DNA of 64,000 bases from Vicinamibacterales bacterium (GTDB lineage Bacteria > Acidobacteriota > Vicinamibacteria > Vicinamibacterales > UBA8438). Numbering within the stretch: the first letter of the stretch is position 1; each line of letters starts with the position of its first letter. Both the position numbers and the translations under genes were made by a program. The stretch is from positions 4,564,478-4,628,477 of the forward strand of contig OZ242205.1 of NCBI GenBank assembly GCA_965206285.1, in the 5' to 3' direction. The notes under the pieces were generated by a model that saw only the letters and a list, made by a program, of their open reading frames with translations, had not been told where the DNA came from and did not search any database. Below are positions 1 to 64,000 of this stretch, piece after piece.

Positions 1-665
1 CAGATGTTCCAGTAGCCGTCGATGTGGCGGGTCTCCGCGAGCACGTGCGACAGTCCGCCCACCGACGTCAGGATGAGGGGGCTGACGACCACGAAACCGG
101 TCAGCAGCACCACGAGCTGCACCGCGTTCACCCGGACCGAGGTCAACAGGCCGCCGGCGGTGAAGTAGACCGTCACCACGACCCCGCCGACCAGCGACCC
201 CACCCAGGGATCGAGTCCGCTCACCGCGTGGAGCACGCCGCCCATCGCGATGATCTGCCCGGCGAGGATGGCGAGGGTGCCGACCCACAAGAGGGTGGCG
301 ATGAGAGCGCGCACCTCGCGGCCGTACCGGTGCTCGAGGAAGTCGCCCACCGTCTGCAGGTCGTGGGCCTCGGCCATGCGCCGTAACCGGGGACCCACCC
401 AGAACGCGAGGACGATCGAGCCGATGCCCGCGGACCCGACCCACCACCACGCGCTGAGGCCGTCGCGATAGCCCAGGGCGGCCGCGCCCATCGTCGACCC
501 GGCCCCGATGTTGGCCGCGAGCAGGGTCGTGAAGAGGAGTCCGGGGCCCAGGCGGCGGCCCGCGACGAAGAAATCGACCGGTCCCGAGACCCGCCGGCCG
601 TACCACAGCCCGACCGCCATCAGCAGTCCGGCGTAGCCGAGGATGACGACGAGATACAGATTCAC
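1..665 (-). CDS. sodium:solute symporter (SSF) family permease, N-terminal part; the gene runs off the left edge
   Basis: Not in the ORF track because it is open to the window edge. My translation of the minus strand from GTG (665-663) reads VNLYLVVILGYAGLLMAVGLWYGRRVSGPVDFFVAGRRLGPGLLFTTLLAANIGAGSTMGAAALGY... This is a multi-TM pattern with FFVAGR and GAGSTMG motifs typical of SSF permeases. A GTGA overlap joins it to the stop of the upstream peptidase gene (662-665). Confidence 0.7.
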   Translation of the reverse strand, partial: MNLYLVVILGYAGLLMAVGLWYGRRVSGPVDFFVAGRRLGPGLLFTTLLAANIGAGSTMGAAALGYRDGLSAWWWVGSAGIGSIVLAFWVGPRLRRMAEAHDLQTVGDFLEHRYGREVRALIATLLWVGTLAILAGQIIAMGGVLHAVSGLDPWVGSLVGGVVVTVYFTAGGLLTSVRVNAVQLVVLLTGFVVVSPLILTSVGGLSHVLAETRHIDGYWNI

Positions 666-1717
666 GGACTCGGGCCGGGCGGGAGGTCGCGGGCAGCGGG
701 ATAGCCGGGAATGCCGGTGGCCGCGCGCACCGCCCGCACGACGGCCTCGGCCATCATCTCGGCGGCGAGGGCGCCCACCGTCCCGACGCGCGCCGGCGCG
801 GCGTGGCGTCCCGTCGCCACGGCGAAGATCGCATCGCCGTCGCTGGGGGTATGCGACGGGACGATGGCCCGGGCGAGGCCGTCGTGGGCCATCTGCGCGA
901 CCGTGGTCGCCTCGGCCTGGCTCAGCGCCGCGTTGGTGGCGACGACCCCGAGGGTGGTGTTCTCGCGGGGCCGCCCGCCGCCGGTCCCCGCCCGCAGCAG
1001 GGTGCGCGCGTCGGCGAGGCCCGCGCCGTCGGGGGTGCGGACTCCCGCGACCACCCGGCCCGTCGCGGGGTCGATGACGTCGCCGACGGCGTTGACCGCG
1101 GCCAGCGCGGCCACCACGAGCCCGCCAGGCACGGCGATCGCGGCCGAGCCGAGGCCGCCCTTCATCGCCCGCCCGGCCCCGCCCAGCTTGCCGACCGTCG
1201 CGCCGGCTCCCGCCCCGACGTTGCCCTCCGCCACCGGCCCGGCAGTGGCGGCGGCGGCGGCACGGTAGCCGCAGTCGGCGGTGGGTCGAATCGAGGGGTC
1301 GCCGCCGATGCCCAGATCGAACAGAATCGCGGCCGGCACGATCGGCACCTTCGCGATGCCGGTGTCGTAGCCGATGCCCCGTTCCGACAGGTATCGGACC
1401 ACGCCGCCGGCCGCGTCCAGCCCGAACGCGCTGCCGCCCGCGAGGACGATCGCGTGCACCCGCTGCACGGTCTTGGCGGGGTCGAGCAGATCGGTTTCGC
1501 GCGTCCCCGGGGCGCCGCCTCGGACATCGACCCCGGCGACCGCCCCGGCTCCGGTCAGCACCACGGTGCAGCCGGTCGGCCGCGCGGCGAGGGTGTGGTG
1601 GCCGACCGCGAGACCGGCGACCGCCGTCAGCCCCTGGTGGGGTTGGGCGGACGGCGCCGGCTGGCTCATGAGTCCTCCCGCGAGACAGGAGACCATGACG
1701 AGTATGCGGCGGTCCAT
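662..1717 (-). CDS. P1/S58 family peptidase (DmpA-like L-aminopeptidase)
   Basis: 351-aa ORF. Motifs TGCTVVL, VRGGAPGTRETDLLDP, VHAIVLAGGSAFGLDAA and VPIVPAAILFDL are characteristic of the DmpA/S58 family. The true start may be an internal Met. Confidence 0.8.
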   Translation of the reverse strand: MDRRILVMVSCLAGGLMSQPAPSAQPHQGLTAVAGLAVGHHTLAARPTGCTVVLTGAGAVAGVDVRGGAPGTRETDLLDPAKTVQRVHAIVLAGGSAFGLDAAGGVVRYLSERGIGYDTGIAKVPIVPAAILFDLGIGGDPSIRPTADCGYRAAAAATAGPVAEGNVGAGAGATVGKLGGAGRAMKGGLGSAAIAVPGGLVVAALAAVNAVGDVIDPATGRVVAGVRTPDGAGLADARTLLRAGTGGGRPRENTTLGVVATNAALSQAEATTVAQMAHDGLARAIVPSHTPSDGDAIFAVATGRHAAPARVGTVGALAAEMMAEAVVRAVRAATGIPGYPAARDLPPGPSP

Positions 1718-1916
1718 CGCTCCGGTCGGTCTCTCCGTCGAGGTTCCCGGATGCAGCGGAAAAGCGGAAGTCCGGCGCCTCGGCGGTCCCGGCGCACGGC
1801 CCGGAGCGGCGGGTCGCGTCCCGCGTCCCGGTCGGCCCGGACACCGCCGCCTCGCGGCGCCGCTGCTCGCCCGACCAACCCCGCCGGGAGTCCGCGCCGT
1901 TCCGCGGCGCAGGCGC

Positions 1917-3362
1917 CTACTCGCCGTCGTCGTCGGTCTCGACGCGCTGCAGCGTCTCGCCCGCGAGATAGCGCTCGTACTGCTCGTCGGTCATGAACGC
2001 GACGTCCGTCCAGCCGTGGCCCATCTCGTCCATGGTCCGCGACCCCCAGCCGATCCAGGCGGAGGGGTCGGGGTTGTGCCGGTTGTTGGCGGTGTTGTCG
2101 TGCCAGGACACCGTATGCAGAATCGTGCCCTTCGGGAACGCGTGCGGCTTCTCGTAGGCGTAGACGATCTGCCACGTCTGCTCGTAGTTGGTGACGTCGG
2201 TCAGGATCTCGCGGCGGCCGTCGACGTGAATCGCCTCGAGCAGCATCCGGCTGCCCCGGAAGTGCATGTGGGGCTGGAAGCTGAGGATCAGCGCGGCCTG
2301 CGGCAGCGGCCAGAACCGCTCGTGGCGCGCCACCGTGTCGGGCGGAATGCTCAGGAGGGCGACCCCGTTCAGGGTGTTGTCGTCGATGAGGAGCCCGGTC
2401 GGCATCCTCTCCGCGTGCAGGTCGAGGTCGTGGCCGGCCGCGAGCAGCCGGTCCTCGACCGCCTCGCGGTTCAGCTTCCAGTCGTGCCCGATGCCGGTGC
2501 GGATGCGGTGGGCGGTGACGATCAGCTCGGGCGCCTGTCCCTTGGGATAGAACTTGATGCCGACCTTCTGCCGGTCGATGGTCTCCTCGCCCCACGGATG
2601 GTAGTGGGGGGCGAACCGGAACAGCCCCCCCGCCGGCAGCTTCCGCCCCGTGCCCTCGGGATAGTACTGGCCGGTGCTGCCCATGGCGTACTCGATGAGG
2701 TCGATCTCGCGGGTGTTCGACCCCATGCCGAGCCGGAACTCCTCGCGGTCCTCCGCCGTCTCCGGCACGCTGACGTACACGTGCGAATGGTGCACGCAGC
2801 AGTAGGCTTCGGGAATGATCTGCACCCACTTCACGTACCGGTCCTCGGTCAGCCCCGGATCGACGATCTCGGACGGATAGAAGTCGGCGCCCTCGGCGGG
2901 AATCTCGAAGCCCTTCTCCATCTGGACGATCAGGTCGGGCTCGCCGTAGGTCCACTCGTCCAGCGCCGCGAACTCGAGCGGGGGCGGCGCGTCGGCCGGA
3001 TTGCCCCGCGGCGCTCCGGCCGCGACCCACGCGACGATGGTGGCGATCTCGGCGTCGCTCAGCGACGGGTCGGCGACGTACTCGCCGATGCTGCGGTCGA
3101 GGTGCCACGGCGGCATCTGCCGGGCGACGACGCGATCGCGAATCGCCCGCGCCCACGGGCGGGTCTCCTCGTACGTCAGCAGCGACATCGGGGCCCCGGT
3201 GCCCGGCCGGTGGCATTTCTGACACGAGCGCTGCAGCAGGGGCAGCACGTCGCGGGTGAAGGTGGCGCCGTCGTTGGACTGGCCCGCGGCGGCGGCGTTC
3301 GGGCCGAAGAGACCGGCCGCGAGGGCGATGACGACGGCAACGCGTGTCGAGACGACGCGCAT
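1917..3362 (-). CDS. secreted c-type haem protein with a Cu(II) ascorbate-type monooxygenase-like His pattern
   Basis: 481-aa ORF with a signal-like N-terminus (MRVVSTRVAVVIALAAGLFG). A CxxCH site lies in FTRDVLPLLQRSCQKCH. His clusters CCVHHSH, PHYHPW and QPHMHFRGS, plus later Met residues, follow the HH..H..HxH..M order of PHM/DBH-type copper sites. The product assignment is inference. Confidence 0.55.
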   Translation of the reverse strand: MRVVSTRVAVVIALAAGLFGPNAAAAGQSNDGATFTRDVLPLLQRSCQKCHRPGTGAPMSLLTYEETRPWARAIRDRVVARQMPPWHLDRSIGEYVADPSLSDAEIATIVAWVAAGAPRGNPADAPPPLEFAALDEWTYGEPDLIVQMEKGFEIPAEGADFYPSEIVDPGLTEDRYVKWVQIIPEAYCCVHHSHVYVSVPETAEDREEFRLGMGSNTREIDLIEYAMGSTGQYYPEGTGRKLPAGGLFRFAPHYHPWGEETIDRQKVGIKFYPKGQAPELIVTAHRIRTGIGHDWKLNREAVEDRLLAAGHDLDLHAERMPTGLLIDDNTLNGVALLSIPPDTVARHERFWPLPQAALILSFQPHMHFRGSRMLLEAIHVDGRREILTDVTNYEQTWQIVYAYEKPHAFPKGTILHTVSWHDNTANNRHNPDPSAWIGWGSRTMDEMGHGWTDVAFMTDEQYERYLAGETLQRVETDDDGE

Positions 3363-3737
3363 GGCGATGACCTCCAGGAAGATGCAACCGAGCGGATGTC
3401 GTTCAGTCTAGTGGACTCCGCCGCCCAAATCCATACGCAGCCCGCGGCGCCGCCCCTTGGCGCACCATGAGATGGGGCCTGAATCGGCGAAATCGCTCGG
3501 CCGGCGCGCCGGAGCGACCTCGCGCGAAGGCGAACCGGCGGCTCGGCTCGGCCGGCCCTCGTTCGGGCGCAATCCGTGCCGCGGTGCGTGGTAGAGTCTC
3601 CGTCTGCGGTTCCCGCCGGCCCGCTCGGTTCGAGCGGGGCAGGCGACCGTTTGCCGGACCGGGGGAGCGCGGTTGCCCCGACAGCCCGCTCGGGCGTCGG
3701 CGGCGGGAATTCGAGGGCGAAAGGAGTCGGGGCCAGG

Positions 3738-4508
3738 ATGACTGTCCGAGCCGTGCTGCCCGCGTTGGCCGCGTCGGTGCTGTTCGCCGGAGCGTTGGCC
3801 GCACCGGCGCTCGCGCAGAACGAGCCGGTGTATCCGGTGTACGACGGCTTCACCATCACCGAGGACGGCCTCTACGTGGTGTCGTTCGCCTATTTCAGCC
3901 ACAATTTCGAGCCCGTGACGGTGGCCCCCGGCCCGCGGAACCGGTTCGAGCCGTCCGCCGCCGACCGCGGGCAGCCGGCGATGTTCCTGCCGGGGCACCA
4001 CCGGTTCCAGTGCGTGATGGTCCTCGACGCCGATTTCGCGGGCGATCTGCGGTGGACGGTGGACCATGCCGGCGTCTCGACCGGCACCAGCGAGGACATG
4101 CTGCAGTACAACTGGGAGTTCGAGGAGCGCTCGATGCGCAACCTGCTGCGCGACGTCGAGCCGGCCGAGGCCCCCCGCGGCGTCTGCCTCAACCGGTCGC
4201 CGACGGTCAGGTTCCTCGGGCTGCGGAACAGCCCCGAGGGGGCGCCGCCCGAGGTGGCGGCGGCCGTCGGGCAGCCGCTGAAGCTGTTCGGCAGCGTCCG
4301 CGACGAGGGGCTGCCCCGCGATGGGGCGCTGGCCACCCGCTGGCGGATGCTGAGCGGCCCCGGCGGCGTTACCTTCAGCGCACTGGGCGAGCCGCGCACG
4401 CTGGCCTCGTTCGACGCCGCGGGGCGCTACGAGCTCGAGCTGTGGGCCGGCGACGGCGAGCGCGAGGGGTCCAACCGGGTCGCGGTCACCGTCGGGCCCG
4501 CCCCGTGA
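3738..4508 (+). CDS. secreted hypothetical protein
   Basis: Frame of ORF 3576..4508; I start at Met55 (3738). Signal peptide MTVRAVLPALAASVLFAGALAAPALAQ. An AAGGAG lies upstream at 3721. The C-terminal ~90 aa look like an Ig/PKD-type beta domain (weak). No family recognised. Confidence 0.5.
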   Translation: MTVRAVLPALAASVLFAGALAAPALAQNEPVYPVYDGFTITEDGLYVVSFAYFSHNFEPVTVAPGPRNRFEPSAADRGQPAMFLPGHHRFQCVMVLDADFAGDLRWTVDHAGVSTGTSEDMLQYNWEFEERSMRNLLRDVEPAEAPRGVCLNRSPTVRFLGLRNSPEGAPPEVAAAVGQPLKLFGSVRDEGLPRDGALATRWRMLSGPGGVTFSALGEPRTLASFDAAGRYELELWAGDGEREGSNRVAVTVGPAP

Positions 4509-4511
4509 GGA

Positions 4512-4640
4512 TGCGCGACCTTGCGGCCTTGCCCGCCAGCGAGCCGACCAGGCCGCCGATCCCGGGCAGTAGCTTGCGGTCGCGTTGGGAGTTTCGCTGG
4601 CGCGAGACCCCTACGGCGACGATTTCCGGGTCAGGTCCCA
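4512..4640. repeat. composite copy of the dispersed intergenic repeat family
   Basis: Contains GCGCGACCTTGCGG, GATCCCGGGC, GGTCGCGTTGGGAGTTTCGCTGGCGCG and CGGCGACGATTTCCGGG. Each module recurs at other intergenic sites (9903, 14467, 51051, 14521, 24084, 29370, 29785). Confidence 0.65.
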
Positions 4641-4882
4641 GCGGACGGGCCCGCCCCTTATCTGCTTGTCTCCGTTCGGCCCGGCAGACTACAATTCTTG
4701 GTTCCTGACGTATCAGGGTCGCTCGTGCCAGTCGGGCATATGCCCGTTCGGAGGCGAGAGGTTCCGATACGGCTCCTGACGGAACGTCTGCCGATGGCGC
4801 CTCCATGGTGGCGGCGCCGGTGCCGGCAAGCGCCGAGGCGCCGTGGCGGCGTTGACGGCGGCAGGATCCAGGAAAGGATTCC

Positions 4883-6391
4883 GTGCGCGTATTCATCGTC
4901 AACCCCAGCCACTTCTCGTTCGGCGTAGCCGTCATCACCCCCCGCTGGCTGTACGTGCTCGCGGCGGCGACCCCCCGCAAGTGGGGCGATCCGATCCTGG
5001 TCGACGAGTGTCTCGAGCCGTTCGACGACAGCCAGATCGAGCCCGGCGACGTCGTCGGCATCGGCATTCACACCGGCAATGCCCTGGTGGGCTACGCGCT
5101 CGGCCGGCGGGTGCGCGAGCGCGGGGCGTGGGTCGCGTACGGCGGCATCCACGCGACGCTGTATCCCGAAGAGGCGCACGAGCGGGGCGGCGCCCACGCC
5201 GTGGTCAAGGGCGACGGCGACGTCGCCTGGGGAACCGTCATCGAGGACTGCGCCAAGGGCGAGCCGCAGCGCATCTACGACGCCGGCCAGGTCGACGCCA
5301 GCGTGTTCAAGCCCGCCCGCTGGGACCTGCTGAAGCGCGAGAACTACATGTGGGCGTCGGTCCAGACCGTGCGGGGCTGCCCCAAGCACTGCTCGTTCTG
5401 CTCGGTGTGGCGCACCGACGGGCAGAAGCCGCGCCAGCGGCCGGTGAATCCCGTCGTCGAGGAGATCGTCGAGCTGCGGCGCATGGGCTTCCGGTTCGTC
5501 GCCCTCGCCGACGACAACTTCTATCCCGTCACCCTCGAAGACCTCCGGATGGCCGACCGGCGCGAGGACAAGGCCCGCTACAACCAGCTGAAGGCCCTGC
5601 GGGACGAGCGCTTCGAGCTGATGGCCCAGATGGAGAAGCTGCCGAGCGATCTGGTGTTCTACACCCAGATCACCATGGAGGCGGCCGAGGACACCGAGTT
5701 CCTCGACGCGATGCGGAGGGCCCGCATCCTCGGCGCCCTCGTCGGCGTCGAGGCGGTGACCCCCGACGGCCTGAAGGACGTCTACAAGGAGTTCAATCTC
5801 GCCGGCGACGAGCTCGTCGAGCGGCTGAAGCTGTTCAAGGAGCACGGCGTGCACGTCCTCGGGTCGTTCATCTTCGGGCTGCCGAGCGACCGCCCGGCCA
5901 CCTTCAAGGCCACGCTGGATCTGGCGCGCCGGGCCGACATCACGTTCGCGCAGTTCGTGACGCTGACGCCGTTCCCGGGCACCCTCGACTTCGACCGGTG
6001 GGAGCAGGACAACGCGGAGGACATGCCGCACGTCGACGGCATTCCCATCTCGCGCCACTGGCTCATCCCCCAGTCGAAGCGTCCCAAGCTGATGACCGCC
6101 CACCCGGTGATGTCGGGCGAGGAGATCCGCGTCCACACCCAGGCGGTCTGGGACCACTTCTACAGCGTCAGGGAGGCCTGGCGCCGCTCGGCGGTCCTGA
6201 AGTCGCTGAAGGGCCGTCTCGCCTTCCTCCTGGTCTCCAAGCTCTACCGGCAGATGTTCGCCAACACCGGCCTGTCCACCGACAGCGCCCGCGTGTCGCG
6301 GTCGACCCAGTGGGCCCGCCTGATGGCCAAGCCCGCCCACCGGCTCTTCGCCGCCGAGCCCATGCCCGACCTGCAGGTCCCGGCGCCGTAG
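4883..6391 (+). CDS. B12-binding domain radical SAM protein
   Basis: 502-aa ORF. The N-terminal region is Rossmann-like (cobalamin-binding type: DVVGIGIHTGNA, AYGGIHATL). Radical SAM cluster motif VRGCPKHCSFCSV (CxxxCxxC). Substrate unknown. Confidence 0.85.
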   Translation: MRVFIVNPSHFSFGVAVITPRWLYVLAAATPRKWGDPILVDECLEPFDDSQIEPGDVVGIGIHTGNALVGYALGRRVRERGAWVAYGGIHATLYPEEAHERGGAHAVVKGDGDVAWGTVIEDCAKGEPQRIYDAGQVDASVFKPARWDLLKRENYMWASVQTVRGCPKHCSFCSVWRTDGQKPRQRPVNPVVEEIVELRRMGFRFVALADDNFYPVTLEDLRMADRREDKARYNQLKALRDERFELMAQMEKLPSDLVFYTQITMEAAEDTEFLDAMRRARILGALVGVEAVTPDGLKDVYKEFNLAGDELVERLKLFKEHGVHVLGSFIFGLPSDRPATFKATLDLARRADITFAQFVTLTPFPGTLDFDRWEQDNAEDMPHVDGIPISRHWLIPQSKRPKLMTAHPVMSGEEIRVHTQAVWDHFYSVREAWRRSAVLKSLKGRLAFLLVSKLYRQMFANTGLSTDSARVSRSTQWARLMAKPAHRLFAAEPMPDLQVPAP

Positions 6392-6423
6392 CCGGGAACC
6401 GGCCCTCGTGTTATGTTGAACAC

Positions 6424-6603
6424 GTGGTCGAAACCCTCACCGCCGTTGCGGCCGTGGTCGGCGCCGTCGGTTCCCTCGCGGCGGGGGCCGGGGTGCTGGT
6501 CGTCAACGGCAAGCTCGACCGGCTCACCGGCCGCGTCGACGCCGTCGAGTCGACGCTGCAGACCCTCATGGTCGGCCTGATCGGTCGGTCGGACACGAAG
6601 TAG
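6424..6603 (+). CDS. small hypothetical membrane/coiled-coil protein (59 aa)
   Basis: GTG at 6424, in the frame of shadow ORF 4843..6603. Sequence VVETLTAVAAVVGAVGSLAAGAGVLVVNGKLDRLTGRVDAVESTLQTLMVGLIGRSDTK, i.e. one hydrophobic helix then an amphipathic tail. No homology recognised; may be non-coding. Confidence 0.3.
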   Translation: MVETLTAVAAVVGAVGSLAAGAGVLVVNGKLDRLTGRVDAVESTLQTLMVGLIGRSDTK

Positions 6604-6692
6604 AGGACCGATACAGTCGGGCAGGGCAATCAGGGGGGTCTGCGTTGGGCTGTTCGCGATCGTTCTCAGGACGGCATGGACATCGTATCCGG

Positions 6693-7418
6693 TCATGTGC
6701 TTTCGGCCAGCCGGGCGATGAACCGGCGGTGTTCGTCGGAGTCGATGCCCTTCTGCAGCGCCGCGAGGGCGGCGGCGAGCTCGCCGTTCAGCAGGGCGCG
6801 GCAGGCGATTCGCAGGCCGGGGAAGACGCGGCTGCGGATGACGTCGGCGTCATCGGCGGGCAGGAGACGGTAATCGCCGTCCGCCAGCTCGAACCAGTCG
6901 ATGCGCTGGTCCCGGGTCCGCCACACGACGTACTCCTGCACCCCGTTGCGGCGGTAGGCACGGAGCTTGTCGTGCAGGTCGATCGACGCGCTGCTGGCGG
7001 AGACTTCCACGACGAGCTCCGGCGCCCCCTCCAGATAGCCGTCGCTCAGCCGTGATCGGCCGCCGGCCGGCGCGTCGATGCACAGCAGCACGTCGGGCTG
7101 CGGTTCGTTCTCGAGGTCGAGACGAACGGTGGCGTTGTCGGCGACGCGAACCCCGGCGGTCGAGGCTGCGTAGACACCGAGCACGCTCTGGATCGCGGAA
7201 TGGGCCTCCGCGTGGACGAAGCTGACCGGCGACGGCATGTAGACGATTCCCTCTATCAGTTGCGCCTTCTTGAGGTCCGGCCGCATCGCGTAGCGCCGCT
7301 CGAACTCGCATCGCGTGAGGCGGTCTCCGTTCTCCAGGGCAGGCGCCCGCGACGCCGGAGGGTGCGGCGGCGCGGGCCCGGGTGCCCCCGACCGTGGAGT
7401 GACGTCGAGCTCAGCCAT
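6693..7418 (-). CDS. Uma2 family endonuclease (DUF820)
   Basis: Only the last 241 aa of the 1079-aa ORF 6693..9932 are accepted. Motifs LTRCEFERRY, KAQLIEGIVYMPSPVSFVHAEAH, PDVLLC and APELVVEVSASS match the Uma2/PD-(D/E)XK-like pattern. Confidence 0.8.
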   Translation of the reverse strand: MAELDVTPRSGAPGPAPPHPPASRAPALENGDRLTRCEFERRYAMRPDLKKAQLIEGIVYMPSPVSFVHAEAHSAIQSVLGVYAASTAGVRVADNATVRLDLENEPQPDVLLCIDAPAGGRSRLSDGYLEGAPELVVEVSASSASIDLHDKLRAYRRNGVQEYVVWRTRDQRIDWFELADGDYRLLPADDADVIRSRVFPGLRIACRALLNGELAAALAALQKGIDSDEHRRFIARLAEST

Positions 7419-7444
7419 GGGCGGCAGGGCCTCCGACCCGGGAC

Positions 7445-9868
7445 TCAGTTCGCCGCGCTTCCGCCCGGCTGCAAATGCTCGAGGATGAAGTCGAGCATCT
7501 TCTGGCGCAGGTGGGCGTTCTGGTCGGCGTCGACGATTCCGTGCCGTGAGCGCGGATACAGCATCAGGTCGAACTGCTTGCCGGCCTTCTGGAGCTCGTA
7601 GGCGAACTGCAGGGTGTTCTGCATGTGGACGTTGTCGTCCATGGTGCCGTGGATGAGCAGGAGCGCCCCGTGCAGGTCGGCGGCGTTGAAGCGGGGCGAG
7701 CTGGCGCGGTAGCCGTCGGGGTTGTTCTGGGGCGTCCGCATGTAGCGCTCGGTGTAGATGGTGTCGTAGTCGCGCCAGTCGGTCACCGTGCCCCCGGCGA
7801 TGCCCATCGCGAAGCTGTCGCTGTGGGTCAGCGCGTAGCTGGTCATGAAGCCGCCGTAGCTCCAGCCTTCGATGCCGATGCGGGCGGCGTCGACCCACGG
7901 CTGGTCGCGCAGCCACGCCACCCCGTCCTCGATGTCGGCGAGCTCCTGCTTGCCGAACTGCTGGTACACCGGCCAGGTGGACACCGCGCCCTTGCCGCTC
8001 GCGGTGCGGTTGTCCATGACCCAGACGACGATGCCCTGCTGGGCGAGGAGCTGGTAGAACAGGTTGGCGGTGCCTCCCCAGCGGTTCCGGACCTGCTGCG
8101 CGTGGGGGCCGCCGTAGGTGTGCTGGAACACCGGGTAGCGGTTCGCGGGGTCGAAGTCGGGGGGGCGGATGAGCATGGCCTCCATGACGAACCCGTCCCG
8201 CGCGGTCACCTGCAGGAGCTCGGGGCTCGACAGCCGGTAGTCTTCGAGGGCGCGGACGCGGTTCTCGGCGAGTACCCGGGTCTCGGCGCCGTCGGCGGCG
8301 TGAAGGCGCACCTGGGGCGGGGTCTCGACGTCGCTCCAAGTGTCGAGATAGTGACTGAAGCCGGGGCTGAAGCGGGCAGTGTGGGTGCCGGGGCGCTCGG
8401 ACAGCCGGGTCAGGTCCGCGCCGTCGAGCTTGACGCGGTAGACGTCGCCGCCGATGGGGCTGCGCCGGGTGCCGGAGAAGTACACCCATTCCGACTCCTC
8501 GTCGACGCCGTGCAGGGTGCGCAGCTCCCACTCGCCGTGGGTGACCTGGCGGATCAGGGCGCCGTCGGGCTCGTAGTGGTACAGGTGCTTCCACCCCGAG
8601 CGCTCGCTGAGCCACAGGAACGTCCCGTCGTCGAGCCACCGGGGGTCGCCGTTGACGGAGACCCAGGCCGGGCTGGTCTCGCGGAAGAGCTGCGTCATCT
8701 CGCCGGTGGTGGGATCGGCGAGGTTCAGGTCGAGCCAGGTCTGCTCGCGGTTCTGCACCTGGAAGACGACCTCGTCGCCGCCGGGCGTCCACCCCGCCGA
8801 GACGAGCAACATGTCGGTGGGGGTGTAGCGGCCCAGGTCCACCCAGGCCGTGTCGCCGCCGGCCGCGGGCACGACGCCGAGGCGGACCAGCGGGTTCCGG
8901 TCGCCCGCCTTGGGGTAGTTGGTCTGCTCGAGACCGAGCCGGTAGGGCAGGTGGTCGACCACCGTGAACGCCTGGACGGGGCTCTCGTCGGTCTGCAGAT
9001 ACGCGAGCCGCGACGAGTCCGGGCTCCACCAGTAGCCCTTGAAGTTGCCGCGGCCGTAGATCTCCTCCTGGTACACCCAGTCGAGCTCGCCGTTGAGCAG
9101 CTGTACTCCGTCGCCGCCCTCGGTGAGCGCCCACTCGCGGCCGGTGTCCACGTCCACGACGGAGAGGTCGTAGCCCCGGACGAAGGCCACCATCCGGCCG
9201 TCGGGGCTGAACGCGGGCATCGATTCCGCGGCGGGGTCGCGGGTCAGCCGCCGCACCCGCACCTCGTCGGCGTCCTGCCGATCGAGGTGGTAGAGGTCGC
9301 TCGAGATGTTCATGACCGCGGCCGAGTGGTCGGCGTTCCACACGAGCCGGGGGCCCCGCGCCGCGCGCCGCGCCGCCGCGCTCATCCCCGGCAGGTCGGC
9401 GAGCGCCCGCTCGAGGGCGGCGCCGTCCAGGAACGGCTCGGCGTCGCCGGTCGACGCGTCGACCGACATCAGGTCCGTGCGGCCCGAAGCGCGTTCGTTC
9501 CGGATGTAGTGGGTATCGCTGATCCAGGCGAGTCCGGTCGGTGTCCGGCCGCTGAAGTCGACCCGCCGGTCGGGGTGGTATATCGCGTCGATGGTCAGCG
9601 ACCGCTGCTGGGCCGCCGCCGATTCGGCGAACGACAGCGCCGCGAGGGCCGCCAGCGCGGCGATGCATCCCGCGAGGACGGCGTTGCGCAGCAGACCGCT
9701 CGCGATCCGCGGTCGCCGGGGCCCGACCCGCACCCTCGTCGCGCCCGGCAACGCGGGCGCCTCGCCGGTCTCGATGCAACGTGCGGTTTCGCGGCGGGCT
9801 TCTCGATACCAACGGATCATCGTGCCTCTCCTTGCGATGCGGACCGGACGGTTCCGTACGGGATACAC
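7445..9868 (-). CDS. S9 family serine peptidase, dipeptidyl-peptidase IV-like
   Basis: 807-aa ORF. A long N-terminal beta-propeller-type region precedes an alpha/beta hydrolase domain with GWSYGG. A signal/anchor segment is LAGCIAALAALAALSFAESAAAQ. Alternative start at Met17 (9820). Confidence 0.85.
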   Translation of the reverse strand: MYPVRNRPVRIARRGTMIRWYREARRETARCIETGEAPALPGATRVRVGPRRPRIASGLLRNAVLAGCIAALAALAALSFAESAAAQQRSLTIDAIYHPDRRVDFSGRTPTGLAWISDTHYIRNERASGRTDLMSVDASTGDAEPFLDGAALERALADLPGMSAAARRAARGPRLVWNADHSAAVMNISSDLYHLDRQDADEVRVRRLTRDPAAESMPAFSPDGRMVAFVRGYDLSVVDVDTGREWALTEGGDGVQLLNGELDWVYQEEIYGRGNFKGYWWSPDSSRLAYLQTDESPVQAFTVVDHLPYRLGLEQTNYPKAGDRNPLVRLGVVPAAGGDTAWVDLGRYTPTDMLLVSAGWTPGGDEVVFQVQNREQTWLDLNLADPTTGEMTQLFRETSPAWVSVNGDPRWLDDGTFLWLSERSGWKHLYHYEPDGALIRQVTHGEWELRTLHGVDEESEWVYFSGTRRSPIGGDVYRVKLDGADLTRLSERPGTHTARFSPGFSHYLDTWSDVETPPQVRLHAADGAETRVLAENRVRALEDYRLSSPELLQVTARDGFVMEAMLIRPPDFDPANRYPVFQHTYGGPHAQQVRNRWGGTANLFYQLLAQQGIVVWVMDNRTASGKGAVSTWPVYQQFGKQELADIEDGVAWLRDQPWVDAARIGIEGWSYGGFMTSYALTHSDSFAMGIAGGTVTDWRDYDTIYTERYMRTPQNNPDGYRASSPRFNAADLHGALLLIHGTMDDNVHMQNTLQFAYELQKAGKQFDLMLYPRSRHGIVDADQNAHLRQKMLDFILEHLQPGGSAAN

Positions 9869-9927
9869 TCACAGGAGCTTCGCGCCGGCGAAAACTCCGG
9901 ATGCGACCGCAAGGTCGCGCGGGCGCA

Positions 9928-10063
9928 GGCAAGCCCCCTGGCGCCCGGGATCGCCGGGTTGGCTGTCCCGCGCCCTGGGGCTGTAGACTGCCCTCGGCAA
10001 GCCCCTCGCGCCCGGGATCACCGGGTTGGCTGTCCCGCGCCCGGGGGGCTGTAGACTGCCCTG
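9928..10063. repeat. 2 x 68 bp tandem repeat in a divergent intergenic region
   Basis: Unit 1 (9928-9995) and unit 2 (9996-10063) share GGCAAGCCCC..GCGCCCGGGATC[G/A]CCGGGTTGGCTGTCCCGCGCCC..GGGGCTGTAGACTGCCCT with a few substitutions or indels. It is preceded by GCGACCGCAAGGTCGCGC (9903-9920), the reverse complement of the module at 4513. Confidence 0.85.
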
Positions 10064-10147
10064 GCAGCTTCGGGGCTCCGGCAAATGCACGAGCTTGTTA
10101 GCTTAGCAGAGATGTACGCGGCGACGCGCCGCAGTTGTGGAGGTTCC

Positions 10148-12157
10148 ATGCGTTATCAGAAATGGGTCGGGATGTCGGCGGCGTTGGTTCTGGCAGCGAC
10201 GGTCGCCGCGCCCGCGGTGTCGGCGCAGGAGGACGGCGAGCGCCGCTACCTGCTGGAGCGGATCGACGACGCGGCGGTCGTGCAGCTCTATGCCGACGGC
10301 TTCGAGGCGCTGCCGCTGCGCGACAAGACGCTCATCTGGCATCTGTCTCAGGCGGCGCTGGCCGGGCGTGACATCTACTACGACCAGCGCTACGAGCACA
10401 ACCTCGAGATGCGCGAGGTCCTCGAGGAGATCGTCACCCATTCCGGCGGCGTCGACGGCGGGACGCTGGCCGCGATCGAGAAGTACACGAAGCTCTTCTG
10501 GATCAACACCGGTCCGTTCAACAGCCTCACGGCCCGCCGGTTCGTGATGGAGACGACCCCCGCCGCGTTCGCGGACGCGGTCCGGGCGGCGGCCGGGGCC
10601 GGGGCCGAGTTCCCGCTGCGTGACGGCGAGGACCTCGGGCAGATGGCGGAGCGGATGGCGCCGCTGTTCTTCGATCCCGACTTCGAGCCCATCGTCACCA
10701 ACAAGACCCCCGGTCCCGGCGAGGACATGCTGCTGGCGAGCGCGAACAACCTCTACAAGGGCGTCTCGATGGCCGACCTGGAGGCGTTCGAGGAGGAGTA
10801 CCCCCTGACCTCGCGTCTCGTGAAGGTCGACGGCCGGCTCGTCGAGGAGGTCTACAAGGTCGGCGGCAGGTACAGCGACGAGATCTCCGGGATCATCCGC
10901 CACCTGGAGGCGGCGGTTCCGTACGCGAGCGAACCCATGGCGAAGGCGCTGCGCGCGAACGTCGCCTACTACCGGACGGGGTCGCCGGTCGACCAGCGGG
11001 CCTACGACATCGCCTGGGTCGAGGACCAGAGCTCGTCGGTCGACACCATCAACGGCTTCACCGAGGTGTACATGGACGCCCGCGGGGCCAAGGGCGCGTG
11101 GGAGGCGCTGGTCTTCTACGTCAACCCGGAGAAGACGGGGGCCATCCGGACGCTGGCCGAGAACGCCCAGTGGTTCGAGGACCGGATGCCCTGGGACCCC
11201 CGCTACCGCAAGGCCGGCGTGACCGGCATCACCGCCAACGCCATCGACGTGGTCGTCGAGACCGGCGACTCCGGCCCGCTGACGCCCATCGGCATCAACC
11301 TGCCCAACGACCAGACGGTGCGCGAGCAGTACGGCAGCAAGTCGATCTCGCTGTCGAACGTGAACGAGGCCTACGAGCTGTCCCGGTCCGGGAGCTACCG
11401 GCAGGAGTTCGCGTGGACGGAGGAGGAGGCGGAGCGCTCGGGGCAATGGGGCAGCCTCGCCGGCGAGATGACCACCAACATGCACGAGGTCATCGGCCAC
11501 GCCTCGGGGCAGCTGGCGGAGCGGCTGGGCGGCTCGGCCCAGCCCTACCTGAACGAGCAGTACTCGGCCCTCGAGGAGGCGCGGGCCGACCTCATCGGGC
11601 TCTACTTCCTGGCCGACCCGAAGCTCGTCGAGATCGGCGTCCTCCCGGCCGAGGCGCAGGAGGACATCGTGCTCGCCGAGTACGAGGCCTACACCCGCAA
11701 CGCCCTGCTCCAGCTCCGGCGGATGCGCGAGGGGAGCCAGATCGAGCAGGACCACATGCGCAACCGCCAGATGATCGTCCACTGGCTGATGGCGAACACC
11801 GAGGCGATCGATCGGCGGACGCGCGACGGCCGGACGTACTACGTGATGGTCGATGCCGAGGCGTTCCGCGCGGGGGTGGCGACCCTCCTCGCGGAGGTGC
11901 AGCGCATCAAGTCGGAGGGCGACTACGAGGCGGCCCGGACGCTGTTCGAGACCCACGGCATTCACTTCGATCCCGCCCTGCGCGACGAGATCGTGGCCCG
12001 GGTCGACGCGATCGGTCTGCCGTCGTACTCCGGGTTCGTTCAACCGAAGCTGGAGCCGGTACGGAACGACGCGGGCGAGATCGTCGACGTGGAGATCTCC
12101 TACCCGCGGGACCTGACCGCGCAGATGCTGGAGTACTCCGGCAAGCGGATGCCCTGA
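10148..12157 (+). CDS. M49 family metallopeptidase (dipeptidyl-peptidase III-like), secreted
   Basis: Frame of ORF 10085..12157, started at Met22. Signal MRYQKWVGMSAALVLAATVAAPAVSAQ. Zinc motifs HEVIGHASGQ and EEARADL correspond to the M49 HExxGH / EExRAE(D) pair. Confidence 0.8.
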   Translation: MRYQKWVGMSAALVLAATVAAPAVSAQEDGERRYLLERIDDAAVVQLYADGFEALPLRDKTLIWHLSQAALAGRDIYYDQRYEHNLEMREVLEEIVTHSGGVDGGTLAAIEKYTKLFWINTGPFNSLTARRFVMETTPAAFADAVRAAAGAGAEFPLRDGEDLGQMAERMAPLFFDPDFEPIVTNKTPGPGEDMLLASANNLYKGVSMADLEAFEEEYPLTSRLVKVDGRLVEEVYKVGGRYSDEISGIIRHLEAAVPYASEPMAKALRANVAYYRTGSPVDQRAYDIAWVEDQSSSVDTINGFTEVYMDARGAKGAWEALVFYVNPEKTGAIRTLAENAQWFEDRMPWDPRYRKAGVTGITANAIDVVVETGDSGPLTPIGINLPNDQTVREQYGSKSISLSNVNEAYELSRSGSYRQEFAWTEEEAERSGQWGSLAGEMTTNMHEVIGHASGQLAERLGGSAQPYLNEQYSALEEARADLIGLYFLADPKLVEIGVLPAEAQEDIVLAEYEAYTRNALLQLRRMREGSQIEQDHMRNRQMIVHWLMANTEAIDRRTRDGRTYYVMVDAEAFRAGVATLLAEVQRIKSEGDYEAARTLFETHGIHFDPALRDEIVARVDAIGLPSYSGFVQPKLEPVRNDAGEIVDVEISYPRDLTAQMLEYSGKRMP

Positions 12158-12162
12158 GGGAG

Positions 12163-12747
12163 TTATCTCAGCCAGCCCGGCGGCACGCCGGCTCGCCGGG
12201 CCTCGTCGCGCAGGGCGGCGACGGCCCGGGCGAGGGCGTCGATGGCGGCCCTGGCCTCGTCGAGCTCCGCCAGCGCCGCCTGCCGCTCCTGCTCGAGGGC
12301 CGCGCGCTGCGCGGGGTCGTCGCGGCTGGTGAAATCGGCCCACAGCCCGTCCACGCGGGTCTGGAGCGCGGCGGGGCGGAGCTCGGCCTCCTCGAGCGCC
12401 TGCCGGGCCGCGGTCATGCGGTCTCGCCACCGTTCTTCGTCGCCGGCGGCCACGGCATCGGAGGACGGCGGGGCCGGGGCTTCCGATCTCGTCGCGGCCG
12501 GCCCGGTCCCCGCCGTCGGGTCCGGCGCGGCGTCGCCGATGCGCACGGTGAGCCTGCCGCTGTGCACGAGGTCGGCGTCCGTGTAGACCTTCGGCGGGGC
12601 CGCGTCCGGGCCGGCCTGCCGGGCGAGCGCTTCGCGCCGCAGCCGTTCCTGCCGCGCGACCTCGACGAGGGACTGGGCGGTCGCGGTCGCGGCGGCCGCC
12701 GACACGAGGACGAGCGCGAGCAGGACGTGCAACGTGAGCGATTTCAT
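12163..12747 (-). CDS. secreted coiled-coil hypothetical protein
   Basis: 194-aa ORF. Signal MKSLTLHVLLALVLVSAAAATATAQS, then Ala/Arg/Glu-rich helical repeats. No family recognised. Confidence 0.55.
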   Translation of the reverse strand: MKSLTLHVLLALVLVSAAAATATAQSLVEVARQERLRREALARQAGPDAAPPKVYTDADLVHSGRLTVRIGDAAPDPTAGTGPAATRSEAPAPPSSDAVAAGDEERWRDRMTAARQALEEAELRPAALQTRVDGLWADFTSRDDPAQRAALEQERQAALAELDEARAAIDALARAVAALRDEARRAGVPPGWLR

Positions 12748-12774
12748 GTGGGTTCCCCTGTCATCTCAGCCTGC

Positions 12775-12880
12775 TTCTTGCCCAGGCTTCCTTGTTCCCG
12801 AGGTTCTTGTACGAGCTTCTTGTCCAAGCCGCTTGTTCATGCTTCTTGTTCCAGGTCTCTTGTTCAGGTTCTTTGCAGGA
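12775..12880. repeat. periodic array of 7-8 CTTCTTGT-like motifs (13-15 nt spacing) in a low-GC divergent intergenic region
   Basis: CTTG[T/C] starts at 12778, 12792, 12807, 12820, 12833, 12846 and 12860, with a degenerate copy near 12871. The local sequence is pyrimidine-rich and clearly less GC-rich than the flanks. Confidence 0.8.
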
Positions 12881-13168
12881 ACCGTGCCGGTACTCCGCAG
12901 AACCCTGCCGGCCTGTCTGCGGGCCTGGTCGGACGCGGCTTGGCGTCGCGGCCCGGCATCGCGCCGTGATGTCGGACGCCACGCGCCCTGGCCGGGCCGG
13001 GGGGCGGATCCGCCCCGCCGGGGCGAGGCGGGGAGCGGCTGCGCCCCGCCGGCGCGGGGCGGCCGGAGCCGGCCCGATGAAACGATCCGGCCCCCTGGAT
13101 CGTCCTTCGACATGCGGGCGGCGCCCTCGTCGTGATGAGGGGAGTCGCACCGGGGAGACACCGCGCGC

Positions 13169-14329
13169 ATGAACGTCGGCATCGTCTGTTATCCCACCGT
13201 GGGCGGCAGCGGCATCGTCGCCACCGAGCTCGCCAAGGCGCTGGCCCAGCGCGGTCACGAGGTTCGGCTCATCAGCACCGAGATGCCGTTCCGGGGGCCG
13301 GACTTTCAGGTCGGGCTGGTCTTCCACCCCGTCCAGACCCCCGGCTATCCGCTTTTTCGCGAGCCGCAGCATCTGTTGTCGCTCGCCAACAAGATCGTCC
13401 AGGTCAGCCGCGAGCACCGCCTGGACGTCATCCACGCCCACTACGCCATCCCGCATGCCGCCGCCGCCTATCTGGCGCGGCAGATTCTCGCGAATGCCGA
13501 AGGCGCGAACGTGCCGCGGGTCATCACCACCCTCCACGGCACCGACGTGACGCTGATCGGCAGCGACAGCTCGTACTCGGAGACCGCGGCGTTCTGCATC
13601 GATCAGTCCGACGGGGTGACCGCGGTGTCGGAGAGCCTGCGCGCCGACACCTATCAGCAAATGTCGGTGCGCGCCGACATCCGGGTGATTCCGAACTTCC
13701 TCGATTGCGAGATCCACCGCCGCTCGGAGGACCCCGCGTTGCGCGCCCGTTTCACCGGGGACGACGACGCGGTGCGTCTCGTGATCCACGTGTCGAACTT
13801 CCGGCCGGTGAAGCGGGCCGAGGCGGTGATCGACATCTTCGACCGCATTCGCCGGCGCGTGCCGTCGAAGCTGCTCCTCGTCGGCGACGGGCCGGACCTC
13901 GACCGGGCGGGCCGCCGGGTACGGAACCTCGGGCTGACGGATGCCGTCGTCCAATTGGGCGAGCAGGAACAGGTGGTGCCGCTGCTGTCGGTCGCGGATC
14001 TGTTCCTGCTGCCGTCGGCGCAGGAGAGCTTCGGGCTGGCCGCGCTGGAGGCGATGGCGTGTCAGGTGCCGGTGGTGGCGTCCCGGGTCGGCGGGCTTCC
14101 CGAGGTGATCGAGAACGGAATCACCGGCTTTCTGCACGACCCGGACGACCTCGATGGCATGGCGTCGAGCGGCGTGGCCGTGCTGTCGGATCCCGCCCGG
14201 CATCGGGCGGTCGCGGCGGCCGGGCTCACCGCCGTCCACCAGCGGTTCTGCGCCAACGCCATCGTACCGAAGTACGAGGCGTTCTACACCGAGGTGCTCG
14301 GGCGCGAACCCATGCCCGCGACGCGCTAG
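13169..14329 (+). CDS. bshA: N-acetyl-alpha-D-glucosaminyl L-malate synthase (GT4 glycosyltransferase, bacillithiol biosynthesis)
   Basis: 386-aa ORF. The N-terminus MNVGIVCYPTVGGSGIVATELAKALAQRGHEV closely parallels the Bacillus BshA N-terminus (ITCYPSVGGSGVVATELGK..GHE). C-terminal GT4 motifs are ESFGLAALEAMACQVPVVASRVGGLPEVI. Confidence 0.8.
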   Translation: MNVGIVCYPTVGGSGIVATELAKALAQRGHEVRLISTEMPFRGPDFQVGLVFHPVQTPGYPLFREPQHLLSLANKIVQVSREHRLDVIHAHYAIPHAAAAYLARQILANAEGANVPRVITTLHGTDVTLIGSDSSYSETAAFCIDQSDGVTAVSESLRADTYQQMSVRADIRVIPNFLDCEIHRRSEDPALRARFTGDDDAVRLVIHVSNFRPVKRAEAVIDIFDRIRRRVPSKLLLVGDGPDLDRAGRRVRNLGLTDAVVQLGEQEQVVPLLSVADLFLLPSAQESFGLAALEAMACQVPVVASRVGGLPEVIENGITGFLHDPDDLDGMASSGVAVLSDPARHRAVAAAGLTAVHQRFCANAIVPKYEAFYTEVLGREPMPATR

Positions 14330-14461
14330 TGGTATGTCCCAGAAATAACCTTGCGGTTGCTCGCATGTGGCCGAACGGGTCGTCGAACGGCGATTCCGGC
14401 CCGAACCGTCGAAACGCCTCGCAGATCAAGCGTCAACTTGTTCAAGTGACACACCACTAGC
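14324..14461. repeat. 14-bp inverted repeat pair flanking a ~110 bp lower-GC segment
   Basis: GCTAGTGGTATGTC (14324-14337) against GACACACCACTAGC (14448-14461) gives 13/14 complementary positions. The interior carries CTTGCGGTTGCTCGC and CGGCGATTCCGGCCC, which resemble modules of the dispersed family. Confidence 0.6.
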
Positions 14462-14466
14462 GCGAT

Positions 14467-14631
14467 CGCGCGACCTGACGGTCGCGTTGGACGTTTCGCT
14501 GGCGCGGGCGCAAGCTCCTGGCCCGGAAATCGTCGGCTGTGGCTCCGATTGCCGCTCAACCAACCCTGCCAGGAGTCTGCACGGCTTCTGCGGCTCAGAC
14601 TCCTGGCCCGGAAACCGTTGCCTGCGGCTCC
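14467..14631. repeat. composite copy of the dispersed repeat family (two tandem half-elements around an 11-bp-arm hairpin)
   Basis: Contains CGCGCGACCTGACGGTCGCGTTGGACGTTTCGCTGGCGCG. This is followed by CTCCTGGCCCGGAAATCGTCGGCTGTGGCTCC..CAACCAACCCTGCCAGGAGTCTGC, and by CAGACTCCTGGCCCGGAAACCGTTGCCTGCGGCTCC. CCAGGAGTCTG and CAGACTCCTGG are inverted. Confidence 0.75.
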
Positions 14632-14709
14632 TTGCTGCCCGACGGGCCCTCGGCCTCGGCCACGCCGCCCCGTCCGCGAGGCCCCGCCACCGGGTATACT
14701 CGGAAGACG

Positions 14710-17412
14710 ATGACAAAGATGCGTGCACTGGCGGCAAGCGGAGCCTTGTGTATTTCCCTGGCCGCCCCGGGGGCGACGTTGCGGGCCCAGCCCGCGGAAG
14801 CGGTCAACGGCCGGACCGCGCTCGGGCTGGTGCTGCGGCAGATCAACAACACCGGCACGTTCATGATGGCCACGGCGCATCCCGATGACGAGATCAACGG
14901 GTTGCTGGCATTGTTGAGTCATGGCGAGGGCGTGCGCACGACGCTGGTCACCGCCACCCGCGGCGACGGCGGACAGAACGAGATCGGCCCGGAGCTGTTC
15001 GACGCCCTGGCGGTGCTGCGGACCGAGGAGCTGCTGGCCGCGCATCGCCTGGACGGGGCCGAGCAGTTCTTCACCCGCGCGGTCGACTTCGGCTACTCCT
15101 TCAGCCGCGACGAGACGTTCGAGGCGTGGGGGCGCGAGGTGATCCTGGGCGATTTCGTCCGCATGATTCGCACGCTTCGACCCGATGTCATCGCCGGGAT
15201 GAGTCCCGACGGCGCGGGTGGGGGGCAGCACCATCAGGCCTCGGCGGTGCTGGCGCGGGAAGCCTATGCGGCGGCCGCCGATCCCACGCGGTTTCCGGAG
15301 CAGCTGGCGGAAGGGCTGCGGCCGTGGCAGCCGCGGAAGTTCTATTTCATGGACGGGTTCCCGGCCTTCCGCTTCGGCGGCGGTTTCGGGCGCACCGCCC
15401 CCGGCGGGCCCGGCGGCCCGCGGGGCGGCCGCGGGCAGGCCGCGCGGGCCGGGACGGTGTCCATCAATCTCGGCCGATTCGACCCGTTGCTGGGGCGCAC
15501 CTACGCCGAGATCGGCAGCCAGGCCCGCGGCATGCACAAGTGCCAGGGGATGTCGCCGATCGTCAGTCTGCCGGGGCCGGCGTCGATCCGCTACCGGTTG
15601 GACGACACCGTCATCTCCGGCCACGCGGGTCAGGCCGAGCAGGCGCTGTTCGACGGGGTCGACACCTCGATCGCGGGGCTGGCCCGGCATGCCGGGCCCC
15701 AGCCCCCGCCCGGCCTCGTGGAGGGCCTGACCACCCTCGCCCGGCACGCCGCCACCGCCCTGCAGGTCTACGAGCGGGGCGCCGTCGAGGCCCAGCGGGT
15801 GACCCTGCTGGCGGGTCTGGGGGCGGTCCGCACCCTCCGGGACCAGCTCGGTACGTTCGGCCTGTCCGACGAGGCGGTCTTCGAGATCGACTTCCGGCTG
15901 GCGCAGAAGGAGGCCCAGTACGAACGGGGGGTGGTCCTGGCCCACAACCTGCGGCTCGACGTCTTCGCCGACGACGGCGTCGTCACCCCGGGACAGCCGG
16001 TCACGGTGCTCGCGCAGGTGGCGAACCACGGCGGCGCGGCCGCCACCGTCGAACGGATCCGCTTCGAAGGCTTCGCGGCCGCGGAGTCCACGTGCGGCAC
16101 CGGCGCCCTCGCCCCCGGCGCGGTGTACCGCTGCGAGACCCCGTTGAGTCTGCCGGCGACCGCGCCGCCGACCGACATCCACTGGGAGCGGCTGCCCGAC
16201 GCGGCGCGATATCGGGTCGATGCGGACGTGCCGTTCGGGGCGCCGTTTCGACCGACGCCGTTCCGCGCCACTTTCGAGCTCGATTTCGGCACCGCCCGAA
16301 TCGCCGTCGACCGGCCCATCGCCTTTCGGTCCGGCAGCGACCTGTTCGCCGGCGAGAAGCGCATGGAGCTGCAGGTGGTGCCGCCGTTCGCCGTCGACAT
16401 CGCCCCGCAGATCGCCATCGTGCCCGTCGGGGCGGCCGAGCCCCGCGATGTCCGGGTCACCATCCGCAACGGGGGCGTCCAGCCCGCGAGCGGGGTCGTC
16501 AGCCTCGAGCTGCCCGAGGGGTGGCGGCAGACGCCGGACCGGATACCGGTGGCTCTCGCGCGTGAGGACGAGGCGCGAACCGTCCGCTTCGCCGTGCATC
16601 CGGCCCCCGACGCGCCCGCCGGAGACTACCGCATCGGCGCGCGGTTCGAGGCCGGCGGCGCGCAGTTCGACCGCGGGTATCAGGTGGTGGAGTATCCCCA
16701 CGTCGGCCGCCGGCACCTGGTCCACGCCGCCGAAACGGCGATCAAGGTGATCGACGTCCGGCTGGATCCGGAGCTGCGGGTCGGCTACGTCGACGGGGTC
16801 GGCGACGAGGTGCCGGCGGCGATCGAGCAGCTCGGTGCGCGGTTGGAGCACATCTCGAGCGATGAGCTGGTGTTCGGCGACCTGTCCGGGTTCGATGTCA
16901 TCGTGACGGGGGTCCGGGCCTACGAGCGGAACCAGGACCTGCGGGCCAACAACGGCCGGCTGCTGGAGTACGTCGAGGCGGGCGGCACTCTCGTCGTCCA
17001 GTACAACAAGTTCGAGTTCAACGAGGCGCAGTACGGACCCTATCCGGCCCGCGTCAGCCGCAACCGCGTGACGGACGAGTACGCACCGGTGCGGATGCTG
17101 ACTCCCGACCACCCGGTATTCGGTTTTCCGAACGCGATCTCCGAGGCGACCTGGAGCGGCTGGGTGCAGGAACGCGGACTGTACTTCCTCGGCGACAAGG
17201 ATCCCGCGTACGCCGACCTCGTCGAGCTGCGCGATACGTTCCCGTCCAACCCCGGCGCCAAGCGCGGCGCCCTGGTCGAAACGCGGTACGGCGAGGGGCG
17301 CTGGCTGTATGTCGGGCTCGGCCTCTGGCGGCAGCTTCCCGCCGGCACCCCCGGCGCCTACCAGTTGCTGGCGAATCTGCTCAGCCTCGGCGGGGGTTCC
17401 CAGGCCCCGTGA
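14710..17412 (+). CDS. large secreted PIG-L/LmbE family deacetylase-domain protein
   Basis: Frame of ORF 14539..17412, started at Met58. Signal MTKMRALAASGALCISLAAPGATLRAQ. PIG-L motifs are MMATAHPDDEINGLLA, TRGDGGQNE and HHQAS. A long C-terminal extension ends in a region that looks like a ThuA/class-I amidotransferase-like fold (weak). Confidence 0.8.
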   Translation: MTKMRALAASGALCISLAAPGATLRAQPAEAVNGRTALGLVLRQINNTGTFMMATAHPDDEINGLLALLSHGEGVRTTLVTATRGDGGQNEIGPELFDALAVLRTEELLAAHRLDGAEQFFTRAVDFGYSFSRDETFEAWGREVILGDFVRMIRTLRPDVIAGMSPDGAGGGQHHQASAVLAREAYAAAADPTRFPEQLAEGLRPWQPRKFYFMDGFPAFRFGGGFGRTAPGGPGGPRGGRGQAARAGTVSINLGRFDPLLGRTYAEIGSQARGMHKCQGMSPIVSLPGPASIRYRLDDTVISGHAGQAEQALFDGVDTSIAGLARHAGPQPPPGLVEGLTTLARHAATALQVYERGAVEAQRVTLLAGLGAVRTLRDQLGTFGLSDEAVFEIDFRLAQKEAQYERGVVLAHNLRLDVFADDGVVTPGQPVTVLAQVANHGGAAATVERIRFEGFAAAESTCGTGALAPGAVYRCETPLSLPATAPPTDIHWERLPDAARYRVDADVPFGAPFRPTPFRATFELDFGTARIAVDRPIAFRSGSDLFAGEKRMELQVVPPFAVDIAPQIAIVPVGAAEPRDVRVTIRNGGVQPASGVVSLELPEGWRQTPDRIPVALAREDEARTVRFAVHPAPDAPAGDYRIGARFEAGGAQFDRGYQVVEYPHVGRRHLVHAAETAIKVIDVRLDPELRVGYVDGVGDEVPAAIEQLGARLEHISSDELVFGDLSGFDVIVTGVRAYERNQDLRANNGRLLEYVEAGGTLVVQYNKFEFNEAQYGPYPARVSRNRVTDEYAPVRMLTPDHPVFGFPNAISEATWSGWVQERGLYFLGDKDPAYADLVELRDTFPSNPGAKRGALVETRYGEGRWLYVGLGLWRQLPAGTPGAYQLLANLLSLGGGSQAP

Positions 17413-17482
17413 GTCAGGCCCGGAGGGCGGCGGGGCGGCGAACGGCGAAGCCGCTGGCGGCGGTTTCCGTGCCGGGAGCCCG

Positions 17483-18355
17483 TCAGGGCTGTCCGAGGAG
17501 ATAGACGTCGCCGGTGGGCACCGGCACGCCGCCGGCCGGCTCGATGGTGACGGCCATCGCCGCCGGCATCGGGATCGTTTCCGGGATATCGAGGGTCAGG
17601 GTGGCCGCGCCGTCCGCTTCCAGCGTGAGCAGCGCGGCGCCGACGGCGTTGGCGCCCGGCATGACGAACCAGAGCTGGTAGGCGTCGCCCTCCGGCAGGG
17701 ACGGAAGCCCGGTGGCCAGAAAGGCGAGCCGTGCCGACTCGGTCCACAGGGCGCGTCCCGTGGCGCGCGGGGCGAGGGGCTGTCCGGCCAGCGTCAGGGA
17801 CTGGACGGTCGGGTCGGTGGCGATGGCGATCACCTCTTCCCGCCGCGTGGCCTCGAGGTCCGCGACCGTCGCTTCGAGCTCGAGGATGTCCCGCCGCAGG
17901 GTTGCGGACTCCACGGTCTCCTGCAGATCGGCGATCTGCCGGTGCAGCGCGGCCACGTACCAGCCACCGGCGCCGGCGCCCGCCACGAGCAGGGTCGCCA
18001 TGAGCCAGAACAGGGCGCCGACCCCCGACCTGCGCGGCGCGGCGGCCTGCCTCGGGGCCGGCGCCGGGGGTGCCGTGGGCTTGCTCGGGGCCGGAGGGGC
18101 CGCGGGCCTCGAAGGCGCCGGGGTCCAGCCCGCGACCTCCCGCAGCACCCGCTCGCGGAGCGCCGGCGGCGGGTCGAGGGGGAGGGCCGTCTGCGGCAGA
18201 TGGTGGGTCACCGGCAGCAGCGACTTGACTTCCCTGACGCAGTCCACGCAGGCCTCGAGGTGCGACTCGAAGCGGTCTCGCTCGCCGTCGCCGAGCGCCC
18301 CCAGCGCGTAGAGCGCGGCCAACCCGTCGAATTGTTCGTGCGTCCGTTCGGTCAT
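17483..18355 (-). CDS. anti-sigma factor (zf-HC2 N-terminus, TM helix, RskA-like C-terminal domain)
   Basis: Met107 of ORF 17483..18673. Motif HLEACVDCVREV (HxxxCxxC), TM segment ALFWLMATLLVAGAGAGGWYV. The C-terminal part YQLWFV..AVTIEPAGG is typical of the RskA family. ATGA overlap with the sigma gene stop (18352-18355). Confidence 0.8.
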   Translation of the reverse strand: MTERTHEQFDGLAALYALGALGDGERDRFESHLEACVDCVREVKSLLPVTHHLPQTALPLDPPPALRERVLREVAGWTPAPSRPAAPPAPSKPTAPPAPAPRQAAAPRRSGVGALFWLMATLLVAGAGAGGWYVAALHRQIADLQETVESATLRRDILELEATVADLEATRREEVIAIATDPTVQSLTLAGQPLAPRATGRALWTESARLAFLATGLPSLPEGDAYQLWFVMPGANAVGAALLTLEADGAATLTLDIPETIPMPAAMAVTIEPAGGVPVPTGDVYLLGQP

Positions 18356-18855
18356 GCCTTCAACGCCTCCCGCAAGGTCAGCAGGCCGGTGCGTATGCCG
18401 GTCCTGACCCTCGCGGGCGACTGCTCGAGCCGTTCGGCGATCTGGGCCGCGGTCATGCCTTCGAGAGCCGCGAGCTCGATCGCGGTGCCCTCGATGCCGG
18501 GGAGAGCGGTCAGGGCCGCCCGCAGCCGGGAGACTGCTTCGGCCGGCAGGGGAGGGCGCTCGTCGGCGATGGCGGGCATCGGCAACGCGACGACCGCGGG
18601 TTCGTCCGGGGCGGATGCGGACCGGGCGCGAAGCTGCTCGATGGCGCGGCGGCGGGTCGCGGCCAGGAGCCACGGCGCCGGCGGCTCGCCGTCGCCGCCC
18701 GGCTGTTGCATCCGGGACCAGGCGCGCGAGAAGACCTGCTGCACCACCGTCTCCGCATCCCCGTGGTCCTGGAGGACGCGCAGGGCCAGCCCGTACATCG
18801 CCCGGATGTGCCGGTCGTAGAGCCCTGCCAGGGCGCGCGGGTCCGCGTCGGCCAT
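18352..18855 (-). CDS. ECF-type RNA polymerase sigma-70 family factor
   Basis: 167-aa ORF. A region 2-like segment (LYDRHIRAMYGLALRVLQDHGDAETVVQQVF) and a region 4 HTH (LEGMTAAQIAERLEQSPARVRTGIRTGLLTLR). Confidence 0.85.
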   Translation of the reverse strand: MADADPRALAGLYDRHIRAMYGLALRVLQDHGDAETVVQQVFSRAWSRMQQPGGDGEPPAPWLLAATRRRAIEQLRARSASAPDEPAVVALPMPAIADERPPLPAEAVSRLRAALTALPGIEGTAIELAALEGMTAAQIAERLEQSPARVRTGIRTGLLTLREALKA

Positions 18856-18869
18856 GTACTGATACTACT

Positions 18870-20306
18870 TCACTCGCCGCCGGTGCGCGGGTTCGTTCCG
18901 GCTCGCGCCGCGGGGGCGGCCGGGGACGGCGGGGGGCCCGGCGGATCGGCGCCCGGCCCGCGGGCGTGCAGCCAGTCGTGGACGCGGTCGAGCACCCTGG
19001 CGATCGCCGCCTGCTGGCGTTTCAGGCGGGCGCGCGCGCGGAGCGGGGTCTGCCGGGTGGCGAGAAACGCGCGCACGAGCCGGAGCACCGCGGACTGCCG
19101 CTCGATCGCGGGCAGGCCGGCAAACGCCAGGAAGACCAGCCCGACCCCCGTCGCCGCCCCGATGCCGCTTCCGAACCACAGACCGCTCGCCACGGCGAGG
19201 GCCGCGACCCAGGCTCCGTAGACGACGGCGCCCCCGACGACCTCCCAGGCGGCGCGGCTCTGCGGGTCGGGGGCCCGACCGCTGATCGCCCAGGTGCCGT
19301 AGTACGGGACGGCGAAGCAGACCAGGGCGAGACCCGCCACGGGCGCCGTCACGAGGGCCAGGCTGCCTTCCCGCAGGACGAACCGCAGCACCTGGCTGGC
19401 CGGCATCCGCCGGTCGAGGTCCCGCTCGCGGAGCCCGAGGGCCCGGAGCTGCTCGTCGTGGGCGAGCACGTCGCGCAGGATGGCGTCGTAGAGAACCGGA
19501 TCTTCCCCCCGCAGGCGTTCCATGCCCCGCGCGATCAACCGCCGCCGGCGGACCCGCTCGGCCGGATCCCGCGAGACGCCGCGCGCCGCGGCGTAGAGGC
19601 GATCGATGCGGTCGACGAGTGGCAGATCCGACCGCGGATCCGCCTCGATCATCACCCGGCGGAGCCGTGCGGAGATGCGGTCGGTCAGGATGCGGGTGGC
19701 GTCCCGCGGATCCGCGTGGAAGGCGTCGACGAGATCGGTGGCGTCGAACGGCCGGCCGAACAGGGCCGTGACCCGCGACCGGAACATCGGCAGGCGGTCG
19801 AAGTTGAGCCCGACGGGCACGATCGCGACGGGATGGCCGGCCGCGGTGCCGGCGAGGGCCATGCGGGCGGCGCCGGTCCGCAGCGGCTCGAGACGACCGC
19901 TGACGTGGCTGATGCCCTCGGGGAAGAGGCAGATGGCGTCCCCCGCGGTCAGGGCCCGCCCCACCGCCGCGAACGTCTCCGCGTTGCGGGACGTATCGAC
20001 CCCCGTGTCCATGCGGCGATAGACCGGGATCGCGCCCGACCGGCGGACGAGGGGGCTGAGCACGTGCCGGTGGAACAACGTCGACTTGGCGAGGAAGCGG
20101 ATGGGTCGGGTGGCCGTCCGCTGTATGACCGCGGGGTCGAGGACGGTGTTGGGGTGATTGGCGACGAGGAGGACGGGGCCCTCCGGCAGCGGCGAACCGA
20201 CCCGCTCGATGCGATAGAAGATCGATACCCCGAGCACCACGAGCCGCCAGAGCACCGGGCTGCCAGGATACCGGCGGTCTGGCGGCTTCCGGTCTGGCGC
20301 GGTCAT
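18870..20306 (-). CDS. lysophospholipid/glycerol-3-phosphate acyltransferase family protein (PlsC-like) with C-terminal membrane domain
   Basis: 478-aa ORF. Acyltransferase blocks VANHPNTVLD (NHxxxxD), FLAKSTLF, FPEGISH and IVPVGLNF. The C-terminal half has several hydrophobic helices. Confidence 0.8.
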   Translation of the reverse strand: MTAPDRKPPDRRYPGSPVLWRLVVLGVSIFYRIERVGSPLPEGPVLLVANHPNTVLDPAVIQRTATRPIRFLAKSTLFHRHVLSPLVRRSGAIPVYRRMDTGVDTSRNAETFAAVGRALTAGDAICLFPEGISHVSGRLEPLRTGAARMALAGTAAGHPVAIVPVGLNFDRLPMFRSRVTALFGRPFDATDLVDAFHADPRDATRILTDRISARLRRVMIEADPRSDLPLVDRIDRLYAAARGVSRDPAERVRRRRLIARGMERLRGEDPVLYDAILRDVLAHDEQLRALGLRERDLDRRMPASQVLRFVLREGSLALVTAPVAGLALVCFAVPYYGTWAISGRAPDPQSRAAWEVVGGAVVYGAWVAALAVASGLWFGSGIGAATGVGLVFLAFAGLPAIERQSAVLRLVRAFLATRQTPLRARARLKRQQAAIARVLDRVHDWLHARGPGADPPGPPPSPAAPAARAGTNPRTGGE

Positions 20307-20344
20307 GACGGGCGCATTCTAGCGCTTCCCGCCCTGCGCCGCTT

Positions 20345-21091
20345 CTACGGCCGGGCGGCGGCGAACCGCAGGCGGACGTAGTCGACGACCCACCTCCCGT
20401 CCTGGCGCTGGATGCGCGGGGCCAGCCGCCCCCGCATCTCGGTCAGCAACCCCGCCCGTTCCGGCTCCGGCACCGCGGTGATGAACGGCTGGGCGAACAC
20501 CTCCAGCCAGTGGACCACGTCGCCGGGCAGCGGGGTCGGGCGCGGGAACAACTGGACGGAGTCGACCCGGAAGCCGCGCCGCTCGAGACGGGCGCGGTAC
20601 TGGTCGGCGGTGGGGAAGTACCAGGGGTCCACGGCGGCGCTGTCGACGCCCCGCGCGCGCAGCGCCTCGGCGAAGGACTCCCGAATCGAGGCGACGCAGC
20701 CGGCGCCGCCGCACTCGGCCACGAACCGCCCGCCGGGCTTCAGGGCCTTCCACACGCCGTCGATGGCCGCGTCGGGATCCGGGATCCAGTGGAGGGCGGC
20801 GTTGCTGAAGACGGCGTCGAACTCGGCGTCGAACGGAAGCTCGCGGGCGTCGATGATCCGGGCGTCGAGCCCCCGCTGAAGCGCCGCCCACACCTGCTCG
20901 GGGCTGCTGTCGATGCCCACGACGTGGCAGCCGGCGCTCCGGAACCGTTCGGTGAGGGCGCCGTCCCCGCAGCCGAGGTCCAGGATGCGCTCGCCGGGTT
21001 GGGGGGCCAGCAGGTCCGCGACCGGCGCCCCCAGATCGGAGACGAAGCGAGCGTGCTCGGCGTAGGATTCAGGGTCCCAGTACTGGGTCAT
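20345..21091 (-). CDS. class I SAM-dependent methyltransferase
   Basis: 248-aa ORF. Motif I is ILDLGCGDGALT; post-I/II motifs are VVGIDSS and FSNAALHW. Confidence 0.8.
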   Translation of the reverse strand: MTQYWDPESYAEHARFVSDLGAPVADLLAPQPGERILDLGCGDGALTERFRSAGCHVVGIDSSPEQVWAALQRGLDARIIDARELPFDAEFDAVFSNAALHWIPDPDAAIDGVWKALKPGGRFVAECGGAGCVASIRESFAEALRARGVDSAAVDPWYFPTADQYRARLERRGFRVDSVQLFPRPTPLPGDVVHWLEVFAQPFITAVPEPERAGLLTEMRGRLAPRIQRQDGRWVVDYVRLRFAAARP

Positions 21092-21123
21092 GACGGCGCC
21101 AACCTCGAGAATCGGCCGGTAAG

Positions 21124-21537
21124 CTATGGACCGAGCAGGCGAACCAGATTGGGGCGGTCGACGCGGCGGGCGGCGCGCGCGTCGGCCGTGAGCCAGACCC
21201 CGTCACACAACGCCGCGAGCGCGACATATACGGCGTCGTACCCCGACAGCTTCCACCGCCCGGCGAAATCCGCCGCGAGCGCAAGGAGATCGTGGCCATT
21301 CCCGACGCGCGTCATCCCCAGCGCTTCGACGAGCGCCATCGCCTCCTGCACCTTCGCCGGCCGACTCGCGGGCAGGCGGCACAGAACCGCCAGCAGCTCG
21401 TTCATGAAGAGCTCCGGCACCAGATAGGGCGACGGGTCGCGTTCGATCTCGTCGAGCACCCGCGCCGCCTCGTGGACGAGCGGCTCGCCTGCCACGAACC
21501 ACTTGAGCGCGACCGACGCGTCGACGACGATGGTCAC
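21124..21537 (-). CDS. vapC: PIN-domain toxin (VapC-like)
   Basis: 137-aa ORF. N-terminal IVVDASVALKW and C-terminal YDAVYVALAA..LTADARAARR carry the PIN acidic residues. ATGA overlap with the upstream antitoxin gene. Confidence 0.8.
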   Translation of the reverse strand: MTIVVDASVALKWFVAGEPLVHEAARVLDEIERDPSPYLVPELFMNELLAVLCRLPASRPAKVQEAMALVEALGMTRVGNGHDLLALAADFAGRWKLSGYDAVYVALAALCDGVWLTADARAARRVDRPNLVRLLGP

Positions 21538-21803
21538 GACCGCAGGTCGCGGAGCATGTCGAGAGTGGTCCCCGTGGCGGGCGGATCGAACGAGAGCTGC
21601 TTGAGCCGCGCGACCACCTGCCGCCGCCGATCGTCCGCGTCCCGGTCGACGAACCGCTCACGATAGTCCTTGAGACTCACGAGGGCGGCCGCCGGGGTTC
21701 GCCCTCGGCACACCAGGATCGGCGCGCCGTTGCGCTCGAGCTGGTCGAGCACCTTGCCGAGCGATTGACGAAGCTCCAACGCGTTCACCGTTTCCACGGA
21801 CAT
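21534..21803 (-). CDS. Phd/YefM-type antitoxin
   Basis: 89-aa ORF. ELRQSLGKVLDQLERNGAPILVCRGRTPAAALVSLKDY fits the Phd/YefM N-terminal fold. Coupled to the PIN toxin gene. Confidence 0.7.
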   Translation of the reverse strand: MSVETVNALELRQSLGKVLDQLERNGAPILVCRGRTPAAALVSLKDYRERFVDRDADDRRRQVVARLKQLSFDPPATGTTLDMLRDLRS

Positions 21804-21866
21804 GTCATAACACTTGCACAGTATTGTGTCAAAATCACCTCGCGGTCGCCTTCACGGTGGAGACCA

Positions 21867-22550
21867 CTACCCGTCATCGAGGGCCAGGGCGCCGGTGTAG
21901 ATGGCCATCCCGACGACCGCGTCGATGCCCGCGGCGTCGAGGGCGTCGATCTCGTCTCGCGTGGTGATGCCGCCGGCCGCGGTGACGCGGCGGGTCGTCG
22001 CCGCCGCCACCGCCTGCGCCGCGCCCAGGTCGGTGCCGTTCATCAGCCCCTCCCGGTCCACGTGGGTGTACAGGAACTCGCCGCAGTACGGCTCGAGCCG
22101 GCGCACCGCCTCGACCGCGGTCACCTCGACCGGCTCGGTCCAGCCGCGAATGACGACCCGGCCGGCCTTGCTGTCGACCGCCGCGATGATCCGTTCGACC
22201 CCGACCGCGTCCGCCAGCGCCTGGGCGAACTCGAGGTCCGGCTGGCCGTCCCGGAAGAGGGCCGAGCTGACGATGACCGCCCGCGCGCCGTAGTCGAGCA
22301 CCGCCTCGGCGCGGTCGATCGAGCGGATGCCGCCGCCGACCCGGCAGGGAAGACGTGGCGCGACCCGCCGGACCAGCGCGTCGTTGTCGCCCGACCCCAT
22401 GGCGGCATCGAGGTCGATGAGCTGCACCTTCGGAAACCCGGCGAACCGCGCGACCCACCCGTCGAGGTCGTCGCTCTCGATGGCCAGGCGCTCCCCCTGG
22501 ACGAGCTGCACCACGCGGCCGTTCTTGAGGTCGATGGAGGGGATCAGCAT
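21867..22550 (-). CDS. hisA: ProFAR isomerase
   Basis: 227-aa [34 protein letters not shown] and [12 protein letters not shown] match the HisA (beta/alpha)8 motifs. Confidence 0.85.
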
Positions 22551-23353
22551 GGGGTCGCGGGCGCGCGGGCGGGGCCGTCAGCCGCGCCGACGGGCTTCGG
22601 CAGCCGCACCGGGATGCCGTGCGCGTGCAGATGGGCCTTCAGGTCCTCGACGGCGTGCTCGGCATAGTGGAATATCGAGGCGGCGAGGGCGGCGTCGGCC
22701 CGGCCCGCGGTGAAGACCTCGACGAAATGGTCGAACGTGCCGGCGCCGCCGGAGGCGATGACGGGGATGGGCACGGCGGACGACACCGCTGCCGTCAGCC
22801 CGCAGTCGAAGCCCTGCTTCGTGCCGTCCCGGTCGATCGAGGTCAGCAGAATCTCGCCGGCGCCGCGGTCGGCCGCCTCGCGCGCCCATTCCACCGCGTC
22901 CCGCTCGGTGCCCTGCTGGCCGCTGCGGACGTAGATCTTGAAGCGATCGTCCTCGCGCTTGGCGTCGATGGCGACGATGACCGCCTGGCTGCCGTAGCGC
23001 CTCGCCAGGGTCGTGATCAGCTCCGGCTGGGCGAGCGCCGCGGTGTTGATGCCCACCTTGTCGGCCCCGGCCTCGATCGCGGCCTCCGCGTGGTCCTCGC
23101 CGCGGATGCCGCCGCCGACGCACAGCGGCAGGAATATCTCGCGCGCGACGGCCCGGATCGTCTCCGCGAGTGCCTTGCGCCCCTCGATGGTGGCGGTGAC
23201 GTCGAGGATCACGACCTCGTCGATCCCCTCCCGGTTGTAGCGGCCGGCCAGGGTGGCGGGGTCGCCCGCGTTCCGCAGACCCTCGAAGTTGATGCCCTTG
23301 ACGACGGCGCCGTCCCGGACGTCGAGGCAGGCGATGATACGTTTCGACAGCAT
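22544..23353 (-). CDS. hisF: imidazole glycerol phosphate synthase cyclase subunit
   Basis: Met121 of ORF 22544..23713. [41 protein letters not shown] and ASGGAG are canonical HisF blocks. Confidence 0.9.
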
Positions 23354-23363
23354 GGCGCGCGTC

Positions 23364-24059
23364 TCAGGAGGGCACCCTGCGCAGGAAGTTGCCGAGGATG
23401 CGGAGGCCGACGTCCGACGATTTCTCGGGGTGGAACTGCACGCCGCCGACCGCGCCGCGCTCGACCGCCGCCGCGAACTCGACGCCGTAGCGGGTCGACC
23501 CCACGCAGCTCTCCGTGACGGGGGCGGCGTAGGAGTGCGTGAAGTAGACCTGGTCGCCCTCGCCGACGCCTTCGAGCAGCCACGAGTCGCGGGCGCGGTG
23601 CAGCGAGTTCCACCCCACGTGGGGCACCTTGAACGCGCCGGCGCCTCCGCGGGTCTCCGCGGGACGGCGGCCGGTTTCCGCGAGATCCCCGCTGGTTTCT
23701 GCGGGACGGTCACCCGCTTCCGCCGCGCTCTCCCCGTCGGTGATCAGGCTGCACGTGCCCGGCAGCAGCTCGAGGCCGAGGTGGCCGGGCGCCTCGGCGC
23801 TACCGTCGAACAGCCACTGCATGCCGACGCAGATGCCGAGCAGGGGCCGCTCGCGCGCGATATGGCGCCGGATGGCGGCGCGCCAGTCGGCGTCGAGGGC
23901 CGACGTCACCTCGAAGTTGCCGACGCCGGGCACGATGATGCCGGTCGCCCCCGCGAGATCCGCCGGCGCCGCCGGGGTCGTCACCGGCGCCCCCAGGTGG
24001 CCCAGCGCCTTGCGCACCGATGTCAGGTTCCCGGCCCCGTAGTCAATCAACGCAATCAT
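23364..24059 (-). CDS. hisH: imidazole glycerol phosphate synthase glutaminase subunit, with a ~35-aa internal low-complexity insertion
   Basis: Met55 of ORF 23364..24221. [26 protein letters not shown] (catalytic Cys), KVPHVGWN and FHPEKS. The insertion [37 protein letters not shown] lies before KVPHVGWN. Confidence 0.85.
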
Positions 24060-24077
24060 CGTGCAGCACCCTCGTCG

Positions 24078-24242
24078 CCAGTCCGGAAATCGCCGCCTGC
24101 GGCTCCTCCGCCGCCTTGCGGCGCCGCCCTCCCAACCAACCCGGCTCGGGAGCCGGCGCCTCCCTGCATGAGGCGGCGCCTTCCCTGCACGAGACAGCGC
24201 CTCCCCTGCACGAGGCAGCACCGTCTTCTACGGCGCAGACTC
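24078..24242. repeat. dispersed-family repeat element filling the hisH-hisB spacer; contains a 3 x ~21 nt tandem
   Basis: GTCCGGAAATCGCCGCCTGCGGCTCC..CCCAACCAACCC..three units of GCGCCTYCCCTGCAYGAGRC (24156-24217)..CTACGGCGCAGACTC. It has the same module order as the copy at 29299-29400, in reverse orientation. Confidence 0.75.
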
Positions 24243-24246
24243 GCAG

Positions 24247-24834
24247 CTACAACAACCCCTTGGTGCTCGGCAACTGCTTCGCCATGCGGTCGTCCTTGTC
24301 GCACGCGACCCGCAGCGCCCGCGCGAACGCCTTGAACAGCGCCTCGACCTTGTGGTGGCTCGACCGGCCGTAGAGCACCTTCAGGTGCACGTTGGCCCGC
24401 GCCCCCTGGGCGAACCCCTCGAAGAAGTCGTGCAGCAGCTCGGACTGCAGATCGCCGACGAGCCTGACGCGCAGGCGCAGGTCGACCACCGCGTGGGGGC
24501 GCCCGCTGAGGTCGATGGCCGCGACGGCGAGGGTCTCGTCCATCGGCATGATGAAGTAGCCGGCGCGGTTGATGCCCCGCCGCGACCCGATCGCCTTCGC
24601 GACCGCCTCGCCGAGGGCTATCCCGACATCCTCGACGGTGTGGTGCTGGTCGACGTCGAGGTCCCCGGCGGCGTCGATCTGCAGGTCGAAGGCGCCGTGC
24701 CGCGCCACGAGCTCGAGCATGTGGTCGAGAAAGCGGATCCCGGTGCTGACCGTGTACCGGCCGCGCCCTTCGAGACCCAGCCGGATGGTGATCTGCGTCT
24801 CGGTGGTCCGCCGCTCGATCCGTGCGCGTCTCAT
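24247..24834 (-). CDS. hisB: imidazoleglycerol-phosphate dehydratase
   Basis: 195-aa [33 protein letters not shown] and [19 protein letters not shown] are canonical IGPD motifs. Confidence 0.9.
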
Positions 24835-24961
24835 GGCAGCAGCACCCGGCCGCGTCCACCGTCCTCGGCGCTACGGCGGCGGTGGCGCCGTCCCACGTTC
24901 GGCGGCGGCGATGTGGCCGCCATCCGGGCCAGCGGCGCCGTCCCGGGAGTCGCGATGACCT

Positions 24962-26212
24962 TCATCGGTTCCTGGCCCCGGCCGTGCGCACGCGGACCGA
25001 CTCGGCGTGGGCGGTCAGTCCCTCCGCCTCGGCCAGGGTGAGAATCGTCGGGGCGAGGGTCTCCAACCCCGCCTGCGTGATGCGTTGGGTGCTCTGCACG
25101 GACACGAAGTCCGCCGCGCTGAGCCCGCCGCGGAACCGCGCCGCGCCTCCGGTGGGCAGGACGTGGTTCGAGCCGGTCGCATAGTCGCCGGCCGCCTGCG
25201 CCGCGTGCGGGCCGATGAAGACGGTGCCGGCGCGGGTGGTGCGCGCGGCGACCTCCTCGTCGAGGCACACCAGATGCTCGGGCGCGATGTCGTTGGCCAG
25301 ATCGATCGCTTCGTCGAGCGAGCCGGTGATCACGATGACCCCGTTGCGCTCGATGGACGTGCGCGCGGGTCCGTCCGCGGGCAGTTGGGCCTGGACCCGC
25401 CGGGCGATGCGCGCGGCGAACCGGCGGTCGGGGGTCAGCACGATGGCGCGGGCGTCGGGGTCGTGCTCGGCCTGCGCAATCAGGTCGGCGGCGATCCAGC
25501 GCGTCTCGCCCCGCGCGGCGAGGATGACGATCTCGGTCGGGCCGGCGTGGAAGTCGATGGGGCAGTCGGCGGCCACCAGGGACTTGGCGGCGGCGACCCA
25601 GGCGCTTCCCGGCCCGACGATCTTGTCGACCCGGGGGACGGTCGCGGTGCCGTAGGCGAGCGCGGCGACGGCGTGGGCGCCGCCCAGGCGGAACAGGCGG
25701 GTGACGCCGGCGATGGCGGCGGCGGCGAGGGTCGCGGGGTCCGGGCGCGGGCAGACCGCGATGACCTCGGGCACCCCCGCGACGCGGGCGGGGATCGCGG
25801 TCATCAGCAGCGAGGAGGGCAGCGGGTAGCGTCCGGCGGGGACGTAGCAGCCGACCCGCTGGAGGGGGGTCACGCGCTGCTCGATGTCCACCCCCCCGGT
25901 GACCGTGGTCCGCCATCCCCGCGGCAACTGCCGCCGGGCGATGCGGCGGATGTGGTTCGCCGACGTGCGCAGCGCCGCCCGCAGGTCCGCCGGGATGGCC
26001 CGCAGCGCGGCCTTCGGCTCCTCCTGCGGCACCTCGGCCGGGCCGTCCAGGCCGTCGAACCGCCGCGCATAGCGCAGCAGCGCCTCGTCGCCCGAGCGGC
26101 GAACCGCGCTGACGATCCGGGCGACCCGGCGGGTGAGGGCGGGATCGACGTCCTGACGCCGGTCGATCAGGCGCTGGACGTCCGGGCGATCCGACGCGTC
26201 GATGATCCGCAT
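24962..26212 (-). CDS. hisD: histidinol dehydrogenase
   Basis: Last 416 aa of ORF 24962..26962. VGCYVPAGRYPLPSSLLMTAIPA, IVGPGSAWVAAAK, AGPTEIVI, AQAEHDP and GDYATGSNHVLPT. The start codon overlaps the hisG stop by 1 nt (26212). Confidence 0.9.
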   Translation of the reverse strand: MRIIDASDRPDVQRLIDRRQDVDPALTRRVARIVSAVRRSGDEALLRYARRFDGLDGPAEVPQEEPKAALRAIPADLRAALRTSANHIRRIARRQLPRGWRTTVTGGVDIEQRVTPLQRVGCYVPAGRYPLPSSLLMTAIPARVAGVPEVIAVCPRPDPATLAAAAIAGVTRLFRLGGAHAVAALAYGTATVPRVDKIVGPGSAWVAAAKSLVAADCPIDFHAGPTEIVILAARGETRWIAADLIAQAEHDPDARAIVLTPDRRFAARIARRVQAQLPADGPARTSIERNGVIVITGSLDEAIDLANDIAPEHLVCLDEEVAARTTRAGTVFIGPHAAQAAGDYATGSNHVLPTGGAARFRGGLSAADFVSVQSTQRITQAGLETLAPTILTLAEAEGLTAHAESVRVRTAGARNR

Positions 26213-27117
26213 CAGAGGACGATCTTGTTCAGCGGGAACTCCACGATGCCTTCGGCCCGCGCCGCCTTCAGCTTCGGAATCAGATCGCGCGCCGACGATT
26301 CCTCGATGATGGTGGAGACCGCGACCCACGCGTCGTCGCTGAGGGGGGCCACCGTCGGGTCGTGCAGGGCCGGCAGCAACCCGAGCACCCCGTCGAGCTC
26401 GGCGCGCCGGACGTTCAGCATCAGACCCACCCGGCCCTGGGCCTCGATGGCCGCGCGCAGCAGCAGGGCGATGTTCTCGATCTTGGTCCGCTTCCAGTCG
26501 TCCTGGAGGGCCGCGGGGTTCGCGATCAACTGGGGGTTCGATTCGATGACGGTGTCGATGATGCGCAGCCGGTTGGCGCGCAGGGTCGAGCCGGTCTCCG
26601 TCGCCTCGACGATGGCGTCGGCGAGCAGCGGGGGCTTGACCTCCGTCGCCCCCCACGAGAACTCCACCTTCACCGGCACCTTCAGGCGCTCGAAGTACGC
26701 CTCGGTGACCCGCACCAGCTCGGTCGCGATGGTGGCGCCGGCGAGGTCCTGCGGAGTCCGGTACTTCGAGTCCTCGGGCGCCGCCAGCACCCACCGGACC
26801 TTGCGGAAGCTCTGCTTCGAGTAGATCAGATCCGCGATGTCGACGACCTCGTCGCCGGTGGCGGCGTGATGCTCCGCTATCCAGTCCTGGCCGGTCAGCC
26901 CGGCGTCGAGCGCGGCGTCGGCGACGTAGCGCGCCATCTCCTGGGCCCGGATCAGCGTGCACTCGATCTCGGGGTCGTCGATCGCGGGAAAGTAGGAACG
27001 GGAGCTCGTGTAGATGTTGAAGCCCGAGTGCGCGAACAACTGGATCGTCGAGTCCTGCAGCGAGCCCTTCGGGATACCGAGTCGCAATGTCCTGTCAGCC
27101 ATGTTTCGATGCGTCAA
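26212..27117 (-). CDS. hisG: ATP phosphoribosyltransferase, long form
   Basis: 301-aa [22 protein letters not shown].., [13 protein letters not shown] and a C-terminal regulatory domain (GRVGLMLNV...). Confidence 0.85.
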
Positions 27118-27123
27118 CCGTGG

Positions 27124-27474
27124 TCAGCGGGGAGAAGGGGTCGCGCTCGGGTCGTCCGCGAGACGATCCAGCGTCCGGTAGAAGCAGGTCCGTTCGCCGG
27201 TGTGGCAGACGTTGCCGTCACCGTTGCGGGTGACCCGCAGCAGCACGGTGTCGTCGTCGCAGTCGACGAGAATCTGCTGCACCGCCAGGGTGTTGCCCGA
27301 CGTCTCTCCCTTCATCCACTGCTTGCCGCGGGTCCGGCTGAAGAACGTGGCGAAGCCCGAGCGGCGGGTCCGGTCCAGCGCCTCCTGGTTCATGAAGCCG
27401 ACCATCAGGACCTCGTTGCTCGAGGCGTCCTGCACGACGGCGGGGATGAGTCCGTCCAGTTTCGAAAAGTCCAT
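27124..27474 (-). CDS. hisI: phosphoribosyl-AMP cyclohydrolase (monofunctional; no HisE domain)
   Basis: 116-aa ORF. GLIPAVVQD, MVGFMNQEAL, FFSRTRGKQWMKGETSGN and DCDDDTVLL..G..CHTG. Confidence 0.85.
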   Translation of the reverse strand: MDFSKLDGLIPAVVQDASSNEVLMVGFMNQEALDRTRRSGFATFFSRTRGKQWMKGETSGNTLAVQQILVDCDDDTVLLRVTRNGDGNVCHTGERTCFYRTLDRLADDPSATPSPR

Positions 27475-27548
27475 GTCGTGTCCTGCCGCGCGCCGGCGTG
27501 CGGCTCCGGGCGCGGATCGTCTGTCCGATGTGTCTGCACGCCAGGCTC

Positions 27549-27581
27549 AAAAAAAAAGCCCCGCCGGGTCGTCGGCGGGGC
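27549..27581 (-). terminator. intrinsic terminator inside the his-operon leader
   Basis: On the minus strand: GCCCCGCCG-ACGACC-CGGCGGGGC (perfect 9-bp GC stem, 6-nt loop) followed by nine T. It lies 75 nt upstream of the hisI ATG. This is the only long T/A run of its kind I found in the window. Confidence 0.8.
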
Positions 27582-27618
27582 GGTCGCATGCGTTGGGGTG
27601 ACGGGCAGTCGCGCTACC

Positions 27619-27690
27619 TCACATGCAGATCCGCAGCCCCGCCCCGTGGGCAGTCGGCTGCGCAGAGTGATGGCCATGTTGCCGCGCCAT
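27619..27690 (-). promoter_or_regulatory. candidate his leader mini-ORF (23 codons, 4 His) containing an antiterminator segment
   Basis: The minus strand ATG GCG CGG CAA CAT GGC CAT CAC TCT GCG CAG CCG ACT GCC CAC GGG GCG GGG CTG CGG ATC TGC ATG TGA translates as MARQHGHHSAQPTAHGAGLRICM. The GGCGGGGC within it (27636-27643) is complementary to the 5-prime terminator arm GCCCCGCC. Confidence 0.35.
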
Positions 27691-27701
27691 AATTGTGGAG
27701 T

Positions 27702-27730
27702 ACCCTATCCCACGCAGTCGGACGTGTCAA
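27702..27730 (-). promoter_or_regulatory. sigma-70-type promoter candidate for the his operon
   Basis: Minus strand TTGACA (27730-27725), a 17-nt spacer, then TAGGGT (27707-27702). The predicted start is a few nt upstream of the mini-ORF ATG, so the transcript would be nearly leaderless. Confidence 0.5.
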
Positions 27731-27782
27731 ATGGATGCCGACCCCCGGCCGGGCCTGAGCCGCGAGGTCGTCGCGACGGAGC

Positions 27783-28511
27783 GTGATGCCTGAGAACGCC
27801 GGGTCCGGGACCGCGCGGTGGGTGGCGCTCCACTCGTACAACGTCCGCATCTGTCACTGGATCAACGTCGTCGCCGGGGGCTACCTGCTGTTGAGCGGCA
27901 TCCACATCTTTCTCGATTTTCCCGAGCTCTATTGGGGGCACACCGGCTACCAGGGTTATCCCGCGATATTCCGCCTCGCGGACTGGGGAATCTCCTGGGA
28001 CGAGGCGGGGGCGATGGGGGACCGCCGGTGGGGCCGGAACTACCACTTCACCTTCGCCTGGGTGTTTCTCGTCAACGGACTGGTCTACGCCGGGTGGAAC
28101 CTCGCGACCGGACGCTTTCGCGAGCGCCTGGTGCCGCGCCGGAACGAGCTCACCGCCGCGCATCTCGGGCGCGACCTCCGCGCGCATCTCCCCTGGCGCC
28201 TGCGCGCGCGCGCCTCGGCGACCCGTTACGGGGTGCTGCAGAAGGTGTCCTATCTGCTGCTGCTGGCCCTCTTCGTGCCGCTGATGACGCTGACCGGGCT
28301 CGCGCAGTCGCCCGGCTTCACGGCCGCGATGCCCTGGCTGCTCGACCTGTTCGGCGGCCGGCAGTCGGCGCGGACGCTGCACACCCTCGGCACCGTCGTG
28401 TTCGTCCTGTTCGTCGTCGTGCACGTGCTGGAAGTGGTGGCGGCCGGCGCCGTCAACCGCATCCGTTCGATGATCACCGGGAAGCTCCGGTTGCCCGTGG
28501 AGGAGTCATGA
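27783..28511 (+). CDS. membrane b-type cytochrome (cytochrome b561 / PhsC / YedZ-like haem subunit)
   Basis: 242-aa ORF. Four or five TM helices with conserved His (RICHWINV, YHFTFAWVF, TLHTLGTVVF..VVHVLE). ATGA overlap with the downstream Mo-enzyme gene. Confidence 0.7.
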   Translation: MMPENAGSGTARWVALHSYNVRICHWINVVAGGYLLLSGIHIFLDFPELYWGHTGYQGYPAIFRLADWGISWDEAGAMGDRRWGRNYHFTFAWVFLVNGLVYAGWNLATGRFRERLVPRRNELTAAHLGRDLRAHLPWRLRARASATRYGVLQKVSYLLLLALFVPLMTLTGLAQSPGFTAAMPWLLDLFGGRQSARTLHTLGTVVFVLFVVVHVLEVVAAGAVNRIRSMITGKLRLPVEES

Positions 28512-29296
28512 GCACACCGATGTCCACACCGCGGCGGACGATCCGCCCCCGGACCCTTTCGCGGCGCCGCCTGCTGGCGCACGTCCCCGCCCTCGGCGGG
28601 CTGCTGGCGGCCGGATGCTCCCGCGATGCCTACCTGCCGCCGCACGTCCGGGGCGGCCTGGTGGGCGCGGCCGACGTGCTGACCATGAGCACCAGCCGTC
28701 TGCTGCTCCGGGACCAGCCCCTGGCGCGCGAGTACCAGCCGAGCGACATCGCCCCCGACTTCCCGACCTGGGGGCAGACCAATCCCCGGGACGAGGAATA
28801 CCAGGCCCATTTGCGGGACGGGTTCCGCGACTGGCGCCTCCCGGTGAGCGGTCTCGTCGGCCGGCCGGTGTCGCTCTCGCTCGACGACATCCGGGGGCTG
28901 CCCGCGCGCACGCAGATCACCGCCCACGTCTGCGAGCAGGGCTGGTCGGCGATCGCCCAGTGGACCGGCGCGCCGCTGCTGCGGGTGCTCGAGGCGGCGG
29001 GCGGGGTGCAGCCGGGCGCGCGGTACGTGATGCTCGACACCGTCGACGGCTGGTACGAGGGCATCGACCTGTTCGAGGTCGTGCATCCGCAGACCATCCT
29101 CGCCTACGGCCTCAACGGCGAGGATCTGCCGGTCGGCAACGGCGCGCCGCTGCGGCTCCGGGTCGAGCGCCAGTGCGGGTACAAGAACCTGAAGTTCCTG
29201 AAGTCCATTCAGGTCGTGGACTCGATGGCCGGCTTCGGCCAGGGCACCGGCGGCATCAACTCCGACTGGGGATTCCACTGGTACGCCGGTGTCTAG
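28508..29296 (+). CDS. molybdopterin-dependent oxidoreductase, sulfite-oxidase fold (MsrP/YedY-like)
   Basis: Last 262 aa of ORF 27818..29296. A Tat-like SRRRLLAHVPALGGLLAAGCS, with a possible lipobox. Motifs TAHVCEQGWS, NGEDLPVGNGAPLRLRVERQCGYKNLKFL. Confidence 0.8.
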   Translation: MSTPMSTPRRTIRPRTLSRRRLLAHVPALGGLLAAGCSRDAYLPPHVRGGLVGAADVLTMSTSRLLLRDQPLAREYQPSDIAPDFPTWGQTNPRDEEYQAHLRDGFRDWRLPVSGLVGRPVSLSLDDIRGLPARTQITAHVCEQGWSAIAQWTGAPLLRVLEAAGGVQPGARYVMLDTVDGWYEGIDLFEVVHPQTILAYGLNGEDLPVGNGAPLRLRVERQCGYKNLKFLKSIQVVDSMAGFGQGTGGINSDWGFHWYAGV

Positions 29297-29298
29297 CC

Positions 29299-29400
29299 GT
29301 CTGCGCCGTAGTAGCAGTGGAAGCCGGGCAGGCTCCTGGCAGGGTTGGTTGGGGCGGTAAGCGGAGCCGCAAAGGCGGCGATTTCCGGGCCGGGAGTCCG
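29299..29400. repeat. dispersed-family repeat element
   Basis: GTCTGCGCCGTAG..GGCTCCTGGCAGGGTTGGTTGGGGCGGTAAGCGGAGCCGCAAAGGCGGCGATTTCCGGGCCGGGAGTCC. It is near-identical in module order to the reverse complement of 14515-14580. Confidence 0.8.
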
Positions 29401-29744
29401 TGGCAAGGGCCCCGTTGCATTCGACCGGCGCTGCGTCCTGCGTGGACCGCGTTGCTCCGCGGCTGCGTTGCTCGCGGTTGTCTGGCAACAGGCGCCCTTG
29501 CCACGCCGGCGCCTCACCGGCCTCGGTGCAACACGCGGTTTCCACCACGGGCTTCCAACGGTGGTCGCGGGGGGCTCAGGGGGCTCTCGTCCCGTCCGCC
29601 ACGCGTCGCGTGAGGGCTCTCGGGCCCGCCGTTTCCGGCCCGACCTCGCCCCGGTGAGTCCGGCGGAAGGCCGGCCGTACGTTGACGCTCGCACTGGCGA
29701 CCAAGTGCCGATAAGCTAGGGGACTGCCCGGTGGCGACGGAGCG

Positions 29745-29800
29745 GACTTCTGCAGGTTGGTTGGACGAAGAGGCGGAGCCCGAAGGCGGCGATTTCGGGC
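29745..29800. repeat. partial dispersed-family repeat
   Basis: CTGCAGGTTGGTTGGACGAAGAGGCGGAGCCCGAAGGCGGCGATTTCGGGC parallels 29335-29390. Confidence 0.7.
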
Positions 29801-29895
29801 TGGACAATTGCATGTACGACATGACATCGCGCGCGCCGGGACATCGATTCGGACCGTACCTGTCGAGGCCGCGGCTCGCGGCGGTCTGCCTGCGG

Positions 29896-32800
29896 ATGCG
29901 GATGCCCGCGATGGTCCTCGCCGGGGCGGCGCTCATCGCCCCGGCGGCGCCCGCGGTTGGACAGAGGTCTCCCACGGTGGTGGTCGCGCCGTTCACGAAC
30001 GTGAGCCGGCAACCCGCCGATGACTGGATCGGCGCGGGCATCGCCGAGACGATCGCCGTCGATCTGCAGGACGCGCCGGACTGGAGGTCGTCGGACACCT
30101 CGCCATCGCGCCGAAGCGTATCGGCTACCGCGGCGCCGCGAACGCCCCCGACCGCGCGGGCGTCCTCGACGCCTATCACCGACAGGGCGTCGTCTGGATG
30201 ATCGACGGCACCCTGCAGCGGTTGGGAGACGCCCTGCGCATCACCACCCGGATCGTGGACGTCGAGACCGGCGCGGTCGAGTTCGGCACTCGGGTCGACG
30301 GCGGGATAGCCGACATCTTCGGAATCCAGGACGAGGTCGCCTCGGTGCTCGCGGCACGGCTCTCGACGGGTGCGGGCGGCCGGTTCACCCCAAGTAGACG
30401 GCCCGCCCCGGACCGATTCGCCCCGGACCGGTTCGTTCCGGACCGGCCCGTGCCGAACCGACCCCCACCGGGGGTCCGGCCCGCGCCGAACCGGCCCCCA
30501 GCCGGGGTCCGGCCCGCGCCGGGGCCGGTGCCCCCGCGCTTCGTCGCCGCGGTTCCCCCCGCCGCGCCCGAGGCTCGGCCCGAGCGGCCCGTCAGCGGCG
30601 CGCTGGCCTTCGGCGGCGGTTCCGCCGTCCGGCCCGCGCCGGCCGGGGACGCCGCCCCGCGCCCGCCCGTCCGGGGAGGCGGGGGATTCGCCCCGGCCCT
30701 CCTGGGTCGTCCGACCGCGGTCATCGAACGGACCGTCACGCCGCCCGAGATCGACGGCCGGCTCGACGACTCGGTCTGGGAGACCGCCACCCACGTCACG
30801 AACTTCATCCAGATCGCGCCGATCGAGGGCGCGCCGGGGTCGGAGGAGACCGAGGTGTGGATGGCGTACGACAGCGAGAACCTCTACTTCGCCTTCTACG
30901 CCCACTACACGCGGCCCGAGACCATGCGCATCAACCGGGCCGACCGCGAGGAGATCCGCGGCGACGACCGCATGGCGGTCCTGTTCGACCCGTTCCTCGA
31001 CCAGCAGCGCGCGTATCAGTTCGAGGTGAACGGCTACGGCGTGCAGGCCGACTCGCTCGTGAACGCCGACGGCAGCAGAGGGTTCTCGCGGTCGAGCGGC
31101 AGCTCGTCGGCGACCCGCGGCAGCAGTGGCGGCGGCGGCTCGCGGGGCGGCGGCGGCAGCGGAATGGGCAGCTCGGGGCAGTTCGGCGTCCGCGGCGACC
31201 AGTCGTGGGACGCGCTGTACGACAGCGGCGGCCTGGTCGTCGCGGACGGCTGGACGGCCGAGATGCGCATTCCGTTCAAGAGCCTGCGGTATCCGTCGCG
31301 CGGCCGGGGCCAGCCGCACCGCTGGGGCTTCCAGATCATCCGGATCATCCGGGACAAGTCGGAAGCGCAGTCGTGGTCGCCGATCTCGCGGGGGGTGGCC
31401 GGTCAGCTCACGCAGTTCGGCGTGCTCGAGGGCCTGTCCGATCTGTCCCTGAGCCGCAACCTCGAGCTCCTGCCGGAGGTGACCGGGTTCAGGCTCGGTG
31501 CGCTCGACACCGGCACCGGCGAGTACGCCACCAACGACCCGGCCGGGGAGCTGGGATTCGGCGTCAAGTACGGGATCACCCCCAACCTGACCGCGGATTT
31601 CACCGTCAACCCCGACTTCTCCCAGATTGAGTCGGACCGGCCGCAGGTCGAGACCAACCAGCGGTTCGCGCTGTTCTATCCCGAGCAGCGCCCGTTCTTC
31701 CTCGAGGGGCAGGAGATCTTCCAGACCGCGACGCCGCTGACCCTGGTGCACACCCGCACCATCGTCGACCCCCGCTTCGGCGGCAAGCTGACCGGCAAGG
31801 TCGGCCAGGCCACGCTGGGGTTCGTCGTGGCCGACGACGAGGCGGCGGGCCGTCTCGACGACAGCGCCCACCCGCAGTACGGCACCACCGCGCAGACCGT
31901 CCTCGGACGCGCCCGCTACGACTTCTACGCCGAGTCGTATCTCGGCGCCATCATGACCACGCGCGCCAGTTCGGCGCCGACTACAACCGGGTGGCCGGGG
32001 TCGACGGGCGGTTCCGGTTGGGCCGGACCCACCGGATCAGCTTCCTCGCGGCGGGCTCCGAGACGGAGGACGGGGTCCTCGGCTCGCTCTCCGGGGGGGT
32101 GATCGAGGCGGACTTCTCGAAGCAGGGGCGCAACCTCAGCTACAACGTCGCCCACAGCCGCATCGATCCGGGGTTCCTCACCAACACCGGCTTCCTGCCG
32201 CGCGTCGACCTCCAGCAGACCAGCGGCACCGCGTCGTACCGGTGGTGGCCCGAGTCGACCCTCATGACCTGGGGCCCCTCGGTGACCTATCTGCGCCTCT
32301 ACGACCACGCCGGCGTGCTGCAGGACGAGCAGGTCCAGGGCACCGCGAGCTTCTCGTTCCGCAACAACATGGCCATCACCGGCATGGTCAACCGCGACCT
32401 CGAGCGCTACGGGGCGATGGACTTCCGCAAGACGGGCTTCGGCTTTTTCGGGGTCATGAGCGCGCGCCTCCTCTCGATATACGGCGGCTACAACTTCGGC
32501 GACGGCATCTTCTACGACCCGGACAGCCCCTACATCGGGCGATCGACCGTCGGCAACGTCAACTTCCGCTTCCAGCCCACGTCCCGGCTGCGGACGGAGT
32601 TCAACATGGTCTCGAGCGACTTCGTCGATCCGGTGGCCGAGGCCGACATCTTCAACGTCAGGATCTTCCGCACCCGCACCACCTACCAGTTCACCGACCG
32701 GCTGCTGGCGCGCTACATCCTGGAGCACAACACCGCGGCCGCGACCCTCGGCAACAACGTGCTCTTCACCTATCGGGTCAACGCCGGCACCGTCATCTTC

Positions 32801-32923
32801 ATCGGCTACGACGACCGCTACCGGCAGGGCATGCTGATCGACGACATGCTGTTCCCGACCGCCGAGCTGCTGCGGACGAACCGGGCCTTCTTCGGTAAGA
32901 TCTCGTATCTTTTCCGGTACTGA
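29896..32923 (+). pseudogene. large secreted/outer-membrane protein: TolB-N/LpoB-like domain, Pro-rich linker and CBM9-like/DUF5916 domain, interrupted by two 1-nt frame changes
   Basis: Frame 1 (29896 to about 30080): MRMPAMVLAGAALIAPAAPAVGQ..VVVAPFTNVSRQPADDWIGAGIAETIAVDLQDAP. Frame 0 (30081 to about 31966): LEVVGHLAIAPKRIGY..GVVWMIDGTLQRLGDALRITTRIVDVETG..PPEIDGRLDDSVWE..NPDFSQIESD.. Frame 2 (31967-32923): QFGADYNRVAGVDGRFRLG..ISYLFRY. Sense continues across both junctions only if 1 nt is restored at each. Confidence 0.7.
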
Positions 32924-33040
32924 CCTTCACGCCGTCCATCCACTATTCCAGGCCTGAAGCTCCGCGGCCGCCGATGTCCGCCGCCGTCAGCGGCATCGGC
33001 AGCAACCACCCGGCGGGCGCCGCCGCGCAGGGGAGGCCAA

Positions 33041-34228
33041 ATGAGCGAAACGGATCCCGGTATCACGCTCGGCATCGAGGAGGAGTTCTTCCTCGTCGAT
33101 CCGGAGTCGCGCGACCTGCTGTCCGATCCGGACCGGCGCATCTTCGAGGCGTGCGAACGCAACCGCGGGCCGCACAACGCGGTGCCCGAGTTTCTCCGCT
33201 CCCAGATCGAGACCGGCACGAAGGTCTGCCGGTCGGTGGCCGAGGTGCGGCAGGCCCTCCGGGAGACCCGCCGCCTCGTCATCGACGCGGCGGCGGAGCA
33301 CGGTGCGTCGGTCATGGCCGCTTCGACGCATCCGTTCGCGGCGTGGCGGGCGCAAATGGTCACGCCGCGGGAACGCTACGAGCGGTTCGCGGTCACCTTC
33401 CAGGAGAGCCTGCGGCGGCTCGTCGTCGGCGGCATGCACATCCACGCCGGCTTCGGCGACGCCGACTCGCGCATCCGGGTCATGACCGCGCTCCGGCGCT
33501 ACCTGCCGCTGCTGCACGCGCTGTCGACGTCGTCGCCGTTCACCGGCGGCCGCGAGACCGGGTTCAAGTCCTACCGGCTGACCATCATGGGGGCGATTCC
33601 GCGTACCAACCTGCCCGGCCCGCTGTCGTCCCAGGCCGATTTCGACCGCATCGTGGGAACCTATCAGCGCATGAAGTTCATCGAGAGCGCGAGCGAGCTT
33701 TGGTGGGACGTCCGCCCCTCGCAGGCCTTTCCCACCGTGGAGATGCGGATCTGCGACGTCTGCCCGCGCATCGACGACGCGGTGGGCATCGCGGCGCTCT
33801 ACGCGTGCCTGATCCGTCGCCTGATGCGGCTGGATCGCGAGGGCCGGCTGCCTGCAGAGCCGCCCACCGAGATCATCGCCGAGAACCGGTGGCTCGCGCA
33901 GCGCTACGGCGTGCTCGCTTTTTTCGGCGACGAGGGGAGCGACGGCCGCGTCGACATCGAGGACCACGCCGCCGCGCTGGTGGAGCAGTTGACCGATGAC
34001 GCCCGCGCCCTCGGCTGCGAGCCCGAGCTGCGCGGAGTGCTCGGCATCATCCGCGACGGCGCCGGCGCGGACCGTCAGATCGACCACTTCCGCCTTCGCC
34101 GGCTGGAAGGCGACACCGAGGAGGAGGCGTTGCGGTCCGTCGTCGATCTGGTGGTCGCCGAAACAGAGTTCCCCATTGCAAAAGGAATTACATCGTTCGA
34201 CTCAAGTCCGCCTATCGGAAGATTATGA
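33041..34228 (+). CDS. ybdK: carboxylate-amine ligase (glutamate-cysteine ligase family 2, YbdK-type)
   Basis: 395-aa ORF. TLGIEEEFFLVD, SQIETGT, GMHIHAG and WWDVRPS..PTVEMRICD match GCS2/YbdK blocks. Confidence 0.8.
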   Translation: MSETDPGITLGIEEEFFLVDPESRDLLSDPDRRIFEACERNRGPHNAVPEFLRSQIETGTKVCRSVAEVRQALRETRRLVIDAAAEHGASVMAASTHPFAAWRAQMVTPRERYERFAVTFQESLRRLVVGGMHIHAGFGDADSRIRVMTALRRYLPLLHALSTSSPFTGGRETGFKSYRLTIMGAIPRTNLPGPLSSQADFDRIVGTYQRMKFIESASELWWDVRPSQAFPTVEMRICDVCPRIDDAVGIAALYACLIRRLMRLDREGRLPAEPPTEIIAENRWLAQRYGVLAFFGDEGSDGRVDIEDHAAALVEQLTDDARALGCEPELRGVLGIIRDGAGADRQIDHFRLRRLEGDTEEEALRSVVDLVVAETEFPIAKGITSFDSSPPIGRL

Positions 34229-34244
34229 CGTGACGGACCACCTA

Positions 34245-34354
34245 GGAGTCTGCGCCGCAGGAAATTACCGCCCCCATATATAGCGGGGTTGGAACTCTAC
34301 GACTACCATATAGGGCCTGATCGCGCCCAAAAATCGTTCTGCGGCGCAGACTCC
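34245..34354. repeat. MITE-like element with perfect 16-bp terminal inverted repeats (archetype of the dispersed family)
   Basis: GGAGTCTGCGCCGCAG (34245-34260) and CTGCGGCGCAGACTCC (34339-34354) are exact reverse complements. The AT-richer core carries GAAATTACCGCC, GGGGTTGG and two CCATATA motifs. Confidence 0.85.
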
Positions 34355-34371
34355 GCACCGGGGGCCGAACC

Positions 34372-35124
34372 TTGAAGGTAGCACGATCTGTCGCCGCCGC
34401 GGGCGGGGGTGTGCGCGGCGGTGCCGAACGGCCCCTGGCCGGCGCGTCGTCCATCGGCGAGCTCAACGAACGGTCGCTGCACCGGGCCCTGAAGGCGCGC
34501 TACGCCGTCGCCGGCGGCGCGACCGAGCAGGCCGTCGACGGCTTCGTCGCCGACGTGGTCGCCGACGGCCGCATCGTCGAGGTCCACACCGGCAGCTTTC
34601 GGGCCCTCAAGCGCAAGCTGCCGCGACTGCTCGAGCGGTATCCGGTCACGCTGGTGTATCCGATCGCCCGCGACCGGTACATCGTCAAGGTGCCGGCCGA
34701 CCCGAACGCGCCTCCGAGCCGGCGCAAGTCGCCGAAGCACGGCTCGGTCTTCCAGGTCTTCTCGGCCCTCGCCAGTATTCCGGCCCTGCTCGCGCATCCC
34801 AACCTGACGCTGGAGGTCGTGATGACCGTCGAAGAGGAGGTCCGTGCGAAGAACGGGCGCGGCAGTTGGCGACGCCGCGGCTGGGCCATCCTGGACCGCC
34901 GGCTCGTGGACGTCGTCGAGACTTGCACCATCGCGTCGATGGCCGACCTGTTCGCTCTGGTCGACGCCGATGTGCCCGAGCCGTTCACGACCAGCGACCT
35001 CGCCGCCGCCATGAGCTCGCCGCGGCGCCTCGGCCAGCTGGCCGCGTTCTGCTTTCGCGAAGGCGGCGTCAGCGAGACCTGCGGCAGGAACGGCAACGCC
35101 CTGGTGTACCGGCGCGTTGATTGA
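34372..35124 (+). CDS. conserved hypothetical protein, possibly a PD-(D/E)XK-like nuclease fold
   Basis: 250-aa ORF. ELNERSLHRALKARY..VDGFVADVV..GRIVEVHTGSF..LKRKLPRLLERYPVTLVYPI..RRKSPKHG. The D..E-x-H/K-like arrangement is my inference only. Confidence 0.55.
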   Translation: MKVARSVAAAGGGVRGGAERPLAGASSIGELNERSLHRALKARYAVAGGATEQAVDGFVADVVADGRIVEVHTGSFRALKRKLPRLLERYPVTLVYPIARDRYIVKVPADPNAPPSRRKSPKHGSVFQVFSALASIPALLAHPNLTLEVVMTVEEEVRAKNGRGSWRRRGWAILDRRLVDVVETCTIASMADLFALVDADVPEPFTTSDLAAAMSSPRRLGQLAAFCFREGGVSETCGRNGNALVYRRVD

Positions 35125-35129
35125 ACCTC

Positions 35130-35376
35130 GCCTCGACGCCCAGCCGCCCCAGTCGCCTCCCGGTGGCGTCGGCGAGAATCTGCGGCAAGAACGGCAACGC
35201 TCTTGTGTACCGACGCGCCGGTTGACTTGGGACAGAGATCGATACAGTTTGCCCAGACTGCGCGCTGGCGCAGCCCGTTGTGCGGTTGGTGCGGTTGGCG
35301 CGCCTGGCACACGCACCCAAGTTGGTTTCCGTCAGCGTCCTGAGCTTGGCCTCGACGCCCAGCCGCCCCACTCGCC
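35130..35376. repeat. degenerate duplication of the 3-prime end of the preceding gene, plus a 28-nt direct repeat
   Basis: Gene end 35062-35124 (GGCGGCGTCAGCGAGACCTGCGGCAGGAACGGCAACGCCCTGGTGTACCGGCGCG) recurs, degenerate, at 35162-35226. GCCTCGACGCCCAGCCGCCCCA[G/C]TCGCC occurs at 35130-35158 and 35349-35376. TGCGGTTGG is doubled at 35281-35298. Confidence 0.75.
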
Positions 35377-35404
35377 GCCCGATTGCGAGTGATGCGACGG
35401 CCGG

Positions 35405-36412
35405 TCAGCGATGGCGATCGAGCCAGGCCCGCAGGCGCGCCGCCTCGTCGGCCGCCGAGGGGTCGCGTTCGACCTGGTGGAGCCGGGTCCGGACCACGAA
35501 CAGGTCCCACTCGCCCGGCCGCGTGTCGCGCTCGACGAGCTCCTGCACCTTGCGCGGGAAGAAGCTGCCCCAGTCGGGCCGGCGGCCGTCCACGTCGGTG
35601 AAGCTGTACTCCTTCGCCAGCCCCCAACTCGAGAACAGCCCGCCGCTCTTGACCGCCACGTTCGGGTCGGCGGCCAGCGCCGCCACCGCCCGCCCGACGT
35701 AGCACGGCGTCTCGGACTCGGCGAAGTAGGGGTCCTCCGCGATGGCGTCCCGCCAGTTGGCCTCGGTCACCCCACAGGCGTCGAGCACCGCCTCGGACCG
35801 CAGAAACCCCGGCGTGAGGGCCAGGGCCGTCACCCGGTGCGCGTGCAGGTCCGCCGCCATCGCGTAGGCGAGGCGGATGACCGCGTTCTTCGCCAGGTCG
35901 TAGAAGAGATTGCCGCGATACCCGAGGGTGTCGCCGTCGGTGACCTCGACGACGAGCCCGGCGTTCCGCTCGACCATCAGCGGCACGCCGTGCCGGCTCG
36001 TGATGATGTGGCTGTGGACCGCGCGCTCCAGGAGCTCGAGTCCCCGCACCGTGGAAAGCTCCCAGAAAGGCTTGACCCACTCGGTCAGCGCATCGCCGCC
36101 CCAGACGTCGTTGACCAGCACGTCCAGCCGGCCCTCTTCCGCGCGGACGCGTACGAACAGCCGCTCGACCTCGGCCTCGACGGTGTGGTCGGTCCGGACG
36201 GCGATGCCCCGCCCCCCCGCCGCGGTCACCAGCTCCGCCGTCTCCTCGATCGTCTCGGGCCGCCCCTCGGTGGCCGGGCGCCCCCGCACGCTGCGGCCGG
36301 TGCAGTAGACGGTGGCCCCTACCGCCCCGAGCATGCGGGCGATGCCCCGCCCGGCTCCGCGGGTGGCCCCGGCGACGACGGCGACCTGATTCAGGAGAGG
36401 CTGGCTGGACAT
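35405..36412 (-). CDS. short-chain dehydrogenase/reductase (SDR) family oxidoreductase
   Basis: 335-aa ORF. VAVVAGATRGAGRGIA (TGxxxGxG-like), NDVWGG and YDLAKNAV (YxxxK). Confidence 0.8.
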   Translation of the reverse strand: MSSQPLLNQVAVVAGATRGAGRGIARMLGAVGATVYCTGRSVRGRPATEGRPETIEETAELVTAAGGRGIAVRTDHTVEAEVERLFVRVRAEEGRLDVLVNDVWGGDALTEWVKPFWELSTVRGLELLERAVHSHIITSRHGVPLMVERNAGLVVEVTDGDTLGYRGNLFYDLAKNAVIRLAYAMAADLHAHRVTALALTPGFLRSEAVLDACGVTEANWRDAIAEDPYFAESETPCYVGRAVAALAADPNVAVKSGGLFSSWGLAKEYSFTDVDGRRPDWGSFFPRKVQELVERDTRPGEWDLFVVRTRLHQVERDPSAADEAARLRAWLDRHR

Positions 36413-36455
36413 CGGGCTCCTTCGGGTTCGGCTCGTTCAGTCCGACGATTCTACG

Positions 36456-36752
36456 GTGAAGGCGCCTGCTCTCGTCGAGCTGGATGCTCCATCGACACGA
36501 ACCCCTCGTACTCCGGGACGTGGACTGGTTCCTGTCCACGTTCGACGTCCTCAAGGACGGCCCCGCCGTCACCCGCGCGCTGACGGCCTTGTGTCGCGAG
36601 GTTCGGTGGCCGGGCGTCAGATCCACGATGCGAACATCGTGGCCACCATGCTCGCGCACGGCGAACGGCGCCTGCTTGTGTTCGACGATGGCGACTTTCG
36701 GCGATACGGCGACCGCATCGAGTTGATCGATCCAACGATGATGCCGGAGTGA
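36456..36752 (+). pseudogene. PIN-domain (VapC-like) gene remnant, frameshifted and lacking an N-terminus
   Basis: One frame reads FDVLKDGPAVTRALTALCREV. Another frame reads GRQIHDANIVATMLAHGERRLLVFDDGDFRRYGDRIELIDP, a typical PIN C-terminus. No intact start or first acidic motif was found. Confidence 0.45.
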
Positions 36753-36796
36753 ACGGTTGCGCTCGCCGGTCGCGCGAAGGGTGGTTCCCCGTCCGG

Positions 36797-37225
36797 TCAG
36801 CCCGATTTCCCCGATGAGGCCGGGCCGTGGTCAGGCAGGAGGAATCTGCACGACGGGCCCGGCGCACGGCCAAGGCGGGCGTCGAGCGTCGCCAGGGGTA
36901 CCGCCAGCGCCTCGGCGCAGGCGACGTACCAGGCGTCGTAGGTGGTCAGGTTGAGGCGCAGCTCCCAAATCCGCGAAGCGAACGGTTCGAAGCTCAGCAA
37001 CTCGATCGGAAGATCGACGATGTCCCGATAGCCCGCCGTCGCCTCCGGGCCGGAGATTTCACGCGCCAACTCGGCGCGCCGCAACACGTTGCCGGCTTCT
37101 ATCGGGGCCAGCTGTGGCGCCATCAGGGGTCTTTCGGCGGTCACCCTGCGAGCCCAGTCGCCGTCGGATCCGGTGTCCATCACCGCCGCCACGAGAACCG
37201 AGGCATCGACCACGACCGGCGGCAT
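36797..37225 (-). CDS. vapC: PIN-domain toxin
   Basis: 142-aa ORF. VVVDASVLVAAV.. and TYDAWYVACAEALAVPLATLDARL. Confidence 0.8.
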   Translation of the reverse strand: MPPVVVDASVLVAAVMDTGSDGDWARRVTAERPLMAPQLAPIEAGNVLRRAELAREISGPEATAGYRDIVDLPIELLSFEPFASRIWELRLNLTTYDAWYVACAEALAVPLATLDARLGRAPGPSCRFLLPDHGPASSGKSG

Positions 37226-37231
37226 CGCGTC

Positions 37232-37468
37232 TCAGCTCCGGCCGGCATCGAGGTGGCGGAGAATCTCGCTGGCGGGCAGGCGTGTCCGCGTGGCGGTCTG
37301 GCGCTCGCGCACCCGTTCGAGCCATCGATCGACGGACGGCCTCGACGCCAATCGTTCGAGCTCGCCGCGCAAGTACTCCTGCATCGACTTGCGGGCCAGG
37401 GCGGCGCGGGCGGCGAGCTCGTCACGCACCGCTTCCGGGACGTTGCGCACCGTGATTTGAACGGCCAT
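37232..37468 (-). CDS. vapB: ribbon-helix-helix antitoxin (FitA/VapB-like)
   Basis: Met46 of ORF 37232..37603. MAVQITVRNVPEAVRDELAARAALARKSMQEYLRGEL. It lies 6 nt upstream of vapC. Confidence 0.75.
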   Translation of the reverse strand: MAVQITVRNVPEAVRDELAARAALARKSMQEYLRGELERLASRPSVDRWLERVRERQTATRTRLPASEILRHLDAGRS

Positions 37469-37474
37469 GCTGTC

Positions 37475-37503
37475 ATTATGACGCCGTTGCTGTCTGTCTG
37501 CAA
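37475..37503 (-). promoter_or_regulatory. promoter candidate giving a leaderless vapB mRNA
   Basis: Minus strand TTGCAG (37503-37498), 17 nt, CATAAT (37480-37475), then 6 nt to the vapB ATG (37468). Confidence 0.4.
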
Positions 37504-37563
37504 TCGCCTGCGCGCCGTGGGCAGCGTCCCGTCGGCGCGCCGTGCGCTGTACCCGTACCAGGT

Positions 37564-39290
37564 TCACGCCAACGCGACATGCCGAATCGGCTCCTCCCGA
37601 CACGTGCGAACGCCCTGCATGTCAGAGCCGCGCTGGCGAACGGTTCGAAGCGCGAGTTCCTCAGGGAGGCAGGAGGAGAACTTCAGTGAGTCCGTAGCGT
37701 CGGCCGTTGTGGGGAAGAGATCGGCGGTGGTATCCCCGGGCAGGTCATCCAGTCGCCGTCTCAGGTCCTCGATGCTGACGTCATCGCGGAGCCGGATGGA
37801 GAGATTGTCCTCACGGGAGGTTGGGAGATGAAGCGGCCCAGCCAGCTCTCCGAGGATCGCGTTCGCCCGGAGGCCGGCGAAGGTCCACCAGCGGCTGGCG
37901 CCCGCTTGGTCGCGGACGATCGCGGTACCGGTAGCGTCAACCCAGGAGAAGTCTTCTTGGAACTCGTCGAGCTTCATCCGGGCGCGCTTGCTGATATCGA
38001 TGCGGAGCGATCCCTCGACAAGGACTTGGCGGATAGCGCGGCAAAGGTCGAAGGACAGCGGAACACCCGGTCCGATCCAGCGAGAGCGTCCCCTCTCGGT
38101 GGAGGCCTTCACGTAGGCGACGCGGTGGTCCCAGTCGATGTGAGACACCTCCCAGCTCCTGCCTGCGAGCAGGAGCACGACGGGACCGTCGCGGCGGACC
38201 TGGAAGGAGACCGTCGTCGGACGTTGCGAGGAACAGGCAGTTCCGGACGGTTCCGGGCCGTCGGCCGGTGCGGCCCAGTCGCTGGAGGAAGGAGGCGACG
38301 GTGGCGGGCGCGTCGATCTGGATGACGCGGTCGAGGTCGCCGACGTCGATTCCCAGCTCGAGCGTGCTCGTGGCGACGATGACACAGTCACGGCTCTGTG
38401 AGAACGCCTCCTCGGAACGTCGGCGCTCGTCCAGCGCAAGTGAGCTGTGGGAGACGAAGGTCTCGGTACCGGCTTGACGGAGTTCCGCGGCCAGCGCCTC
38501 GACACGGGCTCGACTGTCGCAGAACACGAGGCGTTTCTCGCCTCGGTGCAGCGCTGAGACTACCTTCGCTGCGTTCCGGATGCTGCCTACGTAGTCCAGA
38601 TGCGCTGTTGCCGAGCTCGCAGCTTCGCCCCCCCGGCGCGATGACGCGCCGCGGTCGGGAAGAAGCGGGGGCGAGCCATTCGAGGAGCGCCTCGGGATTC
38701 CCGATGGTCGCGGAGAGACCGAGGCGCTGAATCTCACGTCCCGCCAAGTGGCGCACTCGCTCCAGGACCGCGAGCAGATGCCAGCCTCGATCGTCGCCGG
38801 CGAAGGCGTGCAACTCGTCTACGACGACGGCTTGGATGTCCTGGAAGAGCACGCGGGGCTCCGCGCGGCTCGAGACGAGCATGACCTCGATGGACTCGGG
38901 TGTCGTGAGCAGAAGGTCGGGCCGTTCCTGCATGATGGCCCGCCGTCGGGAGGCGCCGATGTCGCCGTGCCAGAGCGCGACCCGCCGGCCGACCAGGGTG
39001 CCGTAGGCCCGAAGGCGCGACTCGATGTTGTTGAGCAGAGCCTTGATTGGACAGACGTAGAGCACGCTCAACCCGCTCCAGCGTTCGGTCAGCATCCGCG
39101 AAAGCAGCGGAAACACCGCCGCCTCGGTCTTGCCGCCAGCGGTGGGCGCCAGCAGCAAGGCGTGATCGCCGTCCAGCACGGGAGGAATGGCGTGCTCCTG
39201 GAGCGGCCGCAACGACGTCCACCCGAGCGAGTTGACGATGTGATGTTGAAGGGCGGGGTGCAGCCGCTCGAACGCGGGCTTGTGATTCAC
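37564..39290 (-). pseudogene. brxHI: Lhr-like DEAD/DEAH helicase of BREX (BrxHI-type), split over three frames
   Basis: Frame a (39290 to about 38630): LLLAPTAGGKTEAA, VVDELH, LSATIGNPE. Frame b (about 38626-38212): RLVFCDSRARVEALA..VATSTLELGIDVG..QRLGRTGRR. Frame c (about 38211-37564): VSFQVRRDGPVVLLLAGRSWEV... The first switch sits at a run of seven G (C7 on the plus strand, 38628-38634). Confidence 0.75.
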
Positions 39291-40600
39291 GGCTCCAGCT
39301 CGATGTCGTCCGGGGTGGTTGCGGCGCGGGCGTTGCGCTCGACATCGGTCAGCTCGCCGTCGGTCAGGGTCAGGGCATAGTCGCGCCGCGGGTCGAAGTC
39401 CGGGTGGAGGTCGATCCGATCGAGCACGTCCTGGACCAACTTCTTGAGGAAGACCCGTGGCGCGATGCCGATTCGGCCACCCAGACCGCCGGTGACGGCG
39501 CGGGCGAGACTGCTCAAGTACGGATCGTCCGCTCGATCAAGAACGCGTCCGGGGGCGGCGGCGCCCTCGGCGTAGAGATCACGAGTCTTCCGCCCCACGG
39601 CCTCCAGGCGCGAGAGGTCGAAGTTCTGCAACCGCACCTGCGGCGCCCGCGGGTTGTCGAAGCGCTGCGCGCCGGAGAAGTCCACGGCGAGCCGCTGGGC
39701 CAGGGGTGGCAGGCGCTGCACCCCTTGCGGTCCCTCGAAGAACGCGGGGGTCCCTGTGATCACGAGGTAGAGGCCCGGGAAGCGGCCAGAGTCGATCTCG
39801 TCGATTACCTGCCGGAGGGCATTCAGGCTCTTCTCTCGCACGTCGCTACGCACGCGTTGCAGGGTCTCGACCTCGTCGAGCACGACGACGAGCCCCGAGA
39901 AGCCCGAATCGCGCAGGATGACGAGCAGGCCCTGGAGGAAGCTGAGTGCGCCGAAGTGGTCGAGGTCGCCCTTGACGCCCGCGTACCGCTTGGCGGCGGC
40001 GCCGACGTTGGGCTGCCCGCCGACCCAGGCCAACAGCGCCTCGGCCATGGCGCGGTCGTTCCCGGCGACGGCCCGTCGATAGGCGCGGAGCGCCGCTGCA
40101 AACGACGGAGCGTGGCGGGCAACCTGCGCGAGACGCCGTTCCATGAGGTCGGTCGTTCGGGCCAGGAGCGCCTCCGCATCACCCTCCGCCACGCTGCCCT
40201 CGGCGAGCACGTCTTCCTCCAGCGCGTAGAACCAGTTGTCGAGGATGGACCGGAGGGCGCCCTGCTGGGTATCCGCGGTCGAGAGGCGTTCGGTCAGCCG
40301 GCGGTACACCGTCTCGAGGCGGTGCAGCGGCGTCTCCGTCTCGGAGATCTGCACCTCGGCCGCGGCGAACCCTTCGCGTTTCGCGCGTTCCTGCAGCCAC
40401 CGCACGAAGAAGGTCTTCCCGCTGCCGTACTCTCCGCGAACCGCCTTGAACTTCGCGCTCCCGGCTGCGACGGATGCCAGCTCTTCGCCCACCACGGCAA
40501 GAGCCGGCAGGCCGATGCCGATGGCGCGGGCGTCCGGATACCGGTCGCGGATCGACTTCACCTGGGCGAGTACCTGCGCCAACGATGGGACGCCGGTCAT
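39287..40600 (-). CDS. brxD: BREX system ATP-binding protein BrxD (DUF2791-type)
   Basis: Intact 437-aa ORF. Walker A GEYGSGKTFF, Walker B LVVVLDEVE. Length and the pattern ..PLHRLETVYRRL.. and ..YLVITGTP.. fit BrxD. The ATGA overlaps the downstream helicase start and an upstream frame. Confidence 0.75.
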   Translation of the reverse strand: MTGVPSLAQVLAQVKSIRDRYPDARAIGIGLPALAVVGEELASVAAGSAKFKAVRGEYGSGKTFFVRWLQERAKREGFAAAEVQISETETPLHRLETVYRRLTERLSTADTQQGALRSILDNWFYALEEDVLAEGSVAEGDAEALLARTTDLMERRLAQVARHAPSFAAALRAYRRAVAGNDRAMAEALLAWVGGQPNVGAAAKRYAGVKGDLDHFGALSFLQGLLVILRDSGFSGLVVVLDEVETLQRVRSDVREKSLNALRQVIDEIDSGRFPGLYLVITGTPAFFEGPQGVQRLPPLAQRLAVDFSGAQRFDNPRAPQVRLQNFDLSRLEAVGRKTRDLYAEGAAAPGRVLDRADDPYLSSLARAVTGGLGGRIGIAPRVFLKKLVQDVLDRIDLHPDFDPRRDYALTLTDGELTDVERNARAATTPDDIELEP

Positions 40601-40679
40601 GGGCGGTCCTTCCCGTCGCGCAGCAGCTTCCAGGTGGTCCCCATTCGCGCGCCCGGTTCCCTGCGCAGCCCGCGGCGGC

Positions 40680-41240
40680 CCCGGCGGTGCTCACGGCGGT
40701 CTCGTTCACGCGGGCGAAGAACGTCTCGTCGCCGATCTCCTCCCGCAGCCGCCGAGCGTCGTCGAAGAACCCCGCGCCGCGGTAGACGCCCGGCGTGGGC
40801 GCGTCGGGGTGCAGCTTGGCGACCCGCGCCGCATAGCCCCCCAGCACCGCCGCATCGAGGCTCGGCTTGCCGATCATGTGATAGGGCGCGAGCAGGAAAC
40901 GCCGGCCGGCGAGCCAGTCACCGTGGCGCGTGACGACGCCTTCGAGACCCTCGGCGGCGCAGGCCTCCGCGTGCTGCTGCAGCAGCAGGTGGAGCACCAC
41001 CATGAAGTGGCTCTTGCCGCTGCCGAAGCTGCCGTGCAGGTAGGCCGCCTTGCTCGAGCCGGACGCGAGCGCGCCCTTGATGAGGTCGAGCGCCCGGTCG
41101 AAGGCGTCGGCGAACTGCGGCGTCACGACGTAGGTCCGCAGCGTCTCTGCGGGCTTCGCCACGCCCTCGGCGAGCCGCAGGACGAAGTCGTCGCGGTGCA
41201 CCCGCTCGGGGATGTCGATCAGGTCGCGGAGCGGCGTTAT
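40680..41240 (-). pseudogene. pglY: 5-prime fragment (~187 codons) of pglY (DUF499 P-loop ATPase of BREX type 2)
   Basis: ITPLRDLIDIPERVHRDDFVLRLAEGV..YVVTPQFADAFDRAL..AAYLHGSFGSGKSHFMVVLHLLL..FFARVNE, after which sense is lost. The start position reads ATA. The frame runs on into brxD with no stop. Another frame ends WKLLRDGKDRP-stop at the brxD ATGA. Confidence 0.65.
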
Positions 41241-41728
41241 GCCGGGTCGGTTCCCCTGCCCATCTTCGCTGACGCCGGCTGGTGGGGGACGCCGGCTCCC
41301 GCCTCGTCGGCCTCCGAAACGAGCGCCTCGACACGCCGGGCCGCCCAGCCGACGACGGCCGCCGCGGCCTCCATGGCCTCGTCGTATTCCTCTCTCGTTG
41401 TCGTTGCTCTCTCGTCGGCCGTGTTCGGATACCTCCCGCCGCCGCTGTAGAGCGTCAGCGCCTCCCCCTTGCGGACCTCGTCGGGAATCGCCTCGCCGAT
41501 CCGTGCCGCCCGGTCGAGCAGCAGGCCGATGTCGTGCGTGTACGGAAACACTTCGCCGCGCGCGATCATCACGCCCTTGACTGCCTTTTCGGCCCCCAGG
41601 TGCGCCTCGGAGCACAACAGCCGCAGGTTCAGGCCGGGCTCGTGCTTGCCGGCGATCTTCAAGTGATCCCGCGCTTCGTCGATCCACAGTGGCGCGGCGC
41701 TCGCTTCAAGCGCCCGGCGCTGATTCAT
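41237..41728 (-). CDS. HEPN domain protein (toxin partner of MNT)
   Basis: 163-aa ORF. ..SEAHLGAEKAVKGVMIARGEVFPYTHDIGLLL.. fits the PF05168-type HEPN helix pattern. Overlaps the upstream NTase gene by 23 nt. Confidence 0.7.
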   Translation of the reverse strand: MNQRRALEASAAPLWIDEARDHLKIAGKHEPGLNLRLLCSEAHLGAEKAVKGVMIARGEVFPYTHDIGLLLDRAARIGEAIPDEVRKGEALTLYSGGGRYPNTADERATTTREEYDEAMEAAAAVVGWAARRVEALVSEADEAGAGVPHQPASAKMGRGTDPA

Positions 41729-42041
41729 AAACAGTCCTGCCTTCCCGTAGCGCCGGTGCTATCACGAGCCAATAGGAGTCCTTGTGCCGAAGGAGATCTT
41801 CCGGCCAGACGACCACGACGTCGACCGGAGGACGCGGCCTCGGCAGGTTGCGGTAGATCAGGGCCGCCGTTTTCCGTTGATGACAGTGGTCCTTCACGAC
41901 GAGGAGGTCGAGGTCGCTCGAGGAGGTCATCTCGCCCCGAGCAGCGGAACCGAACAGGATGATCTTCTCTGGCGCCACCGCGTCGACGATGCTCTCGACG
42001 ATGCGCCCGACAACGCTGTCCAGCCGCTCTTGATCCATCAT
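41706..42041 (-). CDS. minimal nucleotidyltransferase (MNT-type antitoxin)
   Basis: Met33 of ORF 41706..42137. KIILFGSAARGEMTSSSDLDLLVV carries the GS..x(9-11)..D.D NTase signature. Confidence 0.75.
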   Translation of the reverse strand: MMDQERLDSVVGRIVESIVDAVAPEKIILFGSAARGEMTSSSDLDLLVVKDHCHQRKTAALIYRNLPRPRPPVDVVVVWPEDLLRHKDSYWLVIAPALREGRTVYESAPGA

Positions 42042-42099
42042 CGCGATTATGCCGCGCCGGCCGGCGCGGCGGCAATCGCCGCAAAGGTGCCCGCCCGGG

Positions 42100-43229
42100 T
42101 CACGTGGCTTTTCTGCGGCGGCCTCGCCCCGTCCCACCGCCCGGCGGCGGCCAGTCCCGCAGCGACTCGCGGGTCAGCGAGAGCGCCCGCGCCTCGTCGT
42201 CGATGAACGCCTCGAAGTAGTCGCCCATCCCGATGTCGAACTCGGGGTCCGGCTCGTTGTGGTACTGCCGTACCCACGGCAGCAGCTCCAGCAGGGCCGC
42301 GAGCAGGGGCGCCAGCCGCTCCGCCGTCCAGCCCTCCTGCTCCCGCATCCGGCTGAAGTACCCGGCGACGGCCCGGCTCTGCTCCAGCGCGTCCAGCCCG
42401 CCCACCCGACCACCAGCGACGGGTCGGCGTCGCGCTCGCAGCCCGGCAGGCTGACGAAGCGTTCCTTGGGCACGTCGAGCTTGCCCCGCAGGCGCCACCA
42501 CACGCCCTTGCGGAAGTCGGCTGCCGCATACCGCGGCGGGACGGGGACGGCGCCGACCTCGGCCGCCTTGAGCGCCACCGCCGCTTCCGGCGTCAGTCGA
42601 TCAGGGTCCGCCGCGGGCAGGGCGACCCGCGCGTCGATGGCGTCCTCCATCCGCTGCAGCGCCCAGGTGTGCTCCCAGGCCGCCCGCTTGCGGAGCCCCG
42701 AGGGCTTGTAGCGCAGCACCGGGAGCAGCGGGACGCTCTCGTCCTCGACCAGTAGGGCCACCAGCTTCGCGACGTCGAAGTCGGCACGTCCCGTGTACAG
42801 CGCGGCCACCTGCAGGAACTCGGCATCGTCCCGCATCTGGTCCGCCAGCGTGGCGGTGGTCGTGAGGCGCGGCTCCAACCAAAGCGACGGCGCTTCCAAC
42901 CGGTCGAGCAGCCAGCCCCGGAGCGCCCGCTCCTGCTGCGTCTCCCACGGCTCGTCGTTCCAGCGGCGCTTGTACTCCGGCTGCTCGATCAGGGCCACGC
43001 CGCCGATCTCCGAGATCCCCGCACACTGGCCGACCGCGTACCGGGCGCTGGTCCGGCGGCGCATCGAGGGCATCGAGAACAACACCAACGTCGAGGCGTG
43101 CCGCTCGAACCACTTCGTCTCGACCTCGCCGGCGGCCATCTTCCGCGCGAGGACGATTTCGAAGGCGCGCTCGCCAAGGCGGACAGCGGGTACGTCGCTG
43201 GCAGACATACAGAGGTCGTCCTCTGTCAA
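42100..43229 (-). pseudogene. pglX: 3-prime third of BREX adenine methyltransferase gene pglX, with one frame change
   Basis: IEQPEYKRRWNDEPWETQQERALRGWLLDRLE, RYKPSGLRKRAAWEHTWALQRMED, LRGKLDVPKERFVSLPG and GWAGW. After a switch near 42395 it reads LDALEQSRAVAGYFSRMREQEGW..LPWVRQYHNEPDPEFD..LRDWPPP. No methyltransferase catalytic N-terminal part is present. Confidence 0.6.
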
Positions 43230-43282
43230 TCCGTAGAGCCGGTAGCAGCGCCAGTCGCGGCCGGGGGCTGCGGGCGCCGGCG

Positions 43283-43440
43283 GTTGCGGTTGGTGACGGC
43301 GCGCTGGGCTTCTGGTCCGCGTTACGGGACGTGTGGCCGAAGACGACCGTGCAACGCGACTGGTGCCACAAGCTCGCCAACGTGCTCGACAAGCTGCCGA
43401 AGCGGCTTCGACCGCGGGCGAAGCGGGCGCTACGCGAGAC
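43283..43440 (+). mobile_element. IS256-family (mutator-type) transposase remnant, ~52 codons
   Basis: AVGDGALGFWSALRDVWPKTTVQRDWCHKLANVLDKLPKRLRPRAKRALRE matches the conserved central block of IS256-family transposases (GDGALGFW..QRCW.HK..NVL..LPK). No intact ORF or ends were found. Confidence 0.7.
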
Positions 43441-43509
43441 GAGCCGGAGGACGAAGTCGTCGCGGTGGATCCGTTCCGGGATGTGGATCAGGTCGCGGAT
43501 CAGCGGCAT
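43438..43509 (-). pseudogene. pglY: second pglY 5-prime fragment (24 codons) truncated by the IS scar
   Basis: ATG CCG CTG ATC CGC GAC.. translates as MPLIRDLIHIPERIHRDDFVLRLV. By eye it is about 85% nt identical to 41165-41235. Confidence 0.6.
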
Positions 43510-44450
43510 GTCGTCGAAGGCGCCGCCGACATCGAGCGCCGTTGCTGGAGGATCTCGGGAATACGCCGTTCCGCGTGCTGAACGATGGTGACCGCGATCT
43601 GCCGAACATCCCGAAAGTCCTGCTCGGTAGTCTCCCCGCCCGAGCCCGGATACTGGGCTTCTCCCCCGTAGTCCGATAGAAGATGCAGCTTCTGCCGATC
43701 CAGCGGAGGCAGGTTCTCGCCTGCGCGCTGCGCCTGCTCGGCCAACGTCCCCAGCTTGTGGGTGAACTCCACGGCAACGCCATGCGCGGTGATGATGCCT
43801 TTCAAGGCCCGCTCCGCCGCCGCCGGGAGATTGATGCAGCGGCTGTCGAGCTCCACTTCGGGATCCGGGTTGCGGCTCTGCGCCAGCTCGCTCCGCGCCT
43901 TGCGAAGCCAATCGAGCGCTTCCTCCGGCTTGTAGAGGCGATTCTGCATCATGTCCGCCGCCCTCGCGCACCTGTTGGCGGCGCTTCCGCGCCGCACCGC
44001 GTCCGAAATCTCGACGGCCGTGGTCCTGTCGTAGACGGTGATGCCGTCGCGGAGAGCCGGCGCCAGGACCAGACTCAGACTGTCCTTGTGCCGCTCGGCA
44101 TGCTCGGGGGTGGCCGCGATGACGTCGACCGGGGGCCCTTCCGCGGACAGGCTGCACTGCGCCCGAGCCGCGAGCTCGCGGCTGTTGCAGCCCGCCTTGA
44201 CGATGAGGAGATCGAGATCGCTCCCGGCCTTCATCATCCCGCGGGCGCCAGACCCGAACAGCACGATCCGATCCGGGTCGACCGCCCGGACGATGCGCTG
44301 TACGACGTCGGCGAGGATGCGACCGTTCGGAGATCCATCCTCGTCGACCCACCCGCGTCGCGACTCGAACGAGCCGTTCGCGTCGAGCGCCGGCCGCGCA
44401 GGCGTCGTCGCCGTCGATGCGCTCATGAAGACCTCGGAATCACCTTCCAT
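43500..44450 (-). CDS. single-chain nucleotidyltransferase-HEPN fusion protein
   Basis: 316-aa ORF. NTase half: RIVLFGSGARGMMKAGSDLDLLIV..PVDVIAATPE. HEPN half: ..WLRKARSELAQS..AAERALKGIITAHGVAVEFTHKLGTL..DYGGEAQYP. The domain junction is near 44000-44020. Alternative start at Met9 (44426). Confidence 0.7.
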   Translation of the reverse strand: MEGDSEVFMSASTATTPARPALDANGSFESRRGWVDEDGSPNGRILADVVQRIVRAVDPDRIVLFGSGARGMMKAGSDLDLLIVKAGCNSRELAARAQCSLSAEGPPVDVIAATPEHAERHKDSLSLVLAPALRDGITVYDRTTAVEISDAVRRGSAANRCARAADMMQNRLYKPEEALDWLRKARSELAQSRNPDPEVELDSRCINLPAAAERALKGIITAHGVAVEFTHKLGTLAEQAQRAGENLPPLDRQKLHLLSDYGGEAQYPGSGGETTEQDFRDVRQIAVTIVQHAERRIPEILQQRRSMSAAPSTTCR

Positions 44451-44692
44451 CGACAGGGTACACCGCCGGCGGTCCGCGGCAAACTCCCACTTGGAACGGC
44501 TGCCGTGGCCGCGATTCCTGGTACCCCTCCTGACCGGCGTTCACACGCCGACATCGGAGGAACGGCGCGCGCTTGGTGTCTCTCGAGGCGGCGTGAGTCG
44601 CTTGCCCGCGACGAAGGCGCGCCGCGTGCGCGAGGCCCCTCAGCCGAATCGGCTGGACGCTGAAGCGGGGCTGCCGCCACCGACGGCTGACT

Positions 44693-45166
44693 TCAGGGTT
44701 CCGTGGACGGAGGGTGCTCCGAGGGGGGCGTGGCGCGCTCGTCCCGCGGCGCCTCCTTCGCGATCATCACTTCGGTCGCCTTGATCAGCGCCGTCGCGTC
44801 GTCGCCGCGTTTCAATCCCAGCTCGTCGAGGGCGTCGCGGGTGATGACCGCGGTCAGCCACTGGTCGCCGATGCGGAGGCGAACCTGGGCGACGAGGCCT
44901 TCCCGCCGCACCTCGTCGACGATGCCCTGCAGGCGGTTGCGGCCGCTGATGCGGACGAGCACGCCGCCGCCGCGCGGGCTGCCCTCGGGGCGGGAGGGCG
45001 GCCGGTCGGTGCGGGCGAGCAGGCGTTCGACTTCCGCTTCCGATATCCGGTGGTGTCCGCCGGCGGTGCGGGTGGTGCGGACGCCGCCGCGGTAGATCCA
45101 GTGCTTGAGGGTCGAGTAGCCGATGCCGAGACGCTCTGCCGCCTGTCTCACCGTCAGCGTGGCCAT
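44693..45166 (-). CDS. transcriptional regulator: excisionase/MerR-type HTH plus a single TOBE (molybdate-binding) domain
   Basis: Met21 of ORF 44693..45226. MATLTVRQAAERLGIGYSTLKHWIYRGGV, then ISGRNRLQGIVDEVRREGLVAQVRLRIGDQWLTAVITRDALDELGLKRGDDATALIKATEV. Divergent from modABC. Confidence 0.75.
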   Translation of the reverse strand: MATLTVRQAAERLGIGYSTLKHWIYRGGVRTTRTAGGHHRISEAEVERLLARTDRPPSRPEGSPRGGGVLVRISGRNRLQGIVDEVRREGLVAQVRLRIGDQWLTAVITRDALDELGLKRGDDATALIKATEVMIAKEAPRDERATPPSEHPPSTEP

Positions 45167-45198
45167 TCGCTCTCGCTCCCGCCTGCCGTGGTCGCGGC

Positions 45199-45226
45199 GT
45201 GACCGGCATCGGCCGATGCCGGTCAC
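45199..45226. promoter_or_regulatory. 28-bp perfect palindrome in the regulator-modA divergent region
   Basis: GTGACCGGCATCGG|CCGATGCCGGTCAC is exactly self-complementary. It is followed at 45240-45290 by a low-GC stretch, CGAATCGAATCATACTATATTGTTCAGAATGAT. Confidence 0.7.
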
Positions 45227-45273
45227 GCCGAATCGTTTGGCGAGTCGAATCGAATCATACTATATTGTTCAGA

Positions 45274-46188
45274 ATGATTGGCTGGCCGAGGCGGCTCGAT
45301 CGTCCGGGCGGCCCGCCCTCGCGGGGCGGGGGGGGCGAAGAACGGGCAACGGCGCCGGGCGCCGGCACGGGCGGGCTGGGGGTCGGGCGGGGGCTGACGG
45401 CGTTCGCGGCGTTCGTTGCCGTCGCCATGCTGGCGGCCTGCGCCGGGCCGGGAGCGTCCCCGCCGGACCGGGTTCGCGTGTCGGCGGCGGTCAGCCTGAC
45501 CGGCCCGCTGGAACGGGTGGCGGGCGCCTTCCAACAGGACACCGGCACCGCGGTCGAGCTGAACCTGGCCGGCTCGAGCACCCTGGCCGCGCAGATCCTG
45601 GCCGGGGCGCCGGTCGACCTGTTCATCAGCGCCGACGAGCGGCAGATGGACCGGGTGGCGGCGGAAGCGCTGATCGACGGGAACACGGGGGTGGTGCTGC
45701 TGTCGAACCGGCTCGCGGTGGTGGTGCCGGCCGGCGCGCCGACGCCGCCGGGCGACGCGGGGGCGTTGCGGGCCCCGGGGTTCCGCCGCATCGCCATCGG
45801 AGATCCGGCCGGGGTGCCCGCCGGTGTCTACGCGCGCGGCTATCTGGCTTCGCTGGGGCTCTGGGACGCGCTGGCGCCCCGGGTGGTGCCGACGCGCAGC
45901 GTGCGGGCGGCGCTGGCCGTGGTCGAGGCGGGCGACGCCGATGCGGGCATCGTGTACCGGACGGACGCGCGGTCGTCGGACGAGGTCGCTGTCGCGTTCG
46001 AGGTGCCGGAGGACGAGGGGCCGGCCATCGCGTATCCGGCGGCGGTGCTGACCGACGCTCCGAACCCGGCGGGGGGGGCGCGGTTCCTCGCCCATCTCCA
46101 GCGCCCGGCCGCCCGCGAGGTGTTCAGGCAAGCCGGCTTCATCGTGCCGGAGCCTGCGCCCGCCGCCGACCGGCCCGCCGCGCCATGA
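45274..46188 (+). CDS. modA: molybdate ABC transporter substrate-binding protein
   Basis: First ATG of ORF 45199..46188. Lipoprotein-like LTAFAAFVAVAMLAACAG. Motifs AAVSLTGPL, NLAGSSTLAAQI, DLFISAD, PAGVYA and IVYRTDA. Confidence 0.8.
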   Translation: MIGWPRRLDRPGGPPSRGGGGEERATAPGAGTGGLGVGRGLTAFAAFVAVAMLAACAGPGASPPDRVRVSAAVSLTGPLERVAGAFQQDTGTAVELNLAGSSTLAAQILAGAPVDLFISADERQMDRVAAEALIDGNTGVVLLSNRLAVVVPAGAPTPPGDAGALRAPGFRRIAIGDPAGVPAGVYARGYLASLGLWDALAPRVVPTRSVRAALAVVEAGDADAGIVYRTDARSSDEVAVAFEVPEDEGPAIAYPAAVLTDAPNPAGGARFLAHLQRPAAREVFRQAGFIVPEPAPAADRPAAP

Positions 46189-46258
46189 ACGACGTCCCCT
46201 CCGTCGCCCGGTTGGCCTCAGCCGAAGGGACGGCCATCGACGGCGAGGCGACTGGCCC

Positions 46259-46909
46259 ATGAACGACGTCCTGTCCGTCGCCGGGTTCACCGCGGGCATG
46301 GCCGCCCTCGCCACCGCCGTCATGCTTCCCCCCGGCCTCGCCGTCGCGTGGGTGCTGGCGCGGCGCCGCTTCCCGGGGCACGCGGTGCTCGAGACCCTGG
46401 TGTCGCTGCCCCTGGTGCTTCCGCCGGTGGCGACGGGGCTGATCCTCATCACCGTCCTGGGGCGGCGGGGCGTGCTCGGGGGGCTGCTCGAACGGATGGG
46501 CCTGGAGGTGATGTTCACGTGGCGCGCGGTGGTGGTGGCGATGGCGGTGATGGGCCTGCCGCTGCTCGTGCGCTCGGCGCGGGCGGGGTTCGAGCAGGTG
46601 GACCGGCGCTACGAGCAGATCGCGGCGACGCTGGGGGCCCGGCCGTCGCGGGTCTTCTTCACGGTGAGCCTGCCCCTGGCCCGGCGCGGCGTCCTCGCGG
46701 GGTCGCTGCTGGGGTTCTCGCGGGCGCTGGGCGAGTTCGGGGCGACGATCATGGTGGCGGGCGCGCTGCCGGGCACGCGGACCATCGCGGTGGCCATCTA
46801 CACCTACACCGAGACCGGCCAGGACGCCGCCGCCGCGATGATGCTGGCGGTGTCGGCGGCCATCGCGTTCGGCGCCCTGCTCGCGTCGAACCGCCTGACC
46901 GCGGCATGA
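46259..46909 (+). CDS. modB: molybdate ABC transporter permease
   Basis: 216-aa ORF. It has five or six TM helices. The EAA-type loop is ATLGARPSRVFFTVSLPLARRGVLAG. Confidence 0.85.
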   Translation: MNDVLSVAGFTAGMAALATAVMLPPGLAVAWVLARRRFPGHAVLETLVSLPLVLPPVATGLILITVLGRRGVLGGLLERMGLEVMFTWRAVVVAMAVMGLPLLVRSARAGFEQVDRRYEQIAATLGARPSRVFFTVSLPLARRGVLAGSLLGFSRALGEFGATIMVAGALPGTRTIAVAIYTYTETGQDAAAAMMLAVSAAIAFGALLASNRLTAA

Positions 46910-47574
46910 CCGGCGAGGCGCCGAGCCCCGGCTCCATCACCCTCGACTTCGCCCTGCAGCAGGGCGGCTTCGTGCTCGAGCTGCGCGAGCGCATCGAGGC
47001 GCGGGTCGTCGCCCTGTTCGGCCCGTCGGGGGCCGGCAAGACGACGGTGCTCGAGTCGATCGCGGGGCTGCGCCGGCCGCGGCGCGGCGTCATCCGCATC
47101 GGCACGCGCACCCTCTTCGACGCCGAGGCGGGGGTGGACGTGCCCTGCCACCGCCGGGGCGTCGGCTACGTGCCCCAGGACCTCGCCCTCTTCCCCCACA
47201 TGAACGTGCGCCGCAACATCCTCTACGGCGCGGGGGCGGGACCGGGCGGCGGGTTCGAGCACGTCATCGCCCTGCTCGAGCTCGGTCCCCTGCTCGACCG
47301 CGGCGTCGCCGGTCTTTCCGGCGGCGAGCGCCAGCGCGTCGCCCTCGCCCGCGCCCTCGCCGCGTCGCCGGCCCTCCTGCTGCTCGACGAGCCCCTCGCG
47401 GCCCTCGACGCCACCCTGCGCGGCCGCATCCTGCCGTATCTGGAACGCATCCGGGACGACCTGGCGACCCCGATGCTCTACGTGTCCCACGCCGAGGCCG
47501 AGGTGCGGGCTCTCGCCGACTGGGTGGTGGTGCTCGACGCCGGCCGCGCCGTGCGGTCGGGGGCCGAGCTGTGA
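46906..47574 (+). CDS. modC: molybdate ABC transporter ATP-binding protein (no C-terminal TOBE domain)
   Basis: ATG at 46906 (ATGA overlap with modB), in the frame of ORF 46348..47574. GPSGAGKTT, LSGGERQRVALARAL, LLLDEP. Confidence 0.85.
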   Translation: MTGEAPSPGSITLDFALQQGGFVLELRERIEARVVALFGPSGAGKTTVLESIAGLRRPRRGVIRIGTRTLFDAEAGVDVPCHRRGVGYVPQDLALFPHMNVRRNILYGAGAGPGGGFEHVIALLELGPLLDRGVAGLSGGERQRVALARALAASPALLLLDEPLAALDATLRGRILPYLERIRDDLATPMLYVSHAEAEVRALADWVVVLDAGRAVRSGAEL

Positions 47575-47664
47575 CGTGCCGGGCGCGGAAGGTCCGGCAC
47601 GCGTGCACGGAGCCGCCGCGTGCGCTATGATCGGACCTGAATTCAGACCGTTTTCGAGGTGGTT

Positions 47665-47943
47665 ATGCCGACTGCGGTTGTCAGTCTGAGCGCATTCAAG
47701 GCCAAGGCAGCACAGATGCTCGCCGACATGAAGGCCGCAGAGCACGAGATCGTCCTCACGCAGCGTGGGGCGGCGAGTGCGGTGGTGCAGGACTTCGACG
47801 CACACCAGCGCCAGCAGGACGCGCTGCTCATGTTGAAGCTCATGGTGCAGGGTGAGGTCGACATCCAGGCGGGGCGGACGACTCCGCAGGATCAGGTGTT
47901 CGCGGAGATCAAGGCTCGCTTGACCACGCCCACGGATGGCTGA
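47665..47943 (+). CDS. Phd/YefM family antitoxin
   Basis: Met3 of ORF 47659..47943, preceded by GAGGTGG. VVSLSAFKAKAAQMLADMKAAEHEIVLTQRGAASAVVQDFDAH. Overlaps the toxin gene by 8 nt. Confidence 0.75.
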   Translation: MPTAVVSLSAFKAKAAQMLADMKAAEHEIVLTQRGAASAVVQDFDAHQRQQDALLMLKLMVQGEVDIQAGRTTPQDQVFAEIKARLTTPTDG

Positions 47944-48259
47944 CTTCGAGGTCCTGTGGACCGACGCGGCGAAACTCGACCTCCATCGAATCGTCACGTT
48001 CATTGCCGAAGGGAACCCTGCCCGTGCTCTTGGCGTGTCGCAGCAGGCGGAGCAACGGTGCCGGGCTCTCGTCTCCTTTCCGGAACGTGGCCGTATCGTT
48101 CCCGAGCTGAGAGCAGTGGGCGTGCTCGCCTACCGGGAGCTGGTCGAAGGGCCATGGCGCATCGTGTATCGATTCGATGCGGATCGTGTCCACGTCACCG
48201 CGGTTCTCGACGCCCGTCGGGATCTGTCCAGCCTGCTGCTCGAACGGCTGGTCCGCTGA
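47936..48259 (+). CDS. parE: ParE/RelE family toxin
   Basis: 107-aa ORF. W.DAAKLDLHRIVTFIA, FPERGRIVPEL, YRELVEGPWRIVYRFDADRVHVTAVLDARRDL. Confidence 0.8.
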   Translation: MADFEVLWTDAAKLDLHRIVTFIAEGNPARALGVSQQAEQRCRALVSFPERGRIVPELRAVGVLAYRELVEGPWRIVYRFDADRVHVTAVLDARRDLSSLLLERLVR

Positions 48260-48271
48260 GCAGCGCCCTCG

Positions 48272-48685
48272 GTGTCTCCGTGTTTCCGGGCGTTCATTCC
48301 GGCGGCGCCCCGGCGCGGCATCCATCTCGTCCATCTCGGCCAGCAGGATCCGTTGACCCGCTTCACGGACGAGGTCGTCGATCTCTACGACCGCATGGAG
48401 GTGGAGATCGACGACGCGCTGCGCGACGAGCTGGCCGCGGTCCGCGTGGACGACGCGCGCATCGACCTGGCGGGGGTGGGTATCAAGGGGCCGGCCTCGA
48501 CCTGGACCTACGTGGTGAACGACAACCTGTTCCGCGACCAGATCGGCCGGCTCCTTGCGGGGCCGGGACGGACGAGCGTCGCAATCTTCGCGGCGGTGTG
48601 GCTGATGCCGCTGATGATCGCGTGGGGCCTCGTCGATAGGTACTTGCGGAAGCGTCCGCACCGCCGGGCCGACCCGTATCGGTGA
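48272..48685 (+). pseudogene. orphan SecA-like C-terminal fragment fused to a TM helix
   Basis: RRGIHLVHLGQQDPLTRFTDEVVDLYDRMEVEIDDAL aligns by eye with the SecA helical-scaffold block ([33 protein letters not shown]). No SecA N-terminal motor is encoded upstream. It ends in the TM-like SVAIFAAVWLMPLMIAWGLV. Confidence 0.35.
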
Positions 48686-48912
48686 GGTTGCGCGCGCGAG
48701 CAGCCGGTGGCGCAACTCCGTGTTGCACGGAGGCTGCCCAGGAAGGTGCCTCGCCGGTCGAATGCTGCGGGGCCCATCACCATGGGCTCCCGGGCCACTT
48801 CAGAGTGCAGCGGGGACTCTCACCCTGGGCTGAATGGCCGCGTGCCACCAGGAACCCGTCGCCGCCGGACCCGGACGGGCCAGTCTTTTACGCGGGCGGT
48901 CGAGCCGGCCGC

Positions 48913-49866
48913 TCAACCGCGATAGCGGCGAGCCCCGCCGTCGCGGTGCCAGAGTCGCAGCATGAGGCGTTTTCGCGCCGGATCGTCGACATAGGCGGTG
49001 CGCCCATGGCCGCACCAGCGGTTGTTCACGAACTGCAGCTCGCCCGGGCGCAGGGTGAATTCGCAGCAGAGATCCGGGTCCTGCACCACCCGGGTCATCG
49101 TATCGAACGCGGCCCGCGTCACCTCGTCCATTTCGACCCCCGCCGTCTCGTATCCGGCCGGGATGGTGAAGTGGGTGTACCGGCAGCGCAGGTCGGGCCG
49201 CAGCTCGAAGACGGGGAAGAACACGGTTTGCGATTCGTCCGGCCAGAAATCACCCTGCCGGTCCTGATAGAAGGGGAGATACAGGCGTTCGAGCAACCGC
49301 GGGTGCTCTGCGAGCAGGGCGTTGTGGACCGAACAGAAGCTCACGAAGCGGCTCGCCCCGCCCTCCCGGGCGGTGGCAAGGCAGAGCAGGCTCACATGGT
49401 CCGGCGGTGCATGATTGAAAGAGTTGTCGACGTGCGGGGGCTGCGCGACATTGGTGCGGAATCCGCGTACCCCGATCCGCTTCTTCACGCCGGTGTCGGT
49501 CACTTCCAACAGGATCTGCCCATCGCGGGTCTGGACCACGGGACGGCCGACCATCGCCGCGAGCAACCAGAACACGGCCTCGATCTGCGGGCGGCCGGAC
49601 AGCTCCTCGATCGGGATCCGGTCTACCACGGCCACGCCGGGGCCTTCATCCAGGCGTTGCCGCACCTCGCCCAGCAGGTTGCGGCAGGCGTCGAGCTCGT
49701 AGTCCGAGGGGTCGAGCAGGCAGGTCGGCACCGGGTCGCGCTCGAGCGCGCGCGCGAGCTGGTCGATCTCGTCGAGGCAGCTCGATGGTACCGCGATCCG
49801 CCAATCGCTCTCGCGAATCGTGCGGCGGGTCCAGGCCCGCGGGCCGGTGATCGGCTCGCGAATCAT
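48913..49866 (-). CDS. TauD/TfdA family Fe(II)/2-oxoglutarate dioxygenase
   Basis: Met59 of ORF 48913..50040. PPHVDNSF (HxD), RWCGHGR (distal His/Arg). The overall length is typical. Confidence 0.7.
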   Translation of the reverse strand: MIREPITGPRAWTRRTIRESDWRIAVPSSCLDEIDQLARALERDPVPTCLLDPSDYELDACRNLLGEVRQRLDEGPGVAVVDRIPIEELSGRPQIEAVFWLLAAMVGRPVVQTRDGQILLEVTDTGVKKRIGVRGFRTNVAQPPHVDNSFNHAPPDHVSLLCLATAREGGASRFVSFCSVHNALLAEHPRLLERLYLPFYQDRQGDFWPDESQTVFFPVFELRPDLRCRYTHFTIPAGYETAGVEMDEVTRAAFDTMTRVVQDPDLCCEFTLRPGELQFVNNRWCGHGRTAYVDDPARKRLMLRLWHRDGGARRYRG

Positions 49867-50094
49867 GGGCGGCGCCGGGTCCCGGGCTTCGCCGAGAGGC
49901 GCGGGGTGGTCATGAAGGGGTCGGCGCCGAGGGCCCGTCGGTATCACGATCGGCCTGCTTTCCCCATCCAGGGCCTCGACTGGAATCCCGACCGCGAGCA
50001 CATCGCCGCGGCCCGCGCGGTTCCGCGCCATCGGCGGCACGAGCGCATCGGTGGAATGGCGGATCGCGGCATGTCTCGCATCGAGCCCGTCGAT

Positions 50095-50859
50095 TCAGCG
50101 CGCGCGGGAATGTCCGCGAAAGAACGAGACGATCCGCTCGCTGGTCCCGCGCGGGTAGACGTGGGCGCCGGCATGGATCCAGGTCATGACCGGCGCCGCC
50201 GTGCCCGCGCCGTATACCGTGCAGCCGGCTCCGCAACGGGTCGTTGCCTCGACGCCGTTCACCTCGAGGGCGAGGGCGATCGCGGCTTCCTGATCGGAGA
50301 AGCGGACCACCCGATCGCGCTCCCCGGCCACATGGAAGACGGGCCGAGGCTGCCCGGGCCGCACCGAGGGACGGAGGCGGGCCGCCACCGGCGCGTACGC
50401 GGCGAACATGCCGGGGCGCTCCGCCCACAAGAGGTAGGTGAACATCCCGCCGTTCGAGTAGCCCGTCGCGTAGATGCGGTCGTCGTCGACGCTGTACGTT
50501 TCGCGCAGCGACGCCAGCGCCACGTCGACGAGCCTGAGGTCGCGGTCGCCGCGGCCGCCGCGCTCCACCTGCCAGCCGAGGAGGCCGCCGCGCCTCTCGA
50601 GTCCCTGAAAGTACACGACGATCGCGTCGGGCCACGCCACGTGGAGGTTCGTGTACTGGAAGTTCTGCATGTTGTCGCCGAACCCGTGGAACGACAGGAC
50701 CAGCGGTGCTCCTTCCCCTCCCGGTGACGCCGGAGCGTAGACGATGGCTTCGCGCGTCTCGCCGTCGACCTGCCATCTCATGACCTGCGCGGCGGCGTCC
50801 CCGACGCCGGGAATCAGCAACAGGCCGACCAGGGCCACGTGCGTCAGTTGCATTCTCAT
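50095..50859 (-). CDS. secreted alpha/beta-hydrolase esterase (PHB depolymerase/LpqC-like)
   Basis: Met52 of ORF 50095..51012. Signal MRMQLTHVALVGLLLIPGVGDAAAQ. Motifs LSFHGFG, GYSNGG (nucleophile elbow). Confidence 0.7.
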   Translation of the reverse strand: MRMQLTHVALVGLLLIPGVGDAAAQVMRWQVDGETREAIVYAPASPGGEGAPLVLSFHGFGDNMQNFQYTNLHVAWPDAIVVYFQGLERRGGLLGWQVERGGRGDRDLRLVDVALASLRETYSVDDDRIYATGYSNGGMFTYLLWAERPGMFAAYAPVAARLRPSVRPGQPRPVFHVAGERDRVVRFSDQEAAIALALEVNGVEATTRCGAGCTVYGAGTAAPVMTWIHAGAHVYPRGTSERIVSFFRGHSRAR

Positions 50860-51050
50860 CCATGCCTCCACGTTCGCTGACGACGGTATCCGCCGGCCGC
50901 GGTCCGGACCGAGAGCGACCTTGGGACGGTGACGGAAACGACCTTGCCGTGCCCAGCGCGCGCGACCAACGGGCTGTGCCCGGGGTGCGGTTGTCGACTT
51001 CATCTCGGTCACCGTCCTTGCCGTCGCGCGGGGAGCCTGTGCCGCAGAAG

Positions 51051-51093
51051 TCTCGCGTCAGCGAAACTTCCAACGTGACCGCCAGGTCGCGCG
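51051..51093. repeat. dispersed-family module (reverse orientation)
   Basis: TCTCGCGTCAGCGAAACTTCCAACGTGACCGCCAGGTCGCGCG is the reverse complement of the CGCGCGACCTG.CGGTC.CGTTGGA.GTTTCGCTG.CGCG module seen at 14467 and 4576. Confidence 0.7.
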
Positions 51094-51133
51094 GTCGCGC
51101 TGGCTCCGAACCGGCGCGCCCGGAGGCCGCTGC

Positions 51134-52438
51134 CTACACCCCGATGCCGAGCACGCTGAACAGCAGCCAGGACACGAGGCCGCCGACCACGGTCATCGAC
51201 AACCCCCACGCCATCAGCTTGTTGAACAGGTCGCGGGTGTCCACGCTGGGGTGGGCGGCGGCCATGCACAGGGCGCCGAGGGTTGACAGCGGCGAGACGT
51301 CGACCAGGTGCCCGCCGACGTTCATCGCCGAGGCGAGGGCGAGCGGCTCCACCGAGAGCCGTTCCGCGAGGTCGGCGACGGTCGGCAGGAACGCGGGCAG
51401 CACGACGCCGGAGGTGCTGCTGTAGAGCGAGATGAACCCGGTGGACGCGGCCATGATGAACGTCGGGGCGATGGCCGCGGGGCGCTCGATGAGGTCGGTG
51501 AACAGGTCGAGTCCGCCGGTCGCGCCGAGCACCTCGATCAGCACGGTGACCCCGCACACCATCATGATGACGCGCCACGGCATGATCTTCACCGCCTCGA
51601 GCTCGTCCCCCGCCTTCAGCAGGCTCAGCAGCACCGCGCCGGCGAAGGCCCCCAGCCCGACGTCGACGTCGAAGAAGATGACGGTGACGATCAGCGTCGC
51701 GATCACCGCCAGGGTCACGAGATGCGTCCGCGAGAACGTGACGGCGCCGGCGTCGTCGCCGCCCTCGGTCCCGTCGCTCGACGGCACGTCCAGCGCGCCC
51801 TCGTGGTAGCGGCCGAGCAGCTTCAGGCCGCCGAAGAGGAAGTAGGCCGTGAACACCACGACGGTGTGGGCGATCATGTTGTTCAGGTAGTTGTACAGCT
51901 CGTACCCGCCCATGCCGAACTGCTCCATCACCCCGTTGACGATGACCCCGGTGGGAGCGATGGGGGAGAGCGACCCCGCGTTGGCGCCCATGCCGACCAT
52001 GATCGCCATCAGGAACGCGGGCACCCCGACCTGTCCCGCCACCGCCATCGCCATCGGGGCGATGATCGCGGTCGAGGCGATGTTGCCCGGCCCGATCGAC
52101 GCGAGGACGAACGCGAGCAGGAAGAACATCATCGGCATCACGCCGACGTTGCCGCGGGCGTAGCTGACGGCCCGGTGCGCCACCCGGTCGAGGGTGCCGT
52201 TGAGCTGGGCGAGGGAGAACAGCAGGGTGACGCCGGCCAGGGTCAGGAACAGCCGGGCGGGGAATCCCGCCATCACCTCGCGCGCGCTCATCCCCGCGAC
52301 GTAGACCCCCACCAGCCATGCCAGCGAGATGGCCAGGAAGCCGACGTGCAGCCTGATCGTGCAGCTGACGACGATGGCCACCGCGAGGGCGCCGAGGGAG
52401 ACGGCCGCGACCGGGTCTACCGAGCTGAACAGGTCCAT
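51134..52438 (-). CDS. ion-transporter superfamily anion permease (SLC13/DASS/MatC-like)
   Basis: 434-aa ORF. About 12 TM helices in two halves around a hydrophilic loop (DVPSSDGTEGGDDAG). Repeated SxxxGP/NAGS hairpin-type motifs. Substrate unknown. Confidence 0.65.
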   Translation of the reverse strand: MDLFSSVDPVAAVSLGALAVAIVVSCTIRLHVGFLAISLAWLVGVYVAGMSAREVMAGFPARLFLTLAGVTLLFSLAQLNGTLDRVAHRAVSYARGNVGVMPMMFFLLAFVLASIGPGNIASTAIIAPMAMAVAGQVGVPAFLMAIMVGMGANAGSLSPIAPTGVIVNGVMEQFGMGGYELYNYLNNMIAHTVVVFTAYFLFGGLKLLGRYHEGALDVPSSDGTEGGDDAGAVTFSRTHLVTLAVIATLIVTVIFFDVDVGLGAFAGAVLLSLLKAGDELEAVKIMPWRVIMMVCGVTVLIEVLGATGGLDLFTDLIERPAAIAPTFIMAASTGFISLYSSTSGVVLPAFLPTVADLAERLSVEPLALASAMNVGGHLVDVSPLSTLGALCMAAAHPSVDTRDLFNKLMAWGLSMTVVGGLVSWLLFSVLGIGV

Positions 52439-52700
52439 GGCGGGCGATCATATCGCGGATGCCGGTGCGTTCCTGGCGGGCCGGGCGTCCCGAGGAGCCC
52501 GTGGTCGAACCGCGGGTTGCAGCGAGATCGGCGAGGGCGCCAGCGGCAAGGCGCTACGCAGTTCCGCAGCGCAACGTATTCCGCGCGTGATGCACGTCGG
52601 TCGAATGCCAGCGGGGCTCGCGACTCGAGCTTCTGGTACGCCCCCGCGCCCCGGGGTTGACCGCGCGGCGTGGCCGCGCCATCCTCGGGACGGCCACCCG

Positions 52701-53150
52701 ATGTTCCTCTTCCTCGCCCACCACGGAGACGCGCTCGGACCGGGGCAGGACCCCCAGCGGCCCCTGTCGCCGCGCGGGCGCGCGCAGGCCGACGCACTCT
52801 CGACGCAGGCGGCGGCGCGGGGAGTACGTCCCGCCGCCATCTGGCACAGCGGCAAGCTGCGGGCTCGCCAGACGGCCGAGGCGTACTGGCGTGTCTGCAA
52901 CCCTCTGGCCGAGTACTCGGCCACGCGGTGGGCGCAGCCCGGCGATCCGCCGCGGCTCGCCGACCTGCTCGAGGTCGAGACCCGCGACGTGATGGTGGTG
53001 GGCCACCTGCCGCATCTCGACCGGCTGCTGCGCCACCTGCTGCTCGACGACGAGAGCCTGCCGCCGTTCCCCGTGAACGGGCTGGTGGCGGTCGAGCGGG
53101 TGGACGAGGCGTGGGTCGAGCGCTGGCGCCTCGCCGCGCCGCCGGCGTGA
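52701..53150 (+). CDS. sixA: phosphohistidine phosphatase SixA-like
   Basis: Met125 of ORF 52329..53150. MFLFLAHHGDA (RHG-type motif with R replaced by H), SPRGRAQA, VVGHLPHL. Confidence 0.65.
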   Translation: MFLFLAHHGDALGPGQDPQRPLSPRGRAQADALSTQAAARGVRPAAIWHSGKLRARQTAEAYWRVCNPLAEYSATRWAQPGDPPRLADLLEVETRDVMVVGHLPHLDRLLRHLLLDDESLPPFPVNGLVAVERVDEAWVERWRLAAPPA

Positions 53151-53335
53151 GCCGGTCTCCTCGGTGGCGCATACGAGACGACGGCGTCAACGTTGGCGCC
53201 CGCCGGGGCCCCGGTGGGTGGGAGTCTGGTGCCGTGGCCAGATGCGTCCGGCCCGGCGCCAGGTCCGCTGGCGGGCGGGTGCCACGGCGCCGCACCGACG
53301 GGCCTGCCGTCGGGGGCCGGCCCGTCAGCCTGCCG

Positions 53336-54757
53336 TCAGGCCGGCAGGAGCCGTTCGAGATGCTCCTGCAGGAGAGTCCAGGCCCGCCGGACGTGGCGCT
53401 CCTCGGTGCGGATGTGTCCGACGGCCAGCCGCAGGGCGAAGCGGCCGTCGAGGCGCGTGTGCGACAGGAACACCTCGCCGGTGGCGTTGACGGCGTCGAG
53501 CAGCCGGGCGTTCAGGGCGTCGAGGTCGCCGGCGGGCGCCGCGGGGTTGGCGCGGAAGCAGACGACCGAGAACGGCGCCGGGGCGAGCCGCTCGAAGCGG
53601 TCGCTGGCGTCGACCCAGTCGGCGAAGCACCGGGCGAGCCGCATGTGCTCGGCGATGCGGCGGCGGATGCCGTCGGCCCCGAAGTAGCGCAGCACCGTCC
53701 ACAGCTTCAGGGCGCGGAACCGGCGCCCGAGCTGCACGCCGGTGTCCATGAGGTTGCGGACCGCCCCCGGTTCCCGGCTCTGCAGATAGTCCGGGGTCAG
53801 GGCGAACGCCGCTTCGATCCGGTCCATGCGGCGGCAGAAGAGCGCGCTCAGATCGAACGGCGTGAACAGCCACTTGTGCGGGTTCACGACCAGCGAATCG
53901 GCCCGGTCGCATCCGGCCAGCGTCTGTTCGTGGCCCGGCACCATCGCCGCGACCCCCGCGTAGGCGGCGTCGACGTGCAGCCACAGGCGCTCCCGGGCGC
54001 AGATGTCCGCGATGTCCGGCACCGGGTCGACGCTGGTGACCGCGGTCGTGCCCACCGTCGCCACCACCGCCAGCGGGGTGACGCCGCTTCCCCGGTCCTC
54101 GTCGATTGCCGCCGCGAGCGCGGCGGGGCGCAGGCGGAACCGTTCGTCGGCGTCGATGCGCCGGAGCCCGCTCTGTCCCAGTCCCAGCGTCATCACCGCC
54201 TTGTCGACCGACGAGTGGGCATGCTCGGAGCAGTAGATCCGCAACCGCGCGAGGTCCGGGCGGCCCGCGAGGCCGCGCTCGCGCACCTCGGGCACCGCCT
54301 GCCGGGCCGCGGCGAGGGCGTGCAGGGTCGAGATGGAGGCGGTGTCGTAGATGACCCCCTCGAACGCGTCCGGCAGCCCGAGCAGGCGCCGGAGCCAGCC
54401 GAGGGCCACCTCTTCGAGCTCGGTCACCGCCGGGGAGGTGCGCCACAGCATGCCCTGGGCGTTGAACGCGGCGCTCAGGAACTCGGCGAGCACGCCGGGG
54501 CCGCTGGCGCTGATCGCGAAGTACGCGAAGAACCCGGGATGGTTCCAGTGGGTCAGGCCAGGGACGATGAGCCGTTCGACGTCGTCCCGGATGGCGCTCC
54601 ACGGCTCGCCGGAGGCGGGCGCCTCGGGCGGCAGGGCCTCGCGAACCTCGCCCGGCTTCACCCGCGACAGCACCGGATACCGCTCGGCCTCTTCGAGATA
54701 CCGGCCGATCCAGTCGACCAGCTCGTGACCCGCCTGCCGGAACGCCGCCGCGTCCAT
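53336..54757 (-). CDS. PLP-dependent group II decarboxylase (aromatic-L-amino-acid decarboxylase-like)
   Basis: ORF 53336..54853, with the most plausible start at Met33 (MDAAAFRQAGHELVDWI). Motifs HWNHPGFFAYF, DAAYAG, NPHKWLFTPFD (Lys for PLP). Confidence 0.8.
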   Translation of the reverse strand: MDAAAFRQAGHELVDWIGRYLEEAERYPVLSRVKPGEVREALPPEAPASGEPWSAIRDDVERLIVPGLTHWNHPGFFAYFAISASGPGVLAEFLSAAFNAQGMLWRTSPAVTELEEVALGWLRRLLGLPDAFEGVIYDTASISTLHALAAARQAVPEVRERGLAGRPDLARLRIYCSEHAHSSVDKAVMTLGLGQSGLRRIDADERFRLRPAALAAAIDEDRGSGVTPLAVVATVGTTAVTSVDPVPDIADICARERLWLHVDAAYAGVAAMVPGHEQTLAGCDRADSLVVNPHKWLFTPFDLSALFCRRMDRIEAAFALTPDYLQSREPGAVRNLMDTGVQLGRRFRALKLWTVLRYFGADGIRRRIAEHMRLARCFADWVDASDRFERLAPAPFSVVCFRANPAAPAGDLDALNARLLDAVNATGEVFLSHTRLDGRFALRLAVGHIRTEERHVRRAWTLLQEHLERLLPA

Positions 54758-54973
54758 GTCGCCGAGCGGAGGCGCGGACGTTGGAAGTGGCGGCTCGCCG
54801 GGGGGGTGTGCGGACATCGGCCCTTGGTGTGCGCGGACCGAAAATTGTAGCATCAGGTGTCGGAGGTGTCGGGGCCGTCGGCCCGGGGCGACGGCCGTCC
54901 CGGGGGCCCCGACCTCGGTTCAGCGCCCGAAGAGTGCGGGCGCACGGAGGTTCTGGTGGCAGAAGCAGCAGTA

Positions 54974-55426
54974 GTGCATACGAGCCGGTTGCGGATCGAG
55001 CGCATCGGCGGTCCCTTGCGGCACGCGTATCTGGAGGGCTTCGACGAACCGATCCGGTTCGGGGTCCACGGTGGGATCAAGGCGTTCTACGGTGTCGAGC
55101 CGCCGGAAGACGTGCCGGCCACGCTGGATTACATGGTCGGCGCCGTCGGCGGTTGACTGCTCGGCACCCTTGCACGCGCACTGGAGGTGCGCGACATCCC
55201 GGCGCCGACGGAGAAGCTGCAGGCCAGCGTGGAAGGCGACATCCAGGCCATCGACAACGTGCTGCGAATCACGAAGATCCGCGTGCGGTACCGTATCCGG
55301 ATCCCGGCCGGGACCCGCGAGCGGGCGCAGCGGGCGGTCGACACCCACGCGACGAAGTGCCCCGCCGCCAACAGCGTACGCGGGTGCATCGACCTCGATA
55401 TCGCCGCCGACATCGCGGAGGAGTGA
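54974..55426 (+). CDS. OsmC/Ohr family peroxiredoxin-like protein with in-frame UGA at the first catalytic Cys position (candidate selenoprotein, or a nonsense pseudogene)
   Basis: ORFs 54857..55156 and 55187..55426 are in the same frame, separated only by TGA (55154-55156). Joined they read ..PATLDYMVGAVGG-U-LLGTLARALEV..DTHATKCPAANSV. U is at residue ~61 and Cys at ~129 of ~150 aa, mirroring the two conserved OsmC cysteines. Confidence 0.6.
55175..55193 (+). other. candidate bacterial SECIS-like hairpin
   Basis: CGCGCAC-TGGAG-GTGCGCG, a perfect 7-bp stem with a 5-nt G-containing loop, starting 18 nt after the UGA. Confidence 0.4.
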
Positions 55427-55704
55427 TCCGGGCGTCCATCGAAGCTGCGCAGGTGGAGAACCGGGCCGCGCACACGGAGCTGGATCGGAAGATGGAGAAC
55501 CTCGGAGAGCGTATCGACCGGCTGTACGAGCTGCTGCCGGCCCAGGCGGACCGGGTAATCGCGCCGCGCGACCTCGGGGAAACAAGAGTTGCGGAGGCCG
55601 GCAACGGTGGTGGTCACGGGCCGTCCGCCGTCGTCCCGCTCTGCGTCGGGCCAGGATCACCGGTTTCAGAACGCGACTTGGGGGTTGTCGTTCGTACACC
55701 GTGA
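55423..55704 (+). CDS. small hypothetical protein (93 aa), translationally coupled on both sides
   Basis: Its GTG overlaps the OsmC-like stop (GTGA) and its TGA overlaps the next ATG (TGATG). Sequence ..AAHTELDRKMENLGERIDRLYELLPAQ.. has coiled-coil character. No family recognised. Confidence 0.35.
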   Translation: MIRASIEAAQVENRAAHTELDRKMENLGERIDRLYELLPAQADRVIAPRDLGETRVAEAGNGGGHGPSAVVPLCVGPGSPVSERDLGVVVRTP

Positions 55705-57281
55705 TGCCTGCGGCGGAATCGATCGCCTGGCTCGCATGGGGAGCCGACGCCTTCGCCCGCGCCGCGGCGGAGCAGAAACCGGTCCTCCTGTTCATCGGCA
55801 CCGCGTGGTGCCGGTGGACGGCGGAGATGGATCGGTTCAGCTACCGCGATGCGCGCGTCGTGCGTCTCGTGGCCGACCGGTTCCTGCCGGTGCGGGTCGA
55901 CGCCGAGCGGCGCCCCGACGTCAGCGCGCGGTACAGCCTCGACGGGTGGCCGACCACCGCGTTCCTCACCCCGGACGGCGACCTCCTGGGAGGCGGAACC
56001 TATCTCGATGCCGACGCCCTGACCGCGGTGCTGGCCGACGTGGCCGCCGCGTTCGCGGGCCGGCGCGCGGACATCGACGCGCGCGCCGCCGCCGTCCGGA
56101 CCGCGGCGGCGCCGTCCGGGCAGCCGGGCCGCACCGCCGGCGTCCGCCGGACCCCCGGGGATGCGGATTACCCCGCCGGGCTGGGCGGCGCCACGGGACC
56201 GGGCCACGATGCCGGCCTGGACCACGACGCCGGGCAGTGGCTGCACGATCTGCTGCTGGTGCGCTTCGACGCGACCTGGGCCGGCTTCGGCGACGGCGCC
56301 AAGCGGGTCGAGGCCGACGCCCTCGCCGCCGCCCTTCTGCGGTGTCGCGACACCCGGGACCCGGACCTGACCCGCATCGTCGCCCGCACGCTGGACGGCA
56401 TGGCCGGCGGAGGCCTGTGGGATCCGGTCGACGGCGGGTTCTTCCGCTACTGCGCGGCGCGCGACTGGTCGGAGCCGGCGCCGGAAAAGCTGCTGGTGCC
56501 GAACGCGCGCCTGCTCGATCTGTACCTCTCCGCGTCGACCATCCTGGATCGGCCGGACTACGCCGAACGCGCGCGCGCCATCGTCCGCTTCGTGCACGGC
56601 GCGCTGGCCGACGCCGACGGCGGGTTCTTCGCCAGCCAGCGGGGAGCGCCCGATCCCGACCGGCCCGGGCACTCCCCGGCGCCGGGACACGGGGCCATCG
56701 ACCCGACCGTCTACACGGATGCCACCGCGGTCATGGCCTCCGCCTACGTGCACGGCGCGTCGGTGCTCGACGACCGTTCGCTCCTCGAGTTCGCGGCCGA
56801 GTCGGTCGATCGGGTGGTGATGGCGACGTACGAGCGCGGCGGCGGCGTCGGACACACCGCGGCCGGGAGTCCGATCCCGCGCGGACTGCTCGGCGACCAG
56901 GTGCTGGCGAGCGCGGCCCTGCTCGATCTGTACGAGGTGACGGGGCAGCCCGTCTATCTCGACATGCCGCGTGAGCTGATGGCCTATTGCCACCAGACCC
57001 TGTGGGACGAGACCGGCGGCTTCGCCGACCGGGACCCCAGGCTCCCCGGCCCGGACGCACCGGCCGGGCTCCTGCGCGATCCCGTCTACCCGCTGGACCT
57101 CAACTGCCGCGCCGCGATGGTGCTCGTCCGCCTGGCCGCCCTGGCCGAAGAGCCGGGCTATCTGGACCTCGCGCGCCGGACCCTGGCGCTGCAGACGCCC
57201 GTGTATCGCGAGCTGGGACTCGCCGGCGCCGCCTACGTGCTGGCGCTGGACGCGGCGTCCGGTGCGTCGTCGCGACAATGA
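55704..57281 (+). CDS. thioredoxin-domain protein of the DUF255/YyaL type (thioredoxin fold plus alpha/alpha-toroid domain)
   Basis: In the frame of ORF 55071..57281 from the ATG at 55704. IAWLAWGADAFARAAAEQKPVLLFIGTAWCRW..DAERRPDVSARY..WPTTAFLTPDG..GGLWDPVDGGFFRY. The usual CxxC is reduced to a single Cys. Confidence 0.75.
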   Translation: MPAAESIAWLAWGADAFARAAAEQKPVLLFIGTAWCRWTAEMDRFSYRDARVVRLVADRFLPVRVDAERRPDVSARYSLDGWPTTAFLTPDGDLLGGGTYLDADALTAVLADVAAAFAGRRADIDARAAAVRTAAAPSGQPGRTAGVRRTPGDADYPAGLGGATGPGHDAGLDHDAGQWLHDLLLVRFDATWAGFGDGAKRVEADALAAALLRCRDTRDPDLTRIVARTLDGMAGGGLWDPVDGGFFRYCAARDWSEPAPEKLLVPNARLLDLYLSASTILDRPDYAERARAIVRFVHGALADADGGFFASQRGAPDPDRPGHSPAPGHGAIDPTVYTDATAVMASAYVHGASVLDDRSLLEFAAESVDRVVMATYERGGGVGHTAAGSPIPRGLLGDQVLASAALLDLYEVTGQPVYLDMPRELMAYCHQTLWDETGGFADRDPRLPGPDAPAGLLRDPVYPLDLNCRAAMVLVRLAALAEEPGYLDLARRTLALQTPVYRELGLAGAAYVLALDAASGASSRQ

Positions 57282-57485
57282 CGGCGGGGACGCCGAGCCA
57301 CCCGCGGCACGCGCGTCAATCCCGGGCGCCGATGCCCGTCGATCGCCGCGGACTCCTCCCGGTACGCGATGTCCGAGCCCGGAAGCCCGGGGTGAAAAGC
57401 CGGCGCTTTTGCCGTGGGCTCTCCAGCGTGGCGCACCCCCGGGCCGAGGCGTCACCGTGGTACACTGCGTCGCCCTGGAGGTGCC

Positions 57486-59357
57486 GTGTCCATCGATCGC
57501 TCACTGCTTCCCGCGTTGCGCAACGTCGCGACCCGGCTTCGGATCGAGTCGGTCCGGGCCACGAGTCGGGCGGGAAGCGGTCATCCCACGAGTTGCTGTT
57601 CGGCCGCCGAGATCATGGCGGCGCTGTTCTTCGGGCAGATGCGGTTCGACCCGCGGGACCCCGGCCACGAGGACAACGATCGTTTCGTGCTGTCGAAAGG
57701 GCATGCGGCGCCGGTGCTGTACGCGGCATGGGCCGAGGCGGGGGTGATCCCGCACGAGCAGCTCGCGACGCTGCGGGAGATCGAGTCCGATCTGGAGGGG
57801 CACCCGACGCCGCGGCTGCCGTTCGTGGACGTCGCGACGGGTTCGCTCGGGCAGGGCATCTGCGCGGCGGTGGGGATTGCCCTCAACGCGCGCCGCATCG
57901 GATCCGGCTATCGCACTTACGTGCTTGTCGGTGACGGGGAGTCGGCGGAAGGATCGGTCTGGGAGGCGGCGCAGGCCGCGGCCGGGCTGGGCCTCGACAA
58001 CCTGTGCGCGATCACCGACGTCAACGCCCTGGGCCAGAGCCGGGCCACGCAGTGGGCGCACGACCTCGCGGCCTACGAGCGGCGGTGGCAGGCGTTCGGG
58101 TGGCATGTCGTGGTGGTCGACGGGCACGACCTCGCCGCCGTCCTGGATGCGCTGGACGAGGCGGCGAGCACCGCCGGCCAGCCGACGATGATTCTCGCGC
58201 GTACCGTCAAGGGCAAGGGCGTGTCATTCGCCGAGGGGCTCGACGGTTGGCACGGCAAGCCGTTCAAGGGGGCCGATCTCGATCGCGCCCTTCAGGAGCT
58301 CGATGGGCAGCTCGGCGAGCCGACCCGCAATCCGCCGATATCGCCCCCGCCGTCGCGGGCGAGCCGACCCGCCTCGCCGCCGGCGCTCCGTCTGCCCGCG
58401 TACGAGCTCGGCGCCAAGGTCGCGACCCGCGAGGCCTACGGCGTGGCGCTGGCCGCGCTGGGGGCCTCCGACCCGCGGGTGGTCGCGCTCGACGCCGACG
58501 TCAAGAACTCGACCTTCAGCGACAAGTTCGAGCAGCAGCATCCCGACCGCTTCTATCAGACTTACATCGCCGAGCAGGTGATGGTGGGGGCGGCGCTCGG
58601 CCTCGCGAGCCGCGGCGCGATTCCCTTTCCGTCGACGTTCGCCGCCTTTCTCACCCGGGCCGCCGACTTCATCCGCATGGGGGGCATCGGCAACGTCAAC
58701 GTCAAGCTCGCGGGCTCGCACGCGGGAGTGTCGATCGGCGAGGACGGCCCCTCGCAGATGGCCCTGGAGGACCTGGCGATGATGCGGGCGGTGCCGGGTT
58801 GCGTGGTGCTCTATCCGTGCGACGCGGTCAGCACGTCGGCGCTCGTCGCGGCGGCGGCCGCGCACGACGGCATGACCTACATCCGGACCTCGCGCCCGAA
58901 GACCCCGGTCGTCTACGCGGCGGACGAGCGGTTCCCCATCGGCGGGTCCAAGACCCTGCGCCAGAGCGCGGCGGACGCGGCCACCGTGGTCGCGGCCGGG
59001 GTCACCGTCTTCGAGGCGCTGGCCGCCTGCGAGACGCTGGCCGAGGCCGGGGTGCGCATTCGGGTCATCGACGCCTACTCCCTGCAGCCGATCGACGCCG
59101 ACAGGCTGGTGGCCGCCGCGCGCGAGACCGGCGACCGTCTGATCACCGTCGAGGACCACTACGCGGCGGGCGGGCTGGGAGATGCGGTGAGCGACGCCGT
59201 TGCCCCCCACGGCATCGCCGTTCAGCGCCTCGCGGTGCGCGACGTGCCCCGGAGCGGCAAGCCGGCCGAGCTGCTCGACCGGTTCGGCATCTCTTCCCGG
59301 CACATCGTGGCCGCGGTCAGGGCCGCGGTCGAGGCCGGTCCGATGTCTCCGGCCTGA
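57486..59357 (+). CDS. transketolase family protein (N- and C-terminal halves fused)
   Basis: GTG at 57486 in ORF 57414..59357. SGHPTSCCSAAEIMA, LSKGHAAP, GSLGQG, VGDGESAEG, then the pyrimidine-binding and C-terminal domains (AEQVMVGAA.., SHAGVSIGEDGPSQ). Confidence 0.85.
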   Translation: MSIDRSLLPALRNVATRLRIESVRATSRAGSGHPTSCCSAAEIMAALFFGQMRFDPRDPGHEDNDRFVLSKGHAAPVLYAAWAEAGVIPHEQLATLREIESDLEGHPTPRLPFVDVATGSLGQGICAAVGIALNARRIGSGYRTYVLVGDGESAEGSVWEAAQAAAGLGLDNLCAITDVNALGQSRATQWAHDLAAYERRWQAFGWHVVVVDGHDLAAVLDALDEAASTAGQPTMILARTVKGKGVSFAEGLDGWHGKPFKGADLDRALQELDGQLGEPTRNPPISPPPSRASRPASPPALRLPAYELGAKVATREAYGVALAALGASDPRVVALDADVKNSTFSDKFEQQHPDRFYQTYIAEQVMVGAALGLASRGAIPFPSTFAAFLTRAADFIRMGGIGNVNVKLAGSHAGVSIGEDGPSQMALEDLAMMRAVPGCVVLYPCDAVSTSALVAAAAAHDGMTYIRTSRPKTPVVYAADERFPIGGSKTLRQSAADAATVVAAGVTVFEALAACETLAEAGVRIRVIDAYSLQPIDADRLVAAARETGDRLITVEDHYAAGGLGDAVSDAVAPHGIAVQRLAVRDVPRSGKPAELLDRFGISSRHIVAAVRAAVEAGPMSPA

Positions 59358-59677
59358 CGTTCTCGCTTGGCGACGTGCGTCTCGGGTGGCTCCACGATCT
59401 GACCATCCCGTTCGATCTCTGCCGGGGCTCGCGGCGACAGAGGCCCTCCTCGAAGCCCGCTATGAGCCCCTGTCGCCGTTCGTGGTGCTCGGACGTGCGG
59501 TTTTACCGAGGGCTGCCCGGGGCTATCCCTGACAGCCGTAAACGCCGAGCTGCACGACGGTCCCGTCGGGTCGTTACGGATTGCGCGCGGCAGTCGAAGC
59601 TGGTCGACCGTCGCCGAACGTCCAGGTCACGGCCGGACGTGCCGGCCCGCGGCCTGCGGACGCCGGGCCGGTGGTGG

Positions 59678-60544
59678 TCAGTTCCGTACGGCGCGCCACT
59701 CGGTGATTCCGGCGGGCGTCCGGGCGGTGCCGCTCATGGTCGAGCCGCCGGCCATCTGGCCGGTGTACGAGATGCCGCCGGCTTCGAAGCTGATCCGGTC
59801 GCCGCGCAGCCGCCCTTCGGTTATCGCGAACGCGCCGTCCGCGGTGCGGAGCTCGCCGGAGACCTGCTGGAAACGCTGCTCGAGGACCAGCTCGCCGGCG
59901 TCCATCCGCCAAGCGCCGGCGACTTTGGCGGGGACGATCCAGAGCAGCGACGTGCACCAGGTGGGGCACGGGTCGAGCACGACGGTCTCGTCGGGGATCC
60001 ACCCGGGGGCGTCGGGGTCGGTCTCGGACCCGCCGAGGTCCCAGGTGTTGGAGACGATGCGGGTGCCCGGCCGCAGGTCGAAGAGGGTGGGGCGCAGCCG
60101 GTAGTTGATGTCCGGCAGCAGGAACATCGTCACCACCGTGGCCGTCGAGAGATCGAACTCGAACAGGTCGGTCGCGACGAAGTCGGTGCGGTCGGACACC
60201 CCCGCCTCGGCCGCGCGGCGCGCCGACAGCGCCACGAGGTTCGGCTCGAGCTCGACGCCGATGGCCCGCGCGCCGAGGCGCGCCGCCGCGATCACGGTAC
60301 GGCCGTCGCCCGACCCGAGGTCGATGACGATGTCCTCCGGCGCCACCGCCGCCATCTCGAGCATCTTGTCGACGAGCACGTCGGGCGTCGGCACCCAGGG
60401 AACGTCCTTGCCCTCCTGGCCGATCGCGGGCTCGGGAGCCGGCTGTCCGGCCGCCTCGGGCGGTGACCACGGGCCACCCGCCACCAACAGGGCAATCGTG
60501 ACCGCGGCGAGCCGCGGTAGCGGACGGGGCTGTCGATTCGACAT
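59678..60544 (-). CDS. secreted class I SAM-dependent methyltransferase-like protein
   Basis: Met37 of ORF 59678..60652. Signal PRLAAVTIALLVAGGPWSPPEAAG. Motif I VIDLGSGDGRTV. Confidence 0.7.
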   Translation of the reverse strand: MSNRQPRPLPRLAAVTIALLVAGGPWSPPEAAGQPAPEPAIGQEGKDVPWVPTPDVLVDKMLEMAAVAPEDIVIDLGSGDGRTVIAAARLGARAIGVELEPNLVALSARRAAEAGVSDRTDFVATDLFEFDLSTATVVTMFLLPDINYRLRPTLFDLRPGTRIVSNTWDLGGSETDPDAPGWIPDETVVLDPCPTWCTSLLWIVPAKVAGAWRMDAGELVLEQRFQQVSGELRTADGAFAITEGRLRGDRISFEAGGISYTGQMAGGSTMSGTARTPAGITEWRAVRN

Positions 60545-60566
60545 CGCGGCGGCGGGCCTCGACGGT

Positions 60567-61169
60567 TCAGCGCACCGCGTCGCTTGCCAGGCGGTCGTCC
60601 GGGTCGAACCGGTCGCGCGCCGGCATGACGACGTCGGGCAGGGTGGCCGCATTCATCACCGCCTGGTCGTCGATGATGCCGTTCTTGGCCAGGATCCAGG
60701 CGACGAGCCCGTATACCTCGTCCGGGCTCAACGTCCCGGGGGCATTGCGGGGCATCGCGCGGTAGATGTAGTCGTAGAGGGTCGTGGCGTACGGCCAGTA
60801 GTTGCCGACGGTCGGCGGACGCGCCGCCGGGTCGCGGCCGACCAGCGGAGCGGCGATGCTGCCTTCGCCCTCCCGGCCATGACAGGAGCGGCAGGCGCGC
60901 CCCCAGACGAGCGCGCCCTCCGCGGCGCTGCCGCCGCCGAGCGGCAGTCCGGCGCCGTCCGGCATGACGTCGATGTCGAGGGCCGCGATTTCGTCCGCGG
61001 TCGCCGGGCGTCCCAGCCCCAGCGGGCCCGCCGCCGGGTCCGCCGACTGCCCGGCCGCGGCCCAGGGCGCTCCCGCCAGCAGGAGAGCCAGCCCGAACCC
61101 GCCGGCAAGCGCGCTTGCGCGCGGCCGCGCCGGCCGGCCGGTTCCGCGCGGGGAAGCCGTGCGGGTCAT
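60567..61169 (-). CDS. sorB: c-type cytochrome subunit of sulfite dehydrogenase (SorB/SoxD-like)
   Basis: Last 200 aa of ORF 60567..62492. Haem site CRSCHG. ATGA overlap with the Mo-subunit gene stop (61166-61169). Confidence 0.7.
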   Translation of the reverse strand: MTRTASPRGTGRPARPRASALAGGFGLALLLAGAPWAAAGQSADPAAGPLGLGRPATADEIAALDIDVMPDGAGLPLGGGSAAEGALVWGRACRSCHGREGEGSIAAPLVGRDPAARPPTVGNYWPYATTLYDYIYRAMPRNAPGTLSPDEVYGLVAWILAKNGIIDDQAVMNAATLPDVVMPARDRFDPDDRLASDAVR

Positions 61170-62395
61170 GACTGCAGCCTTTCCGCTCCGAACAGGACCC
61201 TTCCGTCGGCGCCGATGGTCCACGAGGTGATGGGGTTCTGGTGGTACCGGGTCCGCGGTCCCCGGGCCGCGACGAGAGCCTCCCAGGTCGGCTGCACGTA
61301 GCCGGTCTCGTCGGTCGCGCGGCTCATGATCTCGGCCGCGCCGCCGTCCCAGCGCCACGGGGCGCGGAACCGCACATGGGCCTTCGCCAGCACCGGCGCC
61401 TGCAGCTCCGCTTCCTGCCAGGTCGCGCCGCCGTCGGCGCTGACGTCGACCCGCGCGATCCGGCCGCGGCCGCTCCACGCCAGCCCGCGGATCTCGTGCC
61501 AGCCGGGCTCGATGACGCGGGGATAGGCGGGATCGGTGATGATGGACCGCGCGTCCATGACGAAGCTGAACTGGCGCGAGCGGCTCCCGTCCCCGAGGGG
61601 GTCGGTGTACTTCGACGTTTCTTCCCGGGTCATGAACGGCCGGTCGGCGAGCTCGATGCGGCGGAGCCACTTGACGCTGGAGTTGCCTTCCCACCCCGGC
61701 AGCAGCAGCCGGGCGGGGTACCCGTTGCCGGGCATCAGGGCGTCGCCGTTCTGCGCGTAGACGATCATCGCGTCGTCGAACGCCTTCTCCATCGGGATGC
61801 TGCGGGTCATCACCGCGGCGTCCTGTCCCTCGGCGAGGAACCACGTGGCGCCGGCGTGCGCGCCGACCTCGCGGAGCACCGTCGACAGCAGGACCCCGGT
61901 CCACTCGGTCTGGCTCGTGAGCCCGCAGACCATCTGCGGCAGAGTCTCCGGCGCGCCCCGCCGGAGGTTGCCCGAGCACTCGAGGAAGCAGATCCGCGAC
62001 GTGGCGGGGAAACGCTCGAGGTCGGCCAGCGTGAAGAGGGTCGGGCGGTCGACCAGGCCGTGGACGAGGAGCTCGTACCGATCCGGGTCGATCGCGGGCA
62101 CCCCGCCGTGGTGCCGCTCGAAATGCAGATCCGCCGGGGTGATGGTGCCCCGCAGTTCCTGCAGAGGCGTGCGCGAGGACGTCGAGCTGGGGTCGCGCCG
62201 CGGGGTCACGAAGGGCGAGCGCTGCCCGACCTCGTTCGGACCGGGTCCGGGACGCCGGGTGGTGTCGATGGCCTGCTGCCCGGCCGCCGGCGCCGCCGCG
62301 GCCACCGCCCCGGCCGCCCCGGCGAGCACTTCCCGGCGGGTCAGGCCGACCCGCCGCGGGCGAGAGGAGTCTGCCGATCGTTCGTGGTGCGCCAT
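61166..62395 (-). CDS. sorA: sulfite dehydrogenase molybdopterin subunit (SorA/SoxC-like)
   Basis: 409-aa ORF. Tat signal TRREVLAGAAGAVAAAAP. Motifs FERHHGG, FLECSGN (Mo-ligand Cys), GYPARLLLPGWEGNSSVKWL, plus a C-terminal dimerisation domain. Confidence 0.8.
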   Translation of the reverse strand: MAHHERSADSSRPRRVGLTRREVLAGAAGAVAAAAPAAGQQAIDTTRRPGPGPNEVGQRSPFVTPRRDPSSTSSRTPLQELRGTITPADLHFERHHGGVPAIDPDRYELLVHGLVDRPTLFTLADLERFPATSRICFLECSGNLRRGAPETLPQMVCGLTSQTEWTGVLLSTVLREVGAHAGATWFLAEGQDAAVMTRSIPMEKAFDDAMIVYAQNGDALMPGNGYPARLLLPGWEGNSSVKWLRRIELADRPFMTREETSKYTDPLGDGSRSRQFSFVMDARSIITDPAYPRVIEPGWHEIRGLAWSGRGRIARVDVSADGGATWQEAELQAPVLAKAHVRFRAPWRWDGGAAEIMSRATDETGYVQPTWEALVAARGPRTRYHQNPITSWTIGADGRVLFGAERLQS

Positions 62396-62530
62396 GGCTC
62401 AGCCACCCCCAATTTGTCCGCCTTCGTTTCGAAGCCGGCCCTGCGGTGTTTCCGCCGCAACCCCGGCGCCGCCAGCCGGTATTATGACGCACTCCGACCG
62501 TAAGCGGCCCGGAGGCAACGCGGGGACCCT

Positions 62531-62767
62531 TTAGATGGAAGGGACCGAGAGCGAGCGCAATGCTCCGATGACCTCGTCGGGCTCGGGAAACCGCTGCTCC
62601 TTCTGCTTCGAGAAGATCAGCTCACCGTCGGCGACCACGTCGAACTGTCCGCGGCCACCGACCACCACGTCGGTTTCGACGCCGATCGCGTCCTTGATTG
62701 CGGCCGCCAAACTGGCGGCCTTGGGCAGGTAGTTTCAAACCTTGCAGTAACTGATTGACAGCTTCAT
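62531..62767 (-). CDS. SelW-like / Rdx family selenoprotein (CxxU), 78 aa including Sec
   Basis: Not in the ORF track because it is split by TGA at 62737-62735. My translation: MKLSISYCKV-U-NYLPKAASLAAAIKDAIGVETDVVVGGRGQFDVVADGELIFSKQKEQRFPEPDEVIGALRSLSVPSI-stop. This is a textbook Rdx pattern (I.YC..U.Y..+A..LA, GG.G.F.V..DGELIFSK...RFPE). Confidence 0.8.
62702..62720 (-). other. candidate bacterial SECIS hairpin of the SelW-like gene
   Basis: RNA GGCCGCC-AGUUU-GGCGGCC, a perfect 7-bp stem with a 5-nt loop, starting 14 nt after the UGA. Confidence 0.5.
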
Positions 62768-62839
62768 GGCGGCTCATGGTACCGCAGCGAGCCCCGTGCG
62801 TGCAACGGCGCTTCGAGCCCGTCTGGAGCGGCGTCGTGG

Positions 62840-63283
62840 TCAGGGCATGATGACTTCGACGTGGGCGCGCGTGGCCGCGAGGGGCGCCAGGCGCCGATCG
62901 AGCGTCAAGAGCGTGGCGTTGTTGGTGACGGCGACCGCCAGCAGGTAGGCATCCGTCACCTGCTGGTGCCCAAGCAGATGTCCGAAGTGTGTCTCCACCT
63001 GCCGGAGGGGCGGAAGCGGCTCCACGTAGCGGTGCCGGCGGTCGCGAACCAGCCTGGCGAGCACATCGAGCGCCTGGGCGGGCGTTCGGCGCACGCCCAC
63101 GACGGCGGGGTTCGACGAGAGGCGTACGAAACCGAGCTGGGTGAGCACGCACGTGGCCCAGCCGGCGGCGGGCCGGCGCTCGAGCCGGCCCACCACGGCC
63201 CGGTGGAACTGGTGGTTGGGCCACCCGAGCGCCATGAGCGCGTTGACGTCGAGCAGCAGCGGACGGTTCTCAGACGACGCCAT
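62840..63283 (-). CDS. vapC: PIN-domain toxin
   Basis: 147-aa ORF. LLLDVNALMAL..H.FH, and QVTDAYLLAVAVTNNATLLTLDRRL. Confidence 0.8.
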   Translation of the reverse strand: MASSENRPLLLDVNALMALGWPNHQFHRAVVGRLERRPAAGWATCVLTQLGFVRLSSNPAVVGVRRTPAQALDVLARLVRDRRHRYVEPLPPLRQVETHFGHLLGHQQVTDAYLLAVAVTNNATLLTLDRRLAPLAATRAHVEVIMP

Positions 63284-63515
63284 CGGCGTCGAGCGCCTTC
63301 TGGATCCGGGAGGCGGGAATCACGCTCGCGGTTCGGGGAACCTCGAACGCGGCGAACCGTCCCGTGCCTCCACGTTTCTCGGGAGCCTGCGGCTCGGGTT
63401 GCAGCGCCTGCCGCGCCATGTCCGACAGGACGCGTCCGAGTCGCTGACCGGTGGCGCGGGCGTGGCTCAGCGCCGCTTCGTAGATGTCGTCGTCGATGGT
63501 CACCGTCGTTCGCAT
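63270..63515 (-). CDS. vapB: VapB-type antitoxin
   Basis: Met13 of ORF 63270..63551. MRTTVTIDDDIYEAALSHA.. is the typical N-terminus of this antitoxin family. Overlaps vapC by 14 nt. Confidence 0.75.
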   Translation of the reverse strand: MRTTVTIDDDIYEAALSHARATGQRLGRVLSDMARQALQPEPQAPEKRGGTGRFAAFEVPRTASVIPASRIQKALDADGVV

Positions 63516-63591
63516 GGCCGCATGATACAGTGATACACCTGCATCGTCCACGCGATATCGTCGCGCCGCCGGCCGACAGCCGCGCGCGGCG

Positions 63592-64000
63592 TCAGGGCAT
63601 CAGGCCCGCGACCCGGGTGCGAATCCGGTAGAGCCCGGTCTGCGCCGTCATGTAGAGAGTCGTGCCGTCGTTGCCGAACGCCGCGTTGGCGGGCTGCTCC
63701 CCGGGCCGCACGGTCCCGAGGTGATCCCCCTCCGGGCTGATGACCACGATGCCGCCGGGACCGCTCGCCCACAGGTTGCCGGAGGTATCGACCGCGAAGC
63801 CGTCGGGCACGCCGGCGTCGGCGCTGTCCGTCAGGTCGAGGAGCACGCGACCCTCGCCGAGGCCGAGATCGTCGTTGACGGGATAGGCGATCCACTGCCG
63901 CGCGGCGCCGTCGGAGTTGGCCACGTACAGCGTGCGCTCGTCGGGTGAGAGCCCGATGCCGTTGGGCCGGGTCTGTCCGTCGGCCAGGAGGCGGACGGCG
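63592..64000 (-). CDS. SMP-30/gluconolactonase/LRE family protein, C-terminal part; the gene runs off the right edge
   Basis: ..PNGIGLSPDERTLYVANSDGAARQWIAYPV..VPDGFAVDTSGNLWASGPGGIVVISPEGDHLGTV..PANAAFGNDGTTLYMTA.. The frame stays open to the window end. Confidence 0.75.
   Translation of the reverse strand, partial: AVRLLADGQTRPNGIGLSPDERTLYVANSDGAARQWIAYPVNDDLGLGEGRVLLDLTDSADAGVPDGFAVDTSGNLWASGPGGIVVISPEGDHLGTVRPGEQPANAAFGNDGTTLYMTAQTGLYRIRTRVAGLMP

Follow-up and report, generated by a model that had tools for sequence, protein, structure and literature searches.

Two MNT–HEPN modules in a decayed BREX locus

The window, the 64,000-nucleotide stretch of Vicinamibacterales DNA analyzed here, carries two MNT–HEPN modules, both on the minus strand. 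Copy 1 is split. Its MNT gene, NT1 (41706..42041; 111 aa), matches Pfam PF01909 (E 3.7e-9) and also PF18765, and its HEPN gene, HEPN1 (41237..41728; 163 aa), matches PF05168 (E 8e-15). The Pfam matches support the domain calls of a preliminary description of this DNA, and the coordinates agree with the 23-nt overlap between the genes that it reported. The THD histidine and the RYPxxxD motif are both present in HEPN1, which has many standalone 163-aa homologs. Upstream of NT1, a sigma-70-like promoter sequence (TTGCCG-18-CATAAT; 42046..42075, minus strand) ends 4 nt before the NT1 ATG. This match is the sole one in 40500–44800, a region for which shuffles predict 0.1, and its hexamers are kept in the related loci L022 and L023. 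From the sequence, we infer that the site acts as a promoter.

Copy 2 is a single chain. Specifically, one ORF (43500..44450, minus strand; 316 aa) bears both domains, as the preliminary description had it: PF01909 (2e-6; NTase at ~44318–44028) and PF05168 (5.9e-11; HEPN at ~43952–43542). Homologs and gene callers favor ATG 44426 as the probable start, which would make the protein 308 aa long. The protein belongs to a fused family of ~30 protein clusters that possess both domains at 39–99% identity and have a conserved Met at the HEPN boundary. The NTase motifs GSxARG..SDLDLL and VDV are present. The HEPN motif is QYP, not RYP; the motif arginine is replaced across the window's clade and retained in other clades of the family (P0014–P0024) and in the fused ortholog in L023. 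Structure prediction, proposed earlier as a check, yields an AlphaFold model (pLDDT 74.8, pTM 0.52) with an MNT fold and a four-helix HEPN fold, the latter with TM-scores of 0.70–0.73 to 1wol, 1ufb, and 3o10. Between the two copies, identity is 53% across 97 aa for the NTase halves and 32% across 107 aa for the HEPN halves, in line with the earlier view that the modules are old, diverged relatives.

The surrounding BREX genes are in ruins. The TGA stop of copy 2 (43502–43500) does sit, as reported, 10 nt within a pglY-like ATG at 43509. That ATG opens pglY stub 2 (43423..43509, minus strand), which consists of 23–29 codons of the PglY N-terminus (MPLIRDLIHIPERIHRDDFVLRL...) and is then cut off; amino acids 1–29 match PglY of the intact locus L103 at 65% (tblastn). 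The stub runs into an opposite-strand remnant of an IS256/Mutator-type transposase (43274..43438, plus strand; ~55 codons; PF00872 positions 219–279 of 379, E 1.9e-6), which marks the break separating the copy-2 fragment from a pglX pseudogene remnant (42100..43256, minus strand). The pglX remnant, identified by PF22654 in two frames and by tblastn against L103 PglX, retains only amino acids 839–1209 of ~1225, the DUF7008 C-terminal domain. Its reading frame shifts near 42400, a 90-bp segment (43003–43092) is inverted, and stop codons variably interrupt the remnant among metagenome variants.

Copy 1 follows. It was described as lying between the pglX stop and pglY; the pglX stop is indeed at 42102–42100, but both neighbors are only remnants. 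The HEPN1 stop (41239–41237) adjoins pglY-like codons belonging to pglY stub 1 (40686..41240, minus strand; codons 1–185 of ~1242; NCBIfam PglY positions 3–183 of 1296), which is 93% identical to amino acids 1–185 of L103 PglY. Where an ATG is expected, at 41240–41238, the window and every metagenome variant have ATA; L022 and L023 have at the same site an ATG within an ATGA overlap. A single G>A change alters the stub's start and also makes the HEPN stop TAA instead of TGA. Stub 1 ends in a 3.08-kb deletion, beyond which lie the ~24 last codons of pglY (40669–40597, minus strand) and a chimeric in-frame ORF, PglZ(1–33)::BrxD(36–438) (40600–39287, minus strand), scoring 607 bits as the BrxD equivalog and called BrxD by PADLOC. 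This arrangement is due to two deletions relative to L103, of 3.08 kb and 2.78 kb, as placed by blastn breakpoints and N-terminal comparisons. The brxHI helicase remnant (38204..39290, minus strand) has a frameshift near 38625 that leaves its DEAD and Helicase_C domains in different frames, and tblastn against L103 BrxHI returns two HSPs.

These remnants are orthologs of pglX, pglY, brxD, and brxHI and follow the canonical gene order of type 2 BREX (Pgl) systems, all six genes of which exist in intact relatives. Unlike those systems, the window lacks, throughout its 64 kb, pglW and the pglX methyltransferase domain, and it has only 33 codons of pglZ, stubs of pglY, and a frameshifted brxHI. 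A working BREX system cannot exist at this locus, and the two MNT–HEPN modules are its only intact remaining genes. A modE/mod operon flanks the locus on one side and an adh_short gene on the other. The earlier proposal that both modules are coupled to pglY starts holds for stop/start adjacency, but neither "pglY" is a gene in the window.

Intact relatives and recurrence in metagenomes

Relatives show what the locus once resembled. The intact locus L103 reads pglW-pglX-NT-HEPN-pglY-pglZ-brxD-brxHI, with HEPN and pglY joined at an ATGA overlap; its MNT and HEPN are 88% and 80% identical to those of copy 1. L103 and L104 share an NT of 111 aa, a HEPN of 161 aa, the same 23-nt overlap between them, and a 4-nt HEPN/pglY overlap, and L102 and L116 are further intact prototypes with the module in place. 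In L014/L015, the fused gene is followed by pglY, pglZ, and brxD. Thus, L103 and L014/L015 confirm that each module type can lie directly upstream of a full pglY with stop and start overlapping. Because the intact operon exists in relatives, the MNT/HEPN–pglY linkage is real in that lineage. It is also facultative. Among close relatives, the interval between pglX and pglY holds a split module, a fused ortholog (L023), an NTase alone (L022, where HEPN is lost and pglY is intact), a different fused lineage with additional cargo, or nothing at all (L024, where pglX abuts pglY). Fused, overlapping, and spacer-separated MNT/HEPN junctions all occur inside one lineage. The fusion is probably just one of the forms taken by an evolutionarily labile junction. 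MNT–HEPN modules also outlive BREX: at the syntenic site in L105–L107, nothing but NT, HEPN, and a pglY stub of 75 aa is left between modE and adh_short. Finally, L014 and L103 share 74–91% identity in their BREX core proteins, whereas the NTases in the slot are 54% and the HEPNs 31% identical, which argues for cargo replacement rather than co-divergence.

The patchwork recurs in 10 independent metagenome contigs, from separate samples and assemblers, that are 98.8–99.95% identical to the window and collinear with it, gap-free except that L001 and L002 each show one gap opening. All seven contigs that span the fused ORF (L001–L007, called at 308 aa) have it unbroken, and NT1 is intact in 10 of 10. 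Could the fusion, or the entire patchwork, be a sequencing or assembly artifact? Junction indels are the sole difference between fused and split forms, and in one low-coverage long-read contig, L014, pglX and pglY probably contain frameshift errors. Nevertheless, the collinear contigs and the ~30 clusters that share the architecture make an artifact extremely improbable and favor a genuine fusion over the sequencing-error explanation raised earlier. Variation among the metagenome contigs is sparse: 7 synonymous and 10 non-synonymous variants in the fused ORF, 4 and 3 in NT1, and 3 and 0 in HEPN1, with no stops or indels in any of the three. These numbers are too small to demonstrate purifying selection on the modules, and small ORFs could have survived by chance in such a young field of pseudogenes.

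A variable slot between pglX and pglY

The preliminary description knew of no report of MNT/HEPN in BREX type 2 and proposed it as a conserved component, with random toxin–antitoxin (TA) insertion less likely. HEPN in Pgl operons was published in 2013 (PMC3710099), and the available portion of a 2026 NAR article (PMC12839542) describes HEPN genes or MNT–HEPN fusions embedded in BREX loci. The MNT/HEPN–BREX link is therefore already described in general terms. Conservation fares less well. A neighborhood survey, run from both sides, places MNT and/or HEPN upstream of pglY in 4 of ~70 pglY loci from GTDB genomes, and pglY downstream of 1 of 52 related MNT–HEPN pairs having sufficient metagenomic flank; the empty slot of L024 also speaks against a conserved component.

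With regard to insertion, the data point the opposite way from the earlier judgment: cargo of 0.8–7.7 kb, varied and of TA or abortive-infection type, separates pglX and pglY in 40 of 59 loci. Families include Fic/DOC and OLD-type AAA_21/AAA_15 ATPases (at least 8 each), GmrSD and ParA-like proteins (at least 5 each), and Schlafen, PIN, and MqsA (at least 4 each). These counts, drawn from the top 25 Pfam families, are lower bounds, as small genes were under-sampled when ORFs were picked. MNT/HEPN seldom occupies the slot and has been captured independently (L022, L023, L046, L048). In L046 (Desulfobacterales), the slot holds NT, an unknown ORF, and PIN; in L048 (Magnetococcales), the order is reversed, HEPN then NT. 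Across 80 surveyed loci (1.08 Mb), the local-HMM MNT/HEPN matches, which come from three phyla, lie directly upstream of pglY in four of four cases. Some preference for this position, over and above random insertion, would fit that pattern.

Possible roles of the modules

One possibility is that MNT–HEPN is a dedicated BREX-2 accessory tied to PglY, its position and stop/start overlap having been selected, either serving as an abortive-infection backstop released on BREX inhibition or regulating how pglY is translated. In intact loci, modules of both lineages finish right at the pglY start, the split lineage at ≥66% identity accompanies pglY or its stub in every case examined (L022, L023, L102–L107, L116, and the window), and all matches in the 80-locus survey share that position across three phyla. 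Moreover, transcription of pglY-pglZ-brxD could also start from the promoter-like site that precedes MNT, and the available text of PMC12839542 proposes a backup-effector role for such embedded genes. We nonetheless consider a dedicated accessory unlikely. The module is rare at pglY and pglY rare at the module, L024 does without the module and L022 without HEPN while pglY stays intact, gene order is reversed in L048, and many unrelated cargo types share the slot. Five of six fused homologs looked up, at 85%, 65%, 62%, 53%, and 41% identity, reside in unrelated contexts away from BREX. A stop/ATG overlap is itself weak evidence of selection, because ORFs in GC-rich DNA commonly extend to the next stop, and the window has no PglY left for coupling.

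The fused copy might instead be a two-domain nucleotidyltransferase enzyme rather than a TA system, with a non-catalytic HEPN half that binds substrate or regulates. Its whole-chain structural neighbors are HalB (9dbj, E 3e-5), ANT(4')/kanamycin nucleotidyltransferase (6un8, 1kny), AadA, LinB, DrrA, and GlnE; like ANT(4'), AadA, LinB, and HalB, it joins an N-terminal pol-beta NTase to a C-terminal helical bundle. The HEPN arginine is replaced while the NTase catalytic motifs are intact, and MNT-fused HEPN domains typically lack RNase residues and are probably inactive (PMC3710099). Set against these points, whole-chain TM-scores are low (0.3–0.4) and the model is of moderate quality, sequence identity to ANT(4'), AadA, LinB, and HalB is 11–15%, and RYP persists in other clades and in the L023 ortholog. 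The conserved boundary Met and the interconversion of split and fused forms indicate recent two-gene TA ancestry. No HalA-like partner was noted among the examined neighbors of the fused ORF (a MerR/TOBE regulator and the pglY stub). The HalB NCBIfam model, whose cut-off is 190 bits, matches NT1 only, with a score of 25. The context is a defense island rather than a resistance cassette. We thus hold the two-domain enzyme as a tentative, rather doubtful, reading. Still, lacking the motif arginine, the copy 2 HEPN may be a regulatory or substrate-binding domain of its NTase rather than a toxin. The earlier suggestion that the fusion controls a HEPN toxin in cis is weakened on this account and by the interconversion, inside a single lineage, of fused, overlapping, and spaced junctions.

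We favor as probable the explanation that the modules are MNT–HEPN TA-type cargo of the variable pglX–pglY slot in type 2 BREX islands of Vicinamibacterales-like Acidobacteriota, and that the locus in the window combines the decayed remains of two such islands at a single chromosomal site. Intact relatives have the module within pglW-pglX-MNT-HEPN-pglY-pglZ-brxD-brxHI, with a promoter-like site of its own and a HEPN stop that overlaps the pglY start. An IS256-associated rearrangement, the two deletions, frameshifts, a small inversion, and the start-codon mutation would then have destroyed the BREX core, with both modules surviving intact. By analogy with characterized MNT–HEPN pairs, HEPN would be a growth-arresting RNase-type toxin that MNT would restrain by binding and/or nucleotidylylation. 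The notion is that in an intact island MNT–HEPN could serve as a backstop, and that in a decayed one it may stay because its loss is costly, or merely because it is small.

The modules resemble known systems in several respects. Like MNT–HEPN TA modules (PF05168 + PF01909; HI0073/HI0074, TTHA/TT1696-type), they pair a small MNT with a following HEPN, overlapping or tightly spaced, have a GSx(9-13)DxD NTase motif and a four-helix HEPN fold, and are scattered, in mobile fashion, among defense and TA genes. Compared with such pairs, the split copy has R-x5-D and an upstream His, and the fused copy is without the Arg. Among relatives, the type VII MntA/HepT systems have been studied most; the window's modules differ from them in that the HEPN is PF05168 rather than DUF86/HepT and the NCBIfam MntA scores are 23–29 bits against a cut-off of 60. 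Finally, the BREX auxiliary effectors in the available part of PMC12839542 likewise include a HEPN endoRNase-type gene, sometimes MNT-fused, within the core operon. Unlike those embedded effectors, the window's modules sit in a dead BREX locus; in keeping with that catalog, the same slot elsewhere holds PIN, Schlafen, OLD-ATPase, and GmrSD genes.

Two MNT-HEPN modules in a decayed BREX locus

The window contains two modules that couple a minimal nucleotidyltransferase (MNT) with a HEPN domain. We read them as BREX-island cargo, which in this window sits in a locus that has decayed; they do not amount to a new kind of system. Copy 1 consists of separate minus-strand genes encoding the nucleotidyltransferase NT1 (41706-42041; Pfam PF01909 and PF18765) and HEPN1 (41237-41728; PF05168), which overlap by 23 nt. 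Copy 2, also on the minus strand (43500-44450; PF01909 and PF05168), carries both domains in a single chain, and its stop overlaps the ATG at 43509 by 10 nt. The PF01909 scores are 37.3 bits for copy 1 and 28.6 bits for copy 2 (gathering cut-off 21), and those for PF05168 are 55.4 and 43.0 bits (cut-off 22). Pfam thus confirms the domain calls that a preliminary description had made for all three ORFs, and the overlaps and stop codons are as that description had them. It had also judged the NTase halves to be roughly half identical and the HEPN halves much less so; the values are 53% and 32%. Raw ORF lists are noisy because the G+C content of the window is ~71%, and third-position G+C shows the coding frame of the minus strand changing repeatedly from 38 to 44.5 kb. 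The high G+C had initially pointed to a Streptomyces-like actinomycete source, a reading rejected because the nearest genomes belong to Vicinamibacterales (Acidobacteriota). Homologs and gene callers begin the fused gene at its second ATG (44426), yielding 308 aa, which is why an exact look-up of the 316-aa ORF returned no match.

The structure exists in nature and is no artifact of assembly. The window is matched collinearly, at 98.8-99.95% identity, by ten metagenome contigs of different sample origin, and the only gaps in these alignments are single openings in L001 and in L002. The split pair is carried by all ten contigs, and the fused ORF by all seven that span the fused region. Moreover, the fused architecture is common to ~30 protein clusters that are 39-99% identical. 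The possibility that the fusion reflects a sequencing error can therefore be set aside. For a selection test, the metagenome variants offer too few substitutions.

Around the modules, the window displays the decay of a type 2 BREX system through truncation linked to an IS, two clean deletions, creation of a PglZ::BrxD chimera in frame, and loss of a start codon; the MNT-HEPN modules outlive the defense system that carried them. The preliminary description had named pglX and two pglY genes as neighbors. Mapping against L103, the intact type 2 BREX locus of a relative, reveals remnants and stubs in their place. L103 encodes PglW (1423 aa), PglX (1225 aa), MNT (111 aa), HEPN (161 aa), PglY (1242 aa), PglZ (917 aa), and BrxD (438 aa), followed by BrxHI. 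In the whole 64-kb window, tblastn found no match to the L103 PglW (kinase/NERD). The full-length PglX methyltransferase (MmeI_Mtase/Eco57I plus DUF7008) is not present in the window either: tblastn against L103 recovers aa 839-1209 only (43256-42151, minus strand), with a frameshift near 42400 and the N-terminus cut off at an IS256 remnant. Inside this remnant, a 90-bp piece specifying PglX aa 898-927 is inverted (43003-43092, plus strand) and is bordered by an imperfect 11-nt inverted repeat (42991-43001 and 43095-43105). We had considered this piece as a second transposase fragment (ISL3), and rejected that assignment upon its tblastn match to pglX.

The full-length PglY ATPase (about 1240-1300 aa) is likewise missing from the window, which holds two stubs only. 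Mapped against L103, stub 1 comprises codons 1-185 (41240-40686, minus strand); it matches positions 3-183 of the 1296 in the NCBIfam PglY model, at 222 bits versus a cut-off of 1700. Its start codon is ATA; in the orthologs of L022 and L023, two Vicinamibacterales loci, this codon is ATG and shares an ATGA overlap with the stop of HEPN. One G>A change at 41238, fixed in 10 of 10 metagenome variants, has two effects: the stop of HEPN1 becomes TAA instead of TGA, and the start of pglY becomes ATA instead of ATG. Stub 1 is followed by a 3.08-kb deletion, beyond which the final ~24 codons of pglY continue in a different frame. Stub 2 runs for 23-29 codons before it is interrupted by an IS256/Mutator transposase remnant of 55 codons (43274-43438, plus strand).

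Downstream, a 2.78-kb deletion has fused codon 33 of pglZ to codon 36 of brxD with the reading frame kept, and codons 1-33 are all that remains in the window of the PglZ phosphatase/nuclease. The 437-aa ORF at 40600-39287 (minus strand) is therefore a PglZ(1-33)::BrxD(36-438) chimera, with its breakpoints mapped against L103. It reaches 607 bits against the BrxD equivalog cut-off of 350, though PglZ residues take the place of the N-terminal 35 aa; its candidacy as a complete brxD was rejected given that its first 33 residues are those of PglZ. The brxHI helicase remnant is divided between two frames. Just past that remnant, at 36797-37603 (minus strand), another small toxin-antitoxin (TA) pair stands intact beside the dead BREX genes, specifically, a FitA-like RHH antitoxin (37603-37232) and a PIN toxin (37231-36797).

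The pglX-pglY junction as a cargo site

The interval between pglX and pglY, hereafter the slot, is a cargo hot spot of type 2 BREX, occupied in approximately two thirds of the loci surveyed. Our survey used alignment of the PglY N-terminus to collect 80 loci from GTDB species genomes of Acidobacteriota, Pseudomonadota, Planctomycetota, Actinomycetota, and other groups. Upstream pglX is recognizable in 59 loci: it abuts pglY in 19, and 0.8-7.7 kb lies between the two genes in the other 40. Pfam scans of 180 candidate slot ORFs, with greedy picking that under-samples small genes, identified Fic/DOC (8 loci or members), OLD-type AAA_21/AAA_15 ATPases (8), GmrSD (5), ParA-like proteins (5), Schlafen/AlbA_2 (4), MqsA (4), and PIN (at least 4), and Uma2, FitA, Phd/YoeB, DUF433/DUF5615, and reverse transcriptase families are also present. 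In one database protein, P0122, a single ORF runs from the DUF7008 C-terminus of PglX straight into the N-terminus of PglY; this represents either read-through or, with the slot empty, fusion of the two neighboring genes.

The preliminary description had proposed that MNT/HEPN placement next to pglY marks a conserved component of type 2 BREX. Such a component would be expected beside pglY in the majority of independent type 2 BREX loci. In the survey, MNT and/or HEPN occupy the slot at 4 of ~70 pglY loci and are absent from the close relative L024, so the proposal is not supported. Two of the four are the Vicinamibacterales loci L022 and L023. The slot of L046 (Desulfobacterales) holds MNT, an unknown 95-aa ORF, and PIN. 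In L048 (2401-3550; Magnetococcales), the order is reversed: HEPN (PF05168) comes before MNT (PF01909), and the two are packed into the space from the pglX stop to the pglY start. Here a module of this type was captured independently. Our tblastn searches and a narrow local HMM returned MNT/HEPN in close relatives only; L046 and L048 came to light with wider HMMs and targeted Pfam scans. Local HMMs detected no MNT/HEPN elsewhere in the 1.08 Mb of surveyed loci, an unfair background because most of that sequence consists of core genes.

Slot contents also turn over where the core genes stay similar. Measured against L103, the BREX core proteins of L014, L022, L023, and L024 reach 74-91% identity, and because the slot contents of these loci differ, we interpret the pattern as cargo replacement. 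Specifically, L014 possesses a fused module of another lineage along with further cargo, L022 possesses an NTase alone, L023 a fused ortholog, and L024 an empty slot. Co-divergence of the two modules with pglY was rejected on the same comparison: the NTase and HEPN of L014 are only 54% and 31% identical to those of L103. The earlier view that TA insertion is less likely than a conserved functional component is not supported.

What does stand is the linkage to pglY in intact relatives of one lineage. Within the split lineage (HEPN identity at least 66%), pglY or a pglY stub adjoins the module in every case found. BREX is intact around the split modules of L103 and L104, pglY has been struck by an IS110 element in L102, and pglY lies downstream in L116, from a JGI metagenome. 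In L022 (7585-8001), HEPN has been cleanly deleted and the remaining NTase ends on an intact pglY start; the pglX of this locus is broken by a DDE transposase. At L105 (7698-12256), and also at L106 and L107, all that persists is MNT with HEPN and a pglY stub of 75 aa, flanked, as is the window locus, by modE/mod genes and by adh_short...GCS2 genes. BREX decay at the L105 site is independent of that in the window, and the module survived again. The MNT/HEPN junction itself is labile within this lineage: the window and L103 have the 23-nt overlap, L105 has a 16-nt spacer, and L023 (7114-8001) encodes a 295-aa fusion of the split-lineage ortholog with a 45-aa in-frame linker.

A split-lineage relative at 51% identity has no pglY linkage. 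In the fused lineage, pglY-pglZ-brxD follows the module in the 88% relative (L014/L015) alone, and relatives at 85%, 65%, 62%, 53%, and 41% reside among unrelated or other defense/TA genes. In JGI metagenomes, 67 of 80 related loci carry both domains, all 67 as two-gene pairs, with MNT preceding HEPN in 66. Downstream sequence of 400 bp or more is available for 52 of these pairs, and pglY follows in a single one (L116). This count, too, does not support a conserved component of type 2 BREX.

Known families and possible roles

By the curated models, the modules match neither of two characterized systems. The MntA equivalog model of type VII MntA/HepT gives 29 and 23 bits for the window's NTases against a cut-off of 60. 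Type VII HepT is a DUF86 protein (PF01934) with an Rx4HxY motif and a tyrosine that is AMPylated, whereas both HEPN halves in the window match PF05168 and Pfam finds no PF01934 in either. Because the NTases fall below the curated MntA model and the HEPN domains are not DUF86, we do not assign the modules to type VII. Regarding Hailong, NT1 alone matches the HalB equivalog, at 25 bits versus a cut-off of 190; the likeness is structural only, and no HalA-like effector gene was noted among the neighboring genes examined.

Both NTases retain the catalytic motifs (hG[GS]x9-13Dh[DE]h plus the third Asp), in the forms GSAARG..SDLDLL..VDV and GSGARG..SDLDLL..VDV. An AlphaFold model of the fused copy, of moderate quality (pLDDT 74.8), agrees with the two-domain assignment: for this copy, the HEPN half resembles 1wol, 1ufb, and 3o10 (TM 0.70-0.73; four-helix HEPN fold) and the MNT domain resembles the MNT structures 2rff and 8xeo. 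Its whole-chain neighbors are the two-domain NTases HalB, ANT(4'), AadA, LinB, and DrrA. A PDB sequence search returned marginal MNT matches only.

The notion is that HEPN would act as an RNase-type toxin that MNT would neutralize. In intact BREX islands, the module may then serve as a backstop, and following BREX decay, it could persist in an addiction-like manner. The pattern taken to mark a competent HEPN-T is Rx4-6H or, in the variant given by PMC3710099, R..D together with another His upstream, and the split HEPN keeps both the THD histidine and R-x5-D (THD, RYPNTAD). The fused HEPN has THK and QYPGSGGE. A serious alternative for the fused copy is an NTase enzyme that is not toxic and has HEPN as an accessory domain: MNT-fused HEPN domains are usually without catalytic residues (PMC3710099), and in the window's fused clade the motif Arg is replaced (QYP) and the NTase motifs are intact. 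Other clades of the fused family, however, keep RYP.

Sporadic HEPN genes inside Pgl operons, with proposed suicide or burst-limiting roles, were described in 2013 (PMC3710099). A 2026 catalogue of nuclease "backup effectors" located within BREX loci has entries that include PIN, Schlafen, OLD-ATPase, GmrSD, and HEPN, the last sometimes joined to a minimal nucleotidyltransferase (PMC12839542). As far as those entries go, they are the same set as that found in the surveyed slots. A stronger proposal is that MNT-HEPN has been captured repeatedly and independently at the type 2 BREX pglY start (twice in Vicinamibacterales, and in Magnetococcales and Desulfobacterales) as a selected, co-transcribed, BREX-coupled element that functions in abortive infection or in stabilizing the island against deletion, such that survival after BREX decay, seen at one shared chromosomal site in several genomes, would reflect genuine addiction. 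We regard this proposal as improbable. If the modules are only cargo, their value is descriptive. They aid annotation of type 2 BREX and the choice of intact L103-type loci in which an embedded TA can be tested as a second defense layer.

Two features could bear on expression of the modules. A sigma-70-like promoter sequence (TTGCCG-18-CATAAT; 42046-42075, minus strand) is the sole match in 4.3 kb, compared to 0.1 expected, and such a site is also kept 5' of MNT in L022 and L023. In the window, it ends 4 nt 5' of the NT1 ATG, which suggests that the putative NT1 transcript is leaderless. In the fused family, all members (P0001-P0029) have a Met (MMQNRL, MVQKRL, or MVRTRR) at the exact onset of the HEPN domain, at 43950-43960 in the window, which may serve as an internal start even now or be the vestige of one. 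In the window's fused gene, GAGG occurs ~10 nt 5' of this Met.

Follow-up and report, generated by a model that had tools for sequence, protein, structure and literature searches.

The 64-kb window (the whole stretch of DNA analysed, 64,000 nucleotides of a Vicinamibacterales bacterium with a G+C content of ca. 71%) carries on its plus strand a gene for an OsmC-like protein whose reading frame (54956..55426, 156 codons) contains one in-frame TGA. Translation of positions 54857-55426 in a single frame gives ...PATLDYMVGAVGG*LLGTLARALEVRDIP...THATKCPAANSVRGCIDLDIAADIAEE*, with no stop in its interior other than the TGA at 55154-55156; the gene ends with another TGA at 55424-55426. The two same-frame ORFs parted only by a TGA, as described in an earlier note on this DNA, are thereby confirmed. 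A potential stem-loop follows the internal TGA (55175..55193), and further downstream on the same strand lie an ORF of 93 amino acids (55423..55704) and a gene for a DUF255/YyaL-type protein (55704..57281), whereas a small SelW-like gene is located on the minus strand (62767-62531). For the OsmC-like gene the start codon is most likely the GTG at 54956. It is preceded at a distance of 5 nt by a Shine-Dalgarno-like GGAGG (54946..54950, read directly from the DNA), and in the orthologues displayed GGAG(G) also occurs ahead of the start codon at the same relative position. The orthologous proteins begin with M-x-[DE]-V-V-H-T-S, i.e. 5-7 codons ahead of the His, so the start at 54974 that had been proposed before is too far downstream. 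With the revised start, the internal UGA is codon 67 and the downstream cysteine (TGC, 55358..55360) is residue 135 of 156 amino acids, instead of about 61 and about 129 of about 150.

When the window was scanned for in-frame TGA codons with coding-like GC3 on both flanks, five sites were obtained. Four of these are abutting, differently annotated ORFs or ordinary ORF ends, and only the TGA at 55154-55156 interrupts an individual protein domain. That domain can be recognized after joining the two parts: with U replaced by C, residues 56-149 of the product match the Pfam OsmC family (PF02566) with 48.9 bits at a cutoff of 27.5, in agreement with the proposed OsmC/Ohr-type protein. In a phmmer comparison with solved structures the U67 column coincides with the first redox cysteine of 4MH4, 4NOZ, 1UKK and 1N2F. 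Thus, residue 67 aligns with Cys60, the peroxidatic residue, of the Ohr protein from P. aeruginosa (1N2F) and with the Cys of the GCF motif of T. thermophilus OsmC (1UKK). Cys135 (in K-C-P-A-A-N-S) aligns with the resolving Cys124 of the same Ohr protein, which is part of its VCPYSNATRG motif, and likewise with the equivalent residues in 4MH4, 4NOZ and 1UKK; it is the presumed resolving cysteine of the protein described here. These alignments agree with the earlier suggestion that the UGA occupies the peroxidatic position and that the second cysteine follows at the spacing typical of OsmC. The sequence similarity to Ohr/OsmC structures is weak (best E-value 8.5e-5). A structure of a cysteine-containing homolog, P0002, which is 66% identical, was modeled with AF2 (pLDDT 74 overall, 82-95 in the C-terminal two-thirds), and the top Foldseek matches of this model in the PDB are all OsmC/Ohr proteins (probability 1.0, E-values down to 1.9e-7). 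An OsmC/Ohr fold is therefore predicted for the protein by way of the P0002 model.

Homologous proteins are found in the databases in three forms. An initial protein search gave 4 full-length relatives and ca. 28 of half length. The N-terminal half-length proteins all terminate at ...GAVGG or ...AAVGA, and the C-terminal ones start shortly past the stop. One NCBI record is labelled Ilumatobacter. Among the full-length proteins, P0002 has a cysteine at the position of the TGA, and P0001, P0003 and P0004 were deposited with a tryptophan (W), which the DNA of the contigs shows to be a TGA. When 1.84 billion cluster representatives (50% identity) were searched with a profile, 1,056 relatives were obtained, of which the best 150 were classified together with the earlier matches. 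In this set, at least 41 full-length representatives have Cys at the U67 column, 5 have W (= TGA), and Ser, Asp, Gly or Ala is present in a few; the half-length representatives comprise 75 N-terminal proteins that end at this column and 35 C-terminal ones. Cys or Sec at this column is what the earlier note had suggested looking for among OsmC homologs. Interchange of selenocysteine (Sec) and Cys at a redox site is the defining criterion for bacterial selenoprotein families (PMC1088965).

To examine the distribution of the TGA among close relatives, genomes were scanned with each species represented once, and more than 576 records were found to contain a relative. The 80 best of these were studied; all are metagenome-assembled genomes classified as Vicinamibacterales, Vicinamibacteria or Acidobacteriota, which assigns the window to the order Vicinamibacterales. 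Together with the window and 3 metagenome contigs they provide 84 orthologues (81 distinct gene sequences), and all 84 possess TGA at the same codon, down to 49% sequence identity. The TGA, together with a hairpin, also occurs on a fourth metagenome contig (L084), and on the P0027 contig the gene is split into two ORFs in the same way, as seen at the level of the annotation. The downstream halves of the orthologues contain no stops or frameshifts beyond the TGA. Mean dN/dS was estimated at 0.22 over codons +14..+89 downstream of the UGA, compared with 0.14 in the N-terminal half, and Cys135 and the CPAA motif are invariant across the orthologues (81 distinct sequences). These values indicate that the downstream part of the gene is under purifying selection. 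The orthologue L074 has an additional TAG in its N-terminal half.

The data bear directly on the possibility that the gene is a pseudogene in which a recent nonsense mutation converted TGC or TGT to TGA and the downstream half is decaying. A TGA is indeed a single mutational step away from either cysteine codon, and the additional TAG of L074 could be read in the same manner. However, the same TGA occurs in orthologues that have diverged to 49% identity and that are distinct sequences rather than copies of one assembly, and the downstream half has retained an open frame, a low dN/dS and its putative resolving cysteine. Relatives with the same stop and further decay of the downstream half had been named in the earlier note as evidence that would count against selenocysteine; the relatives have the same stop and show no decay. 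The same stop in all orthologues and the intact, selected downstream half exclude the pseudogene explanation for practical purposes, and its probability is, in our view, minute.

The stem-loop downstream of the UGA is the perfect 7-bp hairpin CGCGCAC-UGGAG-GUGCGCG noticed previously, which begins 18 nt past the UGA and has its arms at 55175-55181 and 55187-55193 and its loop UGGAG at 55182-55186. Comparison of 38 distinct sequences of 69 nt showed 98.1% of the cells of the 7-bp stem to be paired, and three stem pairs change on both sides. In five sequences a C-G pair is replaced by G-C through coupled Arg-to-Gly and Asp-to-Gln replacements in the protein, and in L081 a C-G to U-A change is accompanied by an A-U to G-C change, the result of an exchange of Ala and Val. 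In 500 shuffled controls the observed values were never reached, and when the stem was slid by 1-3 columns at most 69% was paired. The same region is strongly constrained at synonymous positions. Among the 81 distinct orthologues the normalized synonymous entropy is 0.25 for codons +1..+13 vs 0.63 elsewhere (Mann-Whitney p = 2e-6), and dS in this zone is 0.23 vs 0.9-0.96 elsewhere, which corresponds to an approximately fourfold suppression. The drop in synonymous diversity coincides exactly with codons -1..+13, and the 13 consecutive codons with the lowest diversity in the gene are -1..+12. Individual codons are fixed near the UGA: GGT at -1 (69 of 71), CTG at +1 (80 of 80), GCA at +8 (78 of 79), CTG at +9 (81 of 81) and GTG at +11 (79 of 79). 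Of these codons, GCA and GGT are seldom used elsewhere in this G+C-rich genome. The divergent clades represented by L082 and L084 (49-60% identity) possess a different hairpin, GGCC[A/G]-CGGUGC-UGGCC, which is located 14 nt after the UGA and contains GGU in its loop.

The folding energy of the hairpin is unexceptional for DNA with 71% G+C (z -1.3 to -2.0), and a search of positions 54500-57500 against Rfam gave nothing at E ≤ 1. The case for the hairpin rests on comparison and not on folding energy: when scored as a SECIS candidate, it is supported by pairing, covariation and the suppression of synonymous changes, and not by the single-sequence folding energy. On these comparative grounds the hairpin at 55175-55193 is predicted to be a bacterial SECIS element. 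The minimum-free-energy fold has an extended lower stem, of which just 69% of the cells are paired; this extension was dropped from the element.

The GTG at codon +11 (position 55187) deserves attention since it could be a start codon instead of an internal valine codon. The gene would then encode two peptides that assemble non-covalently, an N-terminal one of 66 residues and a C-terminal one with a start of its own. The codon is GTG in all 79 sequences that have Val at this position, it is preceded by GGAG in the window, and gene callers do predict a C-terminal ORF of 79-85 amino acids. However, the GGAG directly adjoins the GTG and reads GGAA in many relatives, and L081 has the non-start codon GCA at +11, yet the hairpin is retained there by compensatory changes. 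A product made in this way would also lack the catalytic residue and the best conserved part of the family, helix residues +1..+10, whereas the homologs of the Cys form are single polypeptides with the cysteine exactly at the UGA column. We consider separate synthesis of two peptides very improbable, in favor of one polypeptide that is continuous across the UGA.

Continuous translation could in principle occur if TGA were a sense codon (genetic code table 4 or 25), and the tryptophan in the deposited sequences of P0001, P0003 and P0004 would agree with this. In the window, TGA terminates 31 of the 41 predicted genes, among them the OsmC-like gene itself, and TGA being an ordinary stop in these genes excludes a reassigned code. 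The high G+C content of the window also argues against it, and the translations with W are all from contigs shorter than 1.7 kb, on which a gene caller could choose table 4 on account of this one codon. The likelihood that TGA is a sense codon in this organism is practically nil.

Readthrough of the UGA with an amino acid other than Sec is a more subtle option. In that case the hairpin would stimulate decoding by a near-cognate or suppressor tRNA, with insertion of Trp, Cys or Gly. A conserved UGA, a conserved hairpin and selection on the downstream part are equally expected under any form of programmed readthrough, and the components of Sec incorporation were not detected at the loci studied. 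An ARAGORN search for tRNA-Sec in the 64-kb window and 60 related loci found none, and Pfam scans for SelA, SelB and SelD of ca. 44 ORFs in the window, and likewise of the fetched flanks, were negative. A match of the PLP-dependent decarboxylase encoded in the window to SepSecS (20 bits) is below the cutoff and reflects a shared fold type only. We assume that the Sec machinery is encoded in the genome outside the window. Against non-Sec readthrough, the UGA is located exactly at the column of the redox cysteine, where Sec/Cys interchange is the classical signature of a selenoprotein, and Trp or Gly at this position would abolish the catalytic residue. Furthermore, selenoproteins have been reported in Acidobacteria (PMC1794560), and the same genome has a second gene with the same arrangement.

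This second gene is the SelW-like CxxU gene that was reported to lie 7 kb away, and it was indeed found at 62767-62531 on the minus strand. Its product belongs to the SelW/Rdx family (PF10262, E-value 4.8e-16) and has the motif C-K-V-U, with U encoded by the TGA at 62737-62735. A hairpin, GGCCGCC-AGUUU-GGCGGCC, begins 14 nt downstream of this TGA. The same gene is present in 9 related loci, always with TGA and with a hairpin of similar sequence in the corresponding position, the two arms of which are altered together in L077 (GGCUGCC/GGCAGCC). Another CxxU at 47825 was considered as a SelW-like gene and rejected, as it is out of frame within a Phd/ParE-type toxin-antitoxin pair. With this second gene taken into account, non-Sec readthrough appears improbable.

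The preferred explanation is that 54956-55426 is a single gene for a 156-residue protein with OsmC/Ohr fold and with Sec as the first redox residue, and on the basis of the sequence comparisons we regard this as very probable. Of the two possibilities raised in the earlier note, selenocysteine is strongly supported over a TGC-to-TGA nonsense mutation by the TGA in 84 of 84 orthologues, the Cys homologs, the covariation in the hairpin and the second selenoprotein gene. In bacteria, the SelB·GTP·Sec-tRNASec complex binds a hairpin in the coding region just 3′ of the UGA. By analogy to this pathway, the hairpin at 55175-55193 with its small G-containing loop would recruit SelB carrying Sec-tRNASec, and the ribosome would insert Sec at the UGA (55154-55156) rather than terminate. 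If the protein follows the mechanism of Ohr/OsmC enzymes, the selenolate of Sec67 would attack a hydroperoxide, giving a selenenic acid that could condense with Cys135 to a selenenylsulfide. An external reductant would then resolve the Sec67-Cys135 bond. In Ohr enzymes the reductant is a lipoylated protein. Here, a speculative candidate suggested by gene adjacency is the monothiol (CxxT) DUF255 protein that is encoded downstream.

The DUF255 protein (PF03190, 92.8 bits; PF13899, 41.4 bits) is composed of a thioredoxin-like domain with the sequence W-C-R-W-T (Cys36, codon 55809-55811) and a C-terminal domain. The norm for the DUF255/YyaL family is CxxC, and the WCRWT sequence bears out the earlier observation that this motif is reduced to one cysteine. 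Among 73 loci the motif is WCxx[T/S] in 61, WSxxC in 4, WSxxS in 4 and WCxxC in 1. In 74 of 80 loci the OsmC-like gene is followed by a DUF255 gene, and in many of these the two are 10-130 nt apart. The surroundings are conserved as well: a divergent gene for the PLP-dependent decarboxylase is kept upstream in 73 of 80 loci and a transketolase gene downstream in 64 of 80. No DUF255 gene was seen next to the OsmC-like gene in three more distant family members with readable neighboring genes, namely L082 and P0027, both of the Sec form, and P0002 with Cys. Since the 80 loci represent a single order and the three distant members have no DUF255 gene as a neighbor, the adjacency is suggestive but falls short of proving a functional coupling. 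The pairing of the OsmC-like and DUF255 genes may represent a gene order that is conserved at the level of the order.

The third member of the redox operon proposed in the earlier note is less well conserved. The overlaps GTGA (55423-55426) and TGATG (55702-55706) by which the 93-aa ORF is linked to both neighbors are present. However, tblastn matches of this ORF were obtained in only 10 of 80 loci, mostly for residues 2-43. In L004, L008, L010 and L012-L017 the spacer harbors an intact small gene, the product of which consists of a transmembrane helix (MFKREWVNAGAAVVAAMAAVGLLVVG...), a variable number of 11-residue repeats (EMRTSIEAVQV / ENRALIEAAQA) and the tail ...ENRAAHAELGRKIESxGERIDRLYELLLAQANP*. 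Residues 3-43 of the 93-aa ORF correspond to the last repeat and the tail only, while the N-terminus of the intact gene is missing. In addition, the ancestral stop after ...AQANP is lost, and the ORF continues into sequence that is non-coding in the relatives; between its two halves the GC3 falls from 0.87 to 0.64. The 93-aa ORF is probably a truncated remnant of a gene for a small repeat protein, and not a conserved gene. The GTGA and TGATG overlaps are thus peculiar to the genome of the window and its nearest relative, L002. The three-gene operon is not supported in the form proposed: only the adjacency of the OsmC-like and DUF255 genes is conserved, and the 93-aa ORF was rejected as its third gene on the basis of GC3, the few matches and the remnant structure. 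A scan for promoters and terminators gave nothing helpful for delimiting the operon.

OsmC-like selenoproteins are a known kind. They were described by Zhang, Fomenko and Gladyshev in 2005 in sequences from the Sargasso Sea as members of COG1765 with the motif UxxT (PMC1088965), and reviews from 2022 and 2026 list the family under COG1765/YhfA or PF02566, again with UxxT (PMC9312934, PMC13188914). The protein described here shares with them the fold of the OsmC superfamily, Sec in place of the redox cysteine, the existence of Cys homologs and a SECIS-like hairpin 3′ of the UGA. Unlike the published UxxT, the motif is U-L-L-G-T with the Thr at +4, a difference that concerns a comparison of motifs only. 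The matches of the family in the PDB by sequence are Ohr/OsmC proteins and not YhfA. The model NF041052, "OsmC-related (seleno)protein", presumably represents the family of 2005; against its cutoff of 95, the window protein scores 26.2 bits and ten other family members at most 27.2. The cutoffs of the NCBIfam models for Ohr (TIGR03561, 88.85 bits), OsmC (TIGR03562, 85.8 bits) and SACOL1771 (TIGR03563, 166.15 bits) are not reached by the window protein (18.2, 18.8 and 24.6 bits, respectively) or by the ten other members. The Vicinamibacterales clade of this known kind of selenoprotein is not captured by NF041052. It has the signature HTSR...GVHGGIK...G-U-L-x-G-T...K-C-P-A-A, of which HTSR...GVHGGIK belongs to an N-terminal region of its own. 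In Ohr/OsmC enzymes a conserved Arg and Glu activate the peroxidatic residue; the invariant residues of the present family include R11, R22 and D58.

Similar to Ohr and OsmC (1N2F, 1UKK and E. coli OsmC 1QWI), the protein is predicted to have the first redox residue on a long helix and the second in a C-P motif ca. 68 residues further on, both of which align, within the same fold. It differs from these enzymes by Sec replacing the peroxidatic cysteine. In the SECIS element of E. coli fdhF the stem starts ca. 11 nt after the UGA, whereas in the window it starts 18 nt after the UGA, which places the loop ca. 6 nt further away. A bulged U is also not evident; the loop consists of UGGAG, or of GGA when a closing U·G pair is assumed. 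Both elements are hairpins within the coding region a short distance 3′ of the UGA and contain a G in their small apical loop (PMC1088965). Sec-containing peroxiredoxin, Prx-like and AhpD-like selenoproteins (PMC1088965, Table 3) are also comparable, in that they detoxify peroxides by thiol/selenol chemistry with Sec for the attacking cysteine, but they have a thioredoxin or AhpD fold instead of the OsmC fold.

In public records the gene appears as two fragments (an "OsmC family protein" of 85 amino acids and a "hypothetical protein") or with Trp at the position of Sec, so the result calls for a corrected annotation in many species-level genomes of an abundant acidobacterial order of soil and marine environments. 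Together with the SelW-like gene it implies that Sec decoding is widespread in the Vicinamibacterales, which bears on estimates of the use of selenium in soil. With Sec and Cys both occurring naturally at the peroxidatic position, the family lends itself to a comparison of selenol and thiol catalysis in an enzyme of the Ohr/OsmC fold. The understanding of Sec decoding or of the mechanism of OsmC enzymes is unchanged. If the OsmC(Sec) protein and the DUF255 protein do form a redox pair, this would be the first functional clue for the DUF255/SPATA20 family. The combined proposal of an uncatalogued OsmC Sec clade, outside NF041052 and COG1765 and fixed across much of the Vicinamibacterales, with the DUF255 protein as its resolving partner, is tentative, and we would rather doubt than expect that both parts hold together.

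The immediate surroundings of the putative Sec67 codon in the OsmC-like gene (55151-55159) are themselves fixed among the orthologues, with the context U-UGA-C. Just before the UGA, 69 of 71 orthologues use the rare GGT for Gly, and just after it 80 of 80 use CTG for Leu; this fixation suggests that nucleotides flanking the UGA are under selection in addition to the hairpin. A single orthologue, that of the related genome locus L074 (CBDAMZ010000009.1), carries an additional stop in the N-terminal half, a TAG about 38 codons ahead of the Sec codon which replaces the His/Gln codon within ...GPLR[H/Q]A[YF]... and reflects either an assembly error or a genuinely inactivated copy.

In public databases the in-frame TGA is handled in different ways. 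The gene calls for the homologues P0001, P0003 and P0004 (metagenome contigs L083, L081 and L082, respectively, all short) render it as Trp, apparently owing to the choice of an alternative genetic code for the contig. Other records cut the OsmC-like gene into fragments of 85-105 amino acids under the names "OsmC family protein", "uncharacterized OsmC-like protein" or "hypothetical protein".

The second predicted selenoprotein gene of the window belongs to the SelW/Rdx family (62767-62531, minus strand; PF10262, E 4.8e-16) and has its in-frame TGA at 62737-62735 (minus strand) in the motif C-K-V-U. A hairpin with a 7-bp stem (GGCCGCC-AGUUU-GGCGGCC, 62720-62702, minus strand) begins 14 nt past the UGA. 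The gene is also found in nine related loci (L019, L054, L061, L067, L068, L071, L076, L077 and L079), where the copies without exception have TGA and a hairpin of related sequence, which in L077 shows a joint change in both arms. Directly downstream on the same strand lies a gene for a sulfite-oxidase-type molybdopterin oxidoreductase (61166-62395, minus strand; PF00174 and PF03404), near which a long overlapping ORF contains a cytochrome-c-like CxxCH. The SelW-like gene is flanked by a further PIN-domain ORF (62840-63283) and a small overlapping ORF upstream (63270-63551).

The spacer that separates the OsmC-like gene from the downstream DUF255 gene differs in length, between about 3 and about 1000 nt. 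The 93-aa ORF located here (55423-55704) probably corresponds to the tail of a small gene, left by truncation; the gene is intact in some relatives (L004, L008, L010 and L012-L017, at about 6600-7040 of each locus). The intact product consists of a TM helix, 11-residue tandem repeats (EMRTSIEAVQV / ENRALIEAAQA) whose number varies from species to species, and a conserved tail. The thioredoxin-like motif of the DUF255 gene (55806-55820) differs by clade: among 73 loci from the set L001-L080, WCxx[T/S] occurs in 61, WSxxC and WSxxS in four each and WCxxC in one. The single Cys is shifted or lost in some lineages that retain the Sec-containing OsmC-like gene.

Elsewhere in the window, defence and addiction-type genes are clustered at 36797-48259. 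They encode a protein with a PIN domain (36797-37231), an ATPase resembling BrxC/BrxD (39287-40690; PF10923, E 1e-126), a HEPN protein (41237-41758), another HEPN-domain protein that also has a nucleotidyltransferase domain (43500-44540) and a pair of the Phd/ParE-like type (47659-48259). A histidine biosynthesis cluster (21867-27546, minus strand) comprises two His_biosynth-family genes and those for IGPD, HisG and PRA-CH.

Follow-up and report, generated by a model that had tools for sequence, protein, structure and literature searches.

A predicted SelW-like selenoprotein gene with an in-frame TGA and a SECIS-type hairpin in a member of the Vicinamibacterales

Gene callers routinely miss genes with UGA-encoded Sec, and a short locus in the DNA analysed here, a 64-kb stretch of about 70% G+C from the Vicinamibacterales (Acidobacteriota) that is referred to as the window, raises the question of whether such a gene has been overlooked. 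At this locus, the ORF finder output contains a 59-aa ORF with a TTG start (62531..62710, minus strand). The ORF listing also gives an antisense ORF of 65 aa, and this "shadow", which the original prediction had mentioned, indeed lies at 62535..62732 on the plus strand. Read from 62767 to 62531, however, the minus strand holds a longer frame, ATG AAG CTG TCA ATC AGT TAC TGC AAG GTT TGA AAC TAC CTG…TAA, which translates as MKLSISYCKV*NYLPKAASLAAAIKDAIGVETDVVVGGRGQFDVVADGELIFSKQKEQRFPEPDEVIGALRSLSVPSI* and which had been predicted, together with its CxxU motif, exactly to the base. Is the TGA at codon 11 a stop, a defect or a codon for Sec? As argued below, comparison with relatives indicates that the locus is very probably functional and encodes a SelW-like (Rdx, thioredoxin-like) selenoprotein of 78 residues in a member of the Vicinamibacterales. 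The features discussed are listed in Table 1.

Reading frame, start and protein family

The ATG at 62767 is the sole possible start of the frame, because a second in-frame TGA is located two codons upstream of it. A promoter-like element precedes this start, and its −10 hexamer ends 8 nt before the ATG. The pattern TTGCNC-N17/18-TAnnnT is common to the upstream regions of the orthologues (L001–L023), where it ends 6–9 nt before the ATG while the surroundings diverge. A strict scan for sigma-70 promoters and terminators between 62300 and 63000 called nothing, and no Shine-Dalgarno sequence was found upstream of the ATG, either in the window or in the orthologues. Given the short distance between the −10 element and the ATG and the missing Shine-Dalgarno sequence, the mRNA would be leaderless or nearly so.

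For the Pfam and NCBIfam profile searches, U was written as C. The protein then matches Pfam Rdx (PF10262) with 59.2 bits (cut-off 22.6; E = 4.8e-16) and NCBIfam TIGR02174 (CXXU_selWTH) with 51.4 bits (cut-off 34.2), in both cases over profile positions 2–73 of 74, which bears out the assignment to the Rdx/SelW family that had been made from the letters of the locus. The top-scoring NCBIfam model is NF041051 (SelTWH_Campy), an equivalog of SelT/SelW/SelH family (seleno)proteins, in which residues 4–70 fall on profile positions 2–69 of 70. With 83.5 bits, the protein stays below the equivalog cut-off of 88; it is a near relative that lies outside this narrow equivalog.

Over its whole length, the protein can also be aligned (E = 4e-9 to 1e-3) with four solved Cys-type Rdx homologues, namely human MIEN1/C17orf37 (2LJK), Agrobacterium Atu0228 (2FA8), Streptomyces SAV_2001 (3DEX) and a Vibrio SelW-related protein (2P0G), and from this homology it would be expected to adopt a thioredoxin-like alpha/beta fold. 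The redox motif C8-x-x-U11 occupies the same place as in these proteins. An alignment with Cys-containing homologues had been proposed as a check on the Sec assignment, and here Y-C8-K-V-U11 falls on the CxxC motif of 2LJK (CEPC), 2FA8 (CTQC) and 3DEX (CTQC) in such a way that U11 coincides with the second, redox-active Cys. The Cys-type proteins differ in being 20–30 residues longer and in carrying CxxC, with Cys replacing Sec, so that they need neither UGA recoding nor a SECIS.

Could the TGA nevertheless be a true stop, with a downstream CTG or TTG ORF of 59–65 aa as the real gene and the ten upstream codons being non-coding? The ORF listing and the gene calls in databases give precisely this short-ORF model, and the 59-aa fragment by itself still matches Pfam Rdx with 34.5 bits. 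Such a truncated product would, however, be devoid of strand 1 and of the CxxC/CxxU centre that defines the family, and the Rdx profile match reaches position 2 of 74 solely when the TGA is read through. The behaviour of the upstream codons in other genomes, described in the next section, renders a true stop extremely improbable.

Table 1. Positions of the predicted gene, its elements and its neighbours in the window.
Feature	Position	Strand	Details
Predicted SelW-like (Rdx family) selenoprotein CDS	62531..62767	minus	78 residues including Sec11
Stop codon TAA of the SelW-like gene	62533–62531	minus	
Cys8 codon TGC, first residue of the CxxU redox motif	62744..62746	minus	Cys in 75/75 distinct relatives
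In-frame TGA, predicted to be read as Sec (U11)	62735..62737	minus	TGA conservation; alignment with second Cys of CxxC
SECIS-type hairpin	62702..62720	minus	7-bp stem, 62720–62714 paired with 62708–62702; loop AGUUU, 62713–62709
Promoter-like element (putative)	62776..62805	minus	−35 TTGCAC 62805–62800; 18-nt spacer; −10 TACCAT 62781–62776
SorA-type molybdopterin oxidoreductase	61166–62395	minus	135 nt downstream of the SelW-like gene
Cytochrome c	60567–61175	minus	follows the SorA-type gene
VapC/VapB-like pair	62840–63551		upstream of the SelW-like gene; position varies among relatives
SGL-family gene			further upstream, past the VapC/VapB-like pair
Predicted OsmC-like selenoprotein gene	54974..55426	plus	in-frame TGA 55154–55156; Pfam OsmC match across the TGA
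Hairpin of the OsmC-like gene	55175–55193	plus	CGCGCAC-UGGAG-GUGCGCG; spacing 25 nt; −12.1 kcal/mol

Conservation of the in-frame TGA

Scanning one genome per species for relatives of the SelW-like gene yielded 80 loci that are 47–96% identical to it and belong to Vicinamibacterales, other Acidobacteriota, Myxococcota, Planctomycetota, Gaiellaceae and others. The best matches are metagenome-assembled genomes (MAGs) of Vicinamibacterales; in the case of contig CBDCEY010000006.1 (L001), the DNA of the window is 96.5% identical over about 9.5 kb. The complete chromosomes OZ241843.1 and OZ253457.1 have the orthologue as well. Across the 80 loci, conservation extends over the full length of the SelW-like frame. 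The U11 codon reads TGA in the window as well as in 79 of the 80 loci, never TAA or TAG, and the sole exception (L036) carries an in-frame deletion of 9 nt that takes out codon 11. Put differently, all 80 stops present at this codon, that of the window included, are TGA. The ten codons 5′ of the TGA are likewise kept in frame across phyla as M-x-[ILV]-x-I-x-Y-C-x-x, with synonymous variation. Both features speak against a true stop preceded by non-coding sequence.

The same comparison bears on the possibility that the locus is a pseudogene, or a Cys-type Rdx gene in which the TGA arose through faulty sequencing or assembly. TGA is one base away from the Cys codons TGC and TGT, and codon 11 has been lost in one relative (L036). 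Yet, the same TGA recurs in 79 independent assemblies that differ from one another at many other positions, there are no frameshifts or additional stops, and purifying selection acts along the entire frame. Given these comparative data, a pseudogene or an error is effectively refuted. Hence, the conservation of the TGA together with its in-frame flank in 79 of the 80 loci is what excludes sequencing error and pseudogene as well as a true stop, and the reading of the TGA as a sense codon is followed here.

The proteins in the databases that are nearest to the SelW-like protein are nearly all fragments of 45–65 aa beginning with 'MPKASSLAA…'. Their starts correspond to the CTG immediately 3′ of U-N-Y, and such starts are a typical signature of selenoprotein mis-annotation. 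One acidobacterial relative bears the NCBI name 'selenoprotein'. For annotation, this means that the gene and its orthologues in dozens of Vicinamibacterales MAGs, which are either called as fragments of this length or missed, should be replaced by the full selenoprotein of 78 residues.

A hairpin downstream of the UGA

A perfect 7-bp GC hairpin with a G in its loop, 14 nt after the UGA, had been put forward as a plausible bacterial SECIS. This description of the hairpin is exact: the arms GGCCGCC and GGCGGCC form a perfect stem that begins precisely 14 nt past the UGA, the distance between UGA and loop is 21 nt, and the hairpin folded by itself has an energy of −15.3 kcal/mol. Taken alone, without the comparative data, it is no more than suggestive. 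The 61-nt segment is more stable than shuffled sequences by only 1.7 standard deviations (z = −1.7) in this DNA of 70% GC, and 19 of the 1115 TGAs in the window (1.7%) have, at SECIS spacing, a perfect stem of 7 bp or more whose loop has a G in its first two positions. As a hairpin by itself is weak in DNA of this composition, the case rests on homology and comparison; the Rdx match across the TGA, the TGA in 79 of 80 relatives and the covariation of the stem raise this hairpin above chance.

The consensus for bacterial SECIS elements comprises an upper stem of 4–16 bp, a UGA-to-loop distance of 16–37 nt, a minimum free energy of −7.5 kcal/mol or lower and a characteristic loop (PMC13188914, Fig. 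2 legend). With its 7 bp, 21 nt, −15.3 kcal/mol and a 5-nt loop AGUUU of the type N1-G-U-N-N2, the hairpin in the window agrees with this consensus on all four points, and this fit, along with the compensatory changes described below, supports the SECIS proposal. A search of the whole window with Rfam at gathering thresholds gave no match to a SECIS family. The covariance-model check that had also been proposed was equally without a SECIS: a permissive Rfam search of 62500–62850 returned nothing but chance-level matches to unrelated families. This outcome is expected, since bacterial SECIS elements are too diverse for a single covariance model (PMC13188914).

Conservation of the hairpin was assessed in a gapless alignment of 66 distinct sequences, with the 3′ arm slid by 1–3 nt and 500 shuffles as controls. 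The seven stem pairs are formed in 90.5% of the cells compared with 27–54% in the slid controls, and 28 stem cells are changed on both sides. The covariation score amounts to 0.243 versus 0.093 ± 0.011 in the shuffles, none of which (0 of 500) gave an equal or higher value. Pair 33:39 is C-G in 50 and G-C in 16 sequences and is never broken; its conversion from CG to GC proceeds via synonymous replacements of Ala GCC by GCG and of Leu YTG by CTC. Ser or Thr codons disrupt pair 31:41 in half of the sequences, so that the perfect stem in the window represents the stronger variant.

The hairpin sits within the conserved peptide A-[AS]-S-L-A-A, and part of its conservation is therefore imposed at the protein level. 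That it is a mere by-product of this peptide was considered and rejected on account of the compensatory changes and of the codon that holds the loop GU. The two bases (G62712 and U62711), both of which are invariant in the 66 sequences, form positions 2–3 of a codon that specifies Ser in 63 of the 75 distinct sequences, and this Ser is written as AGT in 63 of 63 cases; the other sequences have GGT or CGT, by which the GU is retained. AGT accounts for 2.8% of the Ser codons in the confident ORFs of the window, and at the other invariant Ser (codon 53) it occurs in none of the 75 sequences. As judged from the aligned codons, the constraint on the loop GU and on AGT is one of selection acting on the RNA and not on the peptide. 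With the AGT codon and the paired Ala/Leu switches, the locus provides a clean case of RNA-level selection at synonymous sites in a putative coding SECIS. The alignments thus show a comparative signature that consists of a frame running through a conserved UGA, a predicted SECIS under RNA-level selection and a predicted U at the position of the redox motif.

A plausible sequence of events can be outlined on this basis. Transcription probably begins just 5′ of the ATG, from the TTGCAC-N18-TACCAT promoter, to give a leaderless mRNA on which translation would be initiated at AUG 62767. At codon 11, the UGA (62737–62735) would escape termination, with the hairpin at 62720–62702 serving as a bacterial SECIS. 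The start of a stem 14 nt past the UGA approximately corresponds to the edge of the ribosomal mRNA channel. Following the E. coli paradigm, a complex of SelB, GTP and Sec-tRNA(Sec) would be expected to bind the loop GU and to deliver Sec to the A site; by the same analogy, the read-through of the UGA would be SelB-dependent. In the product, C8 and U11 would most likely cycle between the selenol/thiol and the selenenylsulfide state, with the protein acting as a thiol-dependent oxidoreductase.

In the SECIS/SelB system of E. coli fdhF, the stem-loop is situated in the coding sequence just 3′ of the UGA and has a small apical loop with a G followed by a U. The SelW-like hairpin shares the intragenic placement and the GU in the apical loop, its spacing lies inside the range of 16–37 nt, and the loop consensus AGUCU of the relatives resembles the GGUCU of fdhF. 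Differences concern the stem, which in the window copy is without a bulged U, and the position of the GU, which is found at +26/+27 from the U of the UGA, one codon further than in the fdhF loop (G23/U24).

Sec decoding and genomic context

Does the organism insert Sec at all? By tblastn and a tRNA scan, selA, selB, selC and selD were not found within the 64-kb window. ARAGORN detected no tRNA of any kind in the window and no tRNA-Sec in the 80 loci with their flanks. A tblastn search of the window and the 80 loci with SelA, SelB and SelD gave a single match, a SelB in a deltaproteobacterial MAG (L049), while the flanks of the Vicinamibacterales loci had none. The queries were E. coli sequences, of which that of SelA is 99–100% identical to E. 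coli SelA in the database; when this protein was searched against a protein database, all of the best 120 matches were enterobacterial. Of the 22 confident ORFs in the window, 14 end with TGA as a normal stop codon, so that a global reassignment of TGA does not apply.

Conceivably, the UGA is recoded, but to Cys or some other residue instead of Sec, for instance by an opal suppressor or by a tRNA that resembles tRNA(Sec). tRNA(Sec)-like allo-tRNAs that are possible nonsense suppressors have been described in Acidobacteria, along with selC* tRNA(Cys) in delta-proteobacteria (PMC5389517), and the Sec machinery, as stated above, was not seen within the window. The window is equally devoid of a tRNA that could take such a role. 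Moreover, many phyla share the SelB-type hairpin with its invariant GU, small apical loop and consensus spacing, U11 lies where the family, which is curated as CXXU selenoproteins, has its redox Cys or Sec, and Acidobacteria are among the phyla already recorded with selenoproteins (PMC1794560, Table 2). Recoding to a residue other than Sec thus appears very unlikely, and Sec remains the preferred assignment of codon 11.

According to the original prediction, UGA is very likely decoded as Sec in this organism, and its other TGA-interrupted genes should be read anew. Re-reading of the TGAs in the window led to a second candidate selenoprotein gene, which agrees with this inference. It encodes an OsmC-like protein, its TGA lies 7.3 kb from the SelW-like gene, and the family is unrelated to Rdx. 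The Pfam OsmC match spans the TGA (E = 9.5e-13), and in alignments with the Ohr/OsmC structures 4MH4 and 4NOZ, the predicted U takes the place of the peroxidatic Cys. TGA and hairpin are both retained in 13 loci with identities as low as 67%. OsmC-like proteins (UxxT) are a known selenoprotein family (PMC1088965, PMC2398784, PMC13188914). As a second gene with both TGA and hairpin, this locus provides an independent indication of Sec decoding. Further pairs of ORFs joined by a TGA, at 27126, 32921, 50097 and 9871, were considered as selenoproteins and rejected as neighbouring in-frame genes, among them hisI/hisG, an outer-membrane protein with a YbdK-like ligase, and an esterase with a TauD-like protein.

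The family itself was correctly presented from the outset as known and not novel. In the Sargasso Sea and GOS surveys, no prokaryotic selenoprotein family was more abundant than the SelW-like proteins (CxxU) (PMC1088965, PMC2398784), and prokaryotic members were described by Zhang, Fomenko and Gladyshev in 2005 (PMC1088965) and by Zhang and Gladyshev in 2008 (PMC2398784). In a review from 2026, the SelW-like proteins of prokaryotes are classed as 'predicted with high confidence'. The family, the CxxU motif and the coding-region SECIS have accordingly been known from these surveys since 2005. The surveyed proteins equal the product of the window gene in size (about 75–80 aa) and in the N-terminal CxxU, and in their genes, too, an in-frame UGA is immediately followed by a SECIS hairpin inside the coding sequence. 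The surveys were mostly marine, whereas the window gene comes from a soil-type member of the Vicinamibacterales; nothing essential differs. The window gene is genuine and its prediction correct; it is useful for annotation, yet ordinary, and it leaves the existing knowledge of Sec decoding and of the SelW-like family unchanged. That a widespread soil lineage would use Sec means, however, that in-frame TGAs in the redox genes of this lineage need to be re-examined.

One distinction from the surveyed genes concerns the neighbourhood, as the window gene is placed directly upstream of a pair of genes for a SorA-type oxidoreductase and a cytochrome c in Vicinamibacteria. No terminator was detected in the 135 nt between the SelW-like and the SorA-type gene. 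The order SelW-like/SorA/cytochrome c recurs in 34 of the 80 loci, which are without exception acidobacterial, down to about 60% protein identity and including a divergent 'C-T-R-U-K-Y' clade; in other phyla, it is not maintained. On the strength of this gene order, a functional coupling of the SelW-like selenoprotein to a SorA-type molybdenum sulfite dehydrogenase and the cytochrome c in Vicinamibacteria may be entertained, but it is rather unlikely. Under such a coupling, the selenoprotein could help to mature the molybdenum enzyme or to maintain its redox state, or it could belong to a module for the handling of sulfite or selenite. If true, bacterial SelW-like proteins would thereby be placed in a functional context for the first time. 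On its other side, the SelW-like gene is flanked by the VapC/VapB-like pair, whose position is not constant among the relatives, with the SGL-family gene lying beyond.

Probable start of the SelW-like transcript and context of its Sec codon

Upstream of the SelW-like gene, which carries its in-frame UGA at codon 11, lies a promoter-like motif that is shared with related loci (L001-L023; see the table). In the window as well as in these relatives, the motif ends 6-9 nt before the ATG, and none of the upstream regions contains a Shine-Dalgarno sequence ahead of this start codon. Together, these two features of the DNA suggest that the SelW-like selenoprotein mRNA is leaderless, which would leave just 30 nt between its 5' end and the UGA. 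In another clade of loci (L027-L038), the gene is instead preceded by TAGTATAC and then an AAGGAG leader.

The bases flanking the UGA are biased. The preceding base is usually U, as valine at codon 10 is encoded by GTT in 31 cases vs. GTC in 9, and 90% or more of the sequences have AA directly after the UGA. This bias could result either from the encoded amino acids (Asn or Lys) or from a recoding context. In the Vicinamibacterales chromosome OZ219745.1 (locus L036, 10001-10240), a 9-nt in-frame deletion takes out the Sec codon (…YC-THLPRA…), yet the hairpin and the remainder of the ORF are kept. Either the redox center was lost recently in this lineage or the assembly contains an error here.

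With regard to Sec machinery, a deltaproteobacterial MAG (locus L049) encodes a full-length SelB homologue at 13405-15288 (-), ca. 3-5 kb from its SelW-like gene. This homologue shows 33% identity to the E. coli protein across 640 residues. No other Sec-machinery genes were seen in 1.3 Mb of flanks.

Genes around the SelW-like gene

The SelW-like gene is located directly upstream of a pair encoding a SorA-type Mo-oxidoreductase and a cytochrome c on the same strand, and a scan of the intervening gap did not reveal a terminator. This adjacency is found in 34 of the 80 loci, all of them from Acidobacteria/Vicinamibacteria, and is absent from the other phyla in this set. The VapC/VapB-like pair on the other side occupies the same place in the window and in its close relative L001 (96.5% DNA identity), but is positioned elsewhere or missing in other Vicinamibacterales loci and hence has the appearance of a mobile insertion.

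Features of the window discussed in this part
Feature	Position	Strand	Remarks
OsmC/Ohr-like selenoprotein gene, uncalled	54974-55426	+	TGA 55154-55156; hairpin 55175-55193
DUF255/thioredoxin-domain protein (PF03190, PF13899)	55704-57281	+	ca. 280 nt downstream of OsmC-like gene
SorA-type Mo-oxidoreductase/cytochrome c pair	60567-62395	-	135 nt from SelW-like gene
UGA-context bias	62738 and 62734-62733		columns 9 and 13-14 of A2 (gap-free alignment of SelW-like relatives around UGA and hairpin); sequence counts
Promoter-like motif TTGCNC-N17/18-TAnnnT	62776-62805	-	conserved upstream in L001-L023
VapC (PIN)/VapB-like toxin-antitoxin pair	62840-63551	-	between SGL-family gene and SelW-like gene

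An OsmC-like selenoprotein gene and other in-frame TGAs

In the second TGA-interrupted redox gene of the window, alignment with homologues places U61 of the OsmC-like product opposite the peroxidatic Cys, with the resolving Cys residing within KCPAAN. In 13 acidobacterial loci, the TGA is conserved together with its downstream hairpin (CGCGCAC-UGGAG-GUGCGCG). The NCBIfam model OsmC_like_Se scores the protein with only 26 bits against a cut-off of 95, and the gene thus represents a branch separate from the curated selenoprotein subfamily. Several relatives preserve the gene order with the downstream DUF255 gene, and the two products may act as a redox pair.

Three further in-frame TGAs (27124-27126, 32921-32923 and 50095-50097) separate long coding-like ORFs that resemble TGA-interrupted genes by composition. 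These candidates were rejected, as the ORFs are instead adjacent in-frame genes, i. e. hisI/hisG, an outer-membrane beta-barrel protein/YbdK-like carboxylate-amine ligase, and an esterase/TauD-like dioxygenase.
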